Virus record (IMG/VR): IMGVR_UViG_3300035505_000652 | Source: an uncultured virus (IMG/VR IMGVR_UViG_3300035505_000652) | Lineage: Duplodnaviria > Heunggongvirae > Uroviricota > Caudoviricetes | Length of the DNA: 64,000 nucleotides | Reading direction: 5' to 3' (one strand) | In this document: in pieces, positions 1-64,000 of the stretch | Layout: each line of letters opens with the position of its first letter | Position numbering within the stretch: position 1 is the stretch's first letter | Translations under genes and position numbers: made by a program | Notes under the pieces: model-generated | What the model saw: only the letters and a program-made list of their open reading frames with translations | Database searches by the model: none | Told to the model about the DNA's origin: nothing

Positions 1-24
1 AGGGAATTTTTAGCAAAATATGGG

Positions 25-207
25 TTGGAGGATGCTTGGGTTTGGATAAGGACAAATATCCTTGGACAACCTATAACATTTATAAGTGCCTTGATGGTTT
101 GCTTGATATTGTTTTTAATTGCCAGAAAGTGTGACAGTTTATTCATGCAGATATTATGTGGTTTTGCTTTTTTCTTTTTGCTTATAGCAAAAGTATTTAT
201 CGTTTGA
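25..207 (+). CDS. small hydrophobic membrane protein
   Basis: 60 aa with two hydrophobic segments; TTG start; at the window edge. Confidence 0.5.
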   Translation: MEDAWVWIRTNILGQPITFISALMVCLILFLIARKCDSLFMQILCGFAFFFLLIAKVFIV

Positions 208-225
208 TTTAAAGGGGGAATTTTT

Positions 226-477
226 ATGAATAGAAGTTGGCAAAATTCTTTAAGGAATATTAATTTGAAGGAAACATTTGAAAGTTGGGGATTGGGAGGC
301 TTTTATGAATTTATGAGAAGCCAAATCATAATGAACAACATGAGGTTTATGTGTATATGCGCATTCCTATTTATTATGGTATTTATGGGGTTCTACTTGG
401 ACAGCACCCCGATAAAGATTATAGCTACAATCCTATTGTTATTTATGATATTCTTTCGATTTACAATTCTTTTCTAA
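226..477 (+). CDS. small membrane protein
   Basis: AAGGGGG RBS, two C-terminal hydrophobic helices, terminator follows. Confidence 0.65.
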   Translation: MNRSWQNSLRNINLKETFESWGLGGFYEFMRSQIIMNNMRFMCICAFLFIMVFMGFYLDSTPIKIIATILLLFMIFFRFTILF

Positions 478-484
478 AACAAGA

Positions 485-512
485 AGAACCTCTAAAAAAG
501 AGGTTCTTTGTT
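485..512 (+). terminator. intrinsic terminator
   Basis: AAGAACCTCT-aaaaa-AGAGGTTCTT followed by T-rich tract. Confidence 0.75.
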
Positions 513-561
513 TTATTTTTAAAATCTTAAGTATATTCTATTTTTATCCAAACATATCTTA

Positions 562-610
562 AAACAAAAAAAATGCACAAGACAAGCCCATACGTCAAGT
601 CCTGCACACC
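562..610 (-). ncRNA. conserved-loop hairpin RNA candidate, copy 1
   Basis: 17-nt CAAGCCCATACGTCAAG (583-599) identical to 35352-35368; the minus-strand stems differ in sequence but both pair and are followed by a U tract. Confidence 0.45.
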
Positions 611-709
611 TTATAATATATCTGCGAATTTTTATAAATGTCATTGGGAAATAAACACTCATTTGATGGATGTAAAGGTTTTGGTTATTTTGCTTTAGTG
701 TGTTAAAAG

Positions 710-990
710 TATGTCTTTTGTAATGCTGCTTGGAAATTCTTGGGGGGTGTTCATCTCCAAACCTTATCTTTAGTAAAGCTCATCTTTTGTAAAATTTATC
801 TTTAGCGAAACCGCATATTGTGAAATATGCAGCAGTTTTGTCTTTTGTAAGCAAGATTTCTTTCGTGTACAAAATGTTTAATTCTTCATTTGTAAAAAGA
901 TTATCATTTGTAAGTTGTCTTTGGTATGTTTAAAATCTTAAATTATCTTTAGTAAGTCCCATACTTTTTGGGAAATTTGTCTTTTGTATA
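710..990. repeat. cluster of about 9 short direct repeats (consensus near TCWTTWGTAA), iteron-like
   Basis: copies near 712, 766, 782, 798, 840, 885, 903, 945, 979 in a non-coding region. Confidence 0.55.
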
Positions 991-1229
991 AACCAACCTT
1001 TGTATTTTTTCAATTCCATTAAATGTCATTTGAATTTATCTGTTGCATTTTGATAGTCCATCAAACGGTGTCTATGTATATATTATATTATATGATGGGA
1101 TATTTTACAATAGATTTACCCTATTTGTAATTTACATTTTTGCTAATTTAAAATAACAGTTTTTAGTTAGATAAAATCAATAAAAACTATTAAAAGGATG
1201 ACAATATGCCATCCTTTCACTTTTTTAAT

Positions 1230-1880
1230 TTAATATTCTTTTTGTTTCATAAATTTTACACTCAATTTATATGATACATAAATGATAATAAAGAATGCAG
1301 CCATTCCAAGAATGCCTCCCCATTTCATGAGGAAATCATTTAATTTCAAGATAATCTCAACTGTATGGTCAGACACATTTGTTACACTGTTTAAGAAATA
1401 TGTAAGGACGGCCGTTATACCCATTATAACCGCAATACATGACAAAAGCATAATCCTGCTCTTTTCGCCGCCATACTTGATTTGGAATGGGAGCATTATG
1501 CATTGGAACAACATCATGGACATGAATATTACCAAGGCTTGTACGACATATTCTACCAAATCCCCATTATATACAAATCCAAGGATAATCGTGGAAGCAA
1601 GCCATCCAACAAACGTGGTTATCGTGGCAAACAAATATTTTTCCTGAACATAAACCTTTCTATCCAAAGGCATTGTCAAGAAATATTCTATACAATTGTC
1701 ATATTCTTCCAATGACAATGAATTAAATCCCAACAAACAAAACACCATTGTTATATATGTCAATACCATCACTATGGAATCTGGCTTTACAAATCCATAA
1801 AAAAACATACAAACCAATGGGAACATAAGCTTTTTGCTTCTAAGCATCAATCTAAAATCCTTATAAATTAATTCCTTCAC
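1230..1880 (-). CDS. ABC-2 transporter permease
   Basis: multi-TM protein with LTMPLDRKVYVQEKY motif; overlaps the ATPase gene end. Confidence 0.85.
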   Translation of the reverse strand: MKELIYKDFRLMLRSKKLMFPLVCMFFYGFVKPDSIVMVLTYITMVFCLLGFNSLSLEEYDNCIEYFLTMPLDRKVYVQEKYLFATITTFVGWLASTIILGFVYNGDLVEYVVQALVIFMSMMLFQCIMLPFQIKYGGEKSRIMLLSCIAVIMGITAVLTYFLNSVTNVSDHTVEIILKLNDFLMKWGGILGMAAFFIIIYVSYKLSVKFMKQKEY

Positions 1881-2703
1881 CCTTATCCCCCCTCATAACT
1901 ACTTCAATCATATCATCAATATCAAAATTGCTTCTTATATATGGAAGGTAAGCATCTTTCTTTTTGATTATCAATGAATAAAAATCATCATCCTTCAATT
2001 CAAAAAGGATATCATTCTTATCAATGCTGCTTATATCCTCCATGTCAATCAATACATATTCATTCAATAAAGTATGGGTATTCTCCTTATAGATAATTTT
2101 GCCATCCTTCATAAAATAAAGTATGTCGCAAATTTTCTTCAAATCAGAACCTATATGGGAACTCATAAGGACCGCCTTGTTTGAAGACTTGGCGTATTTT
2201 TTAATTTTATTCAATAACTCATTTCTTGCCACAGTATCCAATCCAGATGTAGGCTCATCAAGTATTAAAAGGTTTGCATCATAACTCATAGCTATTAAAA
2301 GCTTAAGTTTTGCAAGCATGCCTGTTGAAAAGCTTTTGATAGCCTTATCCAATGGCAGTTTGAATTTTTCACATTCAATAATGAAATCATCATATACAAA
2401 TTTATCATATGCAATTTGAAGCATTCCAGCAATCTCCCTTATAGTAAGGAATTTTTGCATGGTGGCATCTGTAAGGACAACGCCAATATCCTTTTTAAGC
2501 TCACTGGTTAATTCCTTATGCCCATCCACTTCAATGGACCCGCCATCTATATGTATCAAATCCAATATAGCTTTAAAAGTAGTGCTTTTGCCTGCACCGT
2601 TTGCACCTACAAGCCCTACAATGGTATTCTCTTCTACTTCCATGGAACAATCCAATTCAAAATTTTCATATTTCTTCTTGACGTTTTCAAGTTTTAAAAC
2701 CAT
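1861..2703 (-). CDS. ABC transporter ATP-binding protein
   Basis: Walker A GANGAGKST, signature FSTGM, Walker B LLILDEPT, SSH switch. Confidence 0.95.
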   Translation of the reverse strand: MVLKLENVKKKYENFELDCSMEVEENTIVGLVGANGAGKSTTFKAILDLIHIDGGSIEVDGHKELTSELKKDIGVVLTDATMQKFLTIREIAGMLQIAYDKFVYDDFIIECEKFKLPLDKAIKSFSTGMLAKLKLLIAMSYDANLLILDEPTSGLDTVARNELLNKIKKYAKSSNKAVLMSSHIGSDLKKICDILYFMKDGKIIYKENTHTLLNEYVLIDMEDISSIDKNDILFELKDDDFYSLIIKKKDAYLPYIRSNFDIDDMIEVVMRGDKGEGINL

Positions 2704-2904
2704 GTTGTTTTCTTCCTTTCTTTACATATTCAATAAACTTCAAAAATAACAATCCAATAATTTTTTTTCTTTAATACTTCCTTTTCTTATTAATACCACT
2801 ATTATAACACCTCTATTATCATCCATTATTATCATCTTTATTGTTGTCAATATTAATCCCTTTAAATATATAAAAATATTTTTAATAAATTTTTTGTTTA
2901 ATGG

Positions 2905-2930
2905 ATAAATTCTCATGAATGAGAATTTAT
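2905..2930. repeat. 26-bp palindrome family A (first of 14 copies)
   Basis: ATAAATTCTCAT-GA-ATGAGAATTTAT; further copies at 8545, 10513, 14604, 14953, 18530, 21023, 24204, 24481, 37412, 46227, 46741, 53724, 58218. Confidence 0.9.
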
Positions 2931-3076
2931 GGGAGGATTTATAACAATGAGGATGTCTTGACAAAAAGTTGTTTGATAGGGGTTTGGCTTGCTATTTTAA
3001 AGTTGTCTCATTTATTATATAAATTTTAGGTTTAAATAATAAAAAAAAGAGGATTGAAAGGATTTAAAATTTGGTT

Positions 3077-3490
3077 TTAAAAATTCCTAGTCATGCCAAA
3101 AATGGTAGTTCCTAAGAATAAAGATAGTAACAAATAAGAGCAAAACCCTATGATATGGATGTTTGGGTAAATCAAGGATACCAACATCAATGAGATTATT
3201 GAAGGGCAGACTAATCCCAGCAAAAACAAGCTTGTTGCAATAAACCTCCAGAAACCATTGCCAAAAACAATAACATTCTCCAATAAGACAAATATGCTTG
3301 AAAACCCCATAAACAACAAATACAAGGCAATCCAAACAATTGCATACAAGATAGAGCCTATTATTAATGATGGGAAATCCTTTATATAGATGTATTGTGG
3401 AAATAACTTGGATGAGGCAAAAACAATAAACTCCATCCAGACAATGCTTATTATCTTGTTCACATGACCACTTCCTTTTATTCTTTTCAT
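3077..3490 (-). CDS. hypothetical membrane protein
   Basis: about 4 hydrophobic segments. Confidence 0.65.
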   Translation of the reverse strand: MKRIKGSGHVNKIISIVWMEFIVFASSKLFPQYIYIKDFPSLIIGSILYAIVWIALYLLFMGFSSIFVLLENVIVFGNGFWRFIATSLFLLGLVCPSIISLMLVSLIYPNIHIIGFCSYLLLSLFLGTTIFGMTRNF

Positions 3491-3611
3491 TTTTATTATA
3501 AATAAATTTAAAATATTTTATAAAAATAAAAGGGATGCCTTGTAAAAAATTCAAGACATCCTTTTGATAAATATTTTCATGGCTTTAAATAAAGTCCAAT
3601 CTTGTTTTATA

Positions 3612-4565
3612 TTAAAACATTTTTAGATTTTTAGAATAATTCAACCCATTAAATCCATCAATTAATATGCCGTTAATAAATGACATTTGACGGACTGCAT
3701 TACTGATATCCACTTTTTGGGATTTATAATGGGTTACAAGAAGCCTTCCATAATTGTATAAATCTGCATTGTAAAACAAACCCCTCAAAGATTCAATATA
3801 ATCAAAGGCTTCCACATCTCCAAGGATTGATTTAAGGGAAACCTTGCAAGAATCAAGAATCCTTTTATCCCCTGTCAATTCCCTGAATATTATTGTATCC
3901 ACGCCCATATCCATATAAAATCTTACAAATTCCAAAATCTTGTCAATGTTGTCAACATACCCCTTAATCAGGTTGCAGCTTATAACTACATTTGCATTGT
4001 TTGCTTTAAAAAATCTTACAATCTCTTCAATTTTTTGGTTGGATATATTGTGGCCTTTGAATATATCATTATTCTCATCTTCATCAATACAATTTCTTGA
4101 AATTTGTATGTTGTTTGTAAACCCATAATCAACCATGTATTGGCATAATGGCTTGCCTTTAAATTCCTCCAATAAATTATAGCCGTTTGTCAATACGCTT
4201 TTGCAAGGCATATTGTATTTATTGCATAGTTCCATGGTCTTAATTAAACGGTATGGATTGAGGGTTGGCTCTCCCCCTGTAATGACCGCCTCCATTTTCT
4301 TCCCTTTTAATTCTTTCAAGCATTTTTCCAATGTTGCCAAATATCCCTTGTTGTCAATATCACAATATGCATTATCTTTGTTAATGCAAAATTCGCAATC
4401 ATTTTGGCAGATGTTTGTAACGAAGATATTTAAGCTGCATGGCTGGGTTATGCCAATCCTTTGATTGAATATCTTTACATCCCTTATGTCTATAATTCCC
4501 AGATTATGTTTTTCCATTGTTGGACTTTCCAATTTGCTAAATTTTAGTATGCTCATTCCTACCAC
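3612..4565 (-). CDS. radical SAM protein
   Basis: CQNDCEFC (CxxxCxxC), ITGGEP, TNG motifs. Confidence 0.9.
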   Translation of the reverse strand: MVGMSILKFSKLESPTMEKHNLGIIDIRDVKIFNQRIGITQPCSLNIFVTNICQNDCEFCINKDNAYCDIDNKGYLATLEKCLKELKGKKMEAVITGGEPTLNPYRLIKTMELCNKYNMPCKSVLTNGYNLLEEFKGKPLCQYMVDYGFTNNIQISRNCIDEDENNDIFKGHNISNQKIEEIVRFFKANNANVVISCNLIKGYVDNIDKILEFVRFYMDMGVDTIIFRELTGDKRILDSCKVSLKSILGDVEAFDYIESLRGLFYNADLYNYGRLLVTHYKSQKVDISNAVRQMSFINGILIDGFNGLNYSKNLKMF

Positions 4566-4795
4566 CTTTGTTGCTTTGTAATAAAAGATTTACTCTTCAA
4601 TAAAAATCTTTTTTGCAATAAAATTTCTTTATTATTTTGTCTTCATAAATAATTATGAATGAAATGGGAAATTTTGTCAATATTAATAATGTTTTAAGTT
4701 AACAATTTTTTTATTAACAAAAAGAAGAATGGCAGATTTCAAAACCCACCATTCTTGCGTTTTGCTACTCCAACATCATCTACGTGTCTACTCAA

Positions 4796-6712
4796 CTAGT
4801 TGGAAGCGTCAAGATTTTCAGGAGCAGAACCATCCATGTCATTAATTGTATCCACAACAAGGTTTGCTGCTTCTGTGTCGTTTAAAACAGCTTTCTCTGT
4901 GTCAATTGTCACGTCTGATTTCTTATCCTTATATTGTTTAAAGATTTCCTGAAGTTCAGGACCTGAAATAGTTTCTTTCTCTAAAAGGACATCCACGATT
5001 GCCTGATGAAGAGCCTTATGTTCTTCAAGAATAGCCAATGCTTCTGACTGCAAGCTCTTTGACATTTTAACTATCTCGTCAAAGATAACCTTGTCATCAA
5101 CATTAAGGTCAACCAAGTTGACTGGACCGAACTTGTCAGACATGCCATAATATGAAATCATTTCCTTCATTGTCTTAGTAGCCTGCTTGATATCTGAACT
5201 TGCTCCAGTCGTTACTTTGTTCCAATCCTTGTATAACAGATACTCTGCACATCTTCCGCCATAGTCCATTCGTATCCTATCCTTCATTTCTTCAATTGAG
5301 AATAAGCCAAGCTTCTTTGGAGTTATAATATTTACTCCGCCTGCGCCGCTTGTTGATGGAATAATCGTAACTTTGCTTATATCCATATCACTAAGCAATC
5401 CAATAGTCGCATGTCCTGCTTCATGGTGTGCCACAAGAGTGATTTCATCAATATTTCTATTAGAATCATCTTTTGCATGGCCTTTCATTATCATCTTGAA
5501 GAATGCTTCATCTATACAATCCCTGTCAATAAATCTCTTATCCTTCTGTACAGAGATAAGTGCTGCTTCATTCAAAATTGCTTCCAAGTCTGCCGGACTG
5601 CATCCAAGTGTTTCCTTTGCCAATACGTCAAAATCAACATCTTCTGCAAATTTCTTATTCTTTGCATAAATATCGATAACTTCTCTTCTCTCTGCAGGAG
5701 TTTCTGGTAATGGAACGCTTATATGCTTGTCAAATCGTCCTGGTCTTACAAGAGCGTTATCCAAGTCTTCAAGTCTGTTTGTCGCACCGATAACCAAGAT
5801 ACCTTCTGAACCGTTAAATCCATCAAGCTCTGCAAGCAATGCATTTATAGTCTGCCTATGCTCTGTATTGCCACTGCTTAAATTGCTGCGGGAATTTCCA
5901 ATGGCATCCATTTCATCTATAAAGATAATGCATGGTGAATTTTTCCTTGCTTCTGCAAAGAGTTCCCTTACCCTTTTAGCACCCATACCTACATACATTT
6001 CAATGAAGTCAGAACCGCTTACACTATAAAAAGGCACGTTTGCCTCGCCAGCCAATGCTTTTGCCAATAAAGTCTTACCAGTTCCAGGAGGTCCATAAAG
6101 GATAACGCCTTTAGGAAGCTTTGCTCCTGCTTCTTTATATTTGTTTGGGTTTTTCAAGAAATCAACCAAAAGCATCATATCCGCCTTGACCTGCTTTAAG
6201 CCAGCCACGTCTTGGAAGGTTGTCCTTCTCTTGCTTACAGTCTTCTTACCTTTTGCTGTAACAATTTCTTCCTGTTTCTCATCCTTCTCAGGCTTGATTA
6301 GCTTGGAGTTCATGTTGCCTCCCTGCTGTTTCATAAGGTTTGACAGGAAGTATATCATAATTCCTATAAATGCGAAATTAATCAATAATGAGAATAATGT
6401 TGAGGTATTGACACTTTCCTTTTCCACAACCTTTACATCCATTTCAAGCATATCAAGCTTGAAAGTATCATAGTCTGGGTTTGAAGTTCTATATATAACC
6501 CCATCTGTTCCTAAAAACATAAATTCAGATTCACTAAAATTAATGTCCACTTCTTCAATTTGACCATTTTCAGCCATAGCCTTGAACTCATTATAGCTTA
6601 CATCTTGTATTCCATAAGAGCCGCTGCTGCTAATAAAGAGAACACTGAAAACAAAAGTACAAATAAGAAATGCCATTAAGATACTTAAAATAGCACCTTT
6701 GTTATTTTTCAT
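4796..6712 (-). CDS. ftsH: ATP-dependent zinc metalloprotease FtsH
   Basis: 2 TM helices, GPPGTGKT, FIDEMD, ATNR...RPGRFD, HEAGH zinc motif. Confidence 0.95.
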   Translation of the reverse strand: MKNNKGAILSILMAFLICTFVFSVLFISSSGSYGIQDVSYNEFKAMAENGQIEEVDINFSESEFMFLGTDGVIYRTSNPDYDTFKLDMLEMDVKVVEKESVNTSTLFSLLINFAFIGIMIYFLSNLMKQQGGNMNSKLIKPEKDEKQEEIVTAKGKKTVSKRRTTFQDVAGLKQVKADMMLLVDFLKNPNKYKEAGAKLPKGVILYGPPGTGKTLLAKALAGEANVPFYSVSGSDFIEMYVGMGAKRVRELFAEARKNSPCIIFIDEMDAIGNSRSNLSSGNTEHRQTINALLAELDGFNGSEGILVIGATNRLEDLDNALVRPGRFDKHISVPLPETPAERREVIDIYAKNKKFAEDVDFDVLAKETLGCSPADLEAILNEAALISVQKDKRFIDRDCIDEAFFKMIMKGHAKDDSNRNIDEITLVAHHEAGHATIGLLSDMDISKVTIIPSTSGAGGVNIITPKKLGLFSIEEMKDRIRMDYGGRCAEYLLYKDWNKVTTGASSDIKQATKTMKEMISYYGMSDKFGPVNLVDLNVDDKVIFDEIVKMSKSLQSEALAILEEHKALHQAIVDVLLEKETISGPELQEIFKQYKDKKSDVTIDTEKAVLNDTEAANLVVDTINDMDGSAPENLDASN

Positions 6713-6730
6713 AAATTTCCTCCAAAATTT

Positions 6731-7036
6731 TTAATCTTCTTTTGTGTCATCTTGTTTTGCATTCTTTTTTAATGCGTCTTTTTTAGCCTTCTTTTGAGCC
6801 TTGGTTTCAAATGATTTTACGCCTTTTGACATTGGTATAATCTCACTATAATAAACAACTATGTTGTCACAATTCAAGTCATCGCTTTTCTTTCCTGGAA
6901 AGCTTACCTCTATCTCACATTTTTCATCCATAAGATTAATAATGCGACCCCTTAAAGTTTCATCTTCAACATATGGATATAAAATCATATCACCAACCTG
7001 AAAGTCTCGTTGCCTATATCCTGTTCCTACTACCAT
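6731..7036 (-). CDS. hypothetical small protein (SH3/KOW-like N-terminus, basic tail)
   Basis: AAGGAGG RBS; co-oriented upstream of ftsH. Confidence 0.7.
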   Translation of the reverse strand: MVVGTGYRQRDFQVGDMILYPYVEDETLRGRIINLMDEKCEIEVSFPGKKSDDLNCDNIVVYYSEIIPMSKGVKSFETKAQKKAKKDALKKNAKQDDTKED

Positions 7037-7500
7037 AATTTTTTAACCTCCTTAAAATTCTTAATATCATAATAACATATTTTTTAATTCAATTCAAGGG
7101 GTTTTGGCAAATTTATTAAAAAAATTTTGTCTAAAAAAAATTTTTAGCAAAAAGTTTAAGATTTGCAATTATGGAATGTTTTTGTTTGCCAACTTGCCAT
7201 GGAAGCCTTTTATTGCATCATTGATATTTCTGAAAGAAATATCATTATTAATGAAATATAATAAAGCGAACATAGTTTTCTTATCCTGTCACTTATAGTT
7301 TTCAATTATTGAATGGAATAAGAGGATGGAATAAGAAATGAAAGGGATAAGCAAAGTTCTTTGTTGAAATATAAAAGACTTGAAGTTAAAAAAGAAGTAT
7401 TATAAGGAATGTGGAATATAAATTAGAGTTTAAAGATTAATCCAAGAAATATATTTTTTGATTTTTATATTGTTTAAATTAGGTTAGTAATTTTAATTTC

Positions 7501-7570
7501 CATGTAAGCCAAAACGTATATTCTTGCTTTCAAAATATTACTTAAATCAAACTGGTAATTTGGATTTTTA
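7501..7570 (+). repeat. 69-bp repeat family B, single unit
   Basis: cttgctttcaaaatattacttaaatcaaactggtaatt. Confidence 0.85.
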
Positions 7571-7714
7571 AAAATAATGTAGGGTTGTTTAAATTTTGAA
7601 ATCAAATCATCATTGTCGATTATTTAGATTTCAAATAAATTAAATATAAAACAAAAAAAAGATAAGATGCCTCTTTCACAAGAAGACATCTTATTTTGGA
7701 ATGCTAACACTTGC

Positions 7715-7981
7715 TTACCAGAGCAAGAATTCAAATTCCACTTTGCCATTACAAATATCCACTTGTTGCCCATTAGAAAGGATGCGAGACTTATTGACCA
7801 AAATAGTTTCCCCTTCAAACTCAGGTACTAATTGAACAATATCTTTATCCTCTGCCACTGGAATAACTCCATAGCACTCATAATCTTCACCGCCAAATTC
7901 ATTATTCCCTACTGGGATTCCTACGCGGAAATTAATTTGTCCAATTTTGATATCTTCCTTCTTAATTCTTATATATGTCAT
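7715..7981 (-). CDS. hypothetical protein
   Basis: AAGGAG RBS before ATG at 7981; terminator-like hairpin downstream. Confidence 0.65.
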   Translation of the reverse strand: MTYIRIKKEDIKIGQINFRVGIPVGNNEFGGEDYECYGVIPVAEDKDIVQLVPEFEGETILVNKSRILSNGQQVDICNGKVEFEFLLW

Positions 7982-8177
7982 ATTTCTCTCCTTGCCTTCG
8001 CCATGGTTGACATCCATGCTCCTGTCGATTCAGGTTTACTATGTATTAAAATACTTCTATAATATACTCACCTTTGTATTTTATATAAGTTATTCCAAAT
8101 TATTCCAAGAATTTACAATTTTTTTTACCCTTTATCAATTTTTTGCCAAGCCTAGATGCCTCCCCTTATCCATTAAA

Positions 8178-8202
8178 AAATATTCCCATCAAGGGAATAT
8201 TT
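8178..8202. repeat. palindrome family C (AATATTCYC-N3-5-GRGAATATT), first of 5 copies
   Basis: further copies at 25009, 30968, 38198, 58451. Confidence 0.75.
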
Positions 8203-8875
8203 CTATTAAAATAAAAAATTCTCCAAACTTTGTTTATACCCCATATCATTCTCCAAAGTTTTTTATTTCCATAGTGGAATAATAAAAGAGAAAATATAAA
8301 ACCTCCAGCGTTAATAAACCTTTATTTATTTTTTGATTATTTTCATTATCATTATTATTGTTACTATTATCCTCATCATTATTATCTTTTTCATTTTCAC
8401 TCAATATACTTCTCCCATAAAAAGGCAAACCCTTTATACAATTATAATACTTCCTTATTTAAAGAAAGTTTTAAGTATAGTTAAAGGATTATTTGACTTG
8501 ATGGGAGAAGGATAAGAAACATGATTTAATATATAAATTAAAGAATAAATCCACAAGGAATGTGGATTTATGAAAAGGAGTATTGGAGGGATTGGGATAT
8601 ATTGATTTTGTTGCGTTCTCCATGTAGATAATGATACAAGGGAAAACCTACAAGAAGATTGCATATTTAAACAAACATTGAATATTGCAAACTTCACAAA
8701 TCATGGAATGGATTAAATTCATTAATAAGTTTTCCATAATAATTAAAACCTTCCCAGCATATAATATAATAAAAATACAATCCAAGAAACCTTTGCAAGT
8801 TGTAAGTTTTCTTGGAATTATATATTAAAAATTGAATAAGAAGCAATTGTTTTTAAGAAAGAGAGGTAATTTTGT

Positions 8876-10315
8876 TTGGCAAAAAACAAAAAGAAAAAAC
8901 AAAACATTTTAGTTAGTTTTGTTGATGAACCTGCTTCTGAAGGAGTTACAGGCTCATTGGTTTACGTTGAAACTCCCAATCATAAAATCTTATTGGATGC
9001 TGGATTTTATCAAAGCAATGATACCAAAGTGGATTATGACATAAATAATAGAAACTATAAGGGCTTTAAAGTCAAGCAAATAGACACTATTATATTATCC
9101 CATAACCATGGAGACCATATCTTCCTTGCACCTGTCTTATATAAGAAGGGCTGCAATGCTACTACATATGTTCCAGCAAAATCATCGAAAATACTTCAAG
9201 CCATGTTGACTGATTGCGCATATATAAATGAAAGAGACATTGAAATGTTAAACAAAAGGCTTGAAAAAAGCTACCAACCATTGTTCGACAATGATGATAT
9301 AGATAGGTTTATGAACCATGTCGTGGAGTTGCCTGTAAAACAAAAAATCAAAATTGATGATGAACTTACAATTCAATTTATATATAGCGGACATTTGACT
9401 AATGGATGTCAAATCGAATTATATGTGACGACAAACAATAGAACTCAAAAGATTTTATATACTGGGGACCTTGGCAATAAGTTCATCCCCCAACCATTTA
9501 CAGAAATCTTGGAATATGTTGAGAAGGCAAACCTTGTAATAGCAGAAAGCACCTATGCAGGAAGAAAAGATTTAAAGACAACCATGAAGGAAAGACAAGC
9601 AGACTTGAATAAGTTGAAAAAGCTTGTATTGGAGCAGGTTGTTGAAAAGCAGGGAAGGCTGGTTATTCCAGTATTCGCACAAGCCCGCGCCCAGACATTG
9701 GTATTCCTATTATGGAAGTTGTTTGGAAAGGATAAAAACTTCAAGACAAAAATCTATGTGGATTCTCCATTAGCTTGCAAAGTATTTGAAATATATCTTG
9801 AAATATTGGAAGGTCCAGACAAAGCGGTTTTTGAAGAAATGCTTACTTGGGAAAACCTTGTATTTGTAAAAGACAGCGATATGAGCAAAGCCCTTGTGTC
9901 ATCAAAAGAACCTTGCGTTGTTTTAAGCAGTTCTGGTATGTGCAACAATGGACGTGTAAAGCATCATATTAAAAGCATTATAAATGATGAAAATGCTACA
10001 ATTCTTTTTGTCGGCTATGCAGGAGAGGGAACGCTTGCAGACAATATTAAAAAGAATGAAACCAAGATTGTTATAGATGGCGAGGAATATTTAAGGAAGT
10101 GCAATTGGGATATGCTTACCTCTTTAAGCTCCCATATTACTTATTTTGGAATGACTGAATATTATGGAAGCATCAATTGCAACAAGCTTGTCCTTCATCA
10201 TGGCGATAAAGAAGGGCAATACCAATTGAAAAAAGACCTTAATGAAATCTATACCCAAAAATGCAGGACTACAAATGTAATCATTGCAAACAAAGATTTG
10301 AAACTTGAAATGTAA
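8876..10315 (+). CDS. MBL-fold metallo-hydrolase, beta-CASP (Ysh1-like) nuclease
   Basis: VTGS, LLDAG, SHNHGDH, GH, YTGDLG, ESTY, SSSGM, SSH, LHHG motifs. Confidence 0.9.
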   Translation: MAKNKKKKQNILVSFVDEPASEGVTGSLVYVETPNHKILLDAGFYQSNDTKVDYDINNRNYKGFKVKQIDTIILSHNHGDHIFLAPVLYKKGCNATTYVPAKSSKILQAMLTDCAYINERDIEMLNKRLEKSYQPLFDNDDIDRFMNHVVELPVKQKIKIDDELTIQFIYSGHLTNGCQIELYVTTNNRTQKILYTGDLGNKFIPQPFTEILEYVEKANLVIAESTYAGRKDLKTTMKERQADLNKLKKLVLEQVVEKQGRLVIPVFAQARAQTLVFLLWKLFGKDKNFKTKIYVDSPLACKVFEIYLEILEGPDKAVFEEMLTWENLVFVKDSDMSKALVSSKEPCVVLSSSGMCNNGRVKHHIKSIINDENATILFVGYAGEGTLADNIKKNETKIVIDGEEYLRKCNWDMLTSLSSHITYFGMTEYYGSINCNKLVLHHGDKEGQYQLKKDLNEIYTQKCRTTNVIIANKDLKLEM

Positions 10316-10331
10316 AGCAGCTTTTGAATGC

Positions 10332-10360
10332 TTGACAATTTTTGAAAAATACATTATAAT
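10332..10360 (+). promoter_or_regulatory. consensus sigma-A promoter
   Basis: TTGACA-17bp-TATAAT. Confidence 0.8.
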
Positions 10361-10406
10361 CCTTTTAAAGGGATTATTGATGGACCATAAAGAAATCAAA
10401 ACAATA

Positions 10407-10438
10407 AGACCTTCCTAATCTTTGGAAGGTCTGTTTTA
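10407..10438 (+). terminator. intrinsic terminator
   Basis: AGACCTTCC-N8-GGAAGGTCT then gtttt. Confidence 0.7.
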
Positions 10439-10706
10439 TAATAACATTGCCAAAGGCTTAAACCATCAAAGTTTGTTGCAATGTACAAAATATTCCTTCC
10501 TTTATATTATCCATAAATCCACATCCATGTGGATTTATCCATTAACTAAAAAATATTAAGTTTTTCTTTTATTATTCTTAATTCTCCAAAAGAGATGAAA
10601 TTAGGATGATAAGGTAATAAGAAGAAAATTAAAATATAAGGAAAATTCTTTATATGATTTCAATTGTTGGACATAAAGCATAAAGCTTAAGAAAGGGGGC
10701 TAAAAC

Positions 10707-11093
10707 ATGAAATATAGGAAAGGGTTTGTAACCAATTCATCCTCATCATCTTTCCTCATAGCAAAGAAATATCTTGATAAAGACCAGCTAGAGGCAATAA
10801 GGAAACATATTGCAATGGCTAAATTGATGAAGATAGAGGAAGGGTATTATGATTATCCTTGGGATATAGAGGAAAATGAAGACTTTATTACCGGCTGGAC
10901 TTATTTAGATAATTTTTCAATGATGAATTTTCTTGAAAAGATAGAAGTTCCTTTGGTAAAGGTTTATTGGAGTGAATGGCCTTTTGACCTTAATGGAAAC
11001 CTTGACTGTTACAAGGAGAAAGAAAAGGAAGAATTGCTTGATGAGGATTGGAGGGAAATTCTAAAAGAACTCCAAAATAATGACAATAACTAA
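10707..11093 (+). CDS. conserved hypothetical protein with N-terminal FVTNSSSSSF motif
   Basis: MKYRKGFVTNSSSSSFLI; RBS AAGGGGG. Confidence 0.75.
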   Translation: MKYRKGFVTNSSSSSFLIAKKYLDKDQLEAIRKHIAMAKLMKIEEGYYDYPWDIEENEDFITGWTYLDNFSMMNFLEKIEVPLVKVYWSEWPFDLNGNLDCYKEKEKEELLDEDWREILKELQNNDNN

Positions 11094-11230
11094 ACTTCAA
11101 CAACCAATTATTAAAATGCCTTTTTAAGGCATTTTATTTTTTATTTTAAGTAAAGATTTATTTTTTGTTTAAATTAAATATATAATAATATATAAGCAGT
11201 TAATAAAAAGGAAATTTAAAAAGGAGGTAT

Positions 11231-11719
11231 ATGATGAATTTAAAATTAATTGTAGCAGTTGATAAGAATTGGGGCATAGGAAGAAATAATGAACTATTAG
11301 TCTCAATTCCTGAAGACATGAAATTTTTTAGGGAGACAACCAAGAACAGCACTGTCATTATGGGCAGAAAGACTTTGGAATCGTTTCCAAACGGCAATCC
11401 TTTAAAAAATAGGGAAAACATAGTCCTAACCTCTGGAGTTATTGACAAGGAAGGCGTTGTTGTATTCCATTCCATAGAGGATGTATTGGAATATGTCAAA
11501 GATAAAGACAATTGCTTTGTCATAGGAGGGGCATCCATTTATAAGCAATTTCTTCCTTATTGCAACAAGGCTTATGTTACAAAAATAGGAAAGGCTTATG
11601 ATGCAGATACCTATTTCCCAAATCTTGATGATGTTGAAGGTTGGGAGATAAAAGATATGGGTGAAGAGAAGGTTTGGAATGATATTCCATATTCATTCAT
11701 AACATATGAAAAATATTGA
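11231..11719 (+). CDS. folA: dihydrofolate reductase
   Basis: LIVAVDKNWGIG, EDMKFF, VIMGRKT, PLKNRENIVL, VIGGASIY, DTYFP. Confidence 0.95.
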   Translation: MMNLKLIVAVDKNWGIGRNNELLVSIPEDMKFFRETTKNSTVIMGRKTLESFPNGNPLKNRENIVLTSGVIDKEGVVVFHSIEDVLEYVKDKDNCFVIGGASIYKQFLPYCNKAYVTKIGKAYDADTYFPNLDDVEGWEIKDMGEEKVWNDIPYSFITYEKY

Positions 11720-11874
11720 TAAAAAGAAGCAGCTTGTTTTGTTCAAGCTGTTTTCTTTTTTATATACTTTAATAAGCTTTTTAAAAATGGCATAAATTTG
11801 GCTTCAAAACCATATAATGATATAAAATTTATACAAAGGAAAATATTTTTATTTTAAGAAAGGAGGTATTTTCA

Positions 11875-12549
11875 ATGGAAAAAACAACAATAAAAATCCA
11901 TTGGAAAGAAGAAAACGTCACCGATAAGAGAGTATTTTATAAGGGTGACGTCGTGAAATACATAGATAAGGAGGGGTCTGAAACACTTGGAGTTATAGTA
12001 AGCAATAATTTATGCTTATTCCATTCCAAGGTATTTCAAGTTATACCAATAGACGACCCCTCCAAAACCAACATCCAAGATGAGGTCAAAAATGAAGACC
12101 TGATATCTCGGTCTTGGATTGTTGAATTTGTTGGCAGGGTTGACCGAGGAACCCTACGGAGGCTTGACAATGCCATAGTCAGGCATCATGAAATTAAAGG
12201 CATGGGCGAATACCAAATAGGAGATGTATATATGGCAAACATCCCAGAATACGAAGATAGTAGTATTCAAAAAGGTTTTCGCCCAGTTATAGTTGTTAGC
12301 GGTGAAGAGAATGAGGAGGAAAACTTCCATGTCTTACCGTTGACAACGAAAGACAAAAAGAAAATGCGTACTCATGTGAAAGTATCGGCTTCCGATACTT
12401 TCATGGAAAGAGATAGCATCATCATGGCTGAGTCTGAAATGACATTGCCTAAAATGAACCTAATCAAAAAGATTGGGACGTTTGATGAAGCTATACAGGG
12501 GCTGGTGTTGAATGCGATAAAAGTTCAGCATCAAATAAGCATTTGTTGA
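11875..12549 (+). CDS. tandem PemK/MazF-fold protein
   Basis: two repeats: KGDVV..GVIVSNN..QVIPI and GDVYMA..SIQKGFRPVIVVS..VLPLTT..HV. Confidence 0.7.
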   Translation: MEKTTIKIHWKEENVTDKRVFYKGDVVKYIDKEGSETLGVIVSNNLCLFHSKVFQVIPIDDPSKTNIQDEVKNEDLISRSWIVEFVGRVDRGTLRRLDNAIVRHHEIKGMGEYQIGDVYMANIPEYEDSSIQKGFRPVIVVSGEENEEENFHVLPLTTKDKKKMRTHVKVSASDTFMERDSIIMAESEMTLPKMNLIKKIGTFDEAIQGLVLNAIKVQHQISIC

Positions 12550-12668
12550 TTGTCGGGGAAAATAAGGATGTTGTTGGAAAACAACGTCCTTTATTTTTTT
12601 TTCTAAAACCAAATTTATTGATAAATCTCCTTTATTATAAATAAATTCATAATAAAGGGGGAGATTGA

Positions 12669-13073
12669 ATGACTTTAGAAGAAAATAAGAATTTTGCAAG
12701 CATAGCATTGTATTACAAGGATATTGGCTTGAATGAAATTTTGAGTTTAATGGAAACTATTCATTTCAGTTCAGAAAGGCAAGCTAGGTTTTTAACAACC
12801 ATTAACTTATTGGATGAAGATGATTATATTGAACATGTTTTCTTAATAGATAAAAACCATCCAGCAGGACCTGAATTGCATTGCGTAACTCATTCTGGAA
12901 TCATATTTATATTAAACCAATATAAATATGAAAACAATAGCCCATGCTTGATTACCATTTTATTGGCAAGACCAAACCAAATTAAAAGATTATATGACCC
13001 GTTTGGGTTTAAAATTGATAAATACACTTTGAATAAAACAATATATTATATTGAAAACCATTTGAATAATTAA
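12669..13073 (+). CDS. hypothetical protein
   Basis: GGGGGAG RBS, 134 aa. Confidence 0.7.
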   Translation: MTLEENKNFASIALYYKDIGLNEILSLMETIHFSSERQARFLTTINLLDEDDYIEHVFLIDKNHPAGPELHCVTHSGIIFILNQYKYENNSPCLITILLARPNQIKRLYDPFGFKIDKYTLNKTIYYIENHLNN

Positions 13074-13365
13074 ACAAAAGAAGATTTTATATACAATATA
13101 CATAATTAACATAAAAACAAATTTAAATAAGCAACAATGTTGACAAATTAAGAAATTTATGGTATGATGAATAAAGATACTTGAAAACAATAATCTATTT
13201 TGGAAAAGTAAGCAAAAGCTTTCTAATTATTATGAATAGTTAATTATTTGTTTAACAAAAAATAAGAAAGGAATGTTGTTGCATGGCAATGTCATTAAGT
13301 TAAGCAGAAATAATGTATATTTATGCAATAATACATATCCATACATTAAAAAAGGAGGACAAGTT

Positions 13366-14445
13366 ATGGGTTTGCCATTTTTTAAAAGGTTTTTTGTTGC
13401 GATTGCGACAACTAGTTTATTAGGCAATTCAATTGCAACACCAGAAACATTTGCAAACAGCAATTATGCAAAAAATGGGATTGAAAGCAATGTGGAAGAC
13501 GAGGCTGGTGAAACCAGCATTGTAATTTCATTTGCCGGAGACTGCACTTTGGGTAATTACAAAGGACAAGGATACTCAAATTCATTTAATGAAATGTTAA
13601 GCAAAGTCACGCCTGATTACTTTTTTGAGAATGTAAGGGAAATATTTGAAAACGACGATATAACATTTGTAAATCTTGAAGGGGCTTTGACCAATGAAAG
13701 CCAAAAAACAGAAAAGACCTATCCCATCAAAGGCAATGTTGAAGGCATACAAATGTTGCAATCCGCATCAATAGAAGCAGTTAATTTGGCAAACAACCAC
13801 ATTTATGATTGCGGCCAAGCAGGGTTTAATGAATGTGTAAGTTTGCTGGAAGAAAACAACATCAAATATTGCGGTGAGGGATATTCTGCTATTTATGAAA
13901 TCCCAGAAAAGGATGTTAAAGTAGGCTTCTTGGGTTACAGGGCTTTCAGCGTGACAAATGAGCTAAAAAACAATATCAAAAATGACATAGCAGATTTGAA
14001 GAGCCAAGGTGCAGATATTGTTTGCGTGATGTTCCATTATGGAATAGAGGGAACCCATACAGCAAGCAATGACCAAATCAATATATCAAGATACACGATA
14101 GATTGCGGAGCCGATATTGTAATGGGAGGACATCCACATGTCTTGCAAGGCATTGAAGTTTATAATGGAAAAGTTATTGATTATAGCTTGGGAAATTTTT
14201 GCTTTGGGGCTAATAAGAACCCAAGCGATAAAGATACCATCATTTTCCAACAAACATTTACAAAGAATGAAAATGGAGAATGGGTGTATGGGGACAGTAC
14301 TGTAATGCCATGCAGCATTTCTTCAACTTCAAGTAAAAATGATTACAAACCAACGCTATTAACAGATGCCAACAAAGAAAGGGTTTTGAACAATTTAAAG
14401 AAATACAGCACCCAATTTAGTGAAACAATTGAAGTTTTAAAATAA
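13366..14445 (+). CDS. CapA/PgsA-family metallophosphatase-fold protein, exported
   Basis: FAGD, VNLEG, NLANNHIYD, HYG, GGHPHVLQ, YSLGNF; AGGAGG RBS before ATG 13366. Confidence 0.9.
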   Translation: MGLPFFKRFFVAIATTSLLGNSIATPETFANSNYAKNGIESNVEDEAGETSIVISFAGDCTLGNYKGQGYSNSFNEMLSKVTPDYFFENVREIFENDDITFVNLEGALTNESQKTEKTYPIKGNVEGIQMLQSASIEAVNLANNHIYDCGQAGFNECVSLLEENNIKYCGEGYSAIYEIPEKDVKVGFLGYRAFSVTNELKNNIKNDIADLKSQGADIVCVMFHYGIEGTHTASNDQINISRYTIDCGADIVMGGHPHVLQGIEVYNGKVIDYSLGNFCFGANKNPSDKDTIIFQQTFTKNENGEWVYGDSTVMPCSISSTSSKNDYKPTLLTDANKERVLNNLKKYSTQFSETIEVLK

Positions 14446-15202
14446 GAAGGATGTCTTGTTATTTTATGGTTTAAACATATTGCTTTAACAGAAACCAGTC
14501 TTTTAAAAAGGCTGGTTTTAATATTGTAAATGTTTTTGGTAAAGCAATCTTTATATTTTATTTCCTCCATTCTTCATTTACTTATCATGGTTTATACTAT
14601 ATCATAAATTCTCATTTATGAGAATTTATTCTTTAAGTAAGGTGTTCTAGTTATTATCCTCCTCCATTAGTGAGTAAAAAAACGAAGAATAAAAAGAAGA
14701 AAACTTAAAATAATGAAGAAAACTCCTTCAAAGCCTTGTATTTGTTACTTTTCTTTATTATTCCTCCATTCAATTTTCAAATTTCAATAAATAGTTTTGA
14801 TATCATTTTTTTAAAAAAAAGAATAATGGCTTAAATGAAAAATATTTATTTAAAAAGATTTTTTATTTCTAGGTTTTATTCTTTTTGATTCCATTTATTA
14901 TTTCTCTTAATGGATTATAATGAAGCTTAATATACCTTGTATTTTTTAAGGAATAAATTCACATGGATGTGAATTTATGATATAATATAAAGGAAGAATA
15001 TTTTATATGTTTAAATAAACTTTAAAGGTGATGTTGTTTGGGATAGCATTATGGATATTTTAAGATTGTAAAATCTCTTTTAATTCATCAATAATTTTTC
15101 CTGTAGTTTTAAAATACCTTTTATTAACATATAATAGAAGGAAAGCTATTTTAAAAAATGGCAATATTTACATTAATATTTATTTAAAAGGAGGATTTAA
15201 AG

Positions 15203-15862
15203 ATGGGATTTGAAAAGGAAAAACAAATTTCAAAAGAGACATTAACGGAGGACTTAAACAGCTTATTTTCCAAAGTTGTCAATGAAAGCCTTGAAAAACT
15301 TGACAGTTATATGTGGACATACAATCCATCTAACAAAACGTTTTCCTGCATGGAGATGTTGGAAACCAGACTTCCATATGAAATTGATGATTTTATAATA
15401 AGAGGTGTCGGGTATACCGTCAAAGCAAAAAACATAGACCCAGAAAGCGACCTCATGGAGATGTTTTTTGACATCACTGTTACCATATTGGATGAGGAAA
15501 GGGAGACTGCAAGTTGGGAAGTCAAAAAGTTATTGGAAGCTCTAAGGGAAAGAAGAAAAAATGTTTATTATGGTTGGAACAAAAAGGCTGTTAATGCCAT
15601 GGAAAGAAACAACTTGAACAACATTTCCGGCAAAACCCTTGTATATTCTGTTTCCAAAGATAAGCTTATTTCCAAGCCAATGAGATGCTTCAATATTTCC
15701 ATGGATGGTTTTGAATGGATGGAGCAGGTTAAGTTTGTACCTGTTGTCTGGGAAAAAGAAGATGACTTGGAAGCAGTCATAGAGCTGATTAATGGAGTAA
15801 AGGTAAAATATACAAGGGATGAGGCAATAGAGTTTGCAGATGTCTATATGGAGTTTATTTAA
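15203..15862 (+). CDS. hypothetical protein
   Basis: AGGAGG RBS, 219 aa. Confidence 0.75.
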   Translation: MGFEKEKQISKETLTEDLNSLFSKVVNESLEKLDSYMWTYNPSNKTFSCMEMLETRLPYEIDDFIIRGVGYTVKAKNIDPESDLMEMFFDITVTILDEERETASWEVKKLLEALRERRKNVYYGWNKKAVNAMERNNLNNISGKTLVYSVSKDKLISKPMRCFNISMDGFEWMEQVKFVPVVWEKEDDLEAVIELINGVKVKYTRDEAIEFADVYMEFI

Positions 15863-15890
15863 GTTTTTTTATCAAGGAGGTATATTTGAA

Positions 15891-16850
15891 ATGGATAAGA
15901 AGGAAAGAATTGAAACAAAAAAATATGTTTATGCGGCAAAGGCAGAAGGAGTAATCTTGAAGGTTGATTTGGATGGGGAGTTTCCAATATTGGAATCTGT
16001 GGATGCCCCGTCATTCAAGAGCAGCATAGACTTGGCAAAATTAAATGGAGGCAGGGTTATAATAAAAGACGTAGGCCTATTTGAATACCAAGTAGATGTC
16101 AATGCCTTGGATTATTCCATTCAGACATATAAAAGCATTCTTTCACTAATGGGTAATATGCATGCAAGGGATAAGATGATGAATCATTTATCAGATGAGA
16201 AGTTTTTGGAGCTTGAAGACAGACTAAAAAAGGTCATCGCCCAAGAAGTAGACGAGCTTTTTGTTGAAGATATTATTTTTGACAAGAAGAGATTTCTGCA
16301 GGAGTTTGATTGTGGAAAAATGTCAACTAAGGATATTTTCAGTGAAGAGGATTGCACTTGGGGCAGCTTAGTCTGGCTTATATTGAAATGGATTACATTC
16401 AAAGCAGAAAAAGCTATTATAAATAAAAATCATGCATTTTACCCTTTCTTGGGGAATAATGACAGGGGCTATGCAAAAGAGATATTCGCCTTATGCAAGC
16501 AGCTTGAAGATGAAATCGAGCACAATGATGGCTTAACAATAGCTAATGGTGATGAAGTCTTAAATTCCATGAAGCATACATTAAATGTTTTATTGGAGTG
16601 TATTGGAACTGGCAATGATATATTTGGCGAAAAGTTCCAAGTTAAAAGCTGGAATTACAAATCATATGAAACCCCTTTATTCACCGAGGAGGAAAAGGGC
16701 AAGCTTATCAATGCAGAGGACAGCATTAAAAACCTTATAAAGCTTACAAGCAGCTCAGACAAGTCTGAAGCCATTGAACATAGTGATGCAGATGGATGTC
16801 CGCAAGCAGGCGTAAGGAAGAATAAAGATTATATCTTTGTTGGATGCTAA
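15891..16850 (+). CDS. hypothetical protein
   Basis: AAGGAGG RBS before ATG 15891; hairpin terminator near 16870-16900. Confidence 0.75.
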   Translation: MDKKERIETKKYVYAAKAEGVILKVDLDGEFPILESVDAPSFKSSIDLAKLNGGRVIIKDVGLFEYQVDVNALDYSIQTYKSILSLMGNMHARDKMMNHLSDEKFLELEDRLKKVIAQEVDELFVEDIIFDKKRFLQEFDCGKMSTKDIFSEEDCTWGSLVWLILKWITFKAEKAIINKNHAFYPFLGNNDRGYAKEIFALCKQLEDEIEHNDGLTIANGDEVLNSMKHTLNVLLECIGTGNDIFGEKFQVKSWNYKSYETPLFTEEEKGKLINAEDSIKNLIKLTSSSDKSEAIEHSDADGCPQAGVRKNKDYIFVGC

Positions 16851-16960
16851 TTGGCAGTTGGATTAATACAAAGACCCATGGAAATCCATGGGTCTTTTGT
16901 TTTAAGGTTTTATTTAGAAAAGAAAATAGACTACATTAAAGTAGTCTATTTTAAAGTAGT

Positions 16961-17707
16961 TTAATTTACCATCTGCAATGATAACTTCTTTACGAAAATT
17001 GATGTTTGTTCATCCAAGACTTTATCTATATCCTTAAATACCTTCAAATCCTTTTCAGTTGTAAGGACTTTGTATTTTCCAGAAAAATCCTTCTCAATTC
17101 CAAATAATCCAATAACCGTAAACTTTCCATTTTCCCCATTCTCGTCATCAAATTGGTATATAATGCCCAAAGTCCTGTTTTTGATTTCACAAGTCTTGGT
17201 AAAAAGGTTTTTGTCAATCAAGAATACCTGGTCTTTGAATTTATTCCCCTTATCCACGACATCTGCAAAGATATAAGGGATAAGGCTTGAAATGATTGGA
17301 GTGGTTGTCACAAGTTTGCCGAACTCATTTGGAATGGCTTGTTGCAATACATAATAGTCTGCATCCTTGTCTTTTGTTATCATGTAGTCCGTATGCAGAC
17401 ATTGTCCAAAAATGGTCTGGACGCAATCAATCTTTGTATTGCTCAATAAATTAGTCCTGCTTGTATATTCCTCAAAGGCTTTGAGTTCGCTTCCTTCCAA
17501 GGCAACCCCTTTGCCTGCTGCTATAAAGCTTACAAGGTTTTCTGGAAGTTCTGATGTTGAAACCTTTCTATACCTTTCATTGACCTTATAAAACACGTCT
17601 GCATTTGTAGCCCCGTTTGATTGGTCAAAAGTCAATACCTTTATAAAGACATCATTATCTTTTTGATGCTTTGTAATTTCTTCCAATACTGATAAAAATT
17701 TAGCCAT
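16961..17707 (-). CDS. hypothetical protein
   Basis: 248 aa, RBS, directly downstream of the prepilin peptidase. Confidence 0.75.
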   Translation of the reverse strand: MAKFLSVLEEITKHQKDNDVFIKVLTFDQSNGATNADVFYKVNERYRKVSTSELPENLVSFIAAGKGVALEGSELKAFEEYTSRTNLLSNTKIDCVQTIFGQCLHTDYMITKDKDADYYVLQQAIPNEFGKLVTTTPIISSLIPYIFADVVDKGNKFKDQVFLIDKNLFTKTCEIKNRTLGIIYQFDDENGENGKFTVIGLFGIEKDFSGKYKVLTTEKDLKVFKDIDKVLDEQTSIFVKKLSLQMVN

Positions 17708-17724
17708 AATACATTATCCTTTCT

Positions 17725-18228
17725 TTAAAAACATTTTGCTATTATAAGCAAGGTATAAAATGCAATGAAGAAAAATGGAGCCATTGGAGCTTTTAATCTT
17801 CTAACATTTTTCCTTGTAACAATCTTTCTTCCCAAACTGAATAACAACATATAAAAACATCCAAGGATAAGAGTAAATATGCTCAATCCAAGACCAAGAT
17901 ATAATCCCATGACCGTCATAAACTTTATATCCCCGCCCATTTTTTGGAGGAATACCACCGCCGGTATTATTAATGCAAGGAATGAAACCGCTGCCCCTAG
18001 AAAACTCCAAATATCCATTTCAAGAGTGTATACTGGAATAAAGGTAAACACTACCCTTGCTCCAAAAAGAAATATATTAAATTTGTCATATATTTTGTAT
18101 TCAAGCATATCAGTATAGCTTGCAAACATAAACGCGGCTACAAGAAATGCCACAACCAAGTCATTATTAAAGAATGGAGTTAATTCTTCCCATGACATGA
18201 TTAATCTTTGAAATAAATCTGCTACCAT
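17725..18228 (-). CDS. A24 prepilin peptidase (TadV/CpaA-like)
   Basis: SYTD...KIYD, MGGDIKF and APMAPF motifs; multi-TM. Confidence 0.85.
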   Translation of the reverse strand: MVADLFQRLIMSWEELTPFFNNDLVVAFLVAAFMFASYTDMLEYKIYDKFNIFLFGARVVFTFIPVYTLEMDIWSFLGAAVSFLALIIPAVVFLQKMGGDIKFMTVMGLYLGLGLSIFTLILGCFYMLLFSLGRKIVTRKNVRRLKAPMAPFFFIAFYTLLIIAKCF

Positions 18229-18344
18229 ATATAAAATCCTTTCCTTTCTTTTTTCTTCTATATTATATTCCAACAAACTTTTGAAATTTAGTTTTTTATG
18301 TTTGAATAATGGTTTTTGCTGATAAAAATAATTTATTTTTAAAC

Positions 18345-18400
18345 AAGTTATATCTTGCTTTTTAAAATATAACTTAAATCAAGGTGGTAAATTTGATTTT
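18345..18400 (+). repeat. 69-bp repeat family B, single unit
   Basis: cttgctttttaaaatataacttaaatcaaggtggtaaattt. Confidence 0.85.
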
Positions 18401-18954
18401 TTACATAAGAATTTTATTGCATAAAAACAAGCACATATACACATAAATCTGCAAATACACATAAATCTTGTTTATGTGTCTTTAAAGTTTGTTTAAACGT
18501 ACAAGACATACCTTCCTTTATATCATCCCATAAATTCTCATCCATGAGAATTTATCTTTTAAATAAATATATAAAATATTTTTATTTCCCAATAAATTAA
18601 AGGAGGAAATATTTGAGAAGGATAATGACAAAAAGAATAATTAGAAGAGAGGAAGAGAGGAAGAGGAAATAATAACAATAATAATAAAAAATTAAAAGAC
18701 AGGATGCTTTTTGCCTTTTTAATAAGAGGATTGATTTAAGCTGTATTGGATATTATTATATTCCATTAAATAAGTGAGTAAAAAAAATGAAGGATAAAAA
18801 GAAGAAAATTCTTCCAAATTTTACATTTACTAGTTTCCTTCATTGTTTAATATAAGCATCCTTCCAACCAAGTCATATATGCTTGTATTAAAATTATTAC
18901 TTAATTCAAATGGAAAATGCTTTTCAAAATTTATATTTAGGATAAAATTAGGGT

Positions 18955-18983
18955 TTGACAAGTTTCTTTTTTTTTGTTATAAT
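18955..18983 (+). promoter_or_regulatory. consensus sigma-A promoter
   Basis: TTGACA-17bp-TATAAT. Confidence 0.8.
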
Positions 18984-19062
18984 AAGATTAAATAAATAAA
19001 AATATTTAATTTATTTTATAATAAACATATATATTTAAAAATAAGAAAGGATTTGATGTTTT

Positions 19063-19296
19063 ATGGATAAGGAATTTGAAACAATAACTTTGGAAATGGA
19101 CAAGGATGAATATGAAGCCTTGGAAGCATTGGCAGAGAAAAACAATACAACCTTGAATGAAATAATAAACAACCTTTTGACATTGTGCGTAAAAGAGAAT
19201 GGCCTTGTTGTTTGGAATGATGGGTTTGATAAGCCATATACTGTTTTAAGAACCAAGGAAGAAGTTGCAGCATGGAAGGCAAAGTTTGGAGAATAA
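19063..19296 (+). CDS. possible ribbon-helix-helix (CopG-like) DNA-binding protein
   Basis: ITLEMDKDEYEALEALAEKNNTTLNEII pattern. Confidence 0.55.
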   Translation: MDKEFETITLEMDKDEYEALEALAEKNNTTLNEIINNLLTLCVKENGLVVWNDGFDKPYTVLRTKEEVAAWKAKFGE

Positions 19297-19308
19297 GAGG
19301 GATAAGCT

Positions 19309-19581
19309 ATGGTTTTAAAATTTTTGGATAGATATGGCAAATATTCAAGCCTTGGCTCATTCCAAGAAAAAGAAGATGTATTCAAGAAAATGCATGAATA
19401 TGTAGAGGGAATTAAATTCAAGTCATATTACACAAGGATTAATTATCTTGGAAAAGATAGAATTGAAGTTGATTTTGGCAGCCATTCAGAATTCTTTTAT
19501 GTTGAAGCAGAGAACGAAGGCGAGGACTTGATTGATATTTTTGCAATTAGAAAAGATGATTATACAAAAAAGGAATCTTAA
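19309..19581 (+). CDS. hypothetical protein
   Basis: RBS; same operon as the upstream gene. Confidence 0.7.
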   Translation: MVLKFLDRYGKYSSLGSFQEKEDVFKKMHEYVEGIKFKSYYTRINYLGKDRIEVDFGSHSEFFYVEAENEGEDLIDIFAIRKDDYTKKES

Positions 19582-19604
19582 ATAAGATTCCTTTTTTAAA
19601 ATTG

Positions 19605-19772
19605 TTATTTATTCAAGCGTAAGTTGAAGGAAATATTCCAAGCCTCATCAATAAAGGATGTATCATCCCTTAATTTTGCATTGATTTTCCTGTATTGGTT
19701 TTCTTTCACGCTATACCTTGTAAACATTGTGTCATGGAAATCCATGGTGGTTTTTGTACTATCTTTAAGCAT
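19605..19772 (-). CDS. small hypothetical protein (55 aa, absent from ORF track)
   Basis: GAAAGGGG RBS; MLKDSTKTTMDFHD...LRLNK. Confidence 0.5.
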   Translation of the reverse strand: MLKDSTKTTMDFHDTMFTRYSVKENQYRKINAKLRDDTSFIDEAWNISFNLRLNK

Positions 19773-19794
19773 TGTTAAACCCCTTTCATTTTTA

Positions 19795-20784
19795 TTAAAA
19801 ACTAAGTTTTCCTGAATATGTCTTTTTAGCTTCCTTTAAATCCTTTAACAACAACTTGGTTTTATTGCTGTTTGGATATTTTATGCAATACCTTGTAATG
19901 ATTTTTGAAAGATTTTCCAAATTGGCATCATCTTTGCTTGTGGCTGCTTCTTTGAAGGTTTCCCAATCATTGCATGGCCAATTGTCTTCAGATTCTCCAA
20001 TAAAAGTTGCAACCTCTTCATTTGTTAAGGCATACTTTGGAACTCCAAGCAATTCAACTCCTGCACATATCGCCCAAAAATCAAATCTGTTTCCTTCAAT
20101 GGTGTCAATTGCATTGCAAATATCAAAATAGTCTCTATCATTTTGGGTATATTGGATATAGTAGATATTGGGATACCAATCGCTATTATTCCTTCTAAAA
20201 TAATACCCGTCTTTTAGATAACATCCCCTATTCGAATCATGCATGAATTGATGGCTTGGCTGTGACAATATGCCTTCCCTGTTTAATTTCATAAAGATTT
20301 TGGGAAGCTGCTTCTTGTCTACATTTAGAGCCATTGCCATATCTTCAATGGTGACGAACTTTGCATTTTCCTTCTTGTATTTTTGTATAAGGCTTTTAAC
20401 CTCATTGTATAAGGCTTCATCCTTGACTTTCCTTACATGATGCTTAAGGACTTTATGGGATGTAAGGTTGTCAAAATTATCCATTTCTCTTTTCCAAAAA
20501 TACATGTCCTGATAAAGGCAATCAAGCTTGTCTTTCAAGATTTTATTTCCAACCAAGTATTTGCTTCCATATTTTAAATTGGATGATAGCTGGGAACTGA
20601 CCCTTATTATTTCCTTTTTAATATTCCAAATCTCTTCTTTTATTTCGTTGGCATCCTTTGAGCCCTCATCTTTTGGATTTCTTATATATGTTATATCATG
20701 CCTTCCTCCATATCCATCTGATACATAGTTTATATCGTTTCCTTCACGAAACATCTTTAAGACCTCCTTTTTATAAATAATCAT
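19795..20784 (-). CDS. hypothetical protein with internal winged-HTH-like segment
   Basis: VTIEDMAMALNVDKKQLPKIFMKLNREGIL; the real start is probably the downstream ATG (MFREG). Confidence 0.65.
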   Translation of the reverse strand: MIIYKKEVLKMFREGNDINYVSDGYGGRHDITYIRNPKDEGSKDANEIKEEIWNIKKEIIRVSSQLSSNLKYGSKYLVGNKILKDKLDCLYQDMYFWKREMDNFDNLTSHKVLKHHVRKVKDEALYNEVKSLIQKYKKENAKFVTIEDMAMALNVDKKQLPKIFMKLNREGILSQPSHQFMHDSNRGCYLKDGYYFRRNNSDWYPNIYYIQYTQNDRDYFDICNAIDTIEGNRFDFWAICAGVELLGVPKYALTNEEVATFIGESEDNWPCNDWETFKEAATSKDDANLENLSKIITRYCIKYPNSNKTKLLLKDLKEAKKTYSGKLSF

Positions 20785-21376
20785 TTTTTTATATATTATA
20801 TGTTTTAAAATTCAATATATATTTCCTTAAAAAAAATTATAGCACAAATCTATAAAAATTTCAATACAAAGCAATAAGAAACATAAAGAAAAACAACAAT
20901 TGTAAAGATAATAAAGGCTTAGAAATTTTGTTTATGGTTTTAACCTTTTCCCCTCCTTTATTATTCCTCTTTTTATTTCCCTTAATGGAATATGATAAAG
21001 CCTAAGATTTTTGGGTTAATAGATAAATTCACATAGATGTGAATTTATGGGTTATATAAAAAGAGAGGTTTTGTATATTTTAATAAATAGCATAGCAAGG
21101 TTTAATGCAGATAAAGTATTGGAAATTGGTTGGATGATTAAATACAAAAGAAATTATTTAATACAAAACAATTTCTTTTATTGTAGTTCTTTCCACATCA
21201 TCTTAAAGTTCAATCATGACCATGCATATGAGACAGTGGTTTTCCAATAATTTGCCATATTGTATAATAAATGCGGTTGGATTACTTTCTTTATTGGAAA
21301 TAAGGCTTTATTTCAAGGGTTGTTTTAGGGAGCAGCAAAATTTTTTTTAATCATGCAAATTTTTTAAATTTTCTTA

Positions 21377-21405
21377 TTGACAATTGCATAATATAGATGT
21401 ATAAT
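21377..21405 (+). promoter_or_regulatory. consensus promoter for the leader and tRNA operon
   Basis: TTGACA-17bp-TATAAT. Confidence 0.85.
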
Positions 21406-21474
21406 AAAGAAAATTAAAGATTGCAAGGCAATCAAACATTAAATTAAAAATATAAGGAAAGGAGAAAATTAAAA

Positions 21475-21600
21475 ATGAGTACAATGATGACTAACACATT
21501 AGAGCTTAAAAAGTCAGCCCCCATTAAACCATTCGCGTGGAAACGAGTATGGTCTGTTTGTGTTGGTCAAAGTCAAAATGGAAATTTCCTGCATGGATAA
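21475..21600 (+). CDS. 41-aa putative leader peptide
   Basis: AAAGGAG RBS; MSTMMTNTLELKKSAPIKPFAWKRVWSVCVGQSQNGNFLHG*. Confidence 0.65.
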   Translation: MSTMMTNTLELKKSAPIKPFAWKRVWSVCVGQSQNGNFLHG

Positions 21601-21657
21601 TGTATTCCATGTAAAACTCATTTGTATATTTTCTTCGCTATTGAAATATATAAATTC

Positions 21658-21723
21658 AAAGCCATTTACTTTAACCAACAATCAAATTAGATTGTAGGTG
21701 TAGGTAAGTGGCTTTTTATATTT
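21658..21723 (+). terminator. long hairpin with U tract before the first tRNA (attenuator candidate)
   Basis: AAAGCCATTTACT...GGTAAGTGGCTTT then ttatattt. Confidence 0.65.
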
Positions 21724-21732
21724 CAAATTTAT

Positions 21733-21805
21733 GGGCGCATAGTTTAATTGGTAGAACACAGAACTTTTAATTCTGATGATGGGGGTTCAAGTCCCCCTGC
21801 ACCCA
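21733..21805 (+). tRNA. tRNA-Lys(UUU)
   Basis: cloverleaf; anticodon arm CAGAA-CTTTTAA-TTCTG; GGTTCAAGT T-loop. Confidence 0.9.
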
Positions 21806-21832
21806 CTCCATACAATTTGTATGGCTTGATAA

Positions 21833-21904
21833 TGGGAATGAGGTGTAAAGGTCTGCACACGTCGCTTGGGACGATGGGGAGGGGTTCGAGTCCCACATTT
21901 CCAA
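21833..21904 (+). tRNA. tRNA-Pro(UGG), atypical
   Basis: anticodon arm CGTCG-CTTGGGA-CGATG; irregular acceptor and T stems. Confidence 0.8.
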
Positions 21905-21935
21905 TCATCCAAGGAATATCATCTTGGATTTGCAT

Positions 21936-22009
21936 GGATACATAGTTTAACTGGTAGAACACAGAACTTTTAATTCTGATGATGGAGGGTTCAAATCCCC
22001 CTGTATCCA
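21936..22009 (+). tRNA. tRNA-Lys(UUU)
   Basis: GGATACA/TGTATCC acceptor stem; CTTTTAA loop. Confidence 0.9.
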
Positions 22010-22032
22010 TTCATATTTATATATGAGTTTAT

Positions 22033-22104
22033 GGGACTATGGTGTAACGGCAAGCATAGAGGTCTCCAAAACCTTTGATTTGGGTTCGAATCCCAATGGT
22101 CCTG
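22033..22104 (+). tRNA. tRNA-Trp(CCA)
   Basis: GAGGT-CTCCAAA-ACCTT arm; G73. Confidence 0.9.
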
Positions 22105-22128
22105 CTTGTTTTTTTAAAACATAAATAA

Positions 22129-22200
22129 TGGGAATGAGGTGTAAAGGTCTGCACACGTCGTTTGGGACGATGGGGAGGGGTTCAAGTCCCACATTTCCAA
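22129..22200 (+). tRNA. tRNA-Pro(UGG), atypical, second copy
   Basis: two substitutions relative to 21833-21904. Confidence 0.8.
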
Positions 22201-22231
22201 TCATCCAAGGAATATCGTCTTGGATTTGCAT

Positions 22232-22304
22232 GGGCGTATAGTTTAATTGGTAAAATACGAAACTCTTAATTTTGAAGATGGGGGTTCAAGTCCCCCTGCG
22301 CCTA
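22232..22304 (+). tRNA. tRNA-Lys(CUU)
   Basis: CGAAA-CTCTTAA-TTTTG arm. Confidence 0.88.
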
Positions 22305-22335
22305 TTTTAATTTTTAAACAAAGGAGGGGAGATTT

Positions 22336-22740
22336 ATGAAGATTACTTACAATTTTGGAATATTGAAAAACAAATTAATAGGCATTGAACTTAATGGGGA
22401 GATTTGGTTTAATGTTTTAAAGAATTTCAAGCAGAATGGGGAGAATATATTTTTGAAGTTTGAAAATTCCACATTGCAAATCAATTGCCAGCATTTCCTT
22501 CACATGAAGGTTGTGGAAAAGAATAATGTTGTTTGTTTTGTGGAATCAAATAATGACAAGTTAATAAATGGAATGTTTTTGTACTACATGTACAACACCC
22601 AGGGAATACCTTATGATATTTCCAAGGATTTGTTGGAGGAGAAGGGTTTTGAGGTTGATGAAGAAGGGTTTAACATTTTATACAAGACAAACCAAGACCT
22701 GTCAAAAGGAACATTCTTGAATAAAGATGCTTTCTCCTAA
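22336..22740 (+). CDS. small protein ending in an alanyl-tRNA-synthetase-like helical segment
   Basis: MYNTQGIPYDISKDLLEEKGFEVDEEGF resembles the AlaRS LYDTYGFPxDLT...GxxVDxxGF segment. Confidence 0.65.
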   Translation: MKITYNFGILKNKLIGIELNGEIWFNVLKNFKQNGENIFLKFENSTLQINCQHFLHMKVVEKNNVVCFVESNNDKLINGMFLYYMYNTQGIPYDISKDLLEEKGFEVDEEGFNILYKTNQDLSKGTFLNKDAFS

Positions 22741-22818
22741 AACCAAAAATAATGACATTATGCAATTATTAAAAATTTTTTGGAAAATGTTTGCATATGA
22801 TATATTAAAGAATTTAAA

Positions 22819-22924
22819 GCAGGCTTCGCTTGTGTGAAACCAATAATGGTTCCTTCTAAAATTTCAAATAATACTTAAAAAAAATGAAAAGCGTTAAGCT
22901 TTTTTACCATTATGAATATCCTGC
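22819..22924 (+). ncRNA. unannotated structured RNA, copy 1
   Basis: GCAGG/CCTGC and ATAATGGT/ACCATTAT stems enclosing TCCTTCTAAAA...AATAATAC and a small hairpin. Confidence 0.6.
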
Positions 22925-22949
22925 AAAATTCATTTAGTAGCAAGTGTTC

Positions 22950-23021
22950 GTCTCCATAGTTTAAGGGAAAGAACAATGCACTACGAATGCATAGATTTGG
23001 GTTCGAATCCCAATGGAGATG
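22950..23021 (+). tRNA. tRNA-Arg(ACG)
   Basis: ATGCA-CTACGAA-TGCAT arm. Confidence 0.9.
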
Positions 23022-23055
23022 CTTTAAAAAAAATGTAAGATAATGCAAAAAACAG

Positions 23056-23084
23056 TTGACAACCTAATTAAATTATGCTATACT
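23056..23084 (+). promoter_or_regulatory. sigma-A promoter with extended -10
   Basis: TTGACA-17bp-TATACT with TG extension. Confidence 0.8.
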
Positions 23085-23107
23085 AAATAAGTAATCAATC
23101 AAAACAA

Positions 23108-23191
23108 GCAGGTGTGGTGGAATAGGCAGACACGGCAGACTCAAAATCTGCAGCCTTCCAAGGCGTGTGGGTTCAAGTCCCACCACCTGCA
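23108..23191 (+). tRNA. tRNA-Leu(CAA)
   Basis: GCAGA-CTCAAAA-TCTGC arm; long variable arm. Confidence 0.92.
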
Positions 23192-23198
23192 CTAAATT

Positions 23199-23291
23199 AG
23201 GCCAAGGGAACTTGCTTCCTTCTAAAACAAGAAAAAGGAATTAATAATACAAGTTGGCATGGGCATCCATGACAAGTTCATCGAGATACCT
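23199..23291 (+). ncRNA. unannotated structured RNA, copy 2
   Basis: AGG/CCT and GAACTTG/CAAGTTC stems enclosing TTCCTTCTAAAA...AATAATAC and a CATGG/CCATG hairpin. Confidence 0.55.
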
Positions 23292-23460
23292 TATCTGCTT
23301 TGCAGAATGCCAACATAACGAAATTATTAGCAGTTTTAATATCCTAATTTAAAAATTCAAAAATGTTCTTTAGATTCATTAAAAAAAGCTATGAATAATA
23401 TTCATAGCTTTTATTTTTTTACTCAATTATATTATTTAATCCTTTTTAGGTTTTTAGTCC

Positions 23461-24093
23461 TTATAGTATCCCGCCAAATTTTTCGCATATTTTGTAATAT
23501 GCATCCTTTAACCTTTGCTTTACGTTATATCCAAATACTGCATACATGAACATGGCCACGCCTTCAATAAACAATGCCATCATTAAAACAAGAAGCAGGA
23601 TTATTATTAAAGATGAACATATCTTTCCTAAAAACATTGTTTGGTAAAGCTTCAATACCAAGGAAGATATGCCCAAGTCAATAAGGGTGTTTACTCCAAG
23701 ACACACAATGCTTAAAAATAAATTTTCAAGATAATCTGGTAAGGTGTAGATTTCATTCCCCAACAACACATCCAAGATGCTTTCTTCCAATACCCCTGAT
23801 GAAATCTTTATGATTTCCCTAATGGAGAATAAAAACATCCACAAACCCAATATAAAAAGAAAATTGGAAAAGAATATTGGAATCAAGTAAGCGAAATCAA
23901 ACTTATGCATTGTCTCCAATAAAAGCTCTTCTCTAAACAATAAGGTATTTGCCATAAGGGAGAATTTATACATTAATAAACAGACAACACCCCAAGCAAA
24001 TGAATTAATAGTCCATTCCATTAAAACCTTATTTTTGTTATCCATAAATATCATTCCTTTCTTTACAACTATCCTATCTTTACCATAAAACAT
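23461..24093 (-). CDS. hypothetical membrane protein
   Basis: 4 hydrophobic segments; start uncertain. Confidence 0.7.
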   Translation of the reverse strand: MFYGKDRIVVKKGMIFMDNKNKVLMEWTINSFAWGVVCLLMYKFSLMANTLLFREELLLETMHKFDFAYLIPIFFSNFLFILGLWMFLFSIREIIKISSGVLEESILDVLLGNEIYTLPDYLENLFLSIVCLGVNTLIDLGISSLVLKLYQTMFLGKICSSLIIILLLVLMMALFIEGVAMFMYAVFGYNVKQRLKDAYYKICEKFGGIL

Positions 24094-24549
24094 AATGGCT
24101 GAAATATAAATTATATTTTAATTAAAGCTTACCACATTTTTGGAATCTTATCAATAGTAAAGTTTATTTAAACGTGTAAAAATTTATATGTTTATGCTAT
24201 ATTATAAATTCTCATTTATGAGAATTTATTTTTTAAATAAAGGTGTTCTTAGTTTCTTTTTATTCCATTAATGAATAAACAATGAAGAAAACTCCTTTAA
24301 GTCTTATATTTACTAGTTTTCTTTAAGTTTTCTTCATTATTAAATATAAGATTCTTTATGATTTTTATTCAAGCCTTAAATTCTGCAAACTTTTCAAATA
24401 AAATCAATTCTCCTCTTTTTGTCATTTCTTGTTTAATCCCCTTAATGGGATAATGAAGCTTTGAATACTAGGATTAATGGATAAATTCACATGAATGTGA
24501 ATTTATGGGATTTTAAGGGTATTGGAAAGGCTTGCTTTAATTTGTTTTT

Positions 24550-25440
24550 ATACAAGGTTTATATGCTTGCTTTGAAAATATTCTTTAAATCAAGGTGGTA
24601 ATTTTAATTTCATACAAACTAAGCTATATATAGTTGCTTTGGAAATATTACTTAAATCAAACTGGTAATTTTTGTTTTTACAATCCAAGACGTGCTTGAA
24701 GAAAGAATAATAGCAAATGGAAAACATAATAGTAGCAAATAGACAAAATGCCAGAATATGCACAAAATAAGGCTTTGTAAATTTAATACCAAAAAGCTAC
24801 TATCTTGTAAACTTGGAGATGGTGTTTTATGGCATTATTTAGTTTATTTTTAATGATTACTAGTTTTAAAGCACATTTTAAAGTTTGTTATGGTCTTTTT
24901 AGCCAATTTCATTTTCTACTTAAAGTAAAATCTATCAATTTCCTCCCAACCCTATATGGATTTTTATACAAAATTCAAACCAAACCTCCCTCAAATAAAA
25001 GTTAATCTATATTCCCGGCAGGGAATATTCTATTAAATAAAAAAAATTAAAAATTGTCTTTTATTCTTCAATTTCCCCATTTAAGCTATAAGGATGAATG
25101 AAGATGAAGATAAGAGGCAATATGATTAGATAAAGGTATTTTATGGTATGTTAAATTTGAAATAATCTAAAACTTAAATTTAAACAGCTTGAATGATAAA
25201 GATTATTCAATTAATCAAACTGGTAATTTTGGATTATACACAATTCAATACATATATGCTTGTTTTTCAAAATATTCCTTAAATCAAACTGGTAATTTTA
25301 TAAATTCAAGAATATTGCAAGATTATTTGGCTTGGAAAGATAATCATCATTGTAGATTATTTAGATTTCAATGCAATCCAAACCATATATACCTTTATCT
25401 TTAAAATATAACTTAAACCAAGGTGGTAATTTTTGTTTTT
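24550..25440 (+). repeat. composite spacer: five family-B units, 260-bp element (24702-24962), palindrome C
   Basis: B cores at 24584, 24651, 25211, 25278, 25412. Confidence 0.85.
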
Positions 25441-25655
25441 TTTATGCAACTATTGTGCAAATAATTTGAGACTTCAAAATTTTTATTGCATAAAATAATA
25501 GAGTAATAAAAATAATTATAGCCATTCATATAAGAAACCATATTTGGATTAATAGGTGGCTATGTAATTTTTGTCTTAGCAAATTAATTTTTTTTTAAAT
25601 TATACATATAATATGAAATGATTAAAAATTTAAAGATTAGAAAGGATTATTTAAA

Positions 25656-27230
25656 ATGGCTGAAACATTAACAAAACAAGAGTTGGCAAGCAAGATATGG
25701 GAAACTGCCAACAAACTTCGTTCAAAAATCAAAGCTAATGAGTATAAGGATTATATTCTTGGCTTTATGTTCTACAAATTCCTATCAGATACAGAGGAGC
25801 AATTCTTAGAAAAGAATGATGCTACCAAGGAAGACATCAAGGATGCGGATGAGGATACAATCAAGATGATTCAAGATGAACTTGGTTATTTTATCGCATC
25901 TGATGATTTGTTTTCTTCTTGGATTGAGAAGGGTATTAATCTTGTAACATCAGATGTATCAGATGCCCTTATTAGGTTTAATTCACAAATCAAAAATGAA
26001 TATAAGAAGGTATATGAAAACATCTTCTCAACATTGTCTGGTGGGCTTTCAAAGTTTGGAGAAAACCTTGGAACTAGAAACAAGGCTGTAAGGGATATGG
26101 TTGCAATGACAGGGGAAATCCCATCAACTTCTGATGAGTATGATGTTATGGGATATATATATGAGTTCTTGATTTTTAAATTTGCAACAGCTGCAAAGGA
26201 TGACGGTGCATTCTATACGCCTCATGAGGTAAGCCTTTTGATTTCCTTGATTTGTGCAGAGGCTTGCAAGGATAAAGAACATATCCAAGTATATGACCCT
26301 ACATGTGGTTCTGCAGGGCTTCTTTTGACCATTGGTGATGCAATGTCCAAGTATGTTGACAAGGATGAAATCGAGTATTTTGGACAGGAGAAGATTACAG
26401 AGACATATAACCTTTCACGTATGAATTTGGTTATGAAGGGTTGCAAACCCGCACAAATTTCAATAAGAAATGGCGACACTCTTGAAGATGATTGGCCTTA
26501 TTTTGATGAGAATACAGAGTATAACCCAGTCTTTGTTGATGTAGTTGTTTCAAATCCACCCTACTCATTGAATTGGGAAGCAGATGGAAAAGAAAATGAT
26601 GCCAGATTTAGAGGTTATGGAGTAGCTCCAAAAAGCAAGGCTGACTATGCTTTCTTATTACATAGCTTATACCATTTAAAACCAACCGGCGTTATGGGTA
26701 TCGTTCTTCCTCATGGAGTTTTATTCAGAGGAGGCACAGAAGGTGCTATTAGAAAGCAATTGATAGAAAACAACCAAATCGAGACCATTATTGGGTTGCC
26801 AGCAAATTTGTTTTACAATACATCCATTCCAACCCTTATAATGATATTGCGCAAGAATAGAACCGCAACATATATCAATGACAAGGGTGAAGAGGTTGTT
26901 GATGATAGAATTCTTTTCGTGGATGCAAGCAAGGAGTTTAAGTCTGAAAAGAAACAAAATATTTTAACCCAAGAAAATATAGATAAAATCTTCAAAGCAG
27001 TTCAGGATAGAACTGATGTTGATAAGTTCGCACATCTTGCTACAAAGCAGGAGGTTATTGACAATGACTATAACCTCAATATTCCAAGATATGTCGATAC
27101 TTTTGAAAAGGAAGAAGAGATTGATTTGGATGATGTAAGAAATTCAATCAATAAAGTAAGAGAAGACAAACAATCTGTTTTAAATGACATTAATAAAATG
27201 ATGGCAGAATTAGGATTGGCAGATATTTAA
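25656..27230 (+). CDS. hsdM: type I R-M methyltransferase subunit
   Basis: FYTP, YDPTCGSAGLL, NPPY, LPHGVLFRGG, YNLNIPRYV. Confidence 0.95.
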   Translation: MAETLTKQELASKIWETANKLRSKIKANEYKDYILGFMFYKFLSDTEEQFLEKNDATKEDIKDADEDTIKMIQDELGYFIASDDLFSSWIEKGINLVTSDVSDALIRFNSQIKNEYKKVYENIFSTLSGGLSKFGENLGTRNKAVRDMVAMTGEIPSTSDEYDVMGYIYEFLIFKFATAAKDDGAFYTPHEVSLLISLICAEACKDKEHIQVYDPTCGSAGLLLTIGDAMSKYVDKDEIEYFGQEKITETYNLSRMNLVMKGCKPAQISIRNGDTLEDDWPYFDENTEYNPVFVDVVVSNPPYSLNWEADGKENDARFRGYGVAPKSKADYAFLLHSLYHLKPTGVMGIVLPHGVLFRGGTEGAIRKQLIENNQIETIIGLPANLFYNTSIPTLIMILRKNRTATYINDKGEEVVDDRILFVDASKEFKSEKKQNILTQENIDKIFKAVQDRTDVDKFAHLATKQEVIDNDYNLNIPRYVDTFEKEEEIDLDDVRNSINKVREDKQSVLNDINKMMAELGLADI

Positions 27231-27249
27231 TGCTTTAATTTCCACTATG

Positions 27250-27385
27250 CATAACCTACTCCCCTATGCTTTCAGCATAGGGGTATCTCCATTTAATGGG
27301 TTATTACATCAAGTTGGAACAAATCCCAGCTGCAATGGATGGATTATTTTAAAGAAACATATGCTTCAAAAATGTTTTGTTAGAA
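27250..27385 (+). pseudogene. probable hsdS 3' remnant preceded by an IS200/IS605-end-like hairpin
   Basis: LKKHMLQK resembles HsdS C-termini; CCCCTATGCT-ttc-AGCATAGGGG hairpin at 27261-27283. Confidence 0.4.
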
Positions 27386-27519
27386 CAAATAACTTTGTTT
27401 TAGGGTTTATGAATAACAATTTATTTATAAGTTCTAAAAACAAAAAATATAATAAATCAGTATATTTGTAATTAAAACATCATTAACATAGACCATTAAA
27501 CAAAAAGGAGTGACAAAAT

Positions 27520-30500
27520 TTGATTGGAAATTACACAGGACAAATGGGGGAGGCAAACTTTGAAAAAGATTTTATTGAAATGCTTGTTTCCCAAGGATGG
27601 GATGGAAATATCATAAAAAATCCCTACCACAAAACTTTAGAGGAAAATTTACGAAATATCATTAATGAAAACAATATTGACAAGCTTGGCTCGTCAGACC
27701 AATTGACCGATGCAGAGTTTGCCCAAATTATGGATAAAATAAATTCAGACTGCACTACGCCAGTTGCAGCCAATGTATTTATCAACAGCAAGCAGGTTAC
27801 AATTAAGTCTGAAATCAATAGGCAAAAATACAAGGTTGGTGATGAAATTTATCTTGACATCTTCGACCCAGTTGAGGTTGCCGGCGGAAAATCAAGATAC
27901 CAGATTGCAGAACAAATTTATTTCAATACAGACCCCAAGTACAATAATAGACGAGGGGATTTAATGCTTTTGATTAATGGATTGCCTGTAATCCATATAG
28001 AGCTTAAGGCAAGCGGACACAATCTTGAAGAAGGTACAATGCAGATACAAAAATATATGAATGAAGGAGTGTTCAAGGGATTGTTTTCTTTGATACAGGT
28101 GTTTTTTGTCGCCACTCCAGAAGACATCATTTATTTTGCAAATTCATACCCGACGCTCAATCCAACTTTCATGTTCCATTGGGGGGATAATAAAAACAAC
28201 CAGATACATAATTGGCAGCAATTGATTAAAGGACCAAGCCAAATCCTTTCAATTCCAGAAGCCCATCAGCTTGTTGGATATTATACAAGTGCAAGCATAG
28301 AAAAAGATTCCAACGGCTGTATTGAAAACATCAATAATGGGATTTTAATGGTTGCCCGTTCATACCAGATATATGCCATTAGGAATATTATGAAAAGGGT
28401 TAAGCTCCAAAGATGGGGAACACATACCCCATTAGGAGGATATGTATGGGGCACTACTGGATGCGGCAAGACTTTTACAAGCTACAAGTCTGGACAGCTT
28501 ATAACAGACAAGAATTTTGCAGACAAAGTCGTTTTTGTAGTTGACAGGGTTGAGTTATCCGACCAATCCTATAAGGAATATAATTCATTTGCAAGGGATG
28601 GAGAACCAATTGCAAAATCAAAATCCACTTATGATTTGTTTAAATTGTTGTCTGATGACAAACATAGGCTTGTGATTACATCCATTCAAAAACTTTCAAG
28701 GGTTAATGAGGAAAAATCCAAGTATGTTAATAAGGTGGATATAGACAAAATTAACAAGAAAAGAATAGTCTTTGTTATAGATGAAGCCCATCGCAGTCAA
28801 TTTGGGGAAATGCATGAGCATATCAAAAGCACGTTTACAACGGCTTTGTTTATTGGTTTTACAGGCACTCCTATTTTTAGTGAGAATGATAAGGCAGAAG
28901 GCATGACTTCTGAAATTACCTTTGGAGACTGCCTTGCAGTTTATTCAATTGCAAGCGGTATAAGGGATAAAAATGTCCTTGGGTTCAGCCCCACAATGGT
29001 TAGAACTTTTGAGGATAAAACATTGAAAGATGCCATTGCTTGTGATAGGGCAAAAGTTTCATCAAAAGATGAAGCCAAAAAAGACCCAGCAAAGTGGAAG
29101 ATTTATAAAGATACTTTGAATTATGACATGAAGACTATTGAAAAAATGCTGCCGCCAAACCAATATAATTGCCCCCAACATAGGGCGGCGGTAGTTAAAG
29201 ATATTGAAAGCGGTTGGGAAGTCCTCTCCAACGAGGGCGGGGCAATTAGATTCCATGCATTGCTTGCAACAAATTCAATTGCAGAAGCCATTGAATACTA
29301 TAGGCTGCTCAAAGTTTCAAAGACGCATGTTAAAGTAACAGCCCTTTTTGACCCCAATACAAATGGAGACAGTCAAGCTGTCATCAACAAAGAAAAAGCC
29401 ATTGTTGAAATTATTGATGATTACAATAAAATGTTTGGAACAGGAAACATTATTAATAGGGAGGCAGACCCATCCCTTAAATCATTCAAATCAGACATTA
29501 CGGCAAGACTCGCCCATAAAGGACCATACAAGCATATATCAGAAGCAGATATGATTGATATTGTTATTGTTGTAGACCAATTATTAACAGGGTTTGACAG
29601 CAAATATATCAATACATTGTATCTTGACAAAGTGCTTGAAACAGACAATCTTATACAAGCCATTTCAAGAACAAATAGGGTATTGGATTTTGATGAAAAG
29701 CCTTGGGGTATATTCAAGTGTTATAGACAGCCTTATACCATGGAGGAAAACCTTACCAATGCACTTCGCCTTTATTGCGAGGGCGGGGAAAACAGCGGGG
29801 CTATTGTAAAAAGCCTTAATGAGAATATAGATTTGGCAAACCAATTATATAAGGATATTGAAAAAATCTTTAATGATGCCAATATACAAAACTTCATGTG
29901 TCTGCCTAAATTGGATGCTGATTGTCAAAAATTTAAAGCATTGTTTAAAACCCTTGCCCAGACAATCAATGGCATGAAATTGCAAGGCTTGCATTGGAAA
30001 AAAGATGATGATGAACATGTCTTAAAGCTTGATGTATGCAAAAAATGGGTTGATGGAACCACAAGAATTTATGATATTTTATACATGAGGTATAAAGATT
30101 TAATGCCAATAAGCAGCAATACTCCAAACCAACATACTGGAAAGCTTGGGTATAGCATAATGGCAAGCCTTTCGGAAATGGAAAAAGCCAAGATTGATGC
30201 AGATTACCTTGAAGAACACTTCAAACAAATTATACCAATACTTATTGGGGATTTTGAAGAAGTTGAAAAGGATATGGCAATTGAAGAGTTCCAATCCCAG
30301 CTTGCTACATTGTCAATAACCCAACAAGAATTTGCAAATATTATCATTGAAGATATAAAGGATGGCAAACTTGATGTTGGAAACAAAACATTAAGGGAGC
30401 TTATCGCAGAATATCAGACAAATGCTGAAAACCAAATGGTTCTTGACTTTGCCGACAAATATGGCTTGAATGTAGCCTTGTTGCATAAAATATTCCATAT

Positions 30501-30636
30501 GAACGGCAATCATGACATGGAAATAAGCAAATTGTTGGAAACTTGTGACAAGGAAGTAGTTGAAAAAGCTTTTGATTGCAAATGGTTTGCAGCAAGGGTT
30601 AAACTAAATAAAGAGATAAAAGACTTCATAATGTAA
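27520..30636 (+). CDS. hsdR: type I restriction endonuclease subunit R
   Basis: GDLMLLINGLPVIHIELK, TGCGKT, DEAHRS, FTGTP, LLTGFD, QAISRTNR. Confidence 0.95.
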   Translation: MIGNYTGQMGEANFEKDFIEMLVSQGWDGNIIKNPYHKTLEENLRNIINENNIDKLGSSDQLTDAEFAQIMDKINSDCTTPVAANVFINSKQVTIKSEINRQKYKVGDEIYLDIFDPVEVAGGKSRYQIAEQIYFNTDPKYNNRRGDLMLLINGLPVIHIELKASGHNLEEGTMQIQKYMNEGVFKGLFSLIQVFFVATPEDIIYFANSYPTLNPTFMFHWGDNKNNQIHNWQQLIKGPSQILSIPEAHQLVGYYTSASIEKDSNGCIENINNGILMVARSYQIYAIRNIMKRVKLQRWGTHTPLGGYVWGTTGCGKTFTSYKSGQLITDKNFADKVVFVVDRVELSDQSYKEYNSFARDGEPIAKSKSTYDLFKLLSDDKHRLVITSIQKLSRVNEEKSKYVNKVDIDKINKKRIVFVIDEAHRSQFGEMHEHIKSTFTTALFIGFTGTPIFSENDKAEGMTSEITFGDCLAVYSIASGIRDKNVLGFSPTMVRTFEDKTLKDAIACDRAKVSSKDEAKKDPAKWKIYKDTLNYDMKTIEKMLPPNQYNCPQHRAAVVKDIESGWEVLSNEGGAIRFHALLATNSIAEAIEYYRLLKVSKTHVKVTALFDPNTNGDSQAVINKEKAIVEIIDDYNKMFGTGNIINREADPSLKSFKSDITARLAHKGPYKHISEADMIDIVIVVDQLLTGFDSKYINTLYLDKVLETDNLIQAISRTNRVLDFDEKPWGIFKCYRQPYTMEENLTNALRLYCEGGENSGAIVKSLNENIDLANQLYKDIEKIFNDANIQNFMCLPKLDADCQKFKALFKTLAQTINGMKLQGLHWKKDDDEHVLKLDVCKKWVDGTTRIYDILYMRYKDLMPISSNTPNQHTGKLGYSIMASLSEMEKAKIDADYLEEHFKQIIPILIGDFEEVEKDMAIEEFQSQLATLSITQQEFANIIIEDIKDGKLDVGNKTLRELIAEYQTNAENQMVLDFADKYGLNVALLHKIFHMNGNHDMEISKLLETCDKEVVEKAFDCKWFAARVKLNKEIKDFIM

Positions 30637-30749
30637 AATTTAAAAATAAAAAGAGATGCCTTGATTAAAAAAGCATCTCTTTTGTTTTTTATAGAATGCC
30701 CAACTTGAATTAAATCCATTGTTTTAATAAGAGAAAAAAATGGAGTTGT

Positions 30750-30990
30750 ATTAGAAATACAATTTAAACCAAACTGGTAGTTTTTGTTTTCATGCAATCC
30801 AAGGTATATATATGCTTGTTTTGGAAATATTACTTAAATCAAGGTGGTAGTTTTAGGTTTTTATATAAACCATATTCACTTTACATCCTTTATATCTCTT
30901 AAATCTCATAATACACTTTGAAGGTTAAGAGGATTAATTTTTAAGATAATAATTTTTTATTTAATGGAATATTCTCTTCGAGAATATTGA
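30750..30990 (+). repeat. spacer with two family-B units and palindrome C
   Basis: B cores at 30763 and 30833; palindrome at 30968-30988. Confidence 0.8.
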
Positions 30991-31084
30991 AGACATTTTA
31001 AGATAAAAAATAAATTGTCTAGCAAACAAGAAAACTCTTACAAGCAAATGTCATAAGAGTTTTTCTATAATAAATTTTTAGATA

Positions 31085-31318
31085 TTAATTATTGTATTCT
31101 TTAGGGTAATTCCTTACAAGATACAAACCAGTACACCCTCCAATACCGCCTCCATTGGCATTAAGAGTGCAAGCTATATTGTCACTATCATAAACCCTAT
31201 ATCCTTGTTTATGATTTCTGGAAAAATTCTTCCCATTATCCAACCATAGCTTTTCAGACACGCCTCCTATAAATACAAGTTCATTTTCACTTGGGGAGGC
31301 TTTTAAGCCTCCCTGATA
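31085..31318 (-). CDS. -1 frame extension of the DNA methyltransferase (TRD-like module, no start codon of its own)
   Basis: YQGGLKASPSENELVFIGG...KQGYRVYDSDNIACTLNANGGGIGGCTGLYLV...; opens at slippery A AAT TTT. Confidence 0.7.
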   Translation of the reverse strand, partial: YQGGLKASPSENELVFIGGVSEKLWLDNGKNFSRNHKQGYRVYDSDNIACTLNANGGGIGGCTGLYLVRNYPKEYNN

Positions 31319-33318
31319 AAATTTGCATCTTGGTTTTCTTCACCCAAAGACATTTCATGGGTTTCCTTCCAATCATAAAACATATCCAAGCCTTTCTCAA
31401 AAGCTCCAATTCCGCTAAACAATGAAATGAGTTTCAAATCATCAAAAAGCTCTGGCATAGCCTTGTACAATTCCTTGTAAACCTCATAAAGAACATTTGT
31501 TACGATTGAGTTACCGGCTTGCTTGTAAGCTTGGGTTGTGCTTAATGAAACAGCATGTTTTACGCCTTGCTCGTCTTTTTCATATTTAAGCTTGAAGCCT
31601 TTCTCCAATAATTCTTTTTCCTCTTCTGGGGTGTAATATTTTGCCTTGGCAAAATCTTCATCAGAAAAGCCCATAAGTCTGAATGATTCCAATGGGGTAA
31701 GTTTTCTAATTGCAAACCATTGAGGGTCGAATATGTAATTATCCTTTTGAACTGTCGTCAATGTATTGCAGATGCCGTCTTTTCTTGGTGAAAGCTCCCT
31801 CATGTTGCCAATTTTCTCATCAATGAGACCAGCCTCATAATCTTTTCTTATTTTCTTCCCATACTCTGTTCTTTCATATTTCAAGGCACATGGCTCAAGG
31901 ATGTAATTGTCTTTTTGAACTGTTGTCAATGTATTTGTAGTGCCGTTTACATTGATTTCTATTCTTTGCTGGGTTGGAAGCCCTGCAGTCCTTGCACTTG
32001 GATTTTCTGGGTTTCTTCCCCTGCTTGCACAGCATATTGGAAGTTCAATAGCTTCAATAATATGCTTATCCCCGCAAGCATCTATTGTTCTTAATGTTCC
32101 ACACATGTTATCCCTATATAAAACCATGCCGTCAGTCCTTGTTTCACAGGCAATCATCGCACATGGATACATTGAAGTTGCATTTTCAGGAAGCTCCACT
32201 TCCTTTTCCTTCTCCTTCTTGGCATCCTCTATTGGGATAAATTCCATGATGGATTTATCAAATGTATCATTTTCTATATTAAGGAGTTTCTTTAAATCAA
32301 GCCAAATAGAAGCTCTTGGAATTACGAATGTTTCATCCCTCTTGAACCATTCACTTGCCTCTTCTTTGCTTACATTTAACTTCTCAGCTATTTCGCTTAT
32401 GGATAACTTGCTTTCCTCCCTTTTCATTGTAAGGAGTTCTTTTAAAGCACTTAAATTAACGCTGTATTTTCTAATGCCATCCTCCCCTACATCAACTTTG
32501 TTGACTTCATTTAAAGATGGAATATCCTTTAAAAGTTCAAGCATATTTTCATCCAATTGATGGATGTTCTCCTTGGTTTCATTATCAATAAGGCTTATAT
32601 TTCCAAGATTGTTTATGCTTTGGTATAATTTCTTCTTGACTGTTTCATCCAAGTTGTTTAAAAGTTGTGTAGTCTTTTCAGGCTTCAAATAATAGCTTTC
32701 ATCAACATTCTTCTGCAATAAATCCTTCAATCTTATACCATTGTCAAAAGGTTCTGGAAACTTGAATTTTCCATTGTCAATATCCTTCCTTATAGCTACA
32801 AGGATAATCCTTTCCCTATTTTGAGGGATGCCGTAATGTTTTGCATTCAATACTTGGTAATAGACATTGTATCCATAATCTTTAAGCTCTTCAACAAACA
32901 AATTAAAGGTAGCTTTAAATTCAGAACCAAGAAGGTTTTTAACATTTTCGTATACCGCAAACTTAGGCATCTTGTCATGCAAAACCCTTAAATATTCAAC
33001 AATCAATGAAGAACGTGTCTTTTCAAGGTTTGTTGAATGGCAATGCGGGCATTCGCTTCTTGTCTTGTAATTTGCAGTCAAAGGATTATATTGGTATCCG
33101 CAATCCTGACAAGTCCACATAGCTCCAGCCTTCTTGCCTGCAGAACTATAGTCCTGGCAAGGGCTTCCGCCTACCAGCATATCAAAATCTGGAAGCTCGC
33201 TTGTGTTGACTTTCATAATGTCTCCGAGGTTCAAATCTTCAGATACTCCATGAATCCTTGAATAGCTCTTGGATGCGGCATTATCAATTTCACAATAATT
33301 AATTAACTTATATGACAT
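31303..33318 (-). CDS. dcm: DNA (cytosine-5) methyltransferase, circularly permuted
   Basis: EID, GSPCQD, ENV, PQNRER, RKLTPLE, QAGNSI, then motif I LISLFSGIGAFE at the C-terminus. Confidence 0.92.
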   Translation of the reverse strand: MSYKLINYCEIDNAASKSYSRIHGVSEDLNLGDIMKVNTSELPDFDMLVGGSPCQDYSSAGKKAGAMWTCQDCGYQYNPLTANYKTRSECPHCHSTNLEKTRSSLIVEYLRVLHDKMPKFAVYENVKNLLGSEFKATFNLFVEELKDYGYNVYYQVLNAKHYGIPQNRERIILVAIRKDIDNGKFKFPEPFDNGIRLKDLLQKNVDESYYLKPEKTTQLLNNLDETVKKKLYQSINNLGNISLIDNETKENIHQLDENMLELLKDIPSLNEVNKVDVGEDGIRKYSVNLSALKELLTMKREESKLSISEIAEKLNVSKEEASEWFKRDETFVIPRASIWLDLKKLLNIENDTFDKSIMEFIPIEDAKKEKEKEVELPENATSMYPCAMIACETRTDGMVLYRDNMCGTLRTIDACGDKHIIEAIELPICCASRGRNPENPSARTAGLPTQQRIEINVNGTTNTLTTVQKDNYILEPCALKYERTEYGKKIRKDYEAGLIDEKIGNMRELSPRKDGICNTLTTVQKDNYIFDPQWFAIRKLTPLESFRLMGFSDEDFAKAKYYTPEEEKELLEKGFKLKYEKDEQGVKHAVSLSTTQAYKQAGNSIVTNVLYEVYKELYKAMPELFDDLKLISLFSGIGAFEKGLDMFYDWKETHEMSLGEENQDANFIREA

Positions 33319-33412
33319 ATTTTTTCTAACTCCTTATAAAATATATTTTTTAAAAATCTCTTATTATAATTATATGTTTAAAATATTTTTTTACGACAAA
33401 ATTTTGAAATAT

Positions 33413-34144
33413 TTAAAGTCCACAAATTCCACAACTATGGTCGGTACTTGAGAAGAATAATTTTAAATTATACCCACAAATTTTTTTGTAAAAACTTTTG
33501 GGTATAACCAAGTTGATTGGTTTTTCTGGCAAGAAGTTTGATTTTGTAATCGTAAAGGTATTGCCCTTGTTTTCAACCAATTCCTTTTTATCCAAGTCGA
33601 AATATACCCTTTCCATTTTGTTGGATTTATAGCCTTCCATCATGGTATTTTTAATGTCCATGAGGCATTCCTTGGTTAAGCCGACATCATTTAAGGATTG
33701 GACAAGCTTGGATTTGTCAACTACCATTATTTCTGCTTCTTTAATGTCAAGCCATTTTTTTAACAGTCTATTATTTCCTTTTTCTTCATAATCGCTTTTA
33801 AAAATCCACATAAAGAGGTAATGGGATGTTTTAAGGCCATCTTTGAGAAACCATCCTGTTTTAGGCTCTCCAAACTTCTCATAACCCAATTCAAGGCAGA
33901 ATGTATTGGTTGGATTGGTTATATACTTGTTCATTTGTGCCTTAACGTCATAAAATTCAGTATCTTTGTCTTTATTAAATAAATACATTGCAATGGCATC
34001 AATTCCTTGCATCTGCCTCTCTTCGTCCTTCACTATTTCAACAAACGCATTTTCATACATTTCTAAGAATGAGAAAAATGTATTCTTAAGAAATTCTATG
34101 ACTATTTCTTCTTGTTGCAAATCCCTTGAAAAATTTTCCTGCAT
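33413..34144 (-). CDS. putative PD-(D/E)XK nuclease-fold protein
   Basis: QMQGIDAI...FYDVKAQ motif; directly upstream of the MTase. Confidence 0.5.
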   Translation of the reverse strand: MQENFSRDLQQEEIVIEFLKNTFFSFLEMYENAFVEIVKDEERQMQGIDAIAMYLFNKDKDTEFYDVKAQMNKYITNPTNTFCLELGYEKFGEPKTGWFLKDGLKTSHYLFMWIFKSDYEEKGNNRLLKKWLDIKEAEIMVVDKSKLVQSLNDVGLTKECLMDIKNTMMEGYKSNKMERVYFDLDKKELVENKGNTFTITKSNFLPEKPINLVIPKSFYKKICGYNLKLFFSSTDHSCGICGL

Positions 34145-34291
34145 AAGCTTGTTTTGTCCTTTCCATAAAATTTTTATCTAGATAATTTTTTTTTGATTTT
34201 AAAATATTTTACCATAACAAAAAACTCTTTGTCAAGTGTTTTTGAAAAAAATAAAACCCATTTTTTTGGAGAAATGGGCTTTATTTGTATA

Positions 34292-35134
34292 TTAAACATC
34301 TTCATCAATGATTACAGTATCATTTATTAAATTTGCATTTTTGGGCTTTGGATACATCCATGTATGGGGTTTCTTTGGAACTTCGCTTGGGGTTTTCTTC
34401 TTTTTATCTACAACCAATTTGTTGGATTTGTCTTCATTGGATGCATCTTTTAAATTTTGATTGGAAGGGGCGACTTGGATTTCTTGTTTTCTTTGCTTGA
34501 CAAGTTCATTCAAATTGTTTGTAAGGATTTCCTCGATTTGGAATTCAAATCCTTTATAAAAGGCAATGCCTTCCTTCTGCAAAGCTGTCCTATTCCTAAA
34601 ACCTTCCCTTTCGTTTGCAAGCTCCTCATATTCCTTAAAAGATACTCCTTTGCTGATACTCATGCCCAATTCTCTTTTTAAATAATAGTTAAGGAGGACG
34701 TTTGTGTTGGAGTGTTTGCGGTAAATTAAATAGGAATATACATTATCTTTGTATAACGAAAACGCCCTTCCAGCAAACATTACAAAACCCTTCGTGTAGT
34801 ATTGGTGGAATATGTAGGAAAATTCTTGGGCTATGCATGCAGTTGCTTCCTGCGCATAGTTGTGTTTCAAAGTCTTGATATAGGCAGCGGAATCCAACAC
34901 TATTATATTGACTTCATCGGTCGCCATATATATTAAGAAATTTGCGGACATTCTTTTACAAGCCATTTTTAATGCATATGTAAAAGTGCCTTCGGAATCA
35001 TCCAATAAATTAATTTGTTTGTTGCCTGTGATGTGCCTTCCATCCAAGCGTACAACAAACGGTCTATTCCTATTCAATTTTATATTGTATTTGCTTTCAA
35101 TTTTGTGGAAAAATTCTATTCGGTTCAAGTCCAT
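34292..35134 (-). CDS. tRNA(His) guanylyltransferase Thg1-family protein
   Basis: VVRLDGR, YMATDEVNI, FAGRAF, YLIYR motifs. Confidence 0.8.
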   Translation of the reverse strand: MDLNRIEFFHKIESKYNIKLNRNRPFVVRLDGRHITGNKQINLLDDSEGTFTYALKMACKRMSANFLIYMATDEVNIIVLDSAAYIKTLKHNYAQEATACIAQEFSYIFHQYYTKGFVMFAGRAFSLYKDNVYSYLIYRKHSNTNVLLNYYLKRELGMSISKGVSFKEYEELANEREGFRNRTALQKEGIAFYKGFEFQIEEILTNNLNELVKQRKQEIQVAPSNQNLKDASNEDKSNKLVVDKKKKTPSEVPKKPHTWMYPKPKNANLINDTVIIDEDV

Positions 35135-35334
35135 TTTATTCCTCCTTTTTATAAAAATAGAATGCTAAAAAACTTTAACATCCTATTCAGTTTAATTATA
35201 TTTAATACGTACTTAGGTTGTTCCTACCATACAAGAAAAAAATTTTACCAAACAACTAATTCAAACCTTTGACGTATTAAATATACATTATTATATGCGT
35301 TTTAATTCCATATTATCATTAAATTAAAGTTTAT

Positions 35335-35382
35335 AAAACAAAAAGAAGCAGCAAGCCCATACGTCAAGCCACTCCTTCTTCA
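35335..35382 (-). ncRNA. conserved-loop hairpin RNA candidate, copy 2
   Basis: minus strand GGAGTGGC-TTGACGTATGGGCTT-GCTGCTTC then T tract. Confidence 0.45.
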
Positions 35383-35672
35383 AAAATATATAAAATATTT
35401 GTGGAACAAAAAGTCCCGTTCACAAAATTTGGAAAATTCTTTTTTAATTATTACTAGTATAGTATCCAAAAATTTCCAATATTCCTTTTTTTTGAATAAT
35501 TTATAATTTTTTTAACCATTTATTTTAAATTAATTATACAAAAATTTTATGGAAATGTCAATATCCTTTTTAAAAATAAAAAATAATCCATGCAAAAACA
35601 TGGATTATTTTTAGTATTTTGTTGAACAAGCCTTGACAATAAGCCATTGGACTCCAAATCTTTGTAAGATTT

Positions 35673-36017
35673 TTAAGTGGCAGGAGCTTGCTGCTTCTCC
35701 ATTAAATATTCTGCATACATTTTTTTAATTAGATATATGCTGTCTTCAGATAATTCAACAGCTTTTGTCTCTGCTTCACCATTGCAGTAGCCATGCTCTA
35801 CCCAAAACAGCCATTGGTTGTCTTCCTTGGTTGGGATATCAAACCCCAACAAGTCATATTCATTATCCCCAGTCGGGCATTCTGGCGTAGGAACAAATGG
35901 CTTTTCGCTTATATATCCTAACAAGAACGAACTTTCAATATATGGCTGAACCTTGATATTTTTTGCCAAACCTTTACTAGTCATTATATCCATATTATCT
36001 TCTCCTTTCAAATACAA
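35673..36017 (-). CDS. hypothetical protein
   Basis: last gene of a three-gene operon; start probably MDIMT. Confidence 0.7.
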   Translation of the reverse strand: MYLKGEDNMDIMTSKGLAKNIKVQPYIESSFLLGYISEKPFVPTPECPTGDNEYDLLGFDIPTKEDNQWLFWVEHGYCNGEAETKAVELSEDSIYLIKKMYAEYLMEKQQAPAT

Positions 36018-36019
36018 TC

Positions 36020-36841
36020 CTACATTGCAATGGGCATATCTTCAACTTCATCATCTTCTGGAGCTTCAATGGTATCCTTGATATAATCATCAAAAATCTC
36101 CTTCATTGAAGCATCATAAAGGTTTCCTATTGAAAAATCGCCTTGGTGGTCATATGAATAATCGCAGTCTGGAACAACTTCACCGTTTGAAGATACATAA
36201 ACCTCTTCAACAACCCTGTTTATAAACTGCCACTCGCCATCAACCTTTTCCCAATCGCCATCAATATACATTTGCGAAACTCTGGTAGGGACTTTTCCAA
36301 TACCATTCTCATTGGCTTTTCCTTCATCCCTGATATATTTTGCAAAGTCATCAGATTCCTCTTTATCTGTAGAATAATATGATAAACTTCTATATTTCAA
36401 GTAGTTCTCCATTGGAATTGGTTCATGATAGGCATCCCTTGACACGCAGACAGCTCCGCAAGCACAATAATCCTCCATGTTGAAATATCCCTTGGAATCA
36501 AGCATATTGTTGCCGAAATAATTGGCAGTCGTGTATTCCATCCATTCATTCATGACATCAATGTTTTCTTGCTTGAATTCCTTGCCGTTTGTAACAAGGT
36601 AAAATGAGCCTACAAAAATGCTCTTTTCCTTGACAACTTGCAAGATGTATTTGATAATGTCAAGATTTAAAAACGGTTCGCCTCCTGAAAAGGTAATAGT
36701 GCCGACTTCATCAACTCCTTCAAAAGTCTTATCAACTATCTCCCTTGTCATGTCTTGGTTCTCTGCATCCCCTCTTAAGCAATGCTTGCAAGCCATGTTG
36801 CACCTTCTTGTTACTTCCATTATTAAACTATCTATTCTCAT
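36020..36841 (-). CDS. radical SAM protein
   Basis: CNMACKHC, FSGGEP, VTNG, C-terminal GEVVPDC..IGN. Confidence 0.9.
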   Translation of the reverse strand: MRIDSLIMEVTRRCNMACKHCLRGDAENQDMTREIVDKTFEGVDEVGTITFSGGEPFLNLDIIKYILQVVKEKSIFVGSFYLVTNGKEFKQENIDVMNEWMEYTTANYFGNNMLDSKGYFNMEDYCACGAVCVSRDAYHEPIPMENYLKYRSLSYYSTDKEESDDFAKYIRDEGKANENGIGKVPTRVSQMYIDGDWEKVDGEWQFINRVVEEVYVSSNGEVVPDCDYSYDHQGDFSIGNLYDASMKEIFDDYIKDTIEAPEDDEVEDMPIAM

Positions 36842-37295
36842 TTCTATATTCCTCCTGTTTTATCATTTTTGGCAGGACTTCATACGCATATAAAGCCCCA
36901 TCATATCCTAAATCTGTTATGACGGCATTTGATGTCTCATAACTTTTTATTAAAAAGCTGCCCATGTTTTGACAATAATAATCCTTGACTGTATCAAGGC
37001 TTGCAAGCCAAAGACAACTTTTAAGCTCCATATTTAATTTTTTATTAATTTCGTTTACAAGCTTCCCCATAAACTCTTCCTTTTCATCTTCAAACATATC
37101 ATCCACATAGCCATTATCTTCAAGTTCTTGAACCATGGATAAACATTCATCCTTTAACTCGCCATCTTCAAGATAATGTGTTGAGACATATTCCAAGATG
37201 TCTGAATTGCCAAGCTCAAAGGTTTCATAAGCCATGACTTTAATCAAGTCAGTCACTCCATCCCCAAAAGCCTCCTCGCATCTATAGCCAATCAT
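36828..37295 (-). CDS. hypothetical acidic protein
   Basis: AAAGGAG RBS; overlaps the radical SAM start. Confidence 0.7.
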   Translation of the reverse strand: MIGYRCEEAFGDGVTDLIKVMAYETFELGNSDILEYVSTHYLEDGELKDECLSMVQELEDNGYVDDMFEDEKEEFMGKLVNEINKKLNMELKSCLWLASLDTVKDYYCQNMGSFLIKSYETSNAVITDLGYDGALYAYEVLPKMIKQEEYRNENR

Positions 37296-37409
37296 AAAGA
37301 TTGCTCCTTTCTTTTTATATGTATTTTTATACCTTATATTATATGTATAAAATGCTATTTTATAAAAAGTTTATCTAAATGTGAAGGATTTCCATGGCTT
37401 TAAATTGTA

Positions 37410-38220
37410 TTATAAATTCTCATTCATGAGAATTTATCCATTAATTAAAGTGTATTGGTTATTATTATACTCCATTAGGGAAAGATAAGGGGATAATGAA
37501 ATGAAGAAGATGTGAAAAACTAATCAACATTGCAGATTGTTTGGATTTCAAATATGCAGACATATATGATTGCCTTCAAAATATAACTTAAATCAAACTG
37601 GTAATTTTTATTTTCATATAATCCAAGGCATTATATCTTTGTATTCAAAATATTACTTAAATCAAGGTGGTAAATTTGATTTTTATACAATCCAAGATAT
37701 ACTTAAATAAAGAGTAGTAGCAAATGAAAAATTTAATAGTAGCGAATAGACAAGATGCCAAAATATGCATAAAATAAGGCTTTGTAAATTTAATACCCAA
37801 AAGCTACTATCTTGCAGACTTGGAGATGGTGTTTTGTTGCATTATTTAGCTTATTTTTAATAATTACCAGTCTTAAAGTACATTTCAAAGCTTGCCATGG
37901 TTTTCTTACCAATTTCATTTCCTGCTTTGAACAAAATCCAGCAATTTCCTCCCCAACTCTATATGGATTTCTATATATGTGTTTGTATTAAAAATATTGC
38001 TTAATCAAACTGGTAATTTTAAATTTTAGATAATCCATGACATATATATCTTGTATTCAAAATATAACTTAAATCAAGGTGGTAATTCTTATATTTCTTA
38101 ATTATCTCCAAATTAATAAAGAAAATATAGAAGGTAGGCTTTTTATATTGGATTTGGATTAAGGGATTTTTAGCTAAAGATTATTTTTATTTAAAGAAAT
38201 ATTCTCTACGAGAATATTAA
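37410..38220 (+). repeat. composite spacer: palindrome A, four family-B units, 260-bp element (37709-37970), palindrome C
   Basis: B cores at 37587, 37656, 38000, 38068. Confidence 0.85.
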
Positions 38221-38369
38221 AAGGAAAACCAACAATTTAAATGGGTTATCTCCAGACTAGACATGGATAAATTTGCATTAAAATACACCATACGCTTGAA
38301 AAATCATCTTGTTTATGATATAATTGTTATTATAAAAAGTATCTTTTGTTTAAAGAAAGGAAGTAAAAA

Positions 38370-38633
38370 ATGGAAAAAGTTCAGATGATAATTGATAGGG
38401 CAAGGCAAATTTACAAGTTTGTGCCTCCATATAATGACATAGTGAAGGAGTTTGCAACAATCAACATACAGGAAACCTCTAATGGACTGCATATTGGCAG
38501 GATTACCTTTGCTAACCATGACAAGATAATCATGACAAGCGGCGGCATCCAATACATTCCCAACCATGGGGATACAAAAGTGTTGATGGAATATAAGGAC
38601 TATGATGATTTCTTGGAAAAGACATCTTGTTAA
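38370..38633 (+). CDS. hypothetical protein
   Basis: GAAAGGA RBS, 87 aa. Confidence 0.7.
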   Translation: MEKVQMIIDRARQIYKFVPPYNDIVKEFATINIQETSNGLHIGRITFANHDKIIMTSGGIQYIPNHGDTKVLMEYKDYDDFLEKTSC

Positions 38634-38648
38634 AATTGGAGAAGGTTT

Positions 38649-39326
38649 ATGGGAAAGAGAGAAGAAACATTATTGATAGAACAAACCTTGGAACAGGATA
38701 CAAAGGAAAGAAGGATTTACGGCTGTGAGGAAATAACCATAGGGTTTTATAATCAAGGGCTTGGCAATGAAATAGTGGATTTCATGACAATGGACAGCAA
38801 AGGCATTATCAAATGTTATGAAATCAAAGTTACTCTGCCTGACTTGAAAAGCCATGCCAAGAAGTCATTTTATGGGCATTATAATTACTTGTGCTTGACA
38901 ATGGAGCTTTATGACAAAATTCATGAAAGCTTGCCTGATTATATTTCCAATGATATAGGGGTTCTTGTTTTAAGGGAGGATTCCAGAGGCAGACATTACT
39001 TGGAAAACAGACGCAAGGCAAGAAAGCATGATTTGGATAACAACACTCTTAATATGTTGAAGGAAAGCATGATAAGAAGTATTTATTTCAAAATGGTGAA
39101 GTATAAGAAGATGGCTGATTTGGATGAGCAGAAAGAATTGAAAAAGAAATTAAACAAAGCAGTAAAGGAAAGAAATGAATACAAGAATGACCTTCACACC
39201 CTTAATTTATTGATAGATGATTTTGAATATTACAAGGCTTATAATGACAATAATCCAAACTTCAAGTTTAAGGATTTGGTTGAGGATGAAAAGAAAAAAT
39301 GCTTGGATGGATTGGGGAAAAGTTGA
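38649..39326 (+). CDS. PD-(D/E)XK (MmcB-like) nuclease-fold protein
   Basis: EITIG..VDFMTMD..CYEIKVTLPD..FYGHYNY. Confidence 0.65.
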   Translation: MGKREETLLIEQTLEQDTKERRIYGCEEITIGFYNQGLGNEIVDFMTMDSKGIIKCYEIKVTLPDLKSHAKKSFYGHYNYLCLTMELYDKIHESLPDYISNDIGVLVLREDSRGRHYLENRRKARKHDLDNNTLNMLKESMIRSIYFKMVKYKKMADLDEQKELKKKLNKAVKERNEYKNDLHTLNLLIDDFEYYKAYNDNNPNFKFKDLVEDEKKKCLDGLGKS

Positions 39327-39431
39327 GGATAATCAGCCATGAAGCATCCAATCCATATTCAAATGGCTTAATTAAACTATTGGAAACAAAAAAGAAATCT
39401 TTTTAAAAGATTTCTTTTTGTGTATATAAAA

Positions 39432-40424
39432 CTATTGGCATATTAAATTGTTTGCATTGAAGCTTCCGTTTTTTTCAGTCACCAAGGTATATGAGGTACC
39501 CCTATGGGCTTTGATTTCATTTAACTGCCTTACCGGCTGCCACAACCTATTGTCTATACGGACAAAGTTTGCAGATTTGGGAACATTGTCCTTGAATTGG
39601 ATTCTAAATGATTGTTCCCCGTCGATAAATAAAGAATATCCTCCATAAGAATTAATATTCGCAACCATGATGCCGATTTGATAAATCAATTTATTGCAGG
39701 AATCCTTCAATATATAATATTCATCGGCAAACTTTCCCTTGTCTTCAGAAAAGCTCATTAAAAACGTATCCTGCATTTTGTCTGGAAGATAAAGCAAAGC
39801 CATTGGAATGATTGTTTCTTTATTCAATCTTGAAGTCATGCAAGCATTAAAAAAATATTCATCTTTAATCAAGCATTTCAAATACCCTTTTGATTTTGTA
39901 ATCGTGCAATCCAAATGCTTTGTTCTTTTTTCAACCTCTTCCAAGTATTTTTCCTTTATATTGATTGTTACAGTCTTGTTTTTAATTGATACGGAGTTCT
40001 TAATCATAAACTTTCCAATCAACCAGCAATCGTCATCATTTAGATTATATGTGTTCGTAGATTTATTCACTTTGCCCATCATGATAAAATCCTTTTTGGT
40101 TAAATCCTTTGCCTTTTTCCAAGTAGGCTCGCTAAATGCCCTTTCTGACAATTGGGATTGATTGTCCCATTTTCTTTTCATTTCTCTTACGTAGAAAAGT
40201 TGGTTTCCATGGACAAAGGTTGCAGGGCTTCCTTGGACTTGCAATCTGTAATGCCCAGCGATTTGTTTCTTGCCTATTTCAACAACCTTTTCAAATCTGT
40301 TGTTGGATGTAAGCACCATATCCCCCACTTTAATGGCTTCTATTGGCATGGGACCTTTGTCTGTCATCACCAAGGTTCCTCTCATGAAACCTTTTGTTTC
40401 CATCTTCAAACCACATCCTTTCAA
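39432..40424 (-). CDS. free-standing Hint/intein-like protein
   Basis: GFMRGTLVMTDKGPMPIEAIKVGDMVLT (block A) and YTLVTEKNGSFNANNLICQ (blocks F/G). Confidence 0.8.
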   Translation of the reverse strand: MKGCGLKMETKGFMRGTLVMTDKGPMPIEAIKVGDMVLTSNNRFEKVVEIGKKQIAGHYRLQVQGSPATFVHGNQLFYVREMKRKWDNQSQLSERAFSEPTWKKAKDLTKKDFIMMGKVNKSTNTYNLNDDDCWLIGKFMIKNSVSIKNKTVTINIKEKYLEEVEKRTKHLDCTITKSKGYLKCLIKDEYFFNACMTSRLNKETIIPMALLYLPDKMQDTFLMSFSEDKGKFADEYYILKDSCNKLIYQIGIMVANINSYGGYSLFIDGEQSFRIQFKDNVPKSANFVRIDNRLWQPVRQLNEIKAHRGTSYTLVTEKNGSFNANNLICQ

Positions 40425-40589
40425 ATTTCTTAAATTATTATTATTCTATTCCAAAACCTTTAAAAATATTTTATTTTTTTGCATTTGTTTTAATTTTTTT
40501 TAAGGCTTGGAGTTTATTTAATAATGTAAAGTTAAAGAATGGCATAAAATAATAGCAAAAAATTAATCTAGGATTTGGAGGCATTTATA

Positions 40590-41423
40590 ATGAAAATTAA
40601 ATTATTGATTTTTGCATTGATTGGATGTTTGATATTGGCTGGATGCCAAGCAACAAGCCAATCAACCTATTATAATGAGCAAATAATGGCAATGGTTGGA
40701 ATGGTGGTGGACTGCCTTGATAACAATGACGCGGATGGACTAATAGGATTGTTTGAAGAAATTGATATCGAATACCAAGATAACCTTATTGATTTCGTTA
40801 ATAGCTATTCCCATTCACAAAATACAATAGTGGATTGCGGCTCATATTTGAAAGAAAGCGAAAAGATTGAAGGCAGGAGCTGTGTCAAATACAGCGGAGT
40901 GTCTGCAATTGTCTCTACCAATGATGATATTTACACCCTATTCATTAAATTTAGATACAATAAGCAGGATGATGAATACACTTTATTGCAATTGAAAATC
41001 ATATCAGGCAAGTCAGAAGCTTATGAAAATTTCGATTTTTATAATGAAGATAATTATAATGACGATGATGTATTTTTGTTTGTTGATGACTATGATAGGG
41101 CTTTTGATGAATTGGAGGGATACCCAACCTACCAGACAATATTTGGATTGGTATTGGCTTCAAGGGGAAAGTCCAAGGCTTTGGATATTGATGAGGCTAA
41201 CGACTTGGTAAGTAAAAATTTGACCAAGGAAGGCTTGGTGGAGGAGATAGGAGAACCTTTGGCTTATGTCGAAAAAGTCTTAACCTATTATTACTATGTC
41301 AATGCAGATGACGAAAATACCTTTATTATGTTTAAAATAGGCAAGGATGGGAATGTGGCATCATGCAAGGAAGTCTCAGACAAGTACACCGGCTGGCTTA
41401 ATTTGGATTTTTGTGGAAAATAA
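40590..41423 (+). CDS. lipoprotein
   Basis: signal peptide with LAGC lipobox. Confidence 0.8.
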   Translation: MKIKLLIFALIGCLILAGCQATSQSTYYNEQIMAMVGMVVDCLDNNDADGLIGLFEEIDIEYQDNLIDFVNSYSHSQNTIVDCGSYLKESEKIEGRSCVKYSGVSAIVSTNDDIYTLFIKFRYNKQDDEYTLLQLKIISGKSEAYENFDFYNEDNYNDDDVFLFVDDYDRAFDELEGYPTYQTIFGLVLASRGKSKALDIDEANDLVSKNLTKEGLVEEIGEPLAYVEKVLTYYYYVNADDENTFIMFKIGKDGNVASCKEVSDKYTGWLNLDFCGK

Positions 41424-41610
41424 GCTATATTAGATATGCAATCCAACAGCCAATTAAAAAGTTTTTATCTAAATTTAAATTTTTTTATTTAAAAGCTTGA
41501 AATTTTTATTAAAATTGCATATAATAGTATATATAAGCTGGATAAGGATTTATCTAGTTAAAAAAAAGGAATAGATTAATTAAACTATAATTTAAAAGGA
41601 GGAAATAGAA

Positions 41611-42699
41611 ATGAGTAAAACAAATAAGATTAAAAAGGAAGAAAATGAGAAAGCAATGAAACAGATTATGACCGGATGCAATGTCGGGATAGATGGGTTG
41701 GCCAAGTTTATAACCCAAAGCGGCGTTATCGTAAAACCCCACATCGGCAGATATCGTGTAAAGATAGCATTGCCAAAGCAGGTTGTTGTAAAGCCTAATT
41801 CACAGGAGGATGAAGATTTTTACAATACCTATGTTACACAGGGTACGTTAAATTTCATTCCAAAAGAGGATGATAAGGCTTTATTGGCTATAGAATCTTC
41901 TACAAGAGGAAAGGTTAAGGCTTTAGCGGTTGCTTGCGACCAGACATTCATGGTTGCCAATGTTTATGCGACAGAGTATCTTCCATACTTCAATGAGCAG
42001 AAGCAGCGGTATATGGAGAGAAAGGAAAGCATCCTTGCAAAATGGGATATCCTTGTAAAAAATTTCCAGTCAAGCCTTGACGCTTATCTGACAAGGCATG
42101 AAGTTCCAAACAAGGAGGAGCTTATTCATGAAAAGATGGCCGCCCTTCCTACAAAGGAAGAGTATGCAAGGTCATTTGATTTCTCAGTAAGGCTTACGGC
42201 TTTCCCTGTTGAGGAGAATATTCATATGTTCAACAAAACTTTAGCCAACCAGGTCAAAGATTCAATCAGCGAGACCAAGATGAACTTTGTAAAGGAAATG
42301 ATTGGAACCCTTTTGGGCGAGACATTTTCAACAGTAGCTTCATCTCTCCAGACCTGTAACCGGTTAGGCGAAGTCAAGTACCAGCAGATTAAGCCTTTCT
42401 CAGCTTTAAAAAACAAGATAAGGGCGAACAATTTTTTGGAGTTGAAGGTTTTAGATGACATCATAGACGACATTGATGACATCTGCGATATGGATTACAA
42501 GAAAGATACCAATTTTGATGATGTTATTTTTGCCATGGAAAAGCTTTTAGCTACTTGCTATGGATTTTTGAAGGATTCAGAATTGGACGAATATATTGAC
42601 TTAAGTGCTACTGAATATTCAGAGCTAAAATTGTCAACTATATATTCATTATTGAATCCAAAAGCGACAATAACAAAAAACATTGCCAATTATCAGTAA
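41611..42699 (+). CDS. hypothetical protein
   Basis: AGGAGG RBS, 362 aa, terminator downstream. Confidence 0.75.
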   Translation: MSKTNKIKKEENEKAMKQIMTGCNVGIDGLAKFITQSGVIVKPHIGRYRVKIALPKQVVVKPNSQEDEDFYNTYVTQGTLNFIPKEDDKALLAIESSTRGKVKALAVACDQTFMVANVYATEYLPYFNEQKQRYMERKESILAKWDILVKNFQSSLDAYLTRHEVPNKEELIHEKMAALPTKEEYARSFDFSVRLTAFPVEENIHMFNKTLANQVKDSISETKMNFVKEMIGTLLGETFSTVASSLQTCNRLGEVKYQQIKPFSALKNKIRANNFLELKVLDDIIDDIDDICDMDYKKDTNFDDVIFAMEKLLATCYGFLKDSELDEYIDLSATEYSELKLSTIYSLLNPKATITKNIANYQ

Positions 42700-42812
42700 A
42701 ATAAAAAGCAACCCTTCAATTTGGAGGGTTGTCTTTTTGTTGCTAATTTTTTATTTTATTTTTTTGCTAGTTTTTCATTCAATATAAACTTTTTCTTATC
42801 TGCTTATATGTA

Positions 42813-43748
42813 TCATAGGTCGGTCAACAAACTACCTTGTGCTTGCAACTCATTAACGTATGATGTAATACAAGCCTTCTTTAAATTGTTTCCTATACTG
42901 GAAATCTTGCCACTCCATGTATCGCTTGTACAATAGCTTTTTGCCACTGCTGAAACAGATACTCCTTTGTAGCATTTTCCGTCTTTTGTCAAATAGTTTT
43001 CATGTAGCGTCTTTGCTGTAAGTAAAATATTATCTCTTTTTGTTGCGGAATTAATTCCCTTGGAACTATCCGTATAAACCCCAAAACCTGTTAAGTTATT
43101 ATCTCGTCTTGCTCTGGCTGATGTTCCCCATCCACTCTCTAATGCGCATATTGATATAAGGAATACTGCATTGACTTGGTATTCTTGCTCTGCATCAATA
43201 AAATCTTGTGCGAGGTCTTCCAATGCCGTTCCCTGTAATATCAACCTAATATCCTCAACATCCATCCCAGATAATTGAGTGACATCTTCGCTGTTGAATG
43301 TAACGGTTTCGATTTTCTCCAATTTTGAAATCTCATCTTCCAAAGCTGTAATCCTTGATTCCAAATCCATCTTTTCCATTGATTTGCTTATATACAAATC
43401 CTGTAAAGTTAAATCATTGTTTTCCACGCTCATTTGTTGGACAAAACTAGTGGAATTTGTCTGGTATGTGGCATCAGCTGTATCTGTTGATATATTTGTT
43501 GATGATACAACCTGTCCATATGAGTTATAAGGCTGGTAGTCCAACCCGTAAGTTTCAATTTGTTTCTCCAAGGTGGAAATCTCCAAATCTATGGTATCCA
43601 TTCTTGAAGAAAGATTCTCAACTTCAATCTGGCACGCCTGTATATCATCCAACTCATAGGCGTTTGCCGTTATCATCTGTTTTGAGGTTATTGCAAGGAG
43701 AGATAATAAAACTCCAGCACACAAATGCTTTAAGTTTTTAATTACCAT
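42813..43748 (-). CDS. secreted glucosaminidase (GH73) with coiled coil
   Basis: signal peptide; VNAVFLISICALESGWGTS, NNLTGF. Confidence 0.85.
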   Translation of the reverse strand: MVIKNLKHLCAGVLLSLLAITSKQMITANAYELDDIQACQIEVENLSSRMDTIDLEISTLEKQIETYGLDYQPYNSYGQVVSSTNISTDTADATYQTNSTSFVQQMSVENNDLTLQDLYISKSMEKMDLESRITALEDEISKLEKIETVTFNSEDVTQLSGMDVEDIRLILQGTALEDLAQDFIDAEQEYQVNAVFLISICALESGWGTSARARRDNNLTGFGVYTDSSKGINSATKRDNILLTAKTLHENYLTKDGKCYKGVSVSAVAKSYCTSDTWSGKISSIGNNLKKACITSYVNELQAQGSLLTDL

Positions 43749-43900
43749 GAACGTATTCTCCCTTTCTTCTCTTAGTATATGTAAATTGTTACGAAAATAT
43801 TACAAAAAAGCGTTTAATAAAATCTTCTGGGAAATCCCAGAAGAAATAAGGTTTTTATTGACAAAGAAGAAAACTTCTATTAAAATTAATAGAAGTTTTT

Positions 43901-44053
43901 TCATTCCTTGTTTGCCTTCTTGATATCATCAAGACTTGCCAAAGGTTCCGGCATGCTGATAATCATTGGCCTACTGAAATCCGGTGTAGGCTCGATGACC
44001 GCATCGATAACAACCGGCTTTCTATAAAACAAGTTCTTTAAGAATTCTAACAT
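43901..44053 (-). CDS. small protein (50 aa, absent from ORF track)
   Basis: AAAGGAGGG RBS; MLEFLKNLFYRKPVVID...ANKE; hairpin after stop. Confidence 0.6.
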   Translation of the reverse strand: MLEFLKNLFYRKPVVIDAVIEPTPDFSRPMIISMPEPLASLDDIKKANKE

Positions 44054-44309
44054 AGTGCTTTCCCTCCTTTTTTAAATATTGGATTATTGCAATCCAAAGC
44101 CTGTTGTTAAAGATTTTTCTTTAGTCTTTAACTGTTACTTTATATTATAAGCACATAATTTTCCAATATAACTTTTATTATACAAATTTTTTATTTTTTT
44201 TGGATTAAAAAAACATATATTAATAGTGGAAAAATATCATTTAAAAAATTATAGATGGGATGCCTCCCATCTTTCATAATTATAAAAAAGAAAAGAGGTT
44301 GGAAAAGAA

Positions 44310-45050
44310 ATGTTTAATGATTTTAAATTAACAATAGTTTTTCCTTGCTACAATGAAGGGAAAAAGCTTAAAAAAAATGCCATTACAACAATGGACTATT
44401 TAAAAGGTATTGGTTTGGATAATTATGAAATTTTGATAGTAAATGATGGAAGCAATGATGGGACATTGAATTATATCATTGAATTAAAAGAGCTTTATCC
44501 AGACAAAATCAAGGTGATACATTATAAGGACAACAAAGGCAAAGGATATGCAGTCAAGAAAGGCATTTCAGAAGCGTCTGGGGATTATGTATTGTTTATG
44601 GATGCAGACCTTTCGACAGACCTTTCAGCCATTGAGACCTGCCTTACTTTAGCCCAGTCTGGGGAAAATCCAATCATTATAGGTTCAAGAAGATTGAAGG
44701 AATCCCAATTGGTAGTGCCTCAAAGCTTTGGTAGAAAGCTTGTTGGAACATGCTGCAAGATTTACACCAATATGCAGCTTAAATTAAACTTGAACGACAC
44801 CCAATGCGGGTTTAAGTTCTTTGAAACTTCAACAGCAAAGAAGCTTGTGGAAAAACAGACAATTGACAGATGGGCTTTTGATGCAGAGCTTTTATTTATT
44901 GCAAAGCTTAACAACATCCCAATCAAGGAAATCCCTGTTAAATGGGAGAATGATGAGGACAGCAAGGTGACTGTTGTTGACGCATCAATCAAGTTTGCAA
45001 AAGATTTGAAGAAAATCAAGAAAAACAAGGCATCTTATATATTCCAATAA
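44310..45050 (+). CDS. GT2 polyprenyl-phosphate glycosyltransferase
   Basis: PCYNE, VNDGS, NKGKG, MDAD, DTQCGFK, WAFDAEL. Confidence 0.92.
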   Translation: MFNDFKLTIVFPCYNEGKKLKKNAITTMDYLKGIGLDNYEILIVNDGSNDGTLNYIIELKELYPDKIKVIHYKDNKGKGYAVKKGISEASGDYVLFMDADLSTDLSAIETCLTLAQSGENPIIIGSRRLKESQLVVPQSFGRKLVGTCCKIYTNMQLKLNLNDTQCGFKFFETSTAKKLVEKQTIDRWAFDAELLFIAKLNNIPIKEIPVKWENDEDSKVTVVDASIKFAKDLKKIKKNKASYIFQ

Positions 45051-45102
45051 TCGCCATATACAAAAAGCAGGAACTATGTAGTTTCCTGCTTTTGATTTTT
45101 CG

Positions 45103-45999
45103 TTATTTTAAACAGCCTAACTGCTTTAGTGTTGGTCCAATGGCGTTTACAATCCCCGCACATGTGTTGTATTCCATGGTTGAGAAATTTAATTCGTCAT
45201 TATCCAATCTAAATTCCCTCTGCAGCCAAGCATATCCTCGCTCTAAAACCCCCTTTTCTCCTTTTGCCTCCTGCGCCTGACAAAGCCTTTCAAAATATTG
45301 TTTAGCCAAAGCTTGAGCCTTATATAAAGGTGACTTTGGATATAACATTTTCAAAGTATCAAATGCATCTTGAACTGGATTTTGAATTTCCTCCATAGGC
45401 GTGCTTGTTGTAAATATATCCATTAAAGTAAATTTATGCTGGATAGTCTCCCTTGAACAAATATAATTTATTTGGAAATCCAAATCAATCTTATATTTTT
45501 CACAAGTTTGTTCAAACAACCTTACGCCATAAGTCGTGTTGGGTATCAAAACAGTTTTATTGGCAAGGTAGGTTTTTATGACGGGCCAAAACTCAAACCA
45601 CATGGGCATATTTTTTAAATAATTTTTATTCAACCCATATTTTTCTTGGGCTTTTTTTGATATGTCCCTTGTCGGCTTGAAATATTGGTTTAACATGATG
45701 GACCCATTCATATTAATTATCACCAATTGGATTATTTCATCAAGAGTGGAATCGCCAGTCGTGGCCATCTCCATGATAAGATAATCCTCCTGGTTGCTTG
45801 GATTGATATTTAATGATTTGTTGCCCTTCTTTTGTTCCAATTTTAGAGCGACATCCAAATCATACAAATCATGCAATCCATGATAATTAACCCGTGCTAC
45901 CACCGGCCCAGTCTGATAAATTCCCATTTTAATAAGATTGTTTTGTGTCTTATAATTTGATGGGACATCAGACCAATATTTATATGTCTTCATCGACAA
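45103..45999 (-). CDS. DEDDh 3'-5' exonuclease-like protein with degenerate active site
   Basis: LIMEMATTG..DEIIQL..YFKP where D-x-E-T-T-G is expected. Confidence 0.6.
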   Translation of the reverse strand: MSMKTYKYWSDVPSNYKTQNNLIKMGIYQTGPVVARVNYHGLHDLYDLDVALKLEQKKGNKSLNINPSNQEDYLIMEMATTGDSTLDEIIQLVIINMNGSIMLNQYFKPTRDISKKAQEKYGLNKNYLKNMPMWFEFWPVIKTYLANKTVLIPNTTYGVRLFEQTCEKYKIDLDFQINYICSRETIQHKFTLMDIFTTSTPMEEIQNPVQDAFDTLKMLYPKSPLYKAQALAKQYFERLCQAQEAKGEKGVLERGYAWLQREFRLDNDELNFSTMEYNTCAGIVNAIGPTLKQLGCLK

Positions 46000-46224
46000 T
46001 CCTCCTTTTTGTATATTATTTGCCTCTTAAAAAAGTTTTTCAACTGCCTCATTTGCTTCTTTTTTAGATGCTATTACATTTTATGCTTTTACCCTTCAAA
46101 TAATTACATCAAAGACAAATTTCCATAAAATAAAAGTTCATCTGGAAATATTTACTGTTTATTACTTGGAAGCTTCCCAACAATAAAGTTTATTTATACA
46201 AGGCAACCATATCTTTATGCCACA

Positions 46225-46770
46225 CCATAAATTCACGCCTGTGTGAATTTATTCTTTAAATAAAAAAATATATCTTTTAAAGTTTTATTATATTCCATTA
46301 AGTGGATAAAAGAGGGAGGATAAAAAGAAGAAAGTTGAGGCATATATATTTGTATCCAAAATATAACTTAAACCAAGGTGGTAGTTTGTAAATCCAAAAA
46401 TGGTACAAGGTTACTTGGGCTTGGAAAGCTAATCATCATTGTTGATTATTTAGATTTCAAGTATGTAAGCATATATTTTTGCTTTAAAAATATTACTTAA
46501 ACCAAGGTGGTAGTTTTGGATTTCCATACAAGCCAAGGTATATATCTTTGCTTTGAAAATATTATTTAAATCAAGGTGGTAATTTTTGTTTCTATACAAT
46601 CCAAGGCATATATACTTGCTTTAAAAATATAACTTAAATCAAGGTGGTAATTTACACTTCTTGTGTTTTCTCATATTATCATTCAAATTTAATTCTTTAA
46701 TGTTAAAAATAAATATATCCAATAACTTTATATTTAATGAATAAATTCCCATGAACGGGAATTTATATAA
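46225..46770 (+). repeat. composite spacer: four family-B units between two palindrome-A copies
   Basis: B cores at 46367, 46496, 46565, 46633; palindromes at 46227 and 46741. Confidence 0.85.
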
Positions 46771-47054
46771 TAATGCAAAGAAGGCAAAGGTTGGATTTTT
46801 AAAATAAAAAAAAGATACAACTTGTTATTTAAAAGCTGTATCTTTTCTTCTTTTGCATTTTAAACCTTGACTTCCATAAACAAAATTGCAATGTTTGATG
46901 GAAGATTGACCAGTAAGGGACTTCAGTATTATCATTCTTTTACAACAACTCCAATGCAAATTTAAAATAATATTATTGCTCATACAAAATATAAAAGTTA
47001 ATAGCGTTTGAAAAAATATTTTTAGAAAATATAAAAATGTTTGTTGGAATAATA

Positions 47055-47321
47055 TTATGCTGCTTGTTTCTTTAAATCTTTCTTTAGAACAGTTAAAACA
47101 ATAAAATCGCACTCTTTGCGGTTGTATGAAATATTGCTTGTTGTCCATTCAAGGTCATATCCATAATTACTTTTCAAATAATTTCTAATTTTTGATATAT
47201 TTGCAACAAGGACAAGCGAATCTTCATATGTTAAAACGCTTTCATTCTCCTTGTCAACTTTTATCAAAGCGTGAAATCCCAAATGTTCAATATGTTTTAT
47301 AACTTTATTTATATCATACAT
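47055..47321 (-). CDS. hypothetical protein
   Basis: AAAGGGG RBS, 88 aa. Confidence 0.6.
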   Translation of the reverse strand: MYDINKVIKHIEHLGFHALIKVDKENESVLTYEDSLVLVANISKIRNYLKSNYGYDLEWTTSNISYNRKECDFIVLTVLKKDLKKQAA

Positions 47322-47474
47322 AAACCATTTCCCCTTTCAATGTTGATTTAAAACATATTAGGAACATTTGTTCATTGATTGATTAAAATACATTGAACGA
47401 TATTCTCAATGTAATATATTATATAAAATTCTTTTTGTTTTCATAAATAAAAATAGAATAATCCCCAAAATCGG

Positions 47475-47503
47475 TTGACAAGTTTTAAAAAAAATGCTAT
47501 TAT
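47475..47503 (+). promoter_or_regulatory. sigma-A promoter
   Basis: TTGACA-17bp-TATTAT with TG extension. Confidence 0.75.
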
Positions 47504-47534
47504 AAGTTTATATAGAAAATGAGGAGGATTTGTT

Positions 47535-49841
47535 ATGGATTTAAAGAATGAAATATTATTAAGAAGAAAGAATATGTTTGAAGTCAATTTGGATGTCGAG
47601 GTTCTCGACATGGATGTTGAAGCCGACAGGGAGGCTCAAAAGGTAAAGGAGACATCTGTTGCATCTGTTGCCAAGAATTTGACTTTTTATGGATATATGC
47701 TTGATGAAGCTATTGTTGAAAAGCTTAAGAATGCTTCTTATGATGATATAGTAAAGTGGTATTTCTCCATAAGAGAGATTGTCAGGGACCTTGTTGGTTC
47801 AAGGGAGAACATGGAGCCATTATATAAGAATTTTCCAAATGACACCATGGAACCAGAAAAAAGCGAGATGTATCTTGCTTCATACCTCTATTTTATCTCA
47901 CATGGACAAATCGCCCCAGACGAATATGAGTTCAAGCCAGAGCTTAATGAGTTCTGCAATTTAACCTTGATTAAGGAAGCTGATGAAGAAGCTTTTAATG
48001 AAATCTTCACAAACCTTTTATCAAGCAAGGTTGCATTGGGGGATGTCGATAAGAAAGACCTTAATTATTTTGTTTGCAACGTTGATAACTTTTATGAGCT
48101 GATACCAGATACAATCCCTAACAAGGAAAACCTTATCAGCTTTACAAATTTATGTATCGCCCAGTTTGGCTATGACAGCGAGCAGGTTAATTCCTTGGCA
48201 AAGGTATACAAGACCGCAACAGACGTGTTAAGGCTTGCCGTTGCTATGAGTGACGGGGATACATCCTTGGCAAAAAAGACAAAGTTCAAGTCATTTAAAA
48301 GAAGTGAAAGAAGATTTCTTTTAAACCTTCTTGACAATGTTAAACATCCATTAGAGGATATGTTTAGATACAAGACTGAATGGATTGCATTAGGGGAAGT
48401 CCTCCATCCAGGAGACTTTTCCAACAAGTACAAGAATGCCTATGAGAACTTTTCAAAGCTTAGAAATAATGAAAAAGTGCCATCATTCTATGGCAAGGTA
48501 AATGCGGCTTTTGATTTCAAGGATTTAAAGGCTTTGTTAAAGCTGCTTTCAAGCAGACCAGGCGAGTTTGCAAGGACTTTGGATAGGGTGTTGTCTGCAT
48601 TTGCTTCAAATGAGGAATCCCAAGAAATCCTTGAAGCATTTGCAAAGGTCGCTTCCAAAGTTGAAACAACTGTCCTTATAGGGTTGATGAACCACATGAA
48701 GGATAGAAAGAACTCCCTTAATACAAGGATTTTCTTCCCAAAGGGACATATAACAAAGGCATTCTTTATTGAGAACAATATGAAGCCTTTAGCAGATGAG
48801 GTTGTTGACAAGGCAATTGAAATCTGCAAAGATACGATTATTTCCATTTACAAGGGAAAGGAAGCCATGGGCAAAGTTTACCTTGATGAAGCATTAAAAG
48901 AATATGTATTCCCAATGACTCTAAGAAATGCAGGAAGGGCGTTAAAGCCTCTTGCAAGGGGAACAAAGCTTTATCTAAAAGACAACTGCACTACTGCAAG
49001 GGTGTTTGTTTATTGGCATGAAACCCCATCCCAAAGGAATATTGACCTTGATTTGAGTGTAATCCTTTTAAATGAGGATTATGAACTTATAGATTACTGC
49101 TACTATGGCAACCTTGGGGAAAAGCATATCAGGGAGGCAGGATGCTTCCATTCAGGTGATATGAGGGAAGCCCCAAACGGCGCAACAGAGAATATCGACC
49201 TTGACTTTGAAAAACTCAAAGCCAAGAAGGTAAAATATGTCCTCACATGCGTACATTCATTCACACTAGAACCATTTTATGAGTTGCAGGAGGCATTTGT
49301 AGGCATCATGGAAAGAGAGTGCCCAGAAAGCGGAGAGGTTTTCGAGCCTGCAACTGTTGTCACACGTTCAGACCTTGCAACAAGCAGTCAGACCTCATTG
49401 GCAATGATGGTTGATGTGGATGAGCGTTCCATGACTTGGTTGGACCTTTCATCTGATGCATCTAATGCATATGATGTTGCAAACAATGTAAGAAACTCAA
49501 AGAGCGCATTAATCCCAATGACAAAGGCTTTCATGAATAGGAACTATGCGACAATTTATGACATTATAAGCCTTAATGTTGAAGCAAGAGGCGAGTTTGT
49601 TGACAACAAGGCTGATGCAGATTACATCTTTTCCATGGAAGGATATGTTGAACCAGAAGTCGATGAAACAGACGACCAAGCTAATGATGAGGTTGTTGAA
49701 GATGTCAAGGATGATGAATTGGAAGGCAATGTTGGTGATGAATCCAAGGAAGATGAAGTTCCAGAAGAAGTTGTTGAACTTCCAAAGAGGATTTTAGTGA
49801 CACCTTTTGACATTGATGTGTTGATTGGCAATTATTTATAA
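47535..49841 (+). CDS. large helical protein with C-terminal TerD-like domain
   Basis: TATDVLR, LGEVLHPG, RPGEFARTLD; TerD-like IDLDLS..HSGD..ATENID. Confidence 0.75.
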   Translation: MDLKNEILLRRKNMFEVNLDVEVLDMDVEADREAQKVKETSVASVAKNLTFYGYMLDEAIVEKLKNASYDDIVKWYFSIREIVRDLVGSRENMEPLYKNFPNDTMEPEKSEMYLASYLYFISHGQIAPDEYEFKPELNEFCNLTLIKEADEEAFNEIFTNLLSSKVALGDVDKKDLNYFVCNVDNFYELIPDTIPNKENLISFTNLCIAQFGYDSEQVNSLAKVYKTATDVLRLAVAMSDGDTSLAKKTKFKSFKRSERRFLLNLLDNVKHPLEDMFRYKTEWIALGEVLHPGDFSNKYKNAYENFSKLRNNEKVPSFYGKVNAAFDFKDLKALLKLLSSRPGEFARTLDRVLSAFASNEESQEILEAFAKVASKVETTVLIGLMNHMKDRKNSLNTRIFFPKGHITKAFFIENNMKPLADEVVDKAIEICKDTIISIYKGKEAMGKVYLDEALKEYVFPMTLRNAGRALKPLARGTKLYLKDNCTTARVFVYWHETPSQRNIDLDLSVILLNEDYELIDYCYYGNLGEKHIREAGCFHSGDMREAPNGATENIDLDFEKLKAKKVKYVLTCVHSFTLEPFYELQEAFVGIMERECPESGEVFEPATVVTRSDLATSSQTSLAMMVDVDERSMTWLDLSSDASNAYDVANNVRNSKSALIPMTKAFMNRNYATIYDIISLNVEARGEFVDNKADADYIFSMEGYVEPEVDETDDQANDEVVEDVKDDELEGNVGDESKEDEVPEEVVELPKRILVTPFDIDVLIGNYL

Positions 49842-49896
49842 TATTGGAAGGGTTTGCATTTGCAAGCCCTTTCAAAAAGTAGAAGGAGGGGTTTGC

Positions 49897-50097
49897 ATGG
49901 ATTTTCAAACTGGTTTTCATGAAGGATATAGCCAAGGGGCTTTGAAGGAAAGATTAAGGGCTTTGAATATGTTGGAGAATTTGCTTTTAAGCACAAAATA
50001 TAAAGCGAAATTGCCAGATGATGTTGAGGCTTATTGTATAGATGCAAAAATGCTTGATGACGAAATCAAGCGGTTGGAATTGGAAATACAAAATTAA
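49897..50097 (+). CDS. hypothetical protein
   Basis: AAGGAGG RBS before ATG 49897. Confidence 0.6.
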   Translation: MDFQTGFHEGYSQGALKERLRALNMLENLLLSTKYKAKLPDDVEAYCIDAKMLDDEIKRLELEIQN

Positions 50098-50142
50098 AAA
50101 ACAAAACCTAGCATTTTTGCTAGGTTTTTAAAATTCCAATTT

Positions 50143-52290
50143 TTAATTGGAAATTATATTTACTATATCTTGGAAGCCTTTTTTCAAAGTCTTGTCTTTT
50201 GACATTTGTATCAAAGCAGCCATGGTTGCATTTGCCGAAATGATTTCATTATGGACATTTGGTATTGTCACCAATTGAATATCAGTCTTGCCAAAAGCAT
50301 TCTCCAACATATTTTGAAGGTTTGCAGCACTATTGTCTTTGTTGTTTACAAATTTGTTGCATATAAAATAAGATTTATCCTTATAGTTGATATTGGAAAG
50401 ATTTGCACATTTTATAGCCCTTCCTAAAATTATAAAATCAACTCCATCCTGTGTCAATACAAAGAATAATTTATTTGAATAAAGCATTGTAATCTTTGTC
50501 ATGTCATCATATAAATCAGATGAGGCATCCAATATAATCATATCATAACCAAAATTCATTTGTAAAAAGATTATAAGGTCTTTCAATAAATTGACATCAT
50601 ATGAAAGAGGCTCTCTCTTTTTCAATGCTGCTTCAGAAAAGCATGTAAATTCAAGCTTTGAAGGCAATTTTGAATAAGCCTTGCGTTCATTTACCCTTTC
50701 ATTGTTGGAACTAAGCTCCTTTGCTGCTGAATTGATGGCTATTGCAATATTTGTATAATTGCCTACCGCCATATCTTTCAACATGGTATCAACGCCCACA
50801 TCAGTTAATCCATATGTCAATATAGCGTCAATTGAGGGGTCTTTGCTGTTTAAATCCATATACAATGTCTTGAAGCCTTGTTCTGCCAAAAGCACCGCTG
50901 TATTGAATGCGATTTGTGATGTACCGCAACCGCTTCTTGCCCCAACAAATGTAATAACCTGTTGTTGAATGGTCTTTTGAGGCGACTTCTTTCCAAATAA
51001 TCCACCTTTCTTAGGCTGGTTGTTTGTCTGAGGCATATTGTTTTGAGGGTACATATTGCCAGGTCTCTCATATGGATTAAAATTGCCATACCCTCCTTGG
51101 TTTCCATACCCGTTGAATGGCTGGGATGGTTGTTGGATTGGAGGTTGGTTTATATATGGGTTTTGCTGTGGCTGGTATGGATTAAACTGCGTCTCTTTTG
51201 GTTCTGGTTGAACTGGAGGCATTACAGGGATTTGAGGTCCTTGGTTGTTATATCCATGTTGTCCTTGGTTTCCATATGGCTCTTGGATTGGAGGCATCTG
51301 CTGCACTGGTGGAACATAGCTTCCTTGGTTGTAAGGCTCTGGTTCTTGAACTGGAGGCTTGTTCATATCCAAGTTAATCCTATTTTGGTTATAAGGTTCC
51401 TGTACGGGAGGTTTTTCTGTATTCAAATTAAACCTATTTTGTGTAGGTTGTTGGATTGGTGGCAATTGTTGTACTGGTGGTAATGGTTGTGGCTCAACCT
51501 TTGGCTCTTCCATTACAGGTGGCAAAGGCTTTGGCTCGTCCACTACCGGTGGCAATGGTGCAGGAACTGGTTCCTGAACTGGAGGTTTTGAAACTTCCTC
51601 TTTTTGCTTTCTTCCAAACAACCCGCCTTTTTTCTTTTCAACAGTTGGAGGAGGTGTTGGGATTTCTTCTTGTATTGGTTCTTCTTCCTCTACTTCTATA
51701 GGCTCATCCTCCTCTTCTTGAAGAGTTGGCTGGACAGGCTCATCTTCCTTGATTGTGGATAAGTCTGTCAAAGGCTTAACTGCAGGTTCTCCATAGTTGT
51801 CCTCCAACATTGGATTTATCAATCCAACATCTGGAGCATCATACAATTGCTTTCCATCTTCTGTTATCTTGATTTTTGGCATGAATGCGATAACATCAAC
51901 CATTTTATTTGGCGAAACAATTCTTTTTAGAATATCTTTTACATTTACCTTGTTGCCTACTAGAATATCATAAACTCCATATTGTACCAATGTGGCAAGA
52001 AAAGCATCCCCAGGCTTTCTATCACCAGCGATAAAGATTATTCTTGTTGAGGGAGAAATGATTTGGATTTGGTAAACCAAGTCTGTAAGGCTTAATGAAC
52101 CTTGAATTCCCTCCCTTATAATTACTACATCTGGATGATATTCTTTTATTCCCTGGATGATGGCTTCCCTATACACAGCTACACCGACAAATTCGACTTC
52201 TTCATTCAGCTTTCTTTCAATTAAGCCTTTATTGTTCTGAATAAAGTCTTCCAATTGTTTATGTCCTATTGCTAAGTATATTTTAAACAT
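50143..52290 (-). CDS. receiver-like domain, Pro/Gln-rich linker and MinD/CpaE-like ATPase
   Basis: PDVVIIRE..RIIFI..GVYDIL; deviant P-loop GARSGCGTS; YDMIILD. Confidence 0.75.
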   Translation of the reverse strand: MFKIYLAIGHKQLEDFIQNNKGLIERKLNEEVEFVGVAVYREAIIQGIKEYHPDVVIIREGIQGSLSLTDLVYQIQIISPSTRIIFIAGDRKPGDAFLATLVQYGVYDILVGNKVNVKDILKRIVSPNKMVDVIAFMPKIKITEDGKQLYDAPDVGLINPMLEDNYGEPAVKPLTDLSTIKEDEPVQPTLQEEEDEPIEVEEEEPIQEEIPTPPPTVEKKKGGLFGRKQKEEVSKPPVQEPVPAPLPPVVDEPKPLPPVMEEPKVEPQPLPPVQQLPPIQQPTQNRFNLNTEKPPVQEPYNQNRINLDMNKPPVQEPEPYNQGSYVPPVQQMPPIQEPYGNQGQHGYNNQGPQIPVMPPVQPEPKETQFNPYQPQQNPYINQPPIQQPSQPFNGYGNQGGYGNFNPYERPGNMYPQNNMPQTNNQPKKGGLFGKKSPQKTIQQQVITFVGARSGCGTSQIAFNTAVLLAEQGFKTLYMDLNSKDPSIDAILTYGLTDVGVDTMLKDMAVGNYTNIAIAINSAAKELSSNNERVNERKAYSKLPSKLEFTCFSEAALKKREPLSYDVNLLKDLIIFLQMNFGYDMIILDASSDLYDDMTKITMLYSNKLFFVLTQDGVDFIILGRAIKCANLSNINYKDKSYFICNKFVNNKDNSAANLQNMLENAFGKTDIQLVTIPNVHNEIISANATMAALIQMSKDKTLKKGFQDIVNIISN

Positions 52291-52406
52291 CAATTCCATC
52301 TCCTTTTCTTTTCTATTAAATAATACTCTTTCGATTATTATTTTATGAAATTTATAAGAAGTATAAAACAAAAATTTGAAGAATTCAAGAATTTGTCACA
52401 ATTATT

Positions 52407-52829
52407 TTATAGTGTATTAAATATAACTTTTTTTGCATCTTCAAGAGTATTGATTTTTCCAAAACTCTCGATTAGCTTTTCAAGGTTTGTTGGTTCTCCA
52501 ACCAATATATCATAAACCTTGAATTGTAACAAGGTTGTAAAGAACACATCATTTCCCCTACGGTCTCTTGCCAAGAAAATAATCCTTGACAATGGAGAAG
52601 CCTTCCTTATTGCCAATATTAAATCCAATAAAGTCATATCCCCTTCCAAGTCATCCTTTACAACAACAATATTAGGTTGCATTTTGCCAACCTTTGAAGA
52701 TACTCCCTCCCTATAGGAAACGCTTTCAAATTCAACCTTGTCATCTAAAAGCTTTTCAATATCCTTCTTTGATTCCATTGTGCAATACTCCAAGAGCTTG
52801 TTCCCTGTAGCCATTAAAATTTTTACCAT
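52407..52829 (-). CDS. stand-alone receiver-like protein paralogous to the N-terminus of the downstream gene
   Basis: YRE..PNIVVV..SRIIFLA..VYDILVG shared with 50143-52290. Confidence 0.75.
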   Translation of the reverse strand: MVKILMATGNKLLEYCTMESKKDIEKLLDDKVEFESVSYREGVSSKVGKMQPNIVVVKDDLEGDMTLLDLILAIRKASPLSRIIFLARDRRGNDVFFTTLLQFKVYDILVGEPTNLEKLIESFGKINTLEDAKKVIFNTL

Positions 52830-52851
52830 ATATGCCATTCCTTTCTGCTTT

Positions 52852-53508
52852 TTAAATTTTTGTAAATAAGCACATCTCGTCATAAACAGACAAGAAGCTG
52901 TTATTTAAATTTGTTTTGTTCTTCTTGTTTACAACCTCCAATATAGCCTTATCCAAATCTTCAATATTTGCGATAATGCAATGCTCATCCTTCTTTTGGA
53001 TTTTCTTTAAATATGCATTTGAATTAAATGCTATAACAGAGTACATTGGGATTTTTTCATTTAATTGGAATTGAACCCTCATCCAATTAATTGAAGCGTT
53101 TGTATCCATGACGGGGTTTTTAAACCTCTTTTTATGCTTTTTAAAGGGTTGCGTCCATTTCTTTCCATCACTTGAACCAGTCACCTTTCCTTCATAATCC
53201 AATACCTTAAACACAAATATGCCCATTGGATGGAACATTATCATGTCAACCCTTTTCAATCTATTGTTGGGATAGGTCTTGCAATTAAACAAGAACTTGG
53301 TGTTGTATTGGGTATACCCCTTTAATTTGTCATAAGCCAGATATATGCCCATTAAATTTTTTTGTTTTGACATTTGCTTATATGGGATATTCATTTCTTT
53401 AAAAAACATTGAATTATTGTAAGCTTCAATCTTCTTCTTTTTCTCAATATGCTTTTTAATAAAGATTACCAACATTAAAACAAGTATTATTATATACCAA
53501 AATTTCAC
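52852..53508 (-). CDS. membrane-anchored NERD-domain protein
   Basis: N-terminal TM; VDMIMFHPMGIFVF..YEG..W..FKNP. Confidence 0.7.
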   Translation of the reverse strand: MKFWYIIILVLMLVIFIKKHIEKKKKIEAYNNSMFFKEMNIPYKQMSKQKNLMGIYLAYDKLKGYTQYNTKFLFNCKTYPNNRLKRVDMIMFHPMGIFVFKVLDYEGKVTGSSDGKKWTQPFKKHKKRFKNPVMDTNASINWMRVQFQLNEKIPMYSVIAFNSNAYLKKIQKKDEHCIIANIEDLDKAILEVVNKKNKTNLNNSFLSVYDEMCLFTKI

Positions 53509-53964
53509 AAATTTCAACCTCCTTTTAAAAATCAATTATTTTATTATCAAACTTCAATTCACTTATATTCCTATATTTAACCATATATAAAATGAAAGGA
53601 AAATTAAGGGGATACAGAAATTTATGAGGTTCTTTTTTGTATCTTTAATTTCCTTCTTTTTATGTTTCAATTTTTACTTCTCATTATGCATTAAAAATAG
53701 CTTTTTAAATTTTTATTTAAAGGATAAATTCACATGGATGTGAATTTATGGACTGGTGGAAAATAAAAGAAGTTTGTAATACATATATTATTATATTTGT
53801 TTAAGGCTTTAAATTTTCCTTTAATTTGTTTAACAAAACAATTTTACCCCTTTATATTTCAAGCAAATTGCCATATAATTATTATAAGGGAATAAAGCAT
53901 ATAAAGGATTATATATGGTTTTGTCCAAAAAAATATAATGTAATTTTTGAAAGGAGAATAATTC

Positions 53965-55029
53965 ATGAATGATTATTTTTTAATAATTGATGGAAGCAGC
54001 CTTTTGGCTTCATCATATTTTGGCATTTTGCCGCCACAGCTTAAAAATCCAAAACTATCTGAGGAGGAGGCTAAGAAATTTTATCCAAGGATAATGCACA
54101 CTACAGACGGCAAGTACACAAATGCAATTTTTGGCTTTACAAAGACACTCTTAAACATACTTACAACCCAAAATCCAAAGTACATAGTGGTGAATTGGGA
54201 TGAACATAGAAACACTACTTTTAGGAAGAAGCTTTATCCTGATTATAAGGGTACAAGGAAGCCTACGCCTGAACCGTTAAGGGAGCAGAAGGAAACAATA
54301 ATGAAGATGCTTGCATTTATAGGCATCCAGCAATTCAAATCTCCAGAATTTGAAGCAGATGATTTTGCCGGGACGCTTGCAAAAAAGTATGAGGATGAAA
54401 CTTATATAAGGATACTCACAAAAGACAGGGACCATCTACAGCTAGTGGATGACAAGACCAATGTATGGCTTACATTCACAGTTGATAAGGAAGGTTTTTC
54501 AACCCAAGTTGATGAATTGAATGCAAAATTTAATATAGATGCATCAAGCTTGGAAATTCCAAACAATGTGTTTGAAGTCACAAAAGATTTGGTCAAGCCG
54601 TTTTATGGAGTTGAGGCAAGCGGAGTTGTTGATTTAAAGGCATTGATGGGAGACACCGCGGACAATATTCCAGGGGTAAAGGGTATCGGGGAAAAGACCG
54701 CCAATATATTAGTGGATAAGTTTAAGACGATAGAAAACCTTTATGGGTATATTGAAGGCAACAATGAAGAGGATGTCTGTGCATATTTCAAGGAATGCGG
54801 AATCAAGTCTTCAAAAAAGGTTTATTCAGTTTTGACTGCCAAGGATAATAATGGCATTGCCGGCAAGGAAGCAGCTTTGTTAAGCAAGCAGCTTGCGACC
54901 ATAAAAACCGATATCAATCTGGGAGAGCTTCCATTGGAGGTGTTTGAAACCAAAATCAATGAGGACAATCTTATTACTTCATTGAAGAGGCTTCAATTTA
55001 ACTCCCTGTTGAATTATTATAACAATTAA
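53965..55029 (+). CDS. 5'-3' exonuclease (stand-alone PolA N-terminal domain)
   Basis: IIDGSS, FRKKLYPDYKGTR, FEADD, KDRD, GDTADNIPGVKGIGEKTA. Confidence 0.92.
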   Translation: MNDYFLIIDGSSLLASSYFGILPPQLKNPKLSEEEAKKFYPRIMHTTDGKYTNAIFGFTKTLLNILTTQNPKYIVVNWDEHRNTTFRKKLYPDYKGTRKPTPEPLREQKETIMKMLAFIGIQQFKSPEFEADDFAGTLAKKYEDETYIRILTKDRDHLQLVDDKTNVWLTFTVDKEGFSTQVDELNAKFNIDASSLEIPNNVFEVTKDLVKPFYGVEASGVVDLKALMGDTADNIPGVKGIGEKTANILVDKFKTIENLYGYIEGNNEEDVCAYFKECGIKSSKKVYSVLTAKDNNGIAGKEAALLSKQLATIKTDINLGELPLEVFETKINEDNLITSLKRLQFNSLLNYYNN

Positions 55030-55078
55030 AAGCAAAAGAACCTTTCAAAAACGAAAGGTTCTTTTTTAGAAACAAACA

Positions 55079-55504
55079 TCAAAGTGTGAACATCAATACC
55101 AAGAATATTATCACCATTATAATCTCAATAATCCAGATGGCAACTTTGCCTTTTTTGTAAATGTTTTCATTCACGACATGGAACTCCAAGTAATGTCCAA
55201 GCCATCCAAATCCAGCTACTATTACAGCCGCAATGCCTATATAGTAAAGCATGATTGTCGGTATGCCTACCTCTATAGAGTTTTTTATAACGTGCTGCTG
55301 CCAATATACCAAGACAAAGGCTATAAAGCTTGTCAGGACCTGCACGTTGCAGGATTTTTGTTTCCTGTATTCATAAAATATTTGGTTCATTCTTTCTAAA
55401 TCTTCATCAATATTTTTCTTGTCATCTTTTGAAAGAGTTTTTAGCACATCCCCTACAACATCATTGATGTCAGGGGAGGCATTATTCTTGTGTTTCTTCG
55501 CCAT
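55079..55504 (-). CDS. membrane protein
   Basis: AAGGAG RBS; 3 TM segments; overlaps the PBP gene end. Confidence 0.7.
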   Translation of the reverse strand: MAKKHKNNASPDINDVVGDVLKTLSKDDKKNIDEDLERMNQIFYEYRKQKSCNVQVLTSFIAFVLVYWQQHVIKNSIEVGIPTIMLYYIGIAAVIVAGFGWLGHYLEFHVVNENIYKKGKVAIWIIEIIMVIIFLVLMFTL

Positions 55505-58004
55505 AATAATCTCCTTCATAATAATCATTTGCTTCATTGTAGTCTTCATATCCGTCATCCACATCAACTTGTGGATTGAATATCGACTGCCATATATCAT
55601 TATCAGAGTTTTCCTCATTGTATGTTATAAGAGACATTTGGTTTTCAAAACTCTTCTTTAATGACTTGTATTGGCCTAAGTAGTCATCATAGACTGTAGT
55701 GTTTTTGATTTTTTCAATCGCATTCAACGTATCATCAAGCATATTGTTAAGGTCTTCAAATTGGGAACTCTTTTGCAAGTTGAAATTCTTTAATTTTTCA
55801 ATATAGCTTGCTGCAAGCTCCTCCCTTGCAAGCTCTTCATCCTCGCTTAACCCGTCTTCTATTATATAGGATATGCCGTTCAACCTATCCTGTATCTTTA
55901 ATATTTCATTGCTTTTTCTGTCAAGTTCCTCGTCAACCCTTTCTTTTCTAAGGTTTTCCTTGGCTTCAATAACATAGCTTAAATTGCCGCTTTCTGATAT
56001 TTCAACGCTGTCAGGAATTGTAAAATCTATTTCCTCCAAGCCTTCATGGAGATAGTTCATCATGGTTTGGAATATCTTTCCCTGTGCGGTCATATGGCTT
56101 TGTGAGGAAGGAGTATCATCGCCGACCCACACAGACATTGAATAATAGGGAGAGCATCCGCAAATCCAAACATCCTTGCTGTCATTGGTAGTACCAGTCT
56201 TGGCTGCCATATATTTATATGTAGGCCTGTATGACTTACCAGTACCAGATATTAAAACACCCTTCATACAGTCAATCATCAAGTATGCAGCGCCCTCGTC
56301 ATAAACTTGAACCGTTGTTTGTTGGTTTTCATACACGATTGAACCGTCGCTTACTTTTACAATTTTATAAATATTGGTTGGCTCTATATATGCGCCGTTT
56401 CTTGCCAATGCTGAATATGCAGAACTCATTTCCAAGGTATTCGTTCCATACTTGAAGCCGCCTACGGCGATGATTGGAGAATCTTTGTCGCTTGAATCCA
56501 AATATCTAAAATGCATGGTCGCAAGCTTGTTTATTCCTACGGTGGGTGTTACTATCTCGCACATTTTGTATGCTATCGTGTTGATACTCTTTTCAACAGC
56601 GTATCTTAATGAAACAATTCCAGAATAGCCTCCGCCTGCATTTTTAGGACCGTCTTTGATATATTCATCATTCATCTTGTCGCTTGGAGTGTAACCTAAC
56701 TCAAATGCAGGAGTGTATACTATCAATGGCTTTATTGAAGAACCAGGTTGTCTTGCTGACAGGTAAGCCCTGTTATAGCTGTTTACCACATCGCTTTGGC
56801 TTCTGCCTCCAACTATGGCCGCAACCATTCCAGTTGAATTGTCTATAACAGTTGCAGATGCCTGTTTTTTATATAATCCAGTACTTTCATTTGTTGCCGT
56901 ATATAATGACATTTGGGCATCAACTATTGATTGGAGTTTGTCCTGTAATTCTGGGTCTATGCATGTATAAATTTCATATCCGCCAGATATAAGTTCAGAC
57001 CTTGCATTGCCATATTCCTCGCTGTATAAATCCCAATATGTGCTTCTTTCATCATCTGAAGAGAAGTTATAAACGAATTGGAAGCCGTTTATCTTCATAA
57101 TCTCCTCAACAGCTTTGTGTACCGCATAGCTTTGGGCGTAATCAGACACGTCATTGTTTAAATATACTGTCTTTTTATTTAAGACAATCTCCCTGTCTTT
57201 TTCCGTCTCATACTCCTCTTTGGTCAGCATACCCAAGTCATACATTTCTTTAAGGATGATATTCTTCCTTTCAATCGTATTGTCATAGTTTGTCAAAGGG
57301 TTGTATTTAGAAGGGTTGTTTGGGATTGCGGTAATAAATGCAATCTCTGCCACAGTCAAATCATTGTTGTTCTTTTGGAAATAATATTCTGACGCACTCT
57401 CAAAGCTGTAACATCCATTTGCATAGTTTACATTGTTTGTATAAAATTCCAAGATTTGTTCCTTGGTATAAATCTTTTCCAATTCTTGGGAGATTACTGC
57501 TTCTGAAACCTTCCTCCAAACAGTAGCCTCGCTTGTAAGGTATATATTCTTGACAAGCTGTTGGGTTATGGTTGAACCTCCTTGGGAGTTTCCAAGGAGC
57601 ACTGTAGTGTAAATACCTCTAGCAAAGCCTTTTAAATCAAAACCTTTATGCTGGTAATACCTCTTATCCTCTATAGCTATCAATGCATTGAATACATTTA
57701 TATTTGTATCTTCATATTTGCAATAAATATAGTCATTGGTTTGAAACTCTTTTAAGACATTCCCATCCTTGTCATATAAAACCGTTGCATATCTGGTATT
57801 AAAATCATCATCACTTATCGTTGAAACTATATCATAGCCTTTTTGGATGCTTGCGCTCAAATCATCTTTAATCTTGTCATAGATTATTGTGCAGGCTATT
57901 ACCCCGACAAACAAGCATATGATTAGAACCATGACAATGAACTTTATAACCTTGAATATAAAACTTCGTTCTATCTTATTCCTTCTTCTTGGTATCTTGA
58001 ACAT
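55482..58004 (-). CDS. class A penicillin-binding protein (PBP1A family)
   Basis: EDKRYYQH, GGSTITQQL, SSIK (SxxK), SIN, KTGT. Confidence 0.95.
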   Translation of the reverse strand: MFKIPRRRNKIERSFIFKVIKFIVMVLIICLFVGVIACTIIYDKIKDDLSASIQKGYDIVSTISDDDFNTRYATVLYDKDGNVLKEFQTNDYIYCKYEDTNINVFNALIAIEDKRYYQHKGFDLKGFARGIYTTVLLGNSQGGSTITQQLVKNIYLTSEATVWRKVSEAVISQELEKIYTKEQILEFYTNNVNYANGCYSFESASEYYFQKNNNDLTVAEIAFITAIPNNPSKYNPLTNYDNTIERKNIILKEMYDLGMLTKEEYETEKDREIVLNKKTVYLNNDVSDYAQSYAVHKAVEEIMKINGFQFVYNFSSDDERSTYWDLYSEEYGNARSELISGGYEIYTCIDPELQDKLQSIVDAQMSLYTATNESTGLYKKQASATVIDNSTGMVAAIVGGRSQSDVVNSYNRAYLSARQPGSSIKPLIVYTPAFELGYTPSDKMNDEYIKDGPKNAGGGYSGIVSLRYAVEKSINTIAYKMCEIVTPTVGINKLATMHFRYLDSSDKDSPIIAVGGFKYGTNTLEMSSAYSALARNGAYIEPTNIYKIVKVSDGSIVYENQQTTVQVYDEGAAYLMIDCMKGVLISGTGKSYRPTYKYMAAKTGTTNDSKDVWICGCSPYYSMSVWVGDDTPSSQSHMTAQGKIFQTMMNYLHEGLEEIDFTIPDSVEISESGNLSYVIEAKENLRKERVDEELDRKSNEILKIQDRLNGISYIIEDGLSEDEELAREELAASYIEKLKNFNLQKSSQFEDLNNMLDDTLNAIEKIKNTTVYDDYLGQYKSLKKSFENQMSLITYNEENSDNDIWQSIFNPQVDVDDGYEDYNEANDYYEGDYYGEETQE

Positions 58005-58214
58005 ATTGCATTCTCCTTATTTTCATATCTTCTAGTATTTTACCATTTTTTTTGATTATTTGCAATAGCAAAGTTGGATTAAAAGCATAAAATTTTCTTA
58101 TGCTAAAAATTTTTAATCCCTTATCCTTCCTTGATTTTTTAATTCATTATTCTTTTTCTTTTCAAAATTTATTTCCTTTGGAATATGAAAAGAGTATTAG
58201 AGGCTTCAGATTAA

Positions 58215-58475
58215 TGGATAAATTCTCATGAATGAGAATTTATGGGATTTTAAAGGTAGTTGAAAGGTTTGTTTCCATACAAGCCAAGACATATATGCTT
58301 GCTTTGGAAATATTACTTAAATCAAACTGGTAATTTTGGATTTTCATACAATCCAAGGCATATATTCTTGTCTTCAAAATATTACTTAAATCAAGGTGGT
58401 AATTTTAAATTCATGGAAATGCAACAATAAATCCCTTTTTTGTTTTTATCAATATTCCCAGAGGGAATATTCCTT
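58215..58475 (+). repeat. composite spacer: palindrome A, two family-B units, palindrome C
   Basis: 58218; 58316 and 58385; 58451. Confidence 0.85.
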
Positions 58476-58670
58476 TAAAAAATAAAAATTCTTACATTCC
58501 TTTTTCTCTCTTTATTCCCTTAATCCCTTTTTACAACCAAATAAACCTCCTTACATTTCCAACTTTTTTTTGTTTTAATATTGAAAAATAATGTGGGAAA
58601 TGTTAAGATTGAAATATAATGAATAAATAAACAATTAAAAAAAATAGAAATGATATAAAGGAGAATTTTT

Positions 58671-59954
58671 ATGAGGATGAGAAATTTTGTTTTAGCCCTT
58701 GTATTGACAGTTCCATTGATTGGATGCGGAACAAATGCACAAGGGATGGTTGAAACTCCAAAGGAAAGTGTTGTTGAAAGCAACATATTGGAAACAGAAA
58801 CATATTCCAATACAATGACTTCCATTGAAGAGGCTTACATGGAAGAAACCAATACAGAAGAAGAGATAATTGAGAGTGAAGAATCAAGTATAGAGCCAAT
58901 TGAGGAAACATATGAATTGTCATTGATTGCAGTGGGGGATAACTTGATACATAGCCCCATATATAAGAAGGCATGGAATGGAAACACATATGATTTCACC
59001 CCCATGTACTCCAATATAAAAGATACAATCCAATCATATGATTTGGCAGTTATCAATCAAGAAACCATATTTGTTGATGATTATAGCAACATTAGTTCAT
59101 ATCCTTGTTTTGGAACTCCTTCAAGCATGGGTGAAGCTATAATGGATACAGGCTTCAATGTAGTGCTCAGTGCCACTAACCATACTTGGGACAAAGGCAA
59201 GACAGGGTATAGGAACACTTTGGATTATTGGAAGAATTACCCCCAAATTACTTTGTTAGGCTTAAATGAAAATGAAGAGGATTATAACACTATAAATATA
59301 GTAGAGAAGAATAACTTTAAAATAGCCATGTTCAACTACACTTATGGATTAAATGGGTTTACCCTTCCAAGCGATATGCCTTATGCAGTCAATTTGTTGG
59401 ATAACAAGGAAAAGTTTTTAAATGATGTGGAAAGCATTGAAGATGAAGTTGACTTGACAATGTGCTTCCTACATATTGGAACTGAATACACATACACGCC
59501 TACAACATACCAAGTCAATTACATAAATGATTTGATAGATGCCGGCGCAGATATAATCATATGCGCACATCCCCATGTTGTCGAGCCTTATGGCAAGGTG
59601 ACAACACCTAATGGAAATACAGGTCTTGTTTATTACTCATGTGGAAATTTCATTTCAAACCAAAATGAGGTTGACAGGGTTTTGGGCGGAATGGCTTCCA
59701 TTAATCTATCCAAGACGGTTATAAATGGAGAAGTTGAAGATGTGTCAATAGATGATTATGATTTCATTCCAATAGTCACCCATTACAACAGCAAAGTTCA
59801 TTCCATATATAAATTGGAAGATTATACAGAAGAATTGGCGGCAACGCATACCTTAAGAAGCAAAGGATTGTCTGTAGACAAATTATGGAGCATTTGGTAC
59901 AAGATAGTAGGCTATCCTGATGAACAGGAAACCTTGACAGAGGATGGGCTATGA
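58671..59954 (+). CDS. CapA-family lipoprotein
   Basis: LIGC lipobox; VGDNLIH, NQET, ATNHTWD, HPHV, YSCGNF. Confidence 0.9.
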   Translation: MRMRNFVLALVLTVPLIGCGTNAQGMVETPKESVVESNILETETYSNTMTSIEEAYMEETNTEEEIIESEESSIEPIEETYELSLIAVGDNLIHSPIYKKAWNGNTYDFTPMYSNIKDTIQSYDLAVINQETIFVDDYSNISSYPCFGTPSSMGEAIMDTGFNVVLSATNHTWDKGKTGYRNTLDYWKNYPQITLLGLNENEEDYNTINIVEKNNFKIAMFNYTYGLNGFTLPSDMPYAVNLLDNKEKFLNDVESIEDEVDLTMCFLHIGTEYTYTPTTYQVNYINDLIDAGADIIICAHPHVVEPYGKVTTPNGNTGLVYYSCGNFISNQNEVDRVLGGMASINLSKTVINGEVEDVSIDDYDFIPIVTHYNSKVHSIYKLEDYTEELAATHTLRSKGLSVDKLWSIWYKIVGYPDEQETLTEDGL

Positions 59955-60004
59955 AAACAAAAAGAAGATGTTTAAAAAAACATCTTCTTTATTTTTTTAT
60001 TTAA

Positions 60005-60928
60005 TTATCTAATCAAGCCGACACTTTTGGCTTTGTTAAGCCATTCTGGATATTCTCCAAGAAGCCTTCCATACAAGTCATTGTCAGACAATCTTGTTAA
60101 ATCGTTTACAGAGAAGAAGTTTGCATTGTCGATATATCTTCCCTCCATGGTATCCAATTGCTTCAAGTATTTGAAGTTTGAGCTTCCAATGCCTACAAAC
60201 TGCCAAAAGATAGGGTATCTTGAAATGTCTGTAATAACCCTTGTCGTTTGGGCTTTATCTGAATTGTCGCCATCCGTAATAAATAATACAAGTGTTGGGA
60301 TTGCAGCAGGCTCTTCAATAATGTATTTTTTGTAAATATCCTGCATTACTGGAGCATACTCTGTCCCGCCCATGTAAAATCTTTGCGTCAATTGGTTGTT
60401 GTTGATGTAATTGTAAAAATTGTTTAATGAAATGTCTGGTATCCTATGGAAGTCATTTGAGAACACCCATGCCTCCATTACACCGTTATCATCAAATTGC
60501 ATTGCGACAGGAAGAAGCCTTTCAATTACCTGTTGTACTTTGCCGCTTGCATAGAGTCCAGACATGGAACCGCTTATATCCATAACCATGCATACCCTTG
60601 AAATAAGCCCGTTCAACTCTTTCTTTTCCAAGCAAAGGCTTTGGATTGACTGCTTGCTTAAATTCAATTGTTGGATTCTCTGCTCCTTATCAAGGTTTAA
60701 TGATTGGATGTTGCTTTGATTAAGGGTATTGTTATACCCGTTTTGGTTTGGATAATTGTTATACCCATTTTGGTTTGGATAGTTATTGTATCCATTATTG
60801 TAGTTATTTTGGTTTGGATAATTGTTATATCCATTTTGGTTTGGATAGCCATTATAGTTGTTTCCCATATTGTTGGGATATTGCTGTTGACCAGTCAAGC
60901 CATTTAAAAGTTTATCAAGAAATCCCAT
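60005..60928 (-). CDS. vWA-domain (TerF-like) protein with N-terminal YPNQNGYNN repeats
   Basis: MIDAS DISGSM, GGTEYAP, FITDG, FWQFVGIG, DNANFF. Confidence 0.85.
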   Translation of the reverse strand: MGFLDKLLNGLTGQQQYPNNMGNNYNGYPNQNGYNNYPNQNNYNNGYNNYPNQNGYNNYPNQNGYNNTLNQSNIQSLNLDKEQRIQQLNLSKQSIQSLCLEKKELNGLISRVCMVMDISGSMSGLYASGKVQQVIERLLPVAMQFDDNGVMEAWVFSNDFHRIPDISLNNFYNYINNNQLTQRFYMGGTEYAPVMQDIYKKYIIEEPAAIPTLVLFITDGDNSDKAQTTRVITDISRYPIFWQFVGIGSSNFKYLKQLDTMEGRYIDNANFFSVNDLTRLSDNDLYGRLLGEYPEWLNKAKSVGLIR

Positions 60929-60929
60929 A

Positions 60930-61865
60930 TTATTGTACCTCCAAACTTTCTTCTTCAACTATTGCTTCACTTAAAATCTCGCTTTCAACTTCTTGTGTTG
61001 AACTTTCTTCAACGCTTGTTTCTACTTCTTTTGTTTCATTGGTTTCATAAGACGTGGATTTGCTGGTAGAATTTGGTTTTACTACCTCTATGCTTTCAAT
61101 CTCAAAATCATAGCCAAGCTGGTCAAGCAATTCCTCATTTTCAACAGCCCTTCCAAGAACAATGCATCTTTGATAGAGTGCCATGTTCCCGCCATACTTT
61201 GCAAGGTATTCAAGATATGAAGTATCCACATCACTTTGAAGGTCTGTATCTGTTACTTCAATCTCATCAAGGCATATGTAGAAATTATTGCTGCTGTACA
61301 ATGTCTGGTATATGCAATACTTCATAGGATAGACTTCATCAACTTGTTCCTCTCTATTGTATACCCTGTCTGTTGTGACGAAATACCATCTTGCTCTGTC
61401 AGCATTCCTTCTTGTATCAGTCTTTTCATAACTGTACTTGTATGCTATCTTTGTGCCATCCTCAACCAATTGATAAAACCAAGCTGTTGCCTTTGGTGCG
61501 GTATCATCATACATTTTAAATGTTACAGTTCCAAGACCTTTGAATTTTATCTTAACCAAGGTATCCCCATCTTCTACGGTTGTCTGATATTTTTCATTGA
61601 CCATAAAAGCAGAAAAGGCTTCATCAATTTCATCCATCTCATCATCTGTAAATGATACAACTCCGCTGTATACGGTCTCTGGCACGTCAGCAACCTCTAT
61701 ATCGCTTGAAGATGTTTCAATCTCTGTGCTGGTTTCAGTCTCATCATCAATGACATCATTATTTGTATTGGTTTCATCTTTTCTTAAAACCATAGCTAAT
61801 ATAACCACTCCAGCCAAAAGGATTGTGGCAAAAAAGGTTATTAGTTTATTTTCTTTTTTGGACAT
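60930..61865 (-). CDS. membrane-anchored, degenerate cyclophilin-like protein
   Basis: GTVTFKMYDDTAPKA..F and GGNMALYQRCIVLGRAVE echo the two ends of the cyclophilin fold. Confidence 0.5.
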   Translation of the reverse strand: MSKKENKLITFFATILLAGVVILAMVLRKDETNTNNDVIDDETETSTEIETSSSDIEVADVPETVYSGVVSFTDDEMDEIDEAFSAFMVNEKYQTTVEDGDTLVKIKFKGLGTVTFKMYDDTAPKATAWFYQLVEDGTKIAYKYSYEKTDTRRNADRARWYFVTTDRVYNREEQVDEVYPMKYCIYQTLYSSNNFYICLDEIEVTDTDLQSDVDTSYLEYLAKYGGNMALYQRCIVLGRAVENEELLDQLGYDFEIESIEVVKPNSTSKSTSYETNETKEVETSVEESSTQEVESEILSEAIVEEESLEVQ

Positions 61866-62011
61866 TATCTATTTTTCCCTCCAATCTTGGTTTAATTATA
61901 ACAAAAATTTAAAAATTTAAAAAGTCCATATTTGTATTATATGCAAATATTATTTTTAATAGTTATTATTTTTGGTTGAAAAATATTTTTAAAATGATAT
62001 AATAAATTATA

Positions 62012-63526
62012 ATGGAGGAATTAGGTATGGATATCAAGGAAAGTATTAAGGAAAATGTAAAGATTATAGGCTTTTCCAATGAAGATGAATACAATTATAT
62101 GTTGAAGCAGATATATACAGAAACCCAGTCAAGAAATCCTGTTATTGTTGATGGCGGATTTGATATACCAAGCAATGCACAGGTCATTTTAAGCGTTCAA
62201 AGCAGCCTTCACACAATGAACTTGAATGCCTTGCAAAAAGATGACATTATTTTGACGAACAATATTTTATTAAACATGAGGATACAGTCAGCCATATTGG
62301 AAATATTGCAGCCGTTATTGTTGAGGGATTATAAAAGCCAGATAATAAAGGAGAATTTCTTTGTGAAACATATTGTCTGGATATATGAAAGGATTAATGA
62401 AGTTGATTGGGAGAAGTTTGAACATCCAACTTTGATATATTTTGGGGACTCAAATGAAGATGATGAAATCCATTTAAAGATATTAAACAAGATTGGCTTC
62501 CATATCATATACATCAATCCAAGAATGAACAAAGATAATCCATTTTACAAGGAATTTGACATTAAAAATGAAATCATCCTTCCCAATTATGCAAATCCAG
62601 ACAAATTCATGGTAAGGGTGGCAAGGGCTAAAGAAATCCCCAAGCAGCAGAATGAGGTTATTCAGACAGTTGCAAAGAAAGCAAAGGATGAATTTTCAAA
62701 TACGATATATAAGAATGGAATGGTATTCAAGCCTTGGCAGTTCAGAAAGGGCTATACCAAGCCTATATATATAGATGCGGTTGTTGAGGATATCAAGACT
62801 TATTGGGACCAAGATGCCCGTTTCAGGGAGGGTTTCAAGGTTGAGGATAATGGAGGTTATGAAACGCTATATATCCCTAATTTTTTTACCAAGATAAATG
62901 GAAGCTTGTTCAACAAGGCGGAATTCCATGAATTGGTTGATTTTACAAAGGGGACGCAGCTTACAAATTTCGCCATGACAACCTATTTAATATCTTCAAA
63001 CTTTTCAAAGGAGGATATGTTTAGCTTGATGTTCGTCATGGATTATGACAAGGTTGACTTTGAAAAGGTAAGGCAGCACAAATTATACCAATTGGGAAGG
63101 GTTAACATGGACACCCAAAGATTTATTATAAATAAATATAATGAGTTTGCTATGAAATTTAAAAATTCAATCCAACAAATAGACTTAATACATTTGCTTG
63201 CATCCCTTATAAGCGACACTTCATATATAAAGCTTGTAGAGAATTTTGATTTCCCATTCAGAATACCCAAGCTTGTAATATATTTGAAGGGCAGGGAGGC
63301 ATTTGACTTAAACAATAGTCTGTTTATACACTTCCTTAACCTTATAGGATTGGATATATTGATTTACAACCCTACAGGCGCGGAATCCATTGAAGATAAT
63401 TTGTTTGGAAATTATTTGAATATCATCAACTTGGATGAAATGAATTTTGATTTAAGTTATGAGGAATTGCAGACATATATCCCAGCAGGGAAAAAGGTAG
63501 GCTTCTTTAAAAAATTATTTGGATAA
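62012..63526 (+). CDS. YceG-like protein (Ter-cluster associated)
   Basis: FKPWQF, ARFREGF, IPNFFTKING, FDFPFRIPKLVIY, GLDILIYNPTG. Confidence 0.75.
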   Translation: MEELGMDIKESIKENVKIIGFSNEDEYNYMLKQIYTETQSRNPVIVDGGFDIPSNAQVILSVQSSLHTMNLNALQKDDIILTNNILLNMRIQSAILEILQPLLLRDYKSQIIKENFFVKHIVWIYERINEVDWEKFEHPTLIYFGDSNEDDEIHLKILNKIGFHIIYINPRMNKDNPFYKEFDIKNEIILPNYANPDKFMVRVARAKEIPKQQNEVIQTVAKKAKDEFSNTIYKNGMVFKPWQFRKGYTKPIYIDAVVEDIKTYWDQDARFREGFKVEDNGGYETLYIPNFFTKINGSLFNKAEFHELVDFTKGTQLTNFAMTTYLISSNFSKEDMFSLMFVMDYDKVDFEKVRQHKLYQLGRVNMDTQRFIINKYNEFAMKFKNSIQQIDLIHLLASLISDTSYIKLVENFDFPFRIPKLVIYLKGREAFDLNNSLFIHFLNLIGLDILIYNPTGAESIEDNLFGNYLNIINLDEMNFDLSYEELQTYIPAGKKVGFFKKLFG

Positions 63527-63592
63527 GAAAAACAGCCGTCACTTTCACAGTGATGGCTATTTTTTAATGGATTAAATTATTTTTTAATATGT

Positions 63593-64000
63593 TTAATAAT
63601 CCTCCATGTCTTCCATTAATTCAGACAGGGCTTGGTAGGAACACATTTCAATATTCAAACTCCATCCAGAATACTCATCATGGGTTAATGAATATGGGAC
63701 AAGGAATTGATGGGTTTTGTTCACATTGCTTATTTCCAAGTATTTGTTTAAAAGGAAGCTGTGCAAATTGATTTGCTTGTTGTTTTCCCAAGACGTAGCA
63801 TCAAAGAATTGTTCGCCAAAGCTGCTTAGATTGTAATTATTAATCGCCCCTATTATAAAATAAAGCTTGTCAATGTTTGGGTTTTCCTGCTTAAATTCCT
63901 TTAAATTGAATGATAAGGTTTTTGTGTCCATGTCGCAATATTTAATCACGCTTTCATTATCCACGCCGATTGCCATTAATTTAACATATTGTGACGAGCC
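63593..64000 (-). CDS. hypothetical protein, probably truncated by the window edge
   Basis: reading frame runs towards the window end. Confidence 0.55.
   Translation of the reverse strand, partial: GSSQYVKLMAIGVDNESVIKYCDMDTKTLSFNLKEFKQENPNIDKLYFIIGAINNYNLSSFGEQFFDATSWENNKQINLHSFLLNKYLEISNVNKTHQFLVPYSLTHDEYSGWSLNIEMCSYQALSELMEDMEDY

Follow-up and report, generated by a model that had tools for sequence, protein, structure and literature searches.

A candidate leader-peptide attenuator upstream of a spare tRNA gene cluster in an uncultured Caudoviricetes virus

Introduction

What determines when a cluster of spare tRNA genes is transcribed? The mechanisms of differential tRNA gene regulation are described as largely unknown in PMC8421152. 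The question is raised here by a 64,000-nucleotide stretch of DNA from an uncultured virus of the Caudoviricetes (IMGVR_UViG_3300035505_000652), hereafter called the window, in which eight tRNA genes lie within 1.46 kb, six of them directly behind a terminator that closes a short leader.

Defence against phages through the cleavage of tRNAs is under active study. An initial annotation of the window proposed that a small ORF upstream of the tRNA genes, rich in codons read by those same tRNAs, controls their transcription by attenuation. Our follow-up analysis supports this proposal by the codon match, by covariation among related loci, by a predicted antiterminator and by the lack of a separate tRNA promoter candidate, and we consider it likely that positions 21377–21732 form a ribosome-mediated (leader-peptide) transcription attenuator gating the cluster. 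Leader-peptide attenuation is known for amino-acid genes and is newly proposed here for tRNA genes; our literature search found no description of codon-matched leader attenuation for tRNA genes.

Results

Organization of the leader region

The following elements were located between the promoter and the first tRNA gene.

21377–21405, + strand: sigma-70-type promoter TTGACA-17-TATAAT, 12/12 consensus matches
21419–21433, + strand: small 5′-UTR hairpin GAUUGC-AAG-GCAAUC, from the MFE structure
21460–21464, + strand: Shine-Dalgarno (SD) sequence AGGAG, read from the sequence, with the start codon (ATG 21475) 10 nt on
21475–21600, + strand: leader ORF of 41 codons, MSTMMTNTLELKKSAPIKPFAWKRVWSVCVGQSQNGNFLHG
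21590–21613, + strand: hairpin spanning the leader stop codon (TAA 21598–21600), from the MFE fold
21658–21723, + strand: intrinsic-terminator-like hairpin (21658–21715, 23 bp) with a U-rich tract (21713–21723)

The perfect promoter, the strong ribosome binding site, the 41-codon ORF and the terminator-like stem of the initial annotation were all recovered at these positions. The hairpin has a predicted energy of −30.1 kcal/mol and a pairing probability of 0.97, is followed by UUUUUAUAUUU, and ends with its U-tract 10 nt before the first tRNA gene (21733). The 5′ leader of the tRNA genes carries a short ORF preceded by an SD sequence, and an intrinsic-terminator-like hairpin, with no promoter candidate behind it, separates this ORF from the tRNAs. 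A 37-aa version of the ORF is annotated as a gene in one assembly.

The tRNA genes

Downstream of the terminator, the unit contains the following genes and signals.

21733–21806, + strand: tRNA-Lys (UUU), ARAGORN and Rfam (71 bits)
21833–21904, + strand: tRNA-Pro (UGG), ARAGORN and Rfam (36.4 bits)
21935–22010, + strand: tRNA-Lys (UUU), second copy, ARAGORN and Rfam
22033–22105, + strand: tRNA-Trp (CCA), ARAGORN and Rfam
22130–22199, + strand: second tRNA-Pro (UGG from loop reading), Rfam 35.8 bits, missed by ARAGORN
22231–22305, + strand: tRNA-Lys (CUU), ARAGORN and Rfam
22336–22740, + strand: protein of 134 aa whose helical C-terminal half is AlaRS-like, marker of window-family tRNA arrays
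22950–23022, + strand: tRNA-Arg (ACG), ARAGORN and Rfam, with its cognate CGA codon present in the leader
23056–23192, + strand: second promoter (11/12, 23056–23084) and tRNA-Leu (CAA, 23108–23192)
23384–23412, + strand: terminator closing the tRNA unit

ARAGORN called two tRNA-Lys (UUU) and one each of tRNA-Pro (UGG), tRNA-Trp, tRNA-Lys (CUU), tRNA-Arg (ACG) and tRNA-Leu (CAA), to which Rfam added the second tRNA-Pro, part of a 160-nt duplication that is 90% identical. Together the two programs confirmed the whole set of Lys, Pro, Trp and nearby Arg genes expected from the initial annotation. The TTG codon cognate to tRNA-Leu (CAA) is missing from the window leader. Contigs from three animal-gut metatranscriptome runs span only 22395–23090, which holds the marker ORF and tRNA-Arg; none reaches the leader or the six tRNA genes, and these contigs speak neither way on transcription or termination in the leader. 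Near the array, PADLOC and NCBIfam indicated only a type I restriction-modification system, a C5 methylase and, weakly, a radical SAM protein of viperin-like type.

The leader ORF contains codons matching the array

The codons of interest are clustered in the middle of the ORF.

21508–21552, + strand: regulatory codon cluster, codons 12–26, AAA AAG TCA GCC CCC ATT AAA CCA TTC GCG TGG AAA CGA GTA TGG

The codons are those listed in the initial annotation, which had placed them within 13 codons; the run spans 15. Eight of the 15 are strictly cognate (nine in a relaxed count) to Lys-UUU, Lys-CUU, Pro-UGG, Trp-CCA and Arg-ACG, a value obtained with p=0.006 when random codons are drawn from the long ORFs of the window. 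At least eight cognate codons occurred in 32/14519 15-codon windows inside real long ORFs, in 18/840 small ORFs of the window and in 62/5000 dinucleotide shuffles of the leader ORF, the stricter nulls giving p values of 0.012–0.021 for the window match alone. Five of the six distinct anticodons of the array are represented, and the missing one, Leu-CAA, belongs to the gene that has its own promoter. By itself this cluster is modest, suggestive and not decisive; the weight of the case comes from related loci.

Related arrays have unrelated leaders that mostly match their own tRNA content

All five metagenome loci encoding a relative of the 134-aa protein are tRNA arrays. The start of the array lies on the contig in four cases (the window, L002, L004 and L005), and in each of them a promoter, an SD-preceded ORF of 39–48 codons and a terminator are found directly upstream. 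The window-family leaders show no mutual sequence similarity. Leader ORFs with an SD sequence were identified in L002, L004, L005, L014, L010, L033, L046 and L070; tRNA arrays from metagenomes and phages thus share one layout, although their leaders are unrelated in sequence. The arrays differ in size, with 45 tRNA genes in L004 and 18 in L005.

The phage loci were found via the HTH gene of L002. Among the 65 HTH loci, 25 without tRNAs were omitted from the leader analysis, as were about 28 loci of the L032 type, where Gln/Lys/Met tRNAs follow the HTH gene at a distance of about 1.1 kb, L059 and L078, whose tRNAs are on the opposite strand, and L018 and L020, where an RtcB-like ORF and no leader lies upstream of the HTH gene.

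All leaders were scored with one statistic, the number of cognate codons in the best 15-codon window, which was picked after the window, L005 and L002 had been seen and was fixed in advance for the phage loci. Of the 10 informative leaders, seven fit the array that they precede at p<0.01; the remaining three do not. The best codon match is that of LYEHYEYEHELLLHE, which precedes Glu/His/Tyr/Leu tRNAs. In L005, 13/15 codons are cognate (p 0.003), with AGA, AGG and GGC facing Arg-UCU, Arg-CCU and Gly-GCC, and in L002 the count is 7/15 (p 0.0002). The L075/L014 leaders reach 13/15 (p 2e-5 to 4e-5), L033 reaches 14/15 (p 2e-5; TTA, TTG and CTG facing Leu-UAA, Leu-CAA and Leu-UAG), and L046 and L070 both reach 10/15 (p 0.0005 and 0.0004). 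The values of the phage loci were equalled by 0–6 of 4158 small ORFs and by none of 3000 shuffles. The leaders without a match are L015/L010 (p 0.28–0.45), L039 (p 0.29) and L019 (p 0.06); L004 is uninformative because its array covers 83–89% of codons.

When leaders and arrays were swapped within the window family, off-diagonal p values ranged from 0.06 to 0.88. In the corresponding viral matrix, the own array ranked top or tied for four leaders, and did not for L039, L019 and L015. A further comparison is offered by L046 and L070, whose leaders are homologous and about 90% identical. Relative to L046, the L070 leader has AGT>TGC, AGC>TGC and CGA>CAA changes (Ser to Cys, Arg to Gln), and the L070 array has tRNA-Cys and tRNA-Gln(UUG), both absent from the L046 array. 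The correspondence is incomplete: L070 retains codons for Phe, for which its array has no tRNA, and L046 carries a single Cys codon that likewise lacks a counterpart among its tRNAs. The covariation of leader codons with tRNA content, which the initial annotation had put forward as a test in related elements, is thus found in the matching leaders, in the mostly failing swaps and in the L046/L070 changes.

These data bear on the possibility that the leaders are general sensors of translation stress, like the antibiotic-sensing leaders of Bacillota, in which any slowing of the ribosome would cause read-through and codon identity would be secondary. Such a sensor would have an architecture identical to that of a codon-matched attenuator. 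It would suit the three leaders without a specific match and the L004 leader, which uses 19 of the 20 kinds of amino acid before its 45-tRNA array, as well as the induction of an Anabaena tRNA array by translation inhibitors reported in PMC8421152. However, it needs no codon match at all, whereas most informative leaders match their own array and mostly fail with those of others, and the codon changes between L046 and L070 follow the gain of tRNAs. We regard this explanation as unlikely.

Slightly less likely still, in our estimation, is that the promoter, the 41-codon ORF and the terminator make up a self-contained micro-protein gene, the tRNAs owing their transcription to leakage through the terminator or to some weak promoter that escaped recognition, and the window codon match being due to chance. 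The p values of the window match under strict nulls leave room for chance, the terminator is very stable, and the U-tract contains a TATATT motif some 11 nt upstream of the tRNA. Nevertheless, besides the promoter at 21377–21405, no + strand −35/−10 pair with at least 9/12 matches is present within 21405–22499, and the separate promoter between terminator and tRNAs that would have spoken against the initial annotation has no candidate. Furthermore, the peptide sequences are not conserved while the layout recurs and the codon composition follows the arrays in 7/10 leaders. Called proteins contained no homologue of the peptide other than the window's own 37-aa call, a result that says little since small ORFs are seldom called.

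The leader RNA is predicted to form mutually exclusive structures

Three further segments of the window leader have predicted pairing partners.

21485–21498, + strand: region 1 (codons 4–8), predicted to pair with region 2 without a ribosome, duplex −15.8 kcal/mol
21556–21582, + strand: region 2 (codons 28–36), predicted antiterminator 5′ strand, pairing with 21661–21686
21616–21636, + strand: segment complementary to the SD sequence and start codon (21461–21480), −18.1 kcal/mol

The window leader RNA is far more structured than its shuffles (z −8.7, 0/100). Region 2 forms a predicted duplex of −19.0 to −20.7 kcal/mol with 21661–21686, the 5′ arm of the terminator, and 6/1000 shuffles did equally well or better. 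The helix energies (1:2, −15.8; 2:3, −20.7; 3:4, −30.1 kcal/mol) suggest, as modelled, a trp-like 1:2/2:3/3:4 topology, in which the 1:2 helix is not significant (113/1000 shuffles as good). By folding, the 2:3 duplex forms only if the front of the ribosome is upstream of about 21570 and is lost beyond that point, which gives the window a predicted antiterminator that is mutually exclusive with the terminator and dependent on ribosome position. The fold of 21540–21730 called for by the initial annotation accordingly contains an antiterminator, predicted to compete for the terminator 5′ arm and to be freed by a ribosome located on the regulatory codons. At equilibrium, the terminator dominates in the window for every ribosome position (P 0.97–0.98), so that the switch must be kinetic, as in trp.

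In all nine leaders that were folded, the final third of the ORF is the predicted partner of the terminator 5′ arm for as long as the ribosome front has not moved past it, a result biased by the preference of folding for nearby partners. The antiterminator duplex is no better than shuffles in L005, L004, L002, L033 and L070 (145–242/1000; 114–152/500). In L046, 22/500 shuffles were as good, and the best duplex lies at codons 11–15 and not in the last third. In L002, region 1 consists of the regulatory codons themselves. With the terminator excluded, the four window-family leaders are more stable than shuffles (z −2.7 to −4.8, 0/100).

Neither a T-box nor any other Rfam family was found at gathering score in the window or L002–L005, and no T-box was among the Rfam matches up to E=10 in 21300–21760. 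The window leader had low-score Rfam matches to miRNA hairpins of plants and animals and, at 17 bits, to the greA leader, which were rejected as chance. The least probable explanation, a translation-independent structured leader with an incidental ORF (riboswitch-like, protein-bound, or a processing element such as an RNase III/RNase P entry site or HTH-protein target), would agree with the stability of the leaders (z −3.7 to −5.2 in the relatives), with the resemblance of the long 21641–21726 stem to a double-strand RNase substrate and with the HTH gene located between terminator and tRNAs in phage units, but the leaders lack a match to Rfam families, T-box included, an SD-ATG ORF of 36–48 codons is retained in every unit despite sequence turnover, and codon match and covariation operate at the level of the reading frame.

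Distribution and host

The DNA patterns of the window tRNA-Pro and tRNA-Lys genes had no match in viral, genome or metagenome contigs, and no relative of the 134-aa marker protein was found in viral or genome contigs. Closer relatives of the window are represented by the marker proteins P0002–P0009, which are 59–73% identical. A tblastn search of phages and plasmids with this protein gave matches confined to the AlaRS-like half; the four phage loci examined from this search (L006–L009) contained no tRNAs and were dropped. The Cys-rich ORF of L001 had no viral relative. The host of the window element is probably a Bacillota. In Bacillota, transcription and translation are often not tightly coupled, which counts against ribosome-mediated attenuation.

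Discussion

If the codon-matched attenuator operates as we propose, transcription would start at the strong promoter and a ribosome would load on the 41-codon leader, which is presumably translated. Fast decoding of the Lys, Pro, Trp and Arg(CGA) codons 12–26 would let the ribosome overrun region 2 (codons 28–36); with region 2 covered, the terminator (21658–21715) would form and transcription would end 10 nt before the first tRNA. Should the charged cognate tRNAs be scarce, the ribosome would stall upstream of region 2 and hold region 1 away, and the freed region 2 could pair with the terminator 5′ arm, allowing the polymerase to read through and the Lys, Pro and Trp (and possibly Arg) tRNAs to be made. 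The new tRNAs would restore decoding, closing a negative feedback. The array is probably transcribed only when the supply of these particular tRNAs to the ribosomes falls short. The natural trigger might be nucleases or toxins that cleave tRNAs, or a mismatch in codon usage.

A broader proposal, to which we give about even chances, is that widespread and fast-evolving ‘codon sampler’ leader peptides accompany the spare tRNA clusters found in gut Bacillota and in the phages of this group, each rewritten to the codons of its own array, the array being transcribed only when those tRNAs fail. Such a leader would sense in cis whether tRNAs are available and would control tRNA genes accordingly; it might serve as an induced response to anticodon nucleases and to toxins that cleave tRNAs, and its codons would then reveal which tRNAs are under attack in nature. 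A codon-matched attenuator, if confirmed, would provide a simple and testable cis-mechanism for the expression of supernumerary tRNA genes, would explain the frequent silence of tRNA arrays and would tie these arrays to homeostasis under tRNA depletion. The sequence of an element would by itself indicate the tRNAs whose loss it is prepared for, and the leaders would supply compact parts to sense the supply of individual tRNAs.

Comparison with known systems

tRNA array units, as presented in the available part of PMC4758250, are dense same-strand groups of supernumerary tRNA genes that are common in Firmicutes and have genes of unknown function scattered among them, and are defined by at least 20 tRNA genes and at least two per kb. 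The window cluster is likewise a dense same-strand cluster of extra tRNA genes which reaches this density, but not this number, with eight genes in 1.46 kb. No regulatory leader is discussed in that part of PMC4758250, where leader, attenuat- and terminator have 0 occurrences.

The L-array (trn operon) of Anabaena sp. PCC 7120 is, in the portion of PMC8421152 at hand, a supernumerary array that stays silent unless impaired translation induces it, a behaviour that we propose for the window cluster too. In contrast to the window, its regulation is attributed there to direct repeats that cover the −10 box and the start site and to a hypothetical repressor, and the words leader, attenuat- and terminator have 0 occurrences in this text. 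The Anabaena repeat motif (PMC8421152, same portion) had 12 one-mismatch matches in the window against 9.5 expected, none of them at 21377–21412.

The bmrB leader of Bacillus subtilis bmrCD, as described in the accessible text of PMC4191407, resembles the window leader in its Bacillota host, in the similar size of its ORF and in ribosome-mediated attenuation, which for the window is a proposal. The signal of the bmrB leader is the presence of antibiotics that target the ribosome, its output is a transporter and, unlike the window leader, it has no codon match to the regulated product in that text (PMC4191407).

Like T-box riboswitches, the proposed attenuator would sense the supply of specific charged tRNAs and choose between terminator and antiterminator. 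T-box riboswitches of Bacillota bind tRNA directly, without translation, and control synthetase and amino-acid genes; the window leader, in contrast, has an ORF and no T-box match.

The amino-acid operons of E. coli and Salmonella are controlled by leader-peptide attenuators such as trpL, hisL, pheL, thrL, leuL and the ilv leaders. The window leader shares with them a short SD-preceded ORF in which regulatory codons are clustered, predicted 1:2, 2:3 and 3:4 helices that overlap and of which the terminator is the most stable, and a predicted release of the antiterminator by stalling at the regulatory codons. A general description of leader-peptide transcription attenuators of amino-acid operons is found in PMC1183508. 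The differences are that the hosts here are probably Bacillota and their phages, that tRNA genes would be regulated instead of biosynthetic enzymes, and that each leader covers several amino acids at once, their number following that of its array, and not a run of one residue. Finally, the quantity sensed would be restored by the tRNA itself.

Organization of the tRNA unit

The initial annotation had placed a promoter, a ribosome-binding site, a short ORF and a terminator-like stem ahead of the tRNA genes, and all of these elements were found in that layout.

Elements of the tRNA unit in the window
21377-21405 (+), promoter, TTGACA-17-TATAAT (12/12)
21419-21433 (+), 5' hairpin
21460-21464 (+), Shine-Dalgarno (SD) sequence AGGAG
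21475-21600 (+), leader ORF, 41 codons, MSTMMTNTLELKKSAPIKPFAWKRVWSVCVGQSQNGNFLHG
21658-21715 (+), terminator hairpin, 23 bp, then UUUUUAUAUUU
from 21733 (+), tRNA-Lys(UUU), 10 nt 3' of the terminator
next in order (+), tRNA-Pro(UGG), tRNA-Lys(UUU), tRNA-Trp(CCA)
22130-22199 (+), second tRNA-Pro(UGG), Rfam only
following it (+), tRNA-Lys(CUU)
22336-22740 (+), 134-aa ORF
following it (+), tRNA-Arg(ACG)
23056 (+), second promoter
following it (+), tRNA-Leu(CAA)
23384 (+), terminator closing this order of elements

No promoter candidate scoring at least 9/12 was found on the + strand between 21405 and 22499. The Pro-Lys unit of the array is present as a duplication (90% identity). The window has a G+C content of about 32% and looks chromosomal and Bacillota-like, judging from its class A PBP, type I restriction-modification (R-M) system and FtsH, whose closest clusters are from Bacillota. 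The leader SD and start codon (21461-21480) are complementary to 21616-21636, just 3' of the leader stop (-18.1 kcal/mol), a pairing that might limit translation to the first, co-transcriptional ribosome.

Related tRNA arrays

The 134-aa protein has nine relatives of 59–73% identity in the protein collection and five remoter ones (30–43%) on metagenome contigs L001–L005, all five of which carry tRNA arrays at that locus. L001 and L002 represent one element, being 100% identical over 1289 nt, and L003 is cut at the start of its array. The four arrays with an available start (window, L002, L004 and L005) all have a promoter (10–12/12), an SD-ATG ORF of 39–48 codons and a canonical terminator before the tRNAs. 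In three of them the first tRNA lies 10–18 nt from the terminator end; in L002 the terminator ends before a small helix-turn-helix (HTH) gene, itself 5' of the tRNAs. No significant mutual similarity was detected between the four leaders, in peptide or DNA, and even without the terminator all four are more stable than dinucleotide shuffles (z -2.7 to -4.8, 0/100). An Rfam search of the loci with 134-aa relatives returned nothing besides tRNAs.

Members of the 134-aa protein family
window, 22336-22740 (+)
L001, 878-1294
L003, 1225-1638
L004, 5066-5437
L005, 6004-6447

The three C-terminal helices of this protein resemble the catalytic fragment of AlaRS (residues 360-430 of 3htz, profile E 9e-9) and superpose on 3hxz at 0.9 A over 51 residues; its N-terminal beta domain gave no clear match (AF2 pLDDT 90.5). 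The protein may serve such arrays as an accessory factor that binds tRNA acceptor stems. Between tRNA-Ala and tRNA-Pro of the L001/L002 array lie two overlapping Cys-rich ORFs of 70 and 60 aa (L001 385-761), without Pfam match or viral relative.

Leader codons and array tRNAs

For each leader we counted the codons of the best 15-codon stretch that are read by tRNAs of the array, a statistic picked only after inspection of the window, L005 and L002. In the window, codons 12-26 (AAA AAG TCA GCC CCC ATT AAA CCA TTC GCG TGG AAA CGA GTA TGG) include 8/15 cognate codons under strict wobble rules, or 9/15 if U34 reads the whole family box (p 0.006 and 0.0015, respectively, against random codons of the window's long ORFs). 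A score of 8 was attained by 32 of 14519 15-codon windows within real long ORFs, by 18 of 840 small stop-to-stop ORFs of the window, and by 62 of 5000 dinucleotide shuffles of the leader ORF. Against these nulls, the window's cluster taken alone is suggestive only. A cognate leader codon exists for five of the six distinct anticodons; the sole exception, Leu-CAA, belongs to a tRNA with its own promoter.

The L005 leader, MLKLTNMFNFDMVINPVHVAADMDRHFGVDKNSKIARRNPVLLL, precedes Asn, Asp, Val, Phe, Ile, Arg(UCU), Pro, Gly(GCC), Met, Arg(CCU) and His tRNAs and scores 13/15 (p 0.003), a value attained by 0/3176 windows within its long ORFs; the match holds at the codon level (AGA, AGG, GGC). The L002 leader, MNTIIRISAPHIAPAKLHAPRRNFISRALQNVCVESLIV, precedes Ala(UGC), Pro(UGG), His and Pro tRNAs and scores 7/15 (p 0.0002), on short contigs where the array is possibly longer. 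The L004 leader encodes 19 kinds of amino acid and the 45 tRNAs of its array read 83–89% of codons, hence it is uninformative. Leader/array swaps within the window family abolished the match (off-diagonal p 0.06–0.88).

Relatives of the L002 HTH gene are present on viral contigs. A 92-kb viral record with terminal repeats holds two units (L010 and L014), each running from a promoter through leader ORF, terminator and HTH gene to a tRNA array. Scanning with an alignment of the three HTH proteins located 65 loci; tRNAs are present in 40 of them, and in 10 an array lies directly 3' of the HTH gene. Three of these ten were left out: L018 and L020, with an RtcB-like ORF in place of the leader, and L052, a repeat of L033. 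By a fixed rule, the leader was the first ATG ORF met upstream that has an SD and 30 codons or more, and the seven distinct leaders were scored with the statistic set beforehand.

Codon match of phage leaders to their own arrays
L033, MFNRLYEHYEYEHELLLHEN...; Glu(UUC), Glu(CUC), His, Tyr, Leu(UAA), Leu(CAA), Leu(UAG); 14/15; p 2e-5; small ORFs 2/4158, probably the L033/L052 leader itself; shuffles 0/3000
L075 (= L014), MLTAIKFCKSSYSCKHSSYFKKNS...; Lys, Tyr, Phe, Ser(UGA), Ser(GCU), Cys; 13/15; p 2e-5 to 4e-5; small ORFs 0/4158; shuffles 0/3000
L046; Glu x2, Trp, Gln(CUG), Phe, Tyr; 10/15; p 0.0005; small ORFs 6/4158; shuffles 0/3000
L070; Glu x2, Gln(UUG), Gln(CUG), Cys, Trp, Tyr; 10/15; p 0.0004; small ORFs 3/4158; shuffles 0/3000
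L015 (= L010); own array; 7/15; p 0.28-0.45; not significant
L039; array cut by contig end; 6/15; p 0.29; not significant
L019; two Glu tRNAs only; 4/15; p 0.06; not significant

The Leu codons of the L033 leader (TTA, TTG, CTG) correspond one to each Leu tRNA of its array. In a post hoc comparison, the L010 leader (3727-3855) fits the L014 array of the same phage better than its own (10/15, p 0.013), and the union of both arrays best (13/15, p 0.004); cross-sensing or a recent leader duplication could produce this. Taking both sets together, a match to the own array at p<0.01 is seen for 7 of the 10 informative leaders and is missing for three. It is chiefly these relatives that lend in silico support to the leader-peptide attenuation proposed in the initial annotation.

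Leader codons also co-vary with tRNA content, a check suggested at the same time. The L046 and L070 leader ORFs are about 90% identical when aligned; within the codon cluster, AGT and AGC of L046 are TGC in L070, and CGA is CAA. These changes track tRNA-Cys and tRNA-Gln(UUG), present in the L070 array and absent from that of L046. The fit is imperfect: the L070 leader has three Phe codons and no Phe tRNA was found at that locus, and one TGT of the L046 leader lies outside the cluster.

Alternative RNA structures of the leaders

In the MFE fold of the window leader, region 1 (codons 4-8, 21485-21498) is paired with 21556-21570 and the SD and start region with 21616-21636, the terminator being separate. 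The anticipated antiterminator folding was recovered as pairing of region 2 (21556-21582, codons 28-36) with the terminator 5' arm (region 3, 21661-21686), at -19.0 to -20.7 kcal/mol versus -11.4 +/- 2.5 in shuffled ORFs (6/1000 as good). With the terminator 3' arm as region 4, helix energies are -15.8 (1:2), -20.7 (2:3) and -30.1 kcal/mol (3:4).

In a kinetic test, the RNA was folded up to the terminator loop with everything up to the stalled ribosome's front edge masked. A 22 bp pairing of region 2 with the terminator arm formed for each A-site codon up to about 25 and was gone after the ribosome front crossed about 21570; the regulatory codons 12-26 thus sit exactly where stalling would keep region 2 available. 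Equilibrium folds that included the complete terminator favoured it in every state (P 0.97–0.98), so the switch would need to operate kinetically.

For each of the nine leaders folded, the kinetic test placed the terminator-arm partner within the final third of the ORF, a folding that is biased to nearby partners. Duplex energy was better than in shuffles only in the window (6/1000), L015 (6/500) and L075 (24/500); for L046, 22/500 shuffles were as good, but the pairing lies at codons 11-15. In L002, region 1 consists of the Ala/Pro/His codons themselves (1:2 -19.5, 2:3 -12.5, 3:4 -17.4), as in the classical attenuator design.

Genes neighbouring the arrays

In phage-type units, a 74-aa XRE-type HTH gene follows the leader terminator and precedes the tRNAs, and may provide a second regulatory layer, for example autorepression of the unit's promoter.

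Sites of the HTH gene
L002, 1599-1823 (= L001, 12-236)
L010, 4001-4225
L014, 1389-1613
also in L033, L046, L070, L039 and L019

In a large near-identical phage group (L032, L034, L041-L045, L047-L051, L055-L058, L060-L068, L071, L072, L077), the HTH gene is followed about 1.1 kb on by Gln(UUG), Lys(UUU), Met and sometimes Glu tRNAs, 100–250 nt apart. The ORF 5' of the HTH gene and array in L018 (2003-2437) and L020 (2035-2442) encodes a peptide that we take to resemble the C-terminal portion of RtcB, an RNA ligase.

Both chromosomal arrays, L005 and the window, lie near tellurite-resistance-type stress genes: TelA followed immediately by a PTH2-type peptidyl-tRNA hydrolase (L005 7735-9416), and TerD-domain, vWA-TerF-like and YceG-domain proteins (window 47535-49841 and 60005-63526). 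Directly 3' of the window's tRNA unit (25656-33318) are a type I R-M system and a 671-aa C5 DNA methylase; between HsdM (25656-27230) and HsdR (27520-30636) there is just a 74-aa ORF at the expected HsdS place. A 280-aa ORF (34292-35134, -), adjoining radical SAM genes 12 kb from the tRNA cluster, weakly matches tRNA-His guanylyltransferase (Thg1; E 9.6e-5, 22.8 bits, below the 29.2 cut-off). A 224-aa protein (11875-12549, +) has a C-terminal half with a PemK/MazF-like domain at residues 116-217 and exceeds the usual stand-alone MazF toxins in length.

Interpretation and comparison with known systems

From the observed anatomy, codon match and covariation, and alternative pairings, we think that the window leader is probably a leader-peptide transcription attenuator placed before spare tRNA genes and written in codons that those tRNAs read. 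Slow decoding of these codons would cause read-through, and read-through would raise the supply of the missing tRNAs. Here we infer translation of the ORF, ribosome-polymerase coupling in a Bacillota host, the direction of the switch and its trigger. A sensor of general translation stress appears unlikely, and an independent small gene somewhat more so; an RNA element acting independently of translation is the least credible reading. Codon-matched attenuation appears widespread among gut phages and Bacillota, and is open to direct testing.

A full-text literature search found no description of leader-peptide attenuation of tRNA genes, and the main text of a survey of prokaryotic tRNA arrays (PMC4758250) does not discuss regulation by leaders. 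The nearest functional precedent for the window device is the Anabaena L-array, which according to the main text of PMC8421152 is induced by translational stress and co-regulated with RtcB. It differs in that its regulation is ascribed there to promoter repeats, the words leader, attenuat- and terminator being absent from that text. The device described here is a known mechanism in a new use.

Follow-up and report, generated by a model that had tools for sequence, protein, structure and literature searches.

Two short regions of a tRNA operon, found in a 64,000-nucleotide stretch of DNA (IMG/VR record IMGVR_UViG_3300035505_000652; hereafter the window), may be paralogs that encode a small structured RNA from a family not described before, which would be freed from tRNA precursors. 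We give this reading a probability of roughly 0.5. The broader statement that the two copies are real, selected and transcribed RNAs is probably true. They are of a known kind, the small RNAs of tRNA operons, but they lie outside every listed Rfam family. The evidence consists of two sequence segments that are identical in both copies, of helices that differ in sequence and yet stay paired, and of a position beside tRNA genes that is covered by RNA-library contigs.

The window and its tRNA array

The window is low-GC DNA (0.25-0.40 per 2 kb) that reads well under translation table 11, with its longest ORFs intact. Another genetic code was rejected, as the long-ORF cover is 0.69 with table 11, 0.72 with TGA read and 0.69 with TAG read. 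Cellular functions are coded in it (FtsH, an RNase J-like beta-CASP protein, PBP1A, DHFR, type I restriction-modification and a prepilin peptidase), and it looks like the cellular DNA of an uncultured low-GC gut bacterium. Its FtsH is 38-48% identical to those of 3 genomes (best 48%); in 301 genomes of one phylum the best full-length matches reach 43-45% and partial stretches up to 49%. The public runs that hold parts of the window are animal-gut metatranscriptomes. A phage origin was rejected: 6 of 7 neighbouring proteins lack a PHROG match, phage DNA matches are confined to tRNA-Leu, and a tblastn search of phages with P0001, a protein encoded in the tRNA array, gave 7 weak matches of the alanyl-tRNA synthetase (AlaRS) type. 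A plasmid DNA search returned short low-identity pieces only.

Several other genes of the window were recorded in passing. The C-terminal half of a 224-aa ORF at 11875-12549 (+) is a PemK/MazF-like toxin domain (E 2.1e-16), and the ORF is about twice as long as the 109-position Pfam model. One block with a cytosine methylase, comprising 34292-35134 (-), 36020-36841 (-) and 39432-40424 (-), contains a radical-SAM/SPASM protein, a Hint-domain protein and a weak Thg1-like match (tRNA-His guanylyltransferase family; E 9.6e-5, below the cut-off). The 768-aa product of 47535-49841 (+) matches the MXAN_6230/SCO0854 RING-domain family (E 5.8e-121, below the NCBIfam cut-off) and has a TerD domain. A vWA-TerF-like protein is encoded 10 kb from it at 60005-60958 (-), and both are unrelated to the RNAs as far as is visible.

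The plus-strand tRNA array extends over 21733-23192 and was called with ARAGORN and Rfam in the order Lys, Pro, Lys, Trp, Pro-like, Lys, Arg, Leu, the second Pro-like tRNA (22130-22199) being a Rfam call only. The 134-aa ORF 22336-22740 lies within the array. A 160-nt duplication (21829-21988 and 22125-22284, 90% identical) carries a Pro(TGG)-like tRNA and part of a tRNA-Lys. The two Pro(TGG)-like tRNAs score low, at 36 bits each, and ARAGORN calls the first only. Just 5' of the array, a perfect consensus promoter, TTGACA-17-TATAAT (12/12), stands at 21377-21405 (+) and leads, as read from the sequence, to a strong ribosome-binding site and an unlisted ORF of about 41 codons from 21476 (21377-21601 in all).

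Both copies directly adjoin tRNA genes and lie on the strand of the 8 tRNA genes. Copy 1 abuts tRNA-Arg and copy 2 abuts tRNA-Leu, an interleaving that an earlier note on this DNA had described correctly. The tRNA neighbours and the bounds of the copies are as follows.

22950..23022, plus strand: tRNA-Arg(ACG), directly 3' of copy 1
23108..23192, plus strand: tRNA-Leu(CAA), directly 5' of copy 2
22803..22941, plus strand: copy 1 RNA at its widest bounds, with a long imperfect closing stem (22803-15 / 22926-41) in the MFE and centroid folds
22819..22924, plus strand: copy 1 core, with P1 formed by GCAGG (22819-23) and CCTGC (22920-24) and an extra hairpin at 22825-38
23193..23351, plus strand: copy 2 RNA at revised bounds, with a 9-bp P1 formed by TAAATTAGG (23193-23201) and CCTAATTTA (23343-23351) in the MFE and centroid folds
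23280..23337, plus strand: copy 2-specific insert of 58 nt with two small hairpins

At its widest bounds, copy 1 ends 8 nt before tRNA-Arg. For copy 2 the earlier note had given 23199-23291 (93 nt), with a start 7 nt after tRNA-Leu. A better-placed outer stem replaces both values, since it makes the RNA about 159 nt long and puts its start 1-2 nt after tRNA-Leu. The revised P1 also places AATATCCT before the 3' strand, which is the same place that this direct repeat (D10) takes in copy 1.

Invariant segments and paired changes

The 12-mer TTCCTTCTAAAA has three exact sites in the window (20189, 22850 and 23216), compared with 0.08 expected, and none of 100 shuffles reaches three. When it is combined with the 8-mer in the pattern TTCCTTCTAAAA-N(0-30)-AATAATAC, the window matches are the two copies only (0.00 expected; 0/100 shuffles), so that the conserved segments claimed for both copies were indeed found at both, and as a pair nowhere else in the window.

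22850..22861, plus strand: 12-mer TTCCTTCTAAAA of copy 1, with 11 of its 12 bases predicted to be unpaired at P 0.68-0.99
22867..22874, plus strand: 8-mer AATAATAC of copy 1, from the pattern scan
23216..23227, plus strand: 12-mer TTCCTTCTAAAA of copy 2, its first 8 bases paired with AAGGAA (23236-41) in the MFE fold
23243..23250, plus strand: 8-mer AATAATAC of copy 2, from the pattern scan

The 12-mer is thus predicted to be open in copy 1 and mostly paired in copy 2. Over their whole sequences the similarity of the copies is marginal, with a local alignment score equalled by 22 of 500 shuffles. A dispersed repeat or mobile element was rejected, only the 20 invariant bases being common to the copies.

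Around these segments, each copy can form a helix P2 of 7-8 bp, starting 0-2 nt upstream of the 12-mer and closing just after a hairpin P3 of 5-7 bp. P2 is perfect in both copies, and it is formed by ATAATGGT (22843-50) and ACCATTAT (22906-13) in copy 1 and by GAACTTG (23208-14) and CAAGTTC (23273-79) in copy 2.

22843..22913, plus strand: P2 of copy 1 with the 71 nt that it spans, from the fold and the shuffle test
23208..23279, plus strand: P2 of copy 2 with the 72 nt that it spans, from the fold and the shuffle test
22886..22904, plus strand: P3 hairpin of copy 1, with an A/U-rich stem and the loop GTTAA, followed by a T run
23258..23271, plus strand: P3 hairpin of copy 2 (CATGG/CCATG), from the fold

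From its first to its last base, P2 therefore spans almost the same distance in the two copies. When the flanks were shuffled 5000 times, a 7-bp stem formed at the P2 position in fractions of 0.044 and 0.014; among 20000 natural positions of the window the fraction with such a stem is 0.048. P3 ends 0-1 nt before the 3' strand of P2 in both copies, at a background of 0.02 per position, so the chance of helix and hairpin together is about 0.05 x 0.02 per site. Both the second stem, different in sequence yet paired, and the small hairpin before the 3' strand had been reported before and were recovered here.

A hand-drawn map of the three helices has 17 positions common to the copies; both partners have changed at 9 of them, the pair is the same at the other 8, and no pairing is lost. 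Because this map was fitted to the structure and to two sequences, it is suggestive and no proof. The folding energies are unremarkable: z is -2.32 for copy 1 at approximately the bounds first proposed and -1.45 for a wider stretch, and it is -0.46 for copy 2 at approximately the bounds first proposed. The value of -4.81 for 23193-23425 belongs to a stretch that includes the terminator hairpin. Together, the invariant segments and the differing yet paired stems support the description of the copies as related, structured, non-coding elements.

Relatives were sought by several routes. A pattern scan of viral contigs gave 44 matches, all 44 of which lacked the flanking helices on reading, and a pattern of tRNA T-arm plus 12-mer had no match in metagenome contigs. 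No locus of the P0001 family was found in metagenome or viral contigs, nor any of the P0002 family in viral contigs. The homolog hunt in sampled genomes gave 0/200 and 0/3 at E <= 1e-15; in a further hunt all 31 genomes matched at E <= 0.001, with every match inside a 585-627-aa frame of AlaRS length. Searching the DNA of 401 genomes produced one match, to tRNA-Leu alone (84% identity), and the region downstream of it holds just a terminator. Finally, the tRNA-Leu pattern had no match in a viral scan, and the tRNA-Arg pattern matched 3 unrelated phage arrays without the motif. Since no homolog was found outside this genome, conservation rests on the two paralogs.

These results bear directly on the explanation that the copies have no function, being a duplicated spacer whose resemblance and helices are leftover or chance in AT-rich DNA. 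It would account for there being two copies only, for their marginal overall similarity and weak fold z-scores and for the lack of homologs, and short repeats are common in such AT-rich DNA, with 26 direct-repeat families counted over 2.1 kb. A decaying duplicate, however, should not keep 20 bases while altering 9 of 17 pairs on both sides with none broken, and for P2 and P3 to arise together in each of the two copies the chance is about (0.05 x 0.02) squared. We consider this explanation unlikely, if still worth weighing.

A neighbouring protein with an AlaRS subdomain

Upstream of copy 1 the array encodes a small protein.

22336..22740, plus strand: P0001 (134 aa), ending 78 nt before copy 1 and including a helical subdomain of AlaRS

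P0001 is built of an N-terminal beta-rich domain and the helical subdomain of the alanyl-tRNA synthetase catalytic fragment, with profile matches to Pfam PF01411 (E 2.4e-6) and NCBIfam NF002436 (E 3.8e-9). Its AlphaFold model has a pLDDT of 90, and the last 52 residues or so superpose on E. coli AlaRS 3hxu with an rmsd of 1.0 A. That region of AlaRS contacts the tRNA acceptor stem. Of the nine homologs collected, a single one is a fragment (79 aa), and the eight others have the full length of 133-135 aa at 59-73% identity. As a stand-alone protein, P0001 belongs to a conserved family. It is possible that P0001 is a co-transcript or a partner of copy 1.

The copies might be protein-binding RNAs (a scaffold or a decoy), with the invariant single-stranded segments as the protein recognition site and P0001 as the candidate partner. 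Sequence-invariant loops on variable stems would suit such a site, the candidate is both close to copy 1 and a conserved family with the AlaRS subdomain, and an RNA-library contig bridges the P0001 3' end and copy 1. Against this, copy 2 has no P0001-type neighbour, and the Foldseek E-values of P0001 are all >0.001. We regard this explanation as quite unlikely.

Transcription context and proposed release from tRNA precursors

Two signals frame tRNA-Leu and copy 2.

23056..23084, plus strand: promoter-like TTGACA-17-TATACT with TG (11/12), 5' of tRNA-Leu
23384..23412, plus strand: terminator hairpin of 13 bp with a T run (inverted repeat I4)

The terminator is probably bidirectional, because there is an A run on its other side. 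The order 3' of the promoter is tRNA-Leu, copy 2 and terminator, and copy 2 therefore occupies the tRNA 3' trailer. Copy 1 is flanked by the ORF stop at 22740 and by the start of tRNA-Arg at 22950. An extended -10 had been proposed in front of it: the sequence TGATATATT is present at 22798-22806, but the promoter scan does not return it and an RNA-library contig begins upstream of it, at 22726.

RNA-library assemblies (Logan; three gut libraries from 3 studies) contain short contigs over both copies, which show presence in RNA libraries and prove neither transcription nor strand, ends or level. The whole contigs cover 22395-22696, 22726-23058, 22940-23090 and 23208-23385, all at least 99% alike to the window. 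The contig 22726-23058 covers copy 1 and tRNA-Arg, and 23208-23385 covers copy 2 to the terminator; 21300-22394 and 23386-23500 have no contigs in these libraries. The single indel is a base missing at 23261 in copy 2, where the end of the P3 5' strand and the first loop base together form a run of three G. The copies are likely co-transcribed with the tRNA operon. A minus-strand reading, with a promoter and a ribosome-binding site, was rejected: the downstream mini-ORFs, read by eye, differ between the copies, and minus-strand transcription coming from the 210-aa gene is stopped at the terminator.

We propose that both RNAs, copy 1 at about 22803-22941 and copy 2 at 23193-23351, are transcribed within the plus-strand tRNA operon and that the enzymes which trim the neighbouring tRNAs would free them. 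RNase P, in maturing the tRNA-Arg 5' end, would define the limit of copy 1 on its 3' side. Copy 2 would begin where the tRNA-Leu 3' end is trimmed, and on its 3' side it would extend to the terminator.

The same position would suit a cis-acting element of the operon, either a processing platform or a boxA-like Nus-factor site, which would assist RNA polymerase or nucleases in dealing with the operon. The 12-mer is pyrimidine-rich and then A-rich, and it sits inside leader and trailer helices beside tRNAs that are likely co-transcribed; excerpts of PMC5725501 document boxA-type control outside rRNA operons and give the gamma-proteobacterial boxA consensus as GYTCTTTAANA. A scan for this consensus with at most 2 mismatches had no match at 22846-22861 or 23212-23227, the two 12-mer sites, among the matches listed (200 of 297, reaching window position ~40,800), which counts against a boxA, although a gamma-proteobacterial consensus is a weak test for this organism. 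Furthermore, copy 2 stands just before the terminator, where antitermination would be purposeless. We judge a cis-acting role improbable.

Comparison with known RNAs

The Rfam search was performed with the Rfam 15 covariance models on the window, on the 2.1-kb region and on each copy alone. Only tRNAs reach the gathering score in the window and no family matches either copy, and in this respect the claim of an unannotated RNA was borne out. The best scores on the copies alone are 16.9 bits (CRISPR-DR55, gathering 41) and, within copy 2, 16.0 bits (gathering 50); anything higher (21.5 bits at most) falls on the terminator hairpin. A CRISPR repeat was rejected on that score against its gathering value and because the Pfam matches of 50 scanned ORFs contain no Cas-type domain. 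A tRNA or degenerate tRNA was rejected as well: the copies have no T-arm, and ARAGORN and the Rfam tRNA model find nothing there. As for coding, no ORF of at least 40 aa lies wholly inside either copy. The ORFs that touch them have 32 aa, 36 aa, 25 aa (23167-23244, half in tRNA-Leu) and 57 aa (minus strand, mostly over tRNA-Arg), and the 57-aa ORF has no homolog.

In layout, the closest known case is in the tRNA cluster of phage T4, where rnaD (species 2, 119 nt) and rnaC (species 1, 139 nt) directly follow tRNA-Arg. Neither is in Rfam, and in an excerpt of a review (PMC3014915) their roles are given as unknown. As in T4, there are two RNAs of 100-160 nt in a tRNA cluster, on the tRNA strand and beside tRNA-Arg, and the cluster also includes an ORF. 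Taken as a small non-tRNA RNA gene in a tRNA cluster on the same strand, the T4 type thus describes the copies in layout. Homology was rejected, the local alignments being no better than shuffles, which reach the score in 154, 137, 10 and 318 of 500 for the four pairs. Moreover, rnaC has a tRNA-like T-arm and the copies do not, and unlike the T4 RNAs the copies lie in cellular-looking DNA, are non-adjacent and share an invariant bipartite motif.

The second comparison is with the 3' external transcribed spacer (3' ETS) of an E. coli tRNA, an sRNA sponge according to Lalaouna et al. 2015 as cited in a passage of PMC9514646. Copy 2 likewise stands between the last tRNA (tRNA-Leu) and the operon terminator, it would likewise be freed by tRNA processing, and a base-pairing role is plausible for it; by analogy, we take the spacer as the nearest functional model for copy 2. 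In contrast to the spacer, to which homology is not expected, the copies are a paralogous pair in which a multi-helix fold is kept, and copy 1 is a leader or an internal spacer. Both copies do lie in the transcribed spacers of a tRNA operon, copy 2 between tRNA-Leu and the terminator and copy 1 between ORF 22336-22740 and tRNA-Arg, with RNA-library contigs spanning both.

Some bacterial Y-like RNAs are located among tRNA genes. The earlier note had speculated about a Y-RNA-like RNA with the TerD-domain protein at 47535 as its Ro-like partner. Like bacterial Y RNAs (YrlA, with Rsr/Ro), which are closed stem-loop RNAs that may lie near tRNA-like sequences, the copies have a closed stem with internal loops and are placed among tRNA genes, but we dismiss this explanation as very improbable, because the copies have no tRNA-like domain or T-arm, no Rfam model (Y RNA included) matches them at E values up to 10, a Pfam scan found the TROVE/Ro domain in none of 50 window ORFs of at least 100 aa, and the 47535 protein is a RING/TerD family member encoded 24 kb away.

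A possible pairing partner

In the preferred reading, that of small RNAs freed from tRNA precursors, the two paralogs share a closed multi-helix fold, with P1 as the closing stem and P2 round a core of 71-72 nt that ends in P3. This fold would present the two invariant segments, UUCCUUCUAAAA and AAUAAUAC, as a recognition surface, which might most likely be a base-pairing seed. That the copies act by base pairing through these segments is a tentative proposal that we would not press.

The third site of the 12-mer provides the candidate partner.

20189..20206, plus strand: TTCCTTCTAAAATAATAC, the 12-mer and 8-mer merged, inside the minus-strand ORF 19795-20784

There is no P2-type helix at this site. 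Because the merged site lies within an ORF on the minus strand, the mRNA of that ORF has an 18-nt perfect complement of both invariant segments, and the site is the only perfect partner site in the window. The duplex energy at the site is -15.5 kcal/mol; it ranks 7th of the 8 sites listed for copy 1 and is not among the 8 listed for copy 2. As read from the sequence, the 18-nt complement is a lead for pairing, and the seed might, at low confidence, have its partner here.

The ORF 19795-20784 (-) encodes an orphan of 329 aa with no Pfam, NCBIfam or PHROG match, the true start of which is probably the Met at residue 11. Of its five relatives, one is 98% identical and 319 aa long; the other four have 182-195 aa and end near residue 212, so that the ORF has a C-terminal extension of about 120 aa when compared with those four. 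The 20189 site lies in a variable stretch of the ORF, just before a conserved SDW motif.

The fullest version of the proposal is that the copies represent an undescribed class of bacterial regulatory RNA, carried in tRNA operons and freed by the enzymes of tRNA processing. Set on a frame of three covarying helices, its invariant two-part seed, with a linker of variable length between the parts, would pair with one uninterrupted stretch of 18 nt in the mRNA of the fast-evolving orphan gene 19795-20784, perhaps in concert with the adjacent, AlaRS-derived P0001 as a dedicated RNA-protein pair. We offer this version as a long shot.

Implications

To our knowledge, small RNAs in tRNA operons have been known since phage T4, nearly all of them without an assigned function and most missing from RNA databases. 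The pair described here is an unusually clean handle on such RNAs, with its invariant 20-base surface, its changed yet paired stems and an 18-nt perfect site in a nearby gene. If relatives lack the fold, the pair would be one more genome-specific spacer structure. If they share it, the copies would found a new RNA family of an uncultured gut lineage, together with a testable target.

Follow-up and report, generated by a model that had tools for sequence, protein, structure and literature searches.

The locus analyzed here raises the question of whether a DNA methyltransferase gene of a gut phage specifies one enzyme or two. The window, a 64,000-nucleotide stretch from an uncultured Caudoviricetes virus (IMG/VR IMGVR_UViG_3300035505_000652), is part of a large phage-like genome, and on its minus strand a gene for a C5 cytosine DNA methyltransferase with several target-recognition domains (TRDs) is overlapped at its end by a -1 reading frame that encodes a further recognition module. 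The original prediction was that a programmed -1 frameshift appends this module to the enzyme, such that two isoforms with different sets of specificities are made at a fixed ratio. Known cases of programmed frameshifting in bacteria and phages come from only a few gene families.

Results

The methyltransferase is circularly permuted

The 0-frame ORF (31303..33318, minus strand) was assigned from the ORF list and Pfam as a circularly permuted, multi-TRD C5 cytosine DNA methyltransferase of 671 aa, which would be the short isoform, and its product matches PF00145 with an E value of 6e-54. The catalytic motifs IV (PCQ), VI (ENV), VIII (QNRER), and X (GNSIV) are all present in the window protein and are invariant in alignment A1. 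Their order is not the canonical one for C5 methyltransferases, in which motif I (FxGxG) is N-terminal; instead, the protein begins with motif II and follows the order II...VIII-TRDs-IX-X-I. Motif I, with the AdoMet-binding FxGxG in the sequence LFSGIGAFE (31396..31422, minus strand; invariant in alignment A2), is C-terminal and downstream of motif X, a position that it takes in 8 of the 8 family members of alignment A1. Because the window methyltransferase is permuted in this way, the extra module sits behind motif I, which is not the usual location of a TRD. In the variable region, several TL-type modules match internal modules of relatives, a correspondence of sequence only. Against cultured phages, megablast of the locus found no match, and tblastn with the C-terminal 165 aa returned non-permuted methyltransferases only (six records), with matches that stop before motif I.

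A putative frameshift signal at the end of the gene

On the minus strand the 671-aa ORF ends with GCA AAT TTT ATC AGG GAG GCT TAA, which contains a slippery heptamer, A_AAT_TTT (31318..31324), in the register X_XXY_YYZ (codons GCA AAT TTT), six codons before the stop. A 4-nt spacer, ATCA (31314..31317), separates the heptamer from a putative stimulatory hairpin, GGGAGGCT-TAAA-AGCCTCCC (31294..31313), which has a GC-rich stem of 8 bp and a 4-nt loop, and the 0-frame stop TAA (31303..31305) lies within that loop. Sharma et al. 2014 (PMC4066793) give the rules for -1 frameshifting as an in-frame X_XXY_YYZ with a stem-loop 4-10 nt downstream, and they rank the class H_HH.U_UU.Y, to which A_AA.U_UU.U belongs, among the most efficient in E. 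coli. The segment 31324-31280 folds at -17 kcal/mol (z = -4.04), a value equalled by 0 of 200 shuffles. The heptamer and the perfect hairpin 4 nt past it had been put forward in the original prediction, as had a -1 frame open for 77 codons without an ATG, and all three were confirmed, the heptamer in its 0-frame register, the hairpin with the z-score given, and the open frame by translation. AAATTTT occurs 89 times in the window, compared with ~145 expected, and the heptamer by itself is uninformative; the excess over chance lies in heptamer, hairpin, and -1 ORF occurring together, and in the recurrence of this set in relatives.

A terminator scan did not call the 31294..31313 hairpin because it has no T-tail, and the missing T-tail argues against the suggestion that the hairpin acts only as a terminator. 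A second, weak hairpin with a T-rich tail (31034-31060; z = -1.56) follows the stop of the -1 ORF; it was negative in the terminator scan and is not taken as evidence. Contigs from two RNA libraries, which belong to two studies, cross the site with neither a difference nor a gap (0 of each), in a cover that consists of contigs only, which drop rare variants, and that leaves 30900-31085 uncovered, and hence uninformative, in most runs. The identity of these contigs indicates that the site is not a private assembly error, and the sequencing error or indel that had been raised as a trivial source of the frame change is seen in none of them. The X1 contig stops at 31086, which is not taken to mark an RNA end.

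The -1 frame and its recognition module

The -1 frame ORF (31085..31324, minus strand; stop at 31085-31087) has no ATG; translated over its whole length (31324 to 31085) it yields a peptide of 79 residues, of which 77 lie past the slip. The peptide lacks Met and includes QGYRVYDSDNIACTLNANGGGIGGCTGLYLV. The predicted trans-frame product has a length of 667 + 77 = 744 aa. Going upstream from the heptamer in the window, the -1 frame closes after 5 codons, and because it opens just there and contains no Met, it can be entered only at the heptamer. The TRD core of the extension (QGYRVYDSDNIACTLNANGGGIGGCTGLYLV...; 31106..31210, minus strand) aligns with M.HhaI residues 236-270 (E = 0.003), and tblastn of the -1 product matched the TRD region of the methyltransferases of Bacillus phages H2 and rho11s with 57% identity over 46 residues (E = 1e-9), the matched stretch of rho11s being residues 246-292 of a 503-aa protein. 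Both alignments bear out the earlier assignment of the -1 product as a TRD. The core is also 52% identical to an internal TRD of P0058, a non-permuted relative, and a Pfam search with the 79-aa -1 product found no family at E up to 0.1. The dN/dS of the window's own module type is 0.25, a figure from three pairs only. Within the ORF, a GTG at 31261 has AGGAGG immediately before it, at a spacing of only 1 nt.

In other family members a TRD is found in frame behind motif I, as in L110, which is a single 445-aa ORF, and this natural fusion was modelled with AlphaFold2 from alignment A4 (52 rows). The L110 core was predicted confidently, with the C-terminal beta1/helix A confidently placed within it; the internal and the C-terminal TRD both had pLDDT < 50, and the model gave no confident docking position for the C-terminal one. 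A TRD that follows motif I and helix A occupies an unusual topological position.

Heptamer, hairpin, and -1 ORF recur together in relatives

The survey of relatives drew on 241 sources (genomes, metagenomes, and viral contigs) and comprised 118 permuted termini, 104 of them distinct. A metagenome scan with the whole protein as query confirmed 0 of 446 stretches, and a second metagenome scan, with the C-terminal alignment as query, produced relatives. An in-frame A_AAT_TTT is present in 44 of the 104 distinct permuted-methyltransferase termini, and this count, like those that follow, is not one of independent events, since the loci are mutually related and a single IMG/VR data set supplied many of them. 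The distance from heptamer to stop is 8 codons in 33 of the 44. A long ORF (40 codons or more) is found in the -1 frame of 36 of the 44, compared with 0 of the 44 for the +1 frame; among termini without the heptamer, long -1 ORFs (16/60) and long +1 ORFs (16/60) are equally frequent. Across the heptamer termini, the -1 frame opens 0-8 codons before the heptamer. The 8 of 44 heptamer termini that lack a long -1 ORF indicate that the heptamer, which encodes the dipeptide N-F, can persist in the absence of such an ORF.

Of the termini with a long -1 ORF, 35 of 36 fold at or below -10 kcal/mol; the proportion is 1 of 8 for heptamer termini that lack such an ORF and 4 of 59 for controls, and the median fold z-score in the relatives is -5. 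The comparison with homologs therefore agrees with the original prediction for heptamer, stem, and -1 ORF alike, and the simple in-frame fusion that had been raised against it is seen in no heptamer-class homolog. Among the 36 termini that fold at this threshold, 30 have a spacing of 5-6 nt between heptamer and stem, and in most relatives too the 0-frame stop lies in the apical loop. The stems of the relatives are equivalent to that of the window but vary in sequence among loci. In 39 distinct rows, 79.3% of the cells are paired, compared with 36-47% when the partner is slid, and 41 cells have changed on both sides of the stem, a number reached in 0 of 500 shuffles of the 39 rows, a control that can overstate significance because of the kinship among loci. 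RNAalifold applied to the 27 rows that share a register gave a stem of 11 bp, and 7 of these 11 pairs show compensatory changes; with all 39 cassette rows as input no pairs were predicted, since the stems of several rows are in other registers. The cassette of the window is atypical for the family, with a spacer of 4 nt compared with the usual 5-6, an unrelated stem, and a stop 6 codons after the heptamer compared with the usual 8.

The codon preceding AAT always ends in A (GGA 33, GAA 7, ATA 4, GCA 1), and GGA, which makes up only 32.5% of the Gly codons in the same genes, is the codon in 33 of the 33 cases in which Gly precedes AAT, which points to constraint on the heptamer at the level of nucleotides. 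The -1 ORFs of the relatives encode at least five different TRD types, and for five module types their median dN/dS is 0.06-0.33 at a dS of 0.8-1.7. In 34 of 36 loci the extension is unlike every internal module of its own enzyme. Within the first 30 codons of the -1 ORF, 0 of 36 loci have a start codon (ATG, GTG, or TTG) accompanied by a Shine-Dalgarno core, taken as at least 5 nt, and 22 of the 36 have none of these three codons in that stretch. In a sister group, a -1 TRD ORF occurs without any X_XXY_YYZ, with L004 and L090 changing frame at a G5 run and L187, L202, and L208 carrying one-base variants of the heptamer; these breaks without a heptamer indicate that some frame breaks in the methyltransferase family are not due to an A_AAT_TTT signal.

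Discussion

The explanation that we consider most likely is a genuine, family-wide programmed -1 frameshift, which would give rise to isoforms of 671 and 744 aa. Points that weigh against it are the atypical cassette of the window, the 8 heptamer termini that lack a long -1 ORF, the sister-group frame breaks, the kinship among the loci counted, and the unusual position of a TRD behind motif I. The sequences of the window and its relatives hold the signal, its conservation across the family, the covariation of the stem, purifying selection on the extension, and no other route for its translation. From these we infer that slippage takes place, that its efficiency fixes an isoform ratio, and that the long form has a new specificity. 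In the proposed mechanism, the majority of ribosomes would terminate at the TAA and release the 671-aa enzyme, and some would pause at the hairpin with tRNA-Asn and tRNA-Phe on AAU and UUU; both tRNAs would then move back by one base onto AAA and UUU, with translation continuing in the -1 frame. The slipped product would be the 744-aa isoform, with one additional target-recognition module behind motif I, and this long isoform would be expected to methylate an additional DNA sequence. Having two enzyme species, whose proportions would follow from the efficiency of the slip, may in this way protect the phage DNA against more host restriction systems.

Other explanations for the same arrangement have to be weighed against this one. 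It is unlikely, in our estimation, that the -1 ORF is a decaying remnant, in which an ancestral in-frame C-terminal TRD was severed by a 1-nt deletion so that only the 671-aa enzyme is made. In-frame versions of a C-terminal TRD do occur in the family, some of the frame breaks of sister loci at G runs look mutational, and the extension has been lost from 8 of the 44 heptamer termini, but random indels should yield the +1 frame as often as the -1 frame, and the counts are 36 and 0. Decay would also leave unexplained a break that is fixed at one heptamer and followed by a covarying hairpin, a dN/dS of 0.06-0.33 at saturated dS, and a junction that is kept although its cargo varies among loci. 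No greater probability attaches to a separate small TRD protein that would act in trans, made through its own initiation or through reinitiation after termination at the TAA of the loop. Gene finders do call many stand-alone ORFs of 57-121 aa for this module, some with an ATG start (26 of the best 150 representatives), and the GTG at 31261 in the window is directly behind AGGAGG. That AGGAGG, however, is just 1 nt from the GTG, and among the heptamer-class loci a properly spaced Shine-Dalgarno start is present within 30 codons in 0 of 36, and ATG, GTG, and TTG are all missing from that stretch in 22 of 36. The in-frame heptamer and a -1 frame that opens 0-8 codons before it would also have no explanation.

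The differing TRD cargo behind one conserved junction suggests that cassettes are exchanged by recombination there, and it could be argued that the hairpin serves this recombination, or mRNA stability or attenuation, with the heptamer reflecting no more than preferred codons for a Gly-Asn-Phe tail. Indeed, AAT and TTT are the preferred codons for their residues (77% and 78%), but the residue before Asn is variable (G, E, I, or A) and its codon always ends in A, with GGA in all 33 Gly cases against its 32.5% background. The hairpin is moreover lost together with the extension (a stable fold in 1 of 8 termini compared with 35 of 36) and has no T-tail, and a role in recombination would be compatible with frameshifting. 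We regard a purpose of the hairpin in place of frameshifting as very unlikely. The least probable of the alternatives is a change of frame at the nucleic acid level, whether through slippage in transcription or through phase variation of the A3T4 run in the DNA. It finds some support in the G-run frame breaks elsewhere in the family, but a run-length variant occurs in 0 of 44 distinct sequences, no indel is present in the two RNA-library contigs (though contigs drop rare variants), and A3/T4 runs are far below the lengths known to cause polymerase slippage.

Programmed -1 frameshifting at this locus would resemble that of dnaX, the IS3-family orfAB, and the phage tail-assembly chaperone G/GT in having an in-frame heptamer with a downstream stem-loop and a -1 ORF without a start of its own, and, as predicted here, two products that share an N-terminal part and are made in a set ratio. 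It differs from these sites in its host gene, a DNA methyltransferase, in its heptamer, A_AAU_UUU in place of the A_AAA_AAG type, in the location of the 0-frame stop within the hairpin loop, and in its -1 cargo, a swappable DNA-recognition module that varies among relatives. The enzyme itself is similar to M.SPRI, M.Phi3TI, M.Rho11sI, and M.H2I of Bacillus phages in combining several short TRD modules with one catalytic core. In the multispecific C5 methyltransferases of Bacillus phages the motif order is I-X, and all TRDs are in one frame between VIII and IX, whereas here motif I is C-terminal and one module lies behind it in the -1 frame. In M.BssHII, motifs IX-X precede I-VIII, and the permutation point is a different one here, with only motif I relocated to the end. 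As in permuted C5 methyltransferases of the M.BssHII type and in the engineered circularly permuted variants of M.MpeI and M.SssI (PMC5944983), the motif blocks are reordered and the catalytic core is intact. A single locus also diversifies or modulates the specificity of methylation in phase-variable methyltransferases and hsdS shufflons, but through heritable DNA changes (repeat length or inversion) with one state per cell, whereas both isoforms here would arise in each infected cell from unchanged DNA.

An extension of a DNA methyltransferase by ribosome slippage has apparently not been described so far, and the arrangement is common to dozens of related phages. No DNA methyltransferase frameshift is mentioned in the first 300,000 characters of the Atkins 2016 review or in the main text of the GeneTack survey, and literature searches for one returned nothing relevant, with the supplementary tables of PMC4066793 and PMC3711429 being places that could list one. 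If the frameshift is real, a DNA methyltransferase that adds recognition modules in this manner would represent a new functional class of recoding, and methylation specificity would be widened or tuned translationally and not by phase variation at the DNA level, which bears on how large gut phages evade many host restriction systems simultaneously. The 39 distinct natural heptamer-plus-hairpin cassettes are a resource on the determinants of frameshift efficiency, and a functional TRD behind motif I, if true, would be informative for the engineering of C5 methyltransferases. Gene callers split these genes into a methyltransferase and an orphan ORF of 60-120 aa, so the annotations are systematically incomplete, and REBASE-style predictions of specificity for this methyltransferase family would be incomplete likewise.

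More tentatively, the junction of heptamer and hairpin might be a conserved "socket" of gut-phage methyltransferases with two roles, a translational valve and a recombination joint. As a valve it would set the share of enzyme that bears extra recognition modules, and as a joint it would allow phages to swap cassettes of one to four TRD modules, with the appended modules working with the catalytic core from behind motif I, a position without precedent among solved C5 methyltransferases. If this is so, the anti-restriction methylation spectrum might be tuned and swapped within phage populations with the core enzyme untouched.

A probable frameshift cassette at the end of the methyltransferase gene

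The C5 cytosine DNA methyltransferase (MTase) of the window is encoded by a 671-aa 0-frame ORF on the minus strand (31303-33318) that ends in GCA AAT TTT ATC AGG GAG GCT TAA, and within this tail lies the slippery heptamer AAATTTT (31324-31318, minus strand) in the register A_AAT_TTT, followed after a 4-nt spacer by the hairpin GGGAGGCT-TAAA-AGCCTCCC (31313-31294, minus strand), which holds the 0-frame stop TAA inside its loop. These elements, and a −1 frame devoid of methionine, are all as the original prediction described them: read from 31324, the −1 frame runs for 79 residues with no Met (product P0001). It is closed five codons upstream of the heptamer, and its sole start candidate is a GTG at 31261, 1 nt past an AGGAGG. 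The RNA of 31324-31280 folds at −17 kcal/mol (z = −4.04), a stability equalled by 0 of 200 shuffles, and the hairpin was not called by a terminator scan because no T-tail follows it. The heptamer alone is unremarkable in the window, where AAATTTT occurs 89 times, fewer than the approximately 145 copies expected. The sequence at this site is reliable; RNA-library contigs (two libraries, two studies) match it over 31086-32100 and 31158-32100 without any difference or gap, this cover being of contigs and therefore uninformative on transcription level or RNA ends.

The enzyme belongs to a circularly permuted family

The window MTase matches PF00145 (C5 DNA methylase; Pfam, E = 6e-54), and its motifs run in the order II (..LINYCEID..), PCQ, ENV, QNRER, several TL-type modules, IX, GNSIV and motif I, with motif I (LFSGIGAFE) lying near the C-terminus, only after GNSIV. 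The order II-to-X then I is common to 8 of 8 relatives in the family alignment, so the circular permutation is a trait of the family and is not confined to the window. Weak Pfam zinc-ribbon matches fall at residues 13-101 and weak HTH matches near residue 300. Motifs IV and VI are separated by a CxxC...CxxC zinc-ribbon insertion (about 69-100), which weakly matches HypA and Zn_ribbon_8, and the variable region contains an HTH-like stretch (about 297-326) that weakly matches HTH_3 and HTH_11. The non-permuted relatives P0058, P0059, P0066 and P0089 also have this HTH-like module. A metagenome protein, P0002, is 100% identical over 94% of the window MTase and ends in ...DDLKLII, entirely without motif I; it further differs by one substitution and by the loss of 2 residues. 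Inteins (Pfam Hint_2, Intein_splicing, LAGLIDADG_3) are found in many close homologs, among them P0003-P0005, P0008 and P0011-P0015.

Conservation of the heptamer and reading frames

Genome contigs were scanned with the family alignment (521 of 601 stretches confirmed), and metagenome and viral contigs with a C-terminal alignment (270 of 580 and 379 of 507 confirmed), 80 loci being kept from each. A script run on these 240 loci and the window required motif I within 70 residues after motif X in one frame, and it found 118 permuted termini among the 241 sources, the remainder being non-permuted relatives or truncated loci, uncounted. Removal of identical 320-nt junctions left 104 distinct termini, and 44 of these carry AAATTTT in-frame after motif I, at 8 codons from the stop in 33, 7 in 6, 4 in 3, 10 in 1 and 6 in the window. 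The −1 frame of the 44 opens 0-8 codons ahead of the AAA codon; in 36 (median 73, maximum 190) it continues for 40 codons or more beyond the 0-frame stop. No +1 frame is that long (median 5). The 60 termini that lack the heptamer include 16 with a long −1 frame and 16 with a long +1 frame, several of these long frames being simply the next gene. In loci L178, L207 and L223, the −1 frame that spans the MTase stop belongs to a second complete C5-MTase gene of canonical order (..LSLFDGISCG.., ..GGSPC..), not a TRD (target-recognition domain) extension, and it overlaps the end of the first.

The N-F dipeptide of the tails is encoded by AAT TTT in 50 of 51 cases, and the preceding residue at the cassette varies with a codon that always ends in A (GGA 33, GAA 7, ATA 4, GCA 1), GGA making up only 32.5% of the 985 Gly codons in cassette genes; this bias is descriptive and not a probability, since the loci are mutually related. 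The heptamer appears to be constrained at the nucleotide level.

The stem-loop is conserved in structure and varies in sequence

Nearly all of 39 distinct 79-nt junctions fold to a 9-12-bp stem whose apical loop contains the 0-frame stop, and their stem sequences vary (CCACAAGYGGA, CCACAGACAGA, CCGCAGGTAGA, GGAGAAGAG, CTGCCGA, GCCGTCAG, CCGCCAA, and that of the window). In the 45 nt that follow the heptamer, an MFE of −10 kcal/mol or lower is reached by 36 of 44 heptamer termini (median z = −5). Among 59 control termini it is reached by four, of which L202 and L208 carry one-base cassette variants. In 30 of the 36, the stem begins 5-6 nt past the heptamer. Within the heptamer class, the hairpin is present in 35 of 36 termini with a long −1 ORF compared with 1 of 8 without (L028), the other seven (L161, L166, L167, L194, L195, L197, L204) having neither, and heptamer, hairpin and −1 ORF are therefore kept and lost together. 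The homologs thereby bear out the original prediction on all three elements.

Across all 39 rows, 79.3% of the cells of the main-class helix pair, compared with 36-47% when the partner is slid, and changes on both sides occur in 41 cells, a count that no shuffle among 500 matched. For the full set of 39 rows RNAalifold returned no helix, since their registers are mixed; on 27 same-register rows it gave an 11-bp helix, 6 nt past the heptamer, in which 7 of 11 pairs carry compensatory changes, the 12 rows outside this run being the window, L001, L002, L096, L102, L161, L163, L164, L166, L167, L194 and L197.

The −1 ORF encodes a target-recognition module

Among cultured phages (tblastn), P0001 matches multispecific MTases from the Bacillus phages H2 and rho11s (57% identity over 46 residues, E = 1e-9), in rho11s at residues 246-292 of a 503-aa protein, and among solved structures its residues 39-73 match M.HhaI 236-270 (GQGERIYSTRGIAITLSAYGGGIFAKTGGYLV, E = 0.003), the stretch with the DNA-recognition loops of M.HhaI. 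Both matches uphold the claim of a TRD module in the −1 frame. Non-permuted relatives carry the same module in-frame among other TRDs (P0058 676-734, 52% identity). An exhaustive, profile-free search with the module gave 297 representatives at E ≤ 0.001, and 26 of the best 150 are ORFs of 57-121 aa with little beyond the module alone, the kind of output that a gene finder gives for an MTase with a −1 extension. In P0183, P0185 and P0202 the TRD module is at the N-terminus, ahead of motifs I and IV, so the catalytic core can have TRD modules on its opposite flank as well.

Each −1 ORF of the family holds between one and four modules, and at least five module types occur. Median pairwise dN/dS (Nei-Gojobori) is 0.09 for the type GGIGEINFGKQYRQGNRVYD..., 0.06 for LKYQRTEYAKKIRK...NTITTVQKDNY, 0.33 for CIDDTQGFDG...PTLRSQRSGLKV, 0.21 for WVNDKYKKF...PTLSTRSNGAMGSGT, and 0.25, from three pairs only, for the window type WLDNGK...QGYRVYD...TLNANGGG, with median dS of 0.8-1.7 for the five types. 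Within the first 30 −1 codons, ATG, GTG and TTG are all absent from 22 of 36 loci, and a start codon behind a properly spaced Shine-Dalgarno core of at least 5 nt is found in 0 of 36. The −1 ORFs thus appear to be real coding sequence with no other translation route. No significant similarity between the extension and its own 0-frame enzyme is seen in 34 of 36 loci, a comparison that is incomplete for six loci with a 0-frame ORF shorter than 310 aa, and an extension that adds something new would fit better than one that duplicates.

Other junction forms in the family

In a sister group, a TRD-like module (..YINDYNGDANRVYDG..ARALKAEAGGGGAKTGWY..) lies in-frame behind motif I, as in the single 445-aa ORF of L110, for which AlphaFold2 models the core, including C-terminal beta1 and helix A, with confidence (pLDDT ≥ 90) and both TRDs with low confidence (pLDDT < 50). 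Another module (..YDDYNSRVRSDQSTIGTLTTN..) is in-frame in L179 and in the −1 frame in L004, L013 and L090. The frame changes at a G5 run in L004 and L090, with no X_XXY_YYZ present, and a second way of breaking the frame, probably at the DNA level, therefore coexists in the family. Frame breaks at G runs (G5-G7) inside or before TRD modules are seen in L004, L090, L008, L010 and L106-L111, and the MTase of this group is often split into several ORFs; these breaks look like DNA-level phase variation rather than a heptamer signal. One-base heptamer variants (GAA TTT in L187 and L202, AAC TTT in L208) retain a −1 frame TRD ORF of 50-58 codons, and L208 also retains the hairpin and has a second in-frame heptamer, A_AAC_CCA, three codons downstream.

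Genomic surroundings

PHROG matches of 40 neighbouring ORFs include dihydrofolate reductase (11231-11719, plus strand), endolysin, exonucleases, radical-SAM proteins and a Thg1-like (tRNA-His guanylyltransferase-like) protein (34292-35134, minus strand), many others being phage-only families of unknown function, and many relatives are carried on IMG/VR contigs of 90-200 kb, which together indicate a large phage. A MazF-like ORF lies at 11875-12549 (plus strand). Type I restriction-modification genes for HsdM (524 aa) and HsdR (1038 aa), only 290 nt apart, lie at 25656-30636 (plus strand) and converge on the MTase locus, and no HsdS was seen among the window ORFs scanned. A separate 330-aa ORF (39432-40424, minus strand) has a Hint_2 domain and a weak PHROG match to the anaerobic ribonucleotide reductase large subunit.

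Proposed mechanism and significance

When a structure downstream of an X_XXY_YYZ site makes the ribosome pause there, the tRNAs of its P and A sites re-pair with the −1 codons. Sharma et al. 2014 (PMC4066793) place the start of stimulatory structures generally 5-8 nt downstream, and count the class H_HH.U_UU.Y, to which A_AA.U_UU.U belongs, among the motifs that act most efficiently in E. coli. In the window, tRNA-Asn would move back from AAU onto AAA and tRNA-Phe from UUU onto UUU, decoding would resume at UAU in the −1 frame, and the long product would be 667 + 77 = 744 aa (...DANF-YQGGLKASPSENELVFIGG...). Comparison of sequences has shown a canonical −1 signal, a −1 ORF enterable only there, family-wide conservation with covariation, and selection on the extension. 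The original prediction of a programmed −1 frameshift is supported by the conserved signal, the stem covariation and this selection, and we consider it quite probable that the window cassette is functional.

Full-text literature searches gave nothing relevant on frameshifting in DNA methyltransferases, and a DNA methyltransferase frameshift is absent from the first 300,000 characters of Atkins et al. 2016 and from the main text of the GeneTack survey and of a 2025 preprint. Frameshifting as a mechanism is already known, and the novelty lies in the gene class and in its use. With less certainty than attaches to the frameshift itself, the long isoform is predicted to add a distinct methylation specificity, such that the 744-aa enzyme would recognize an additional target.
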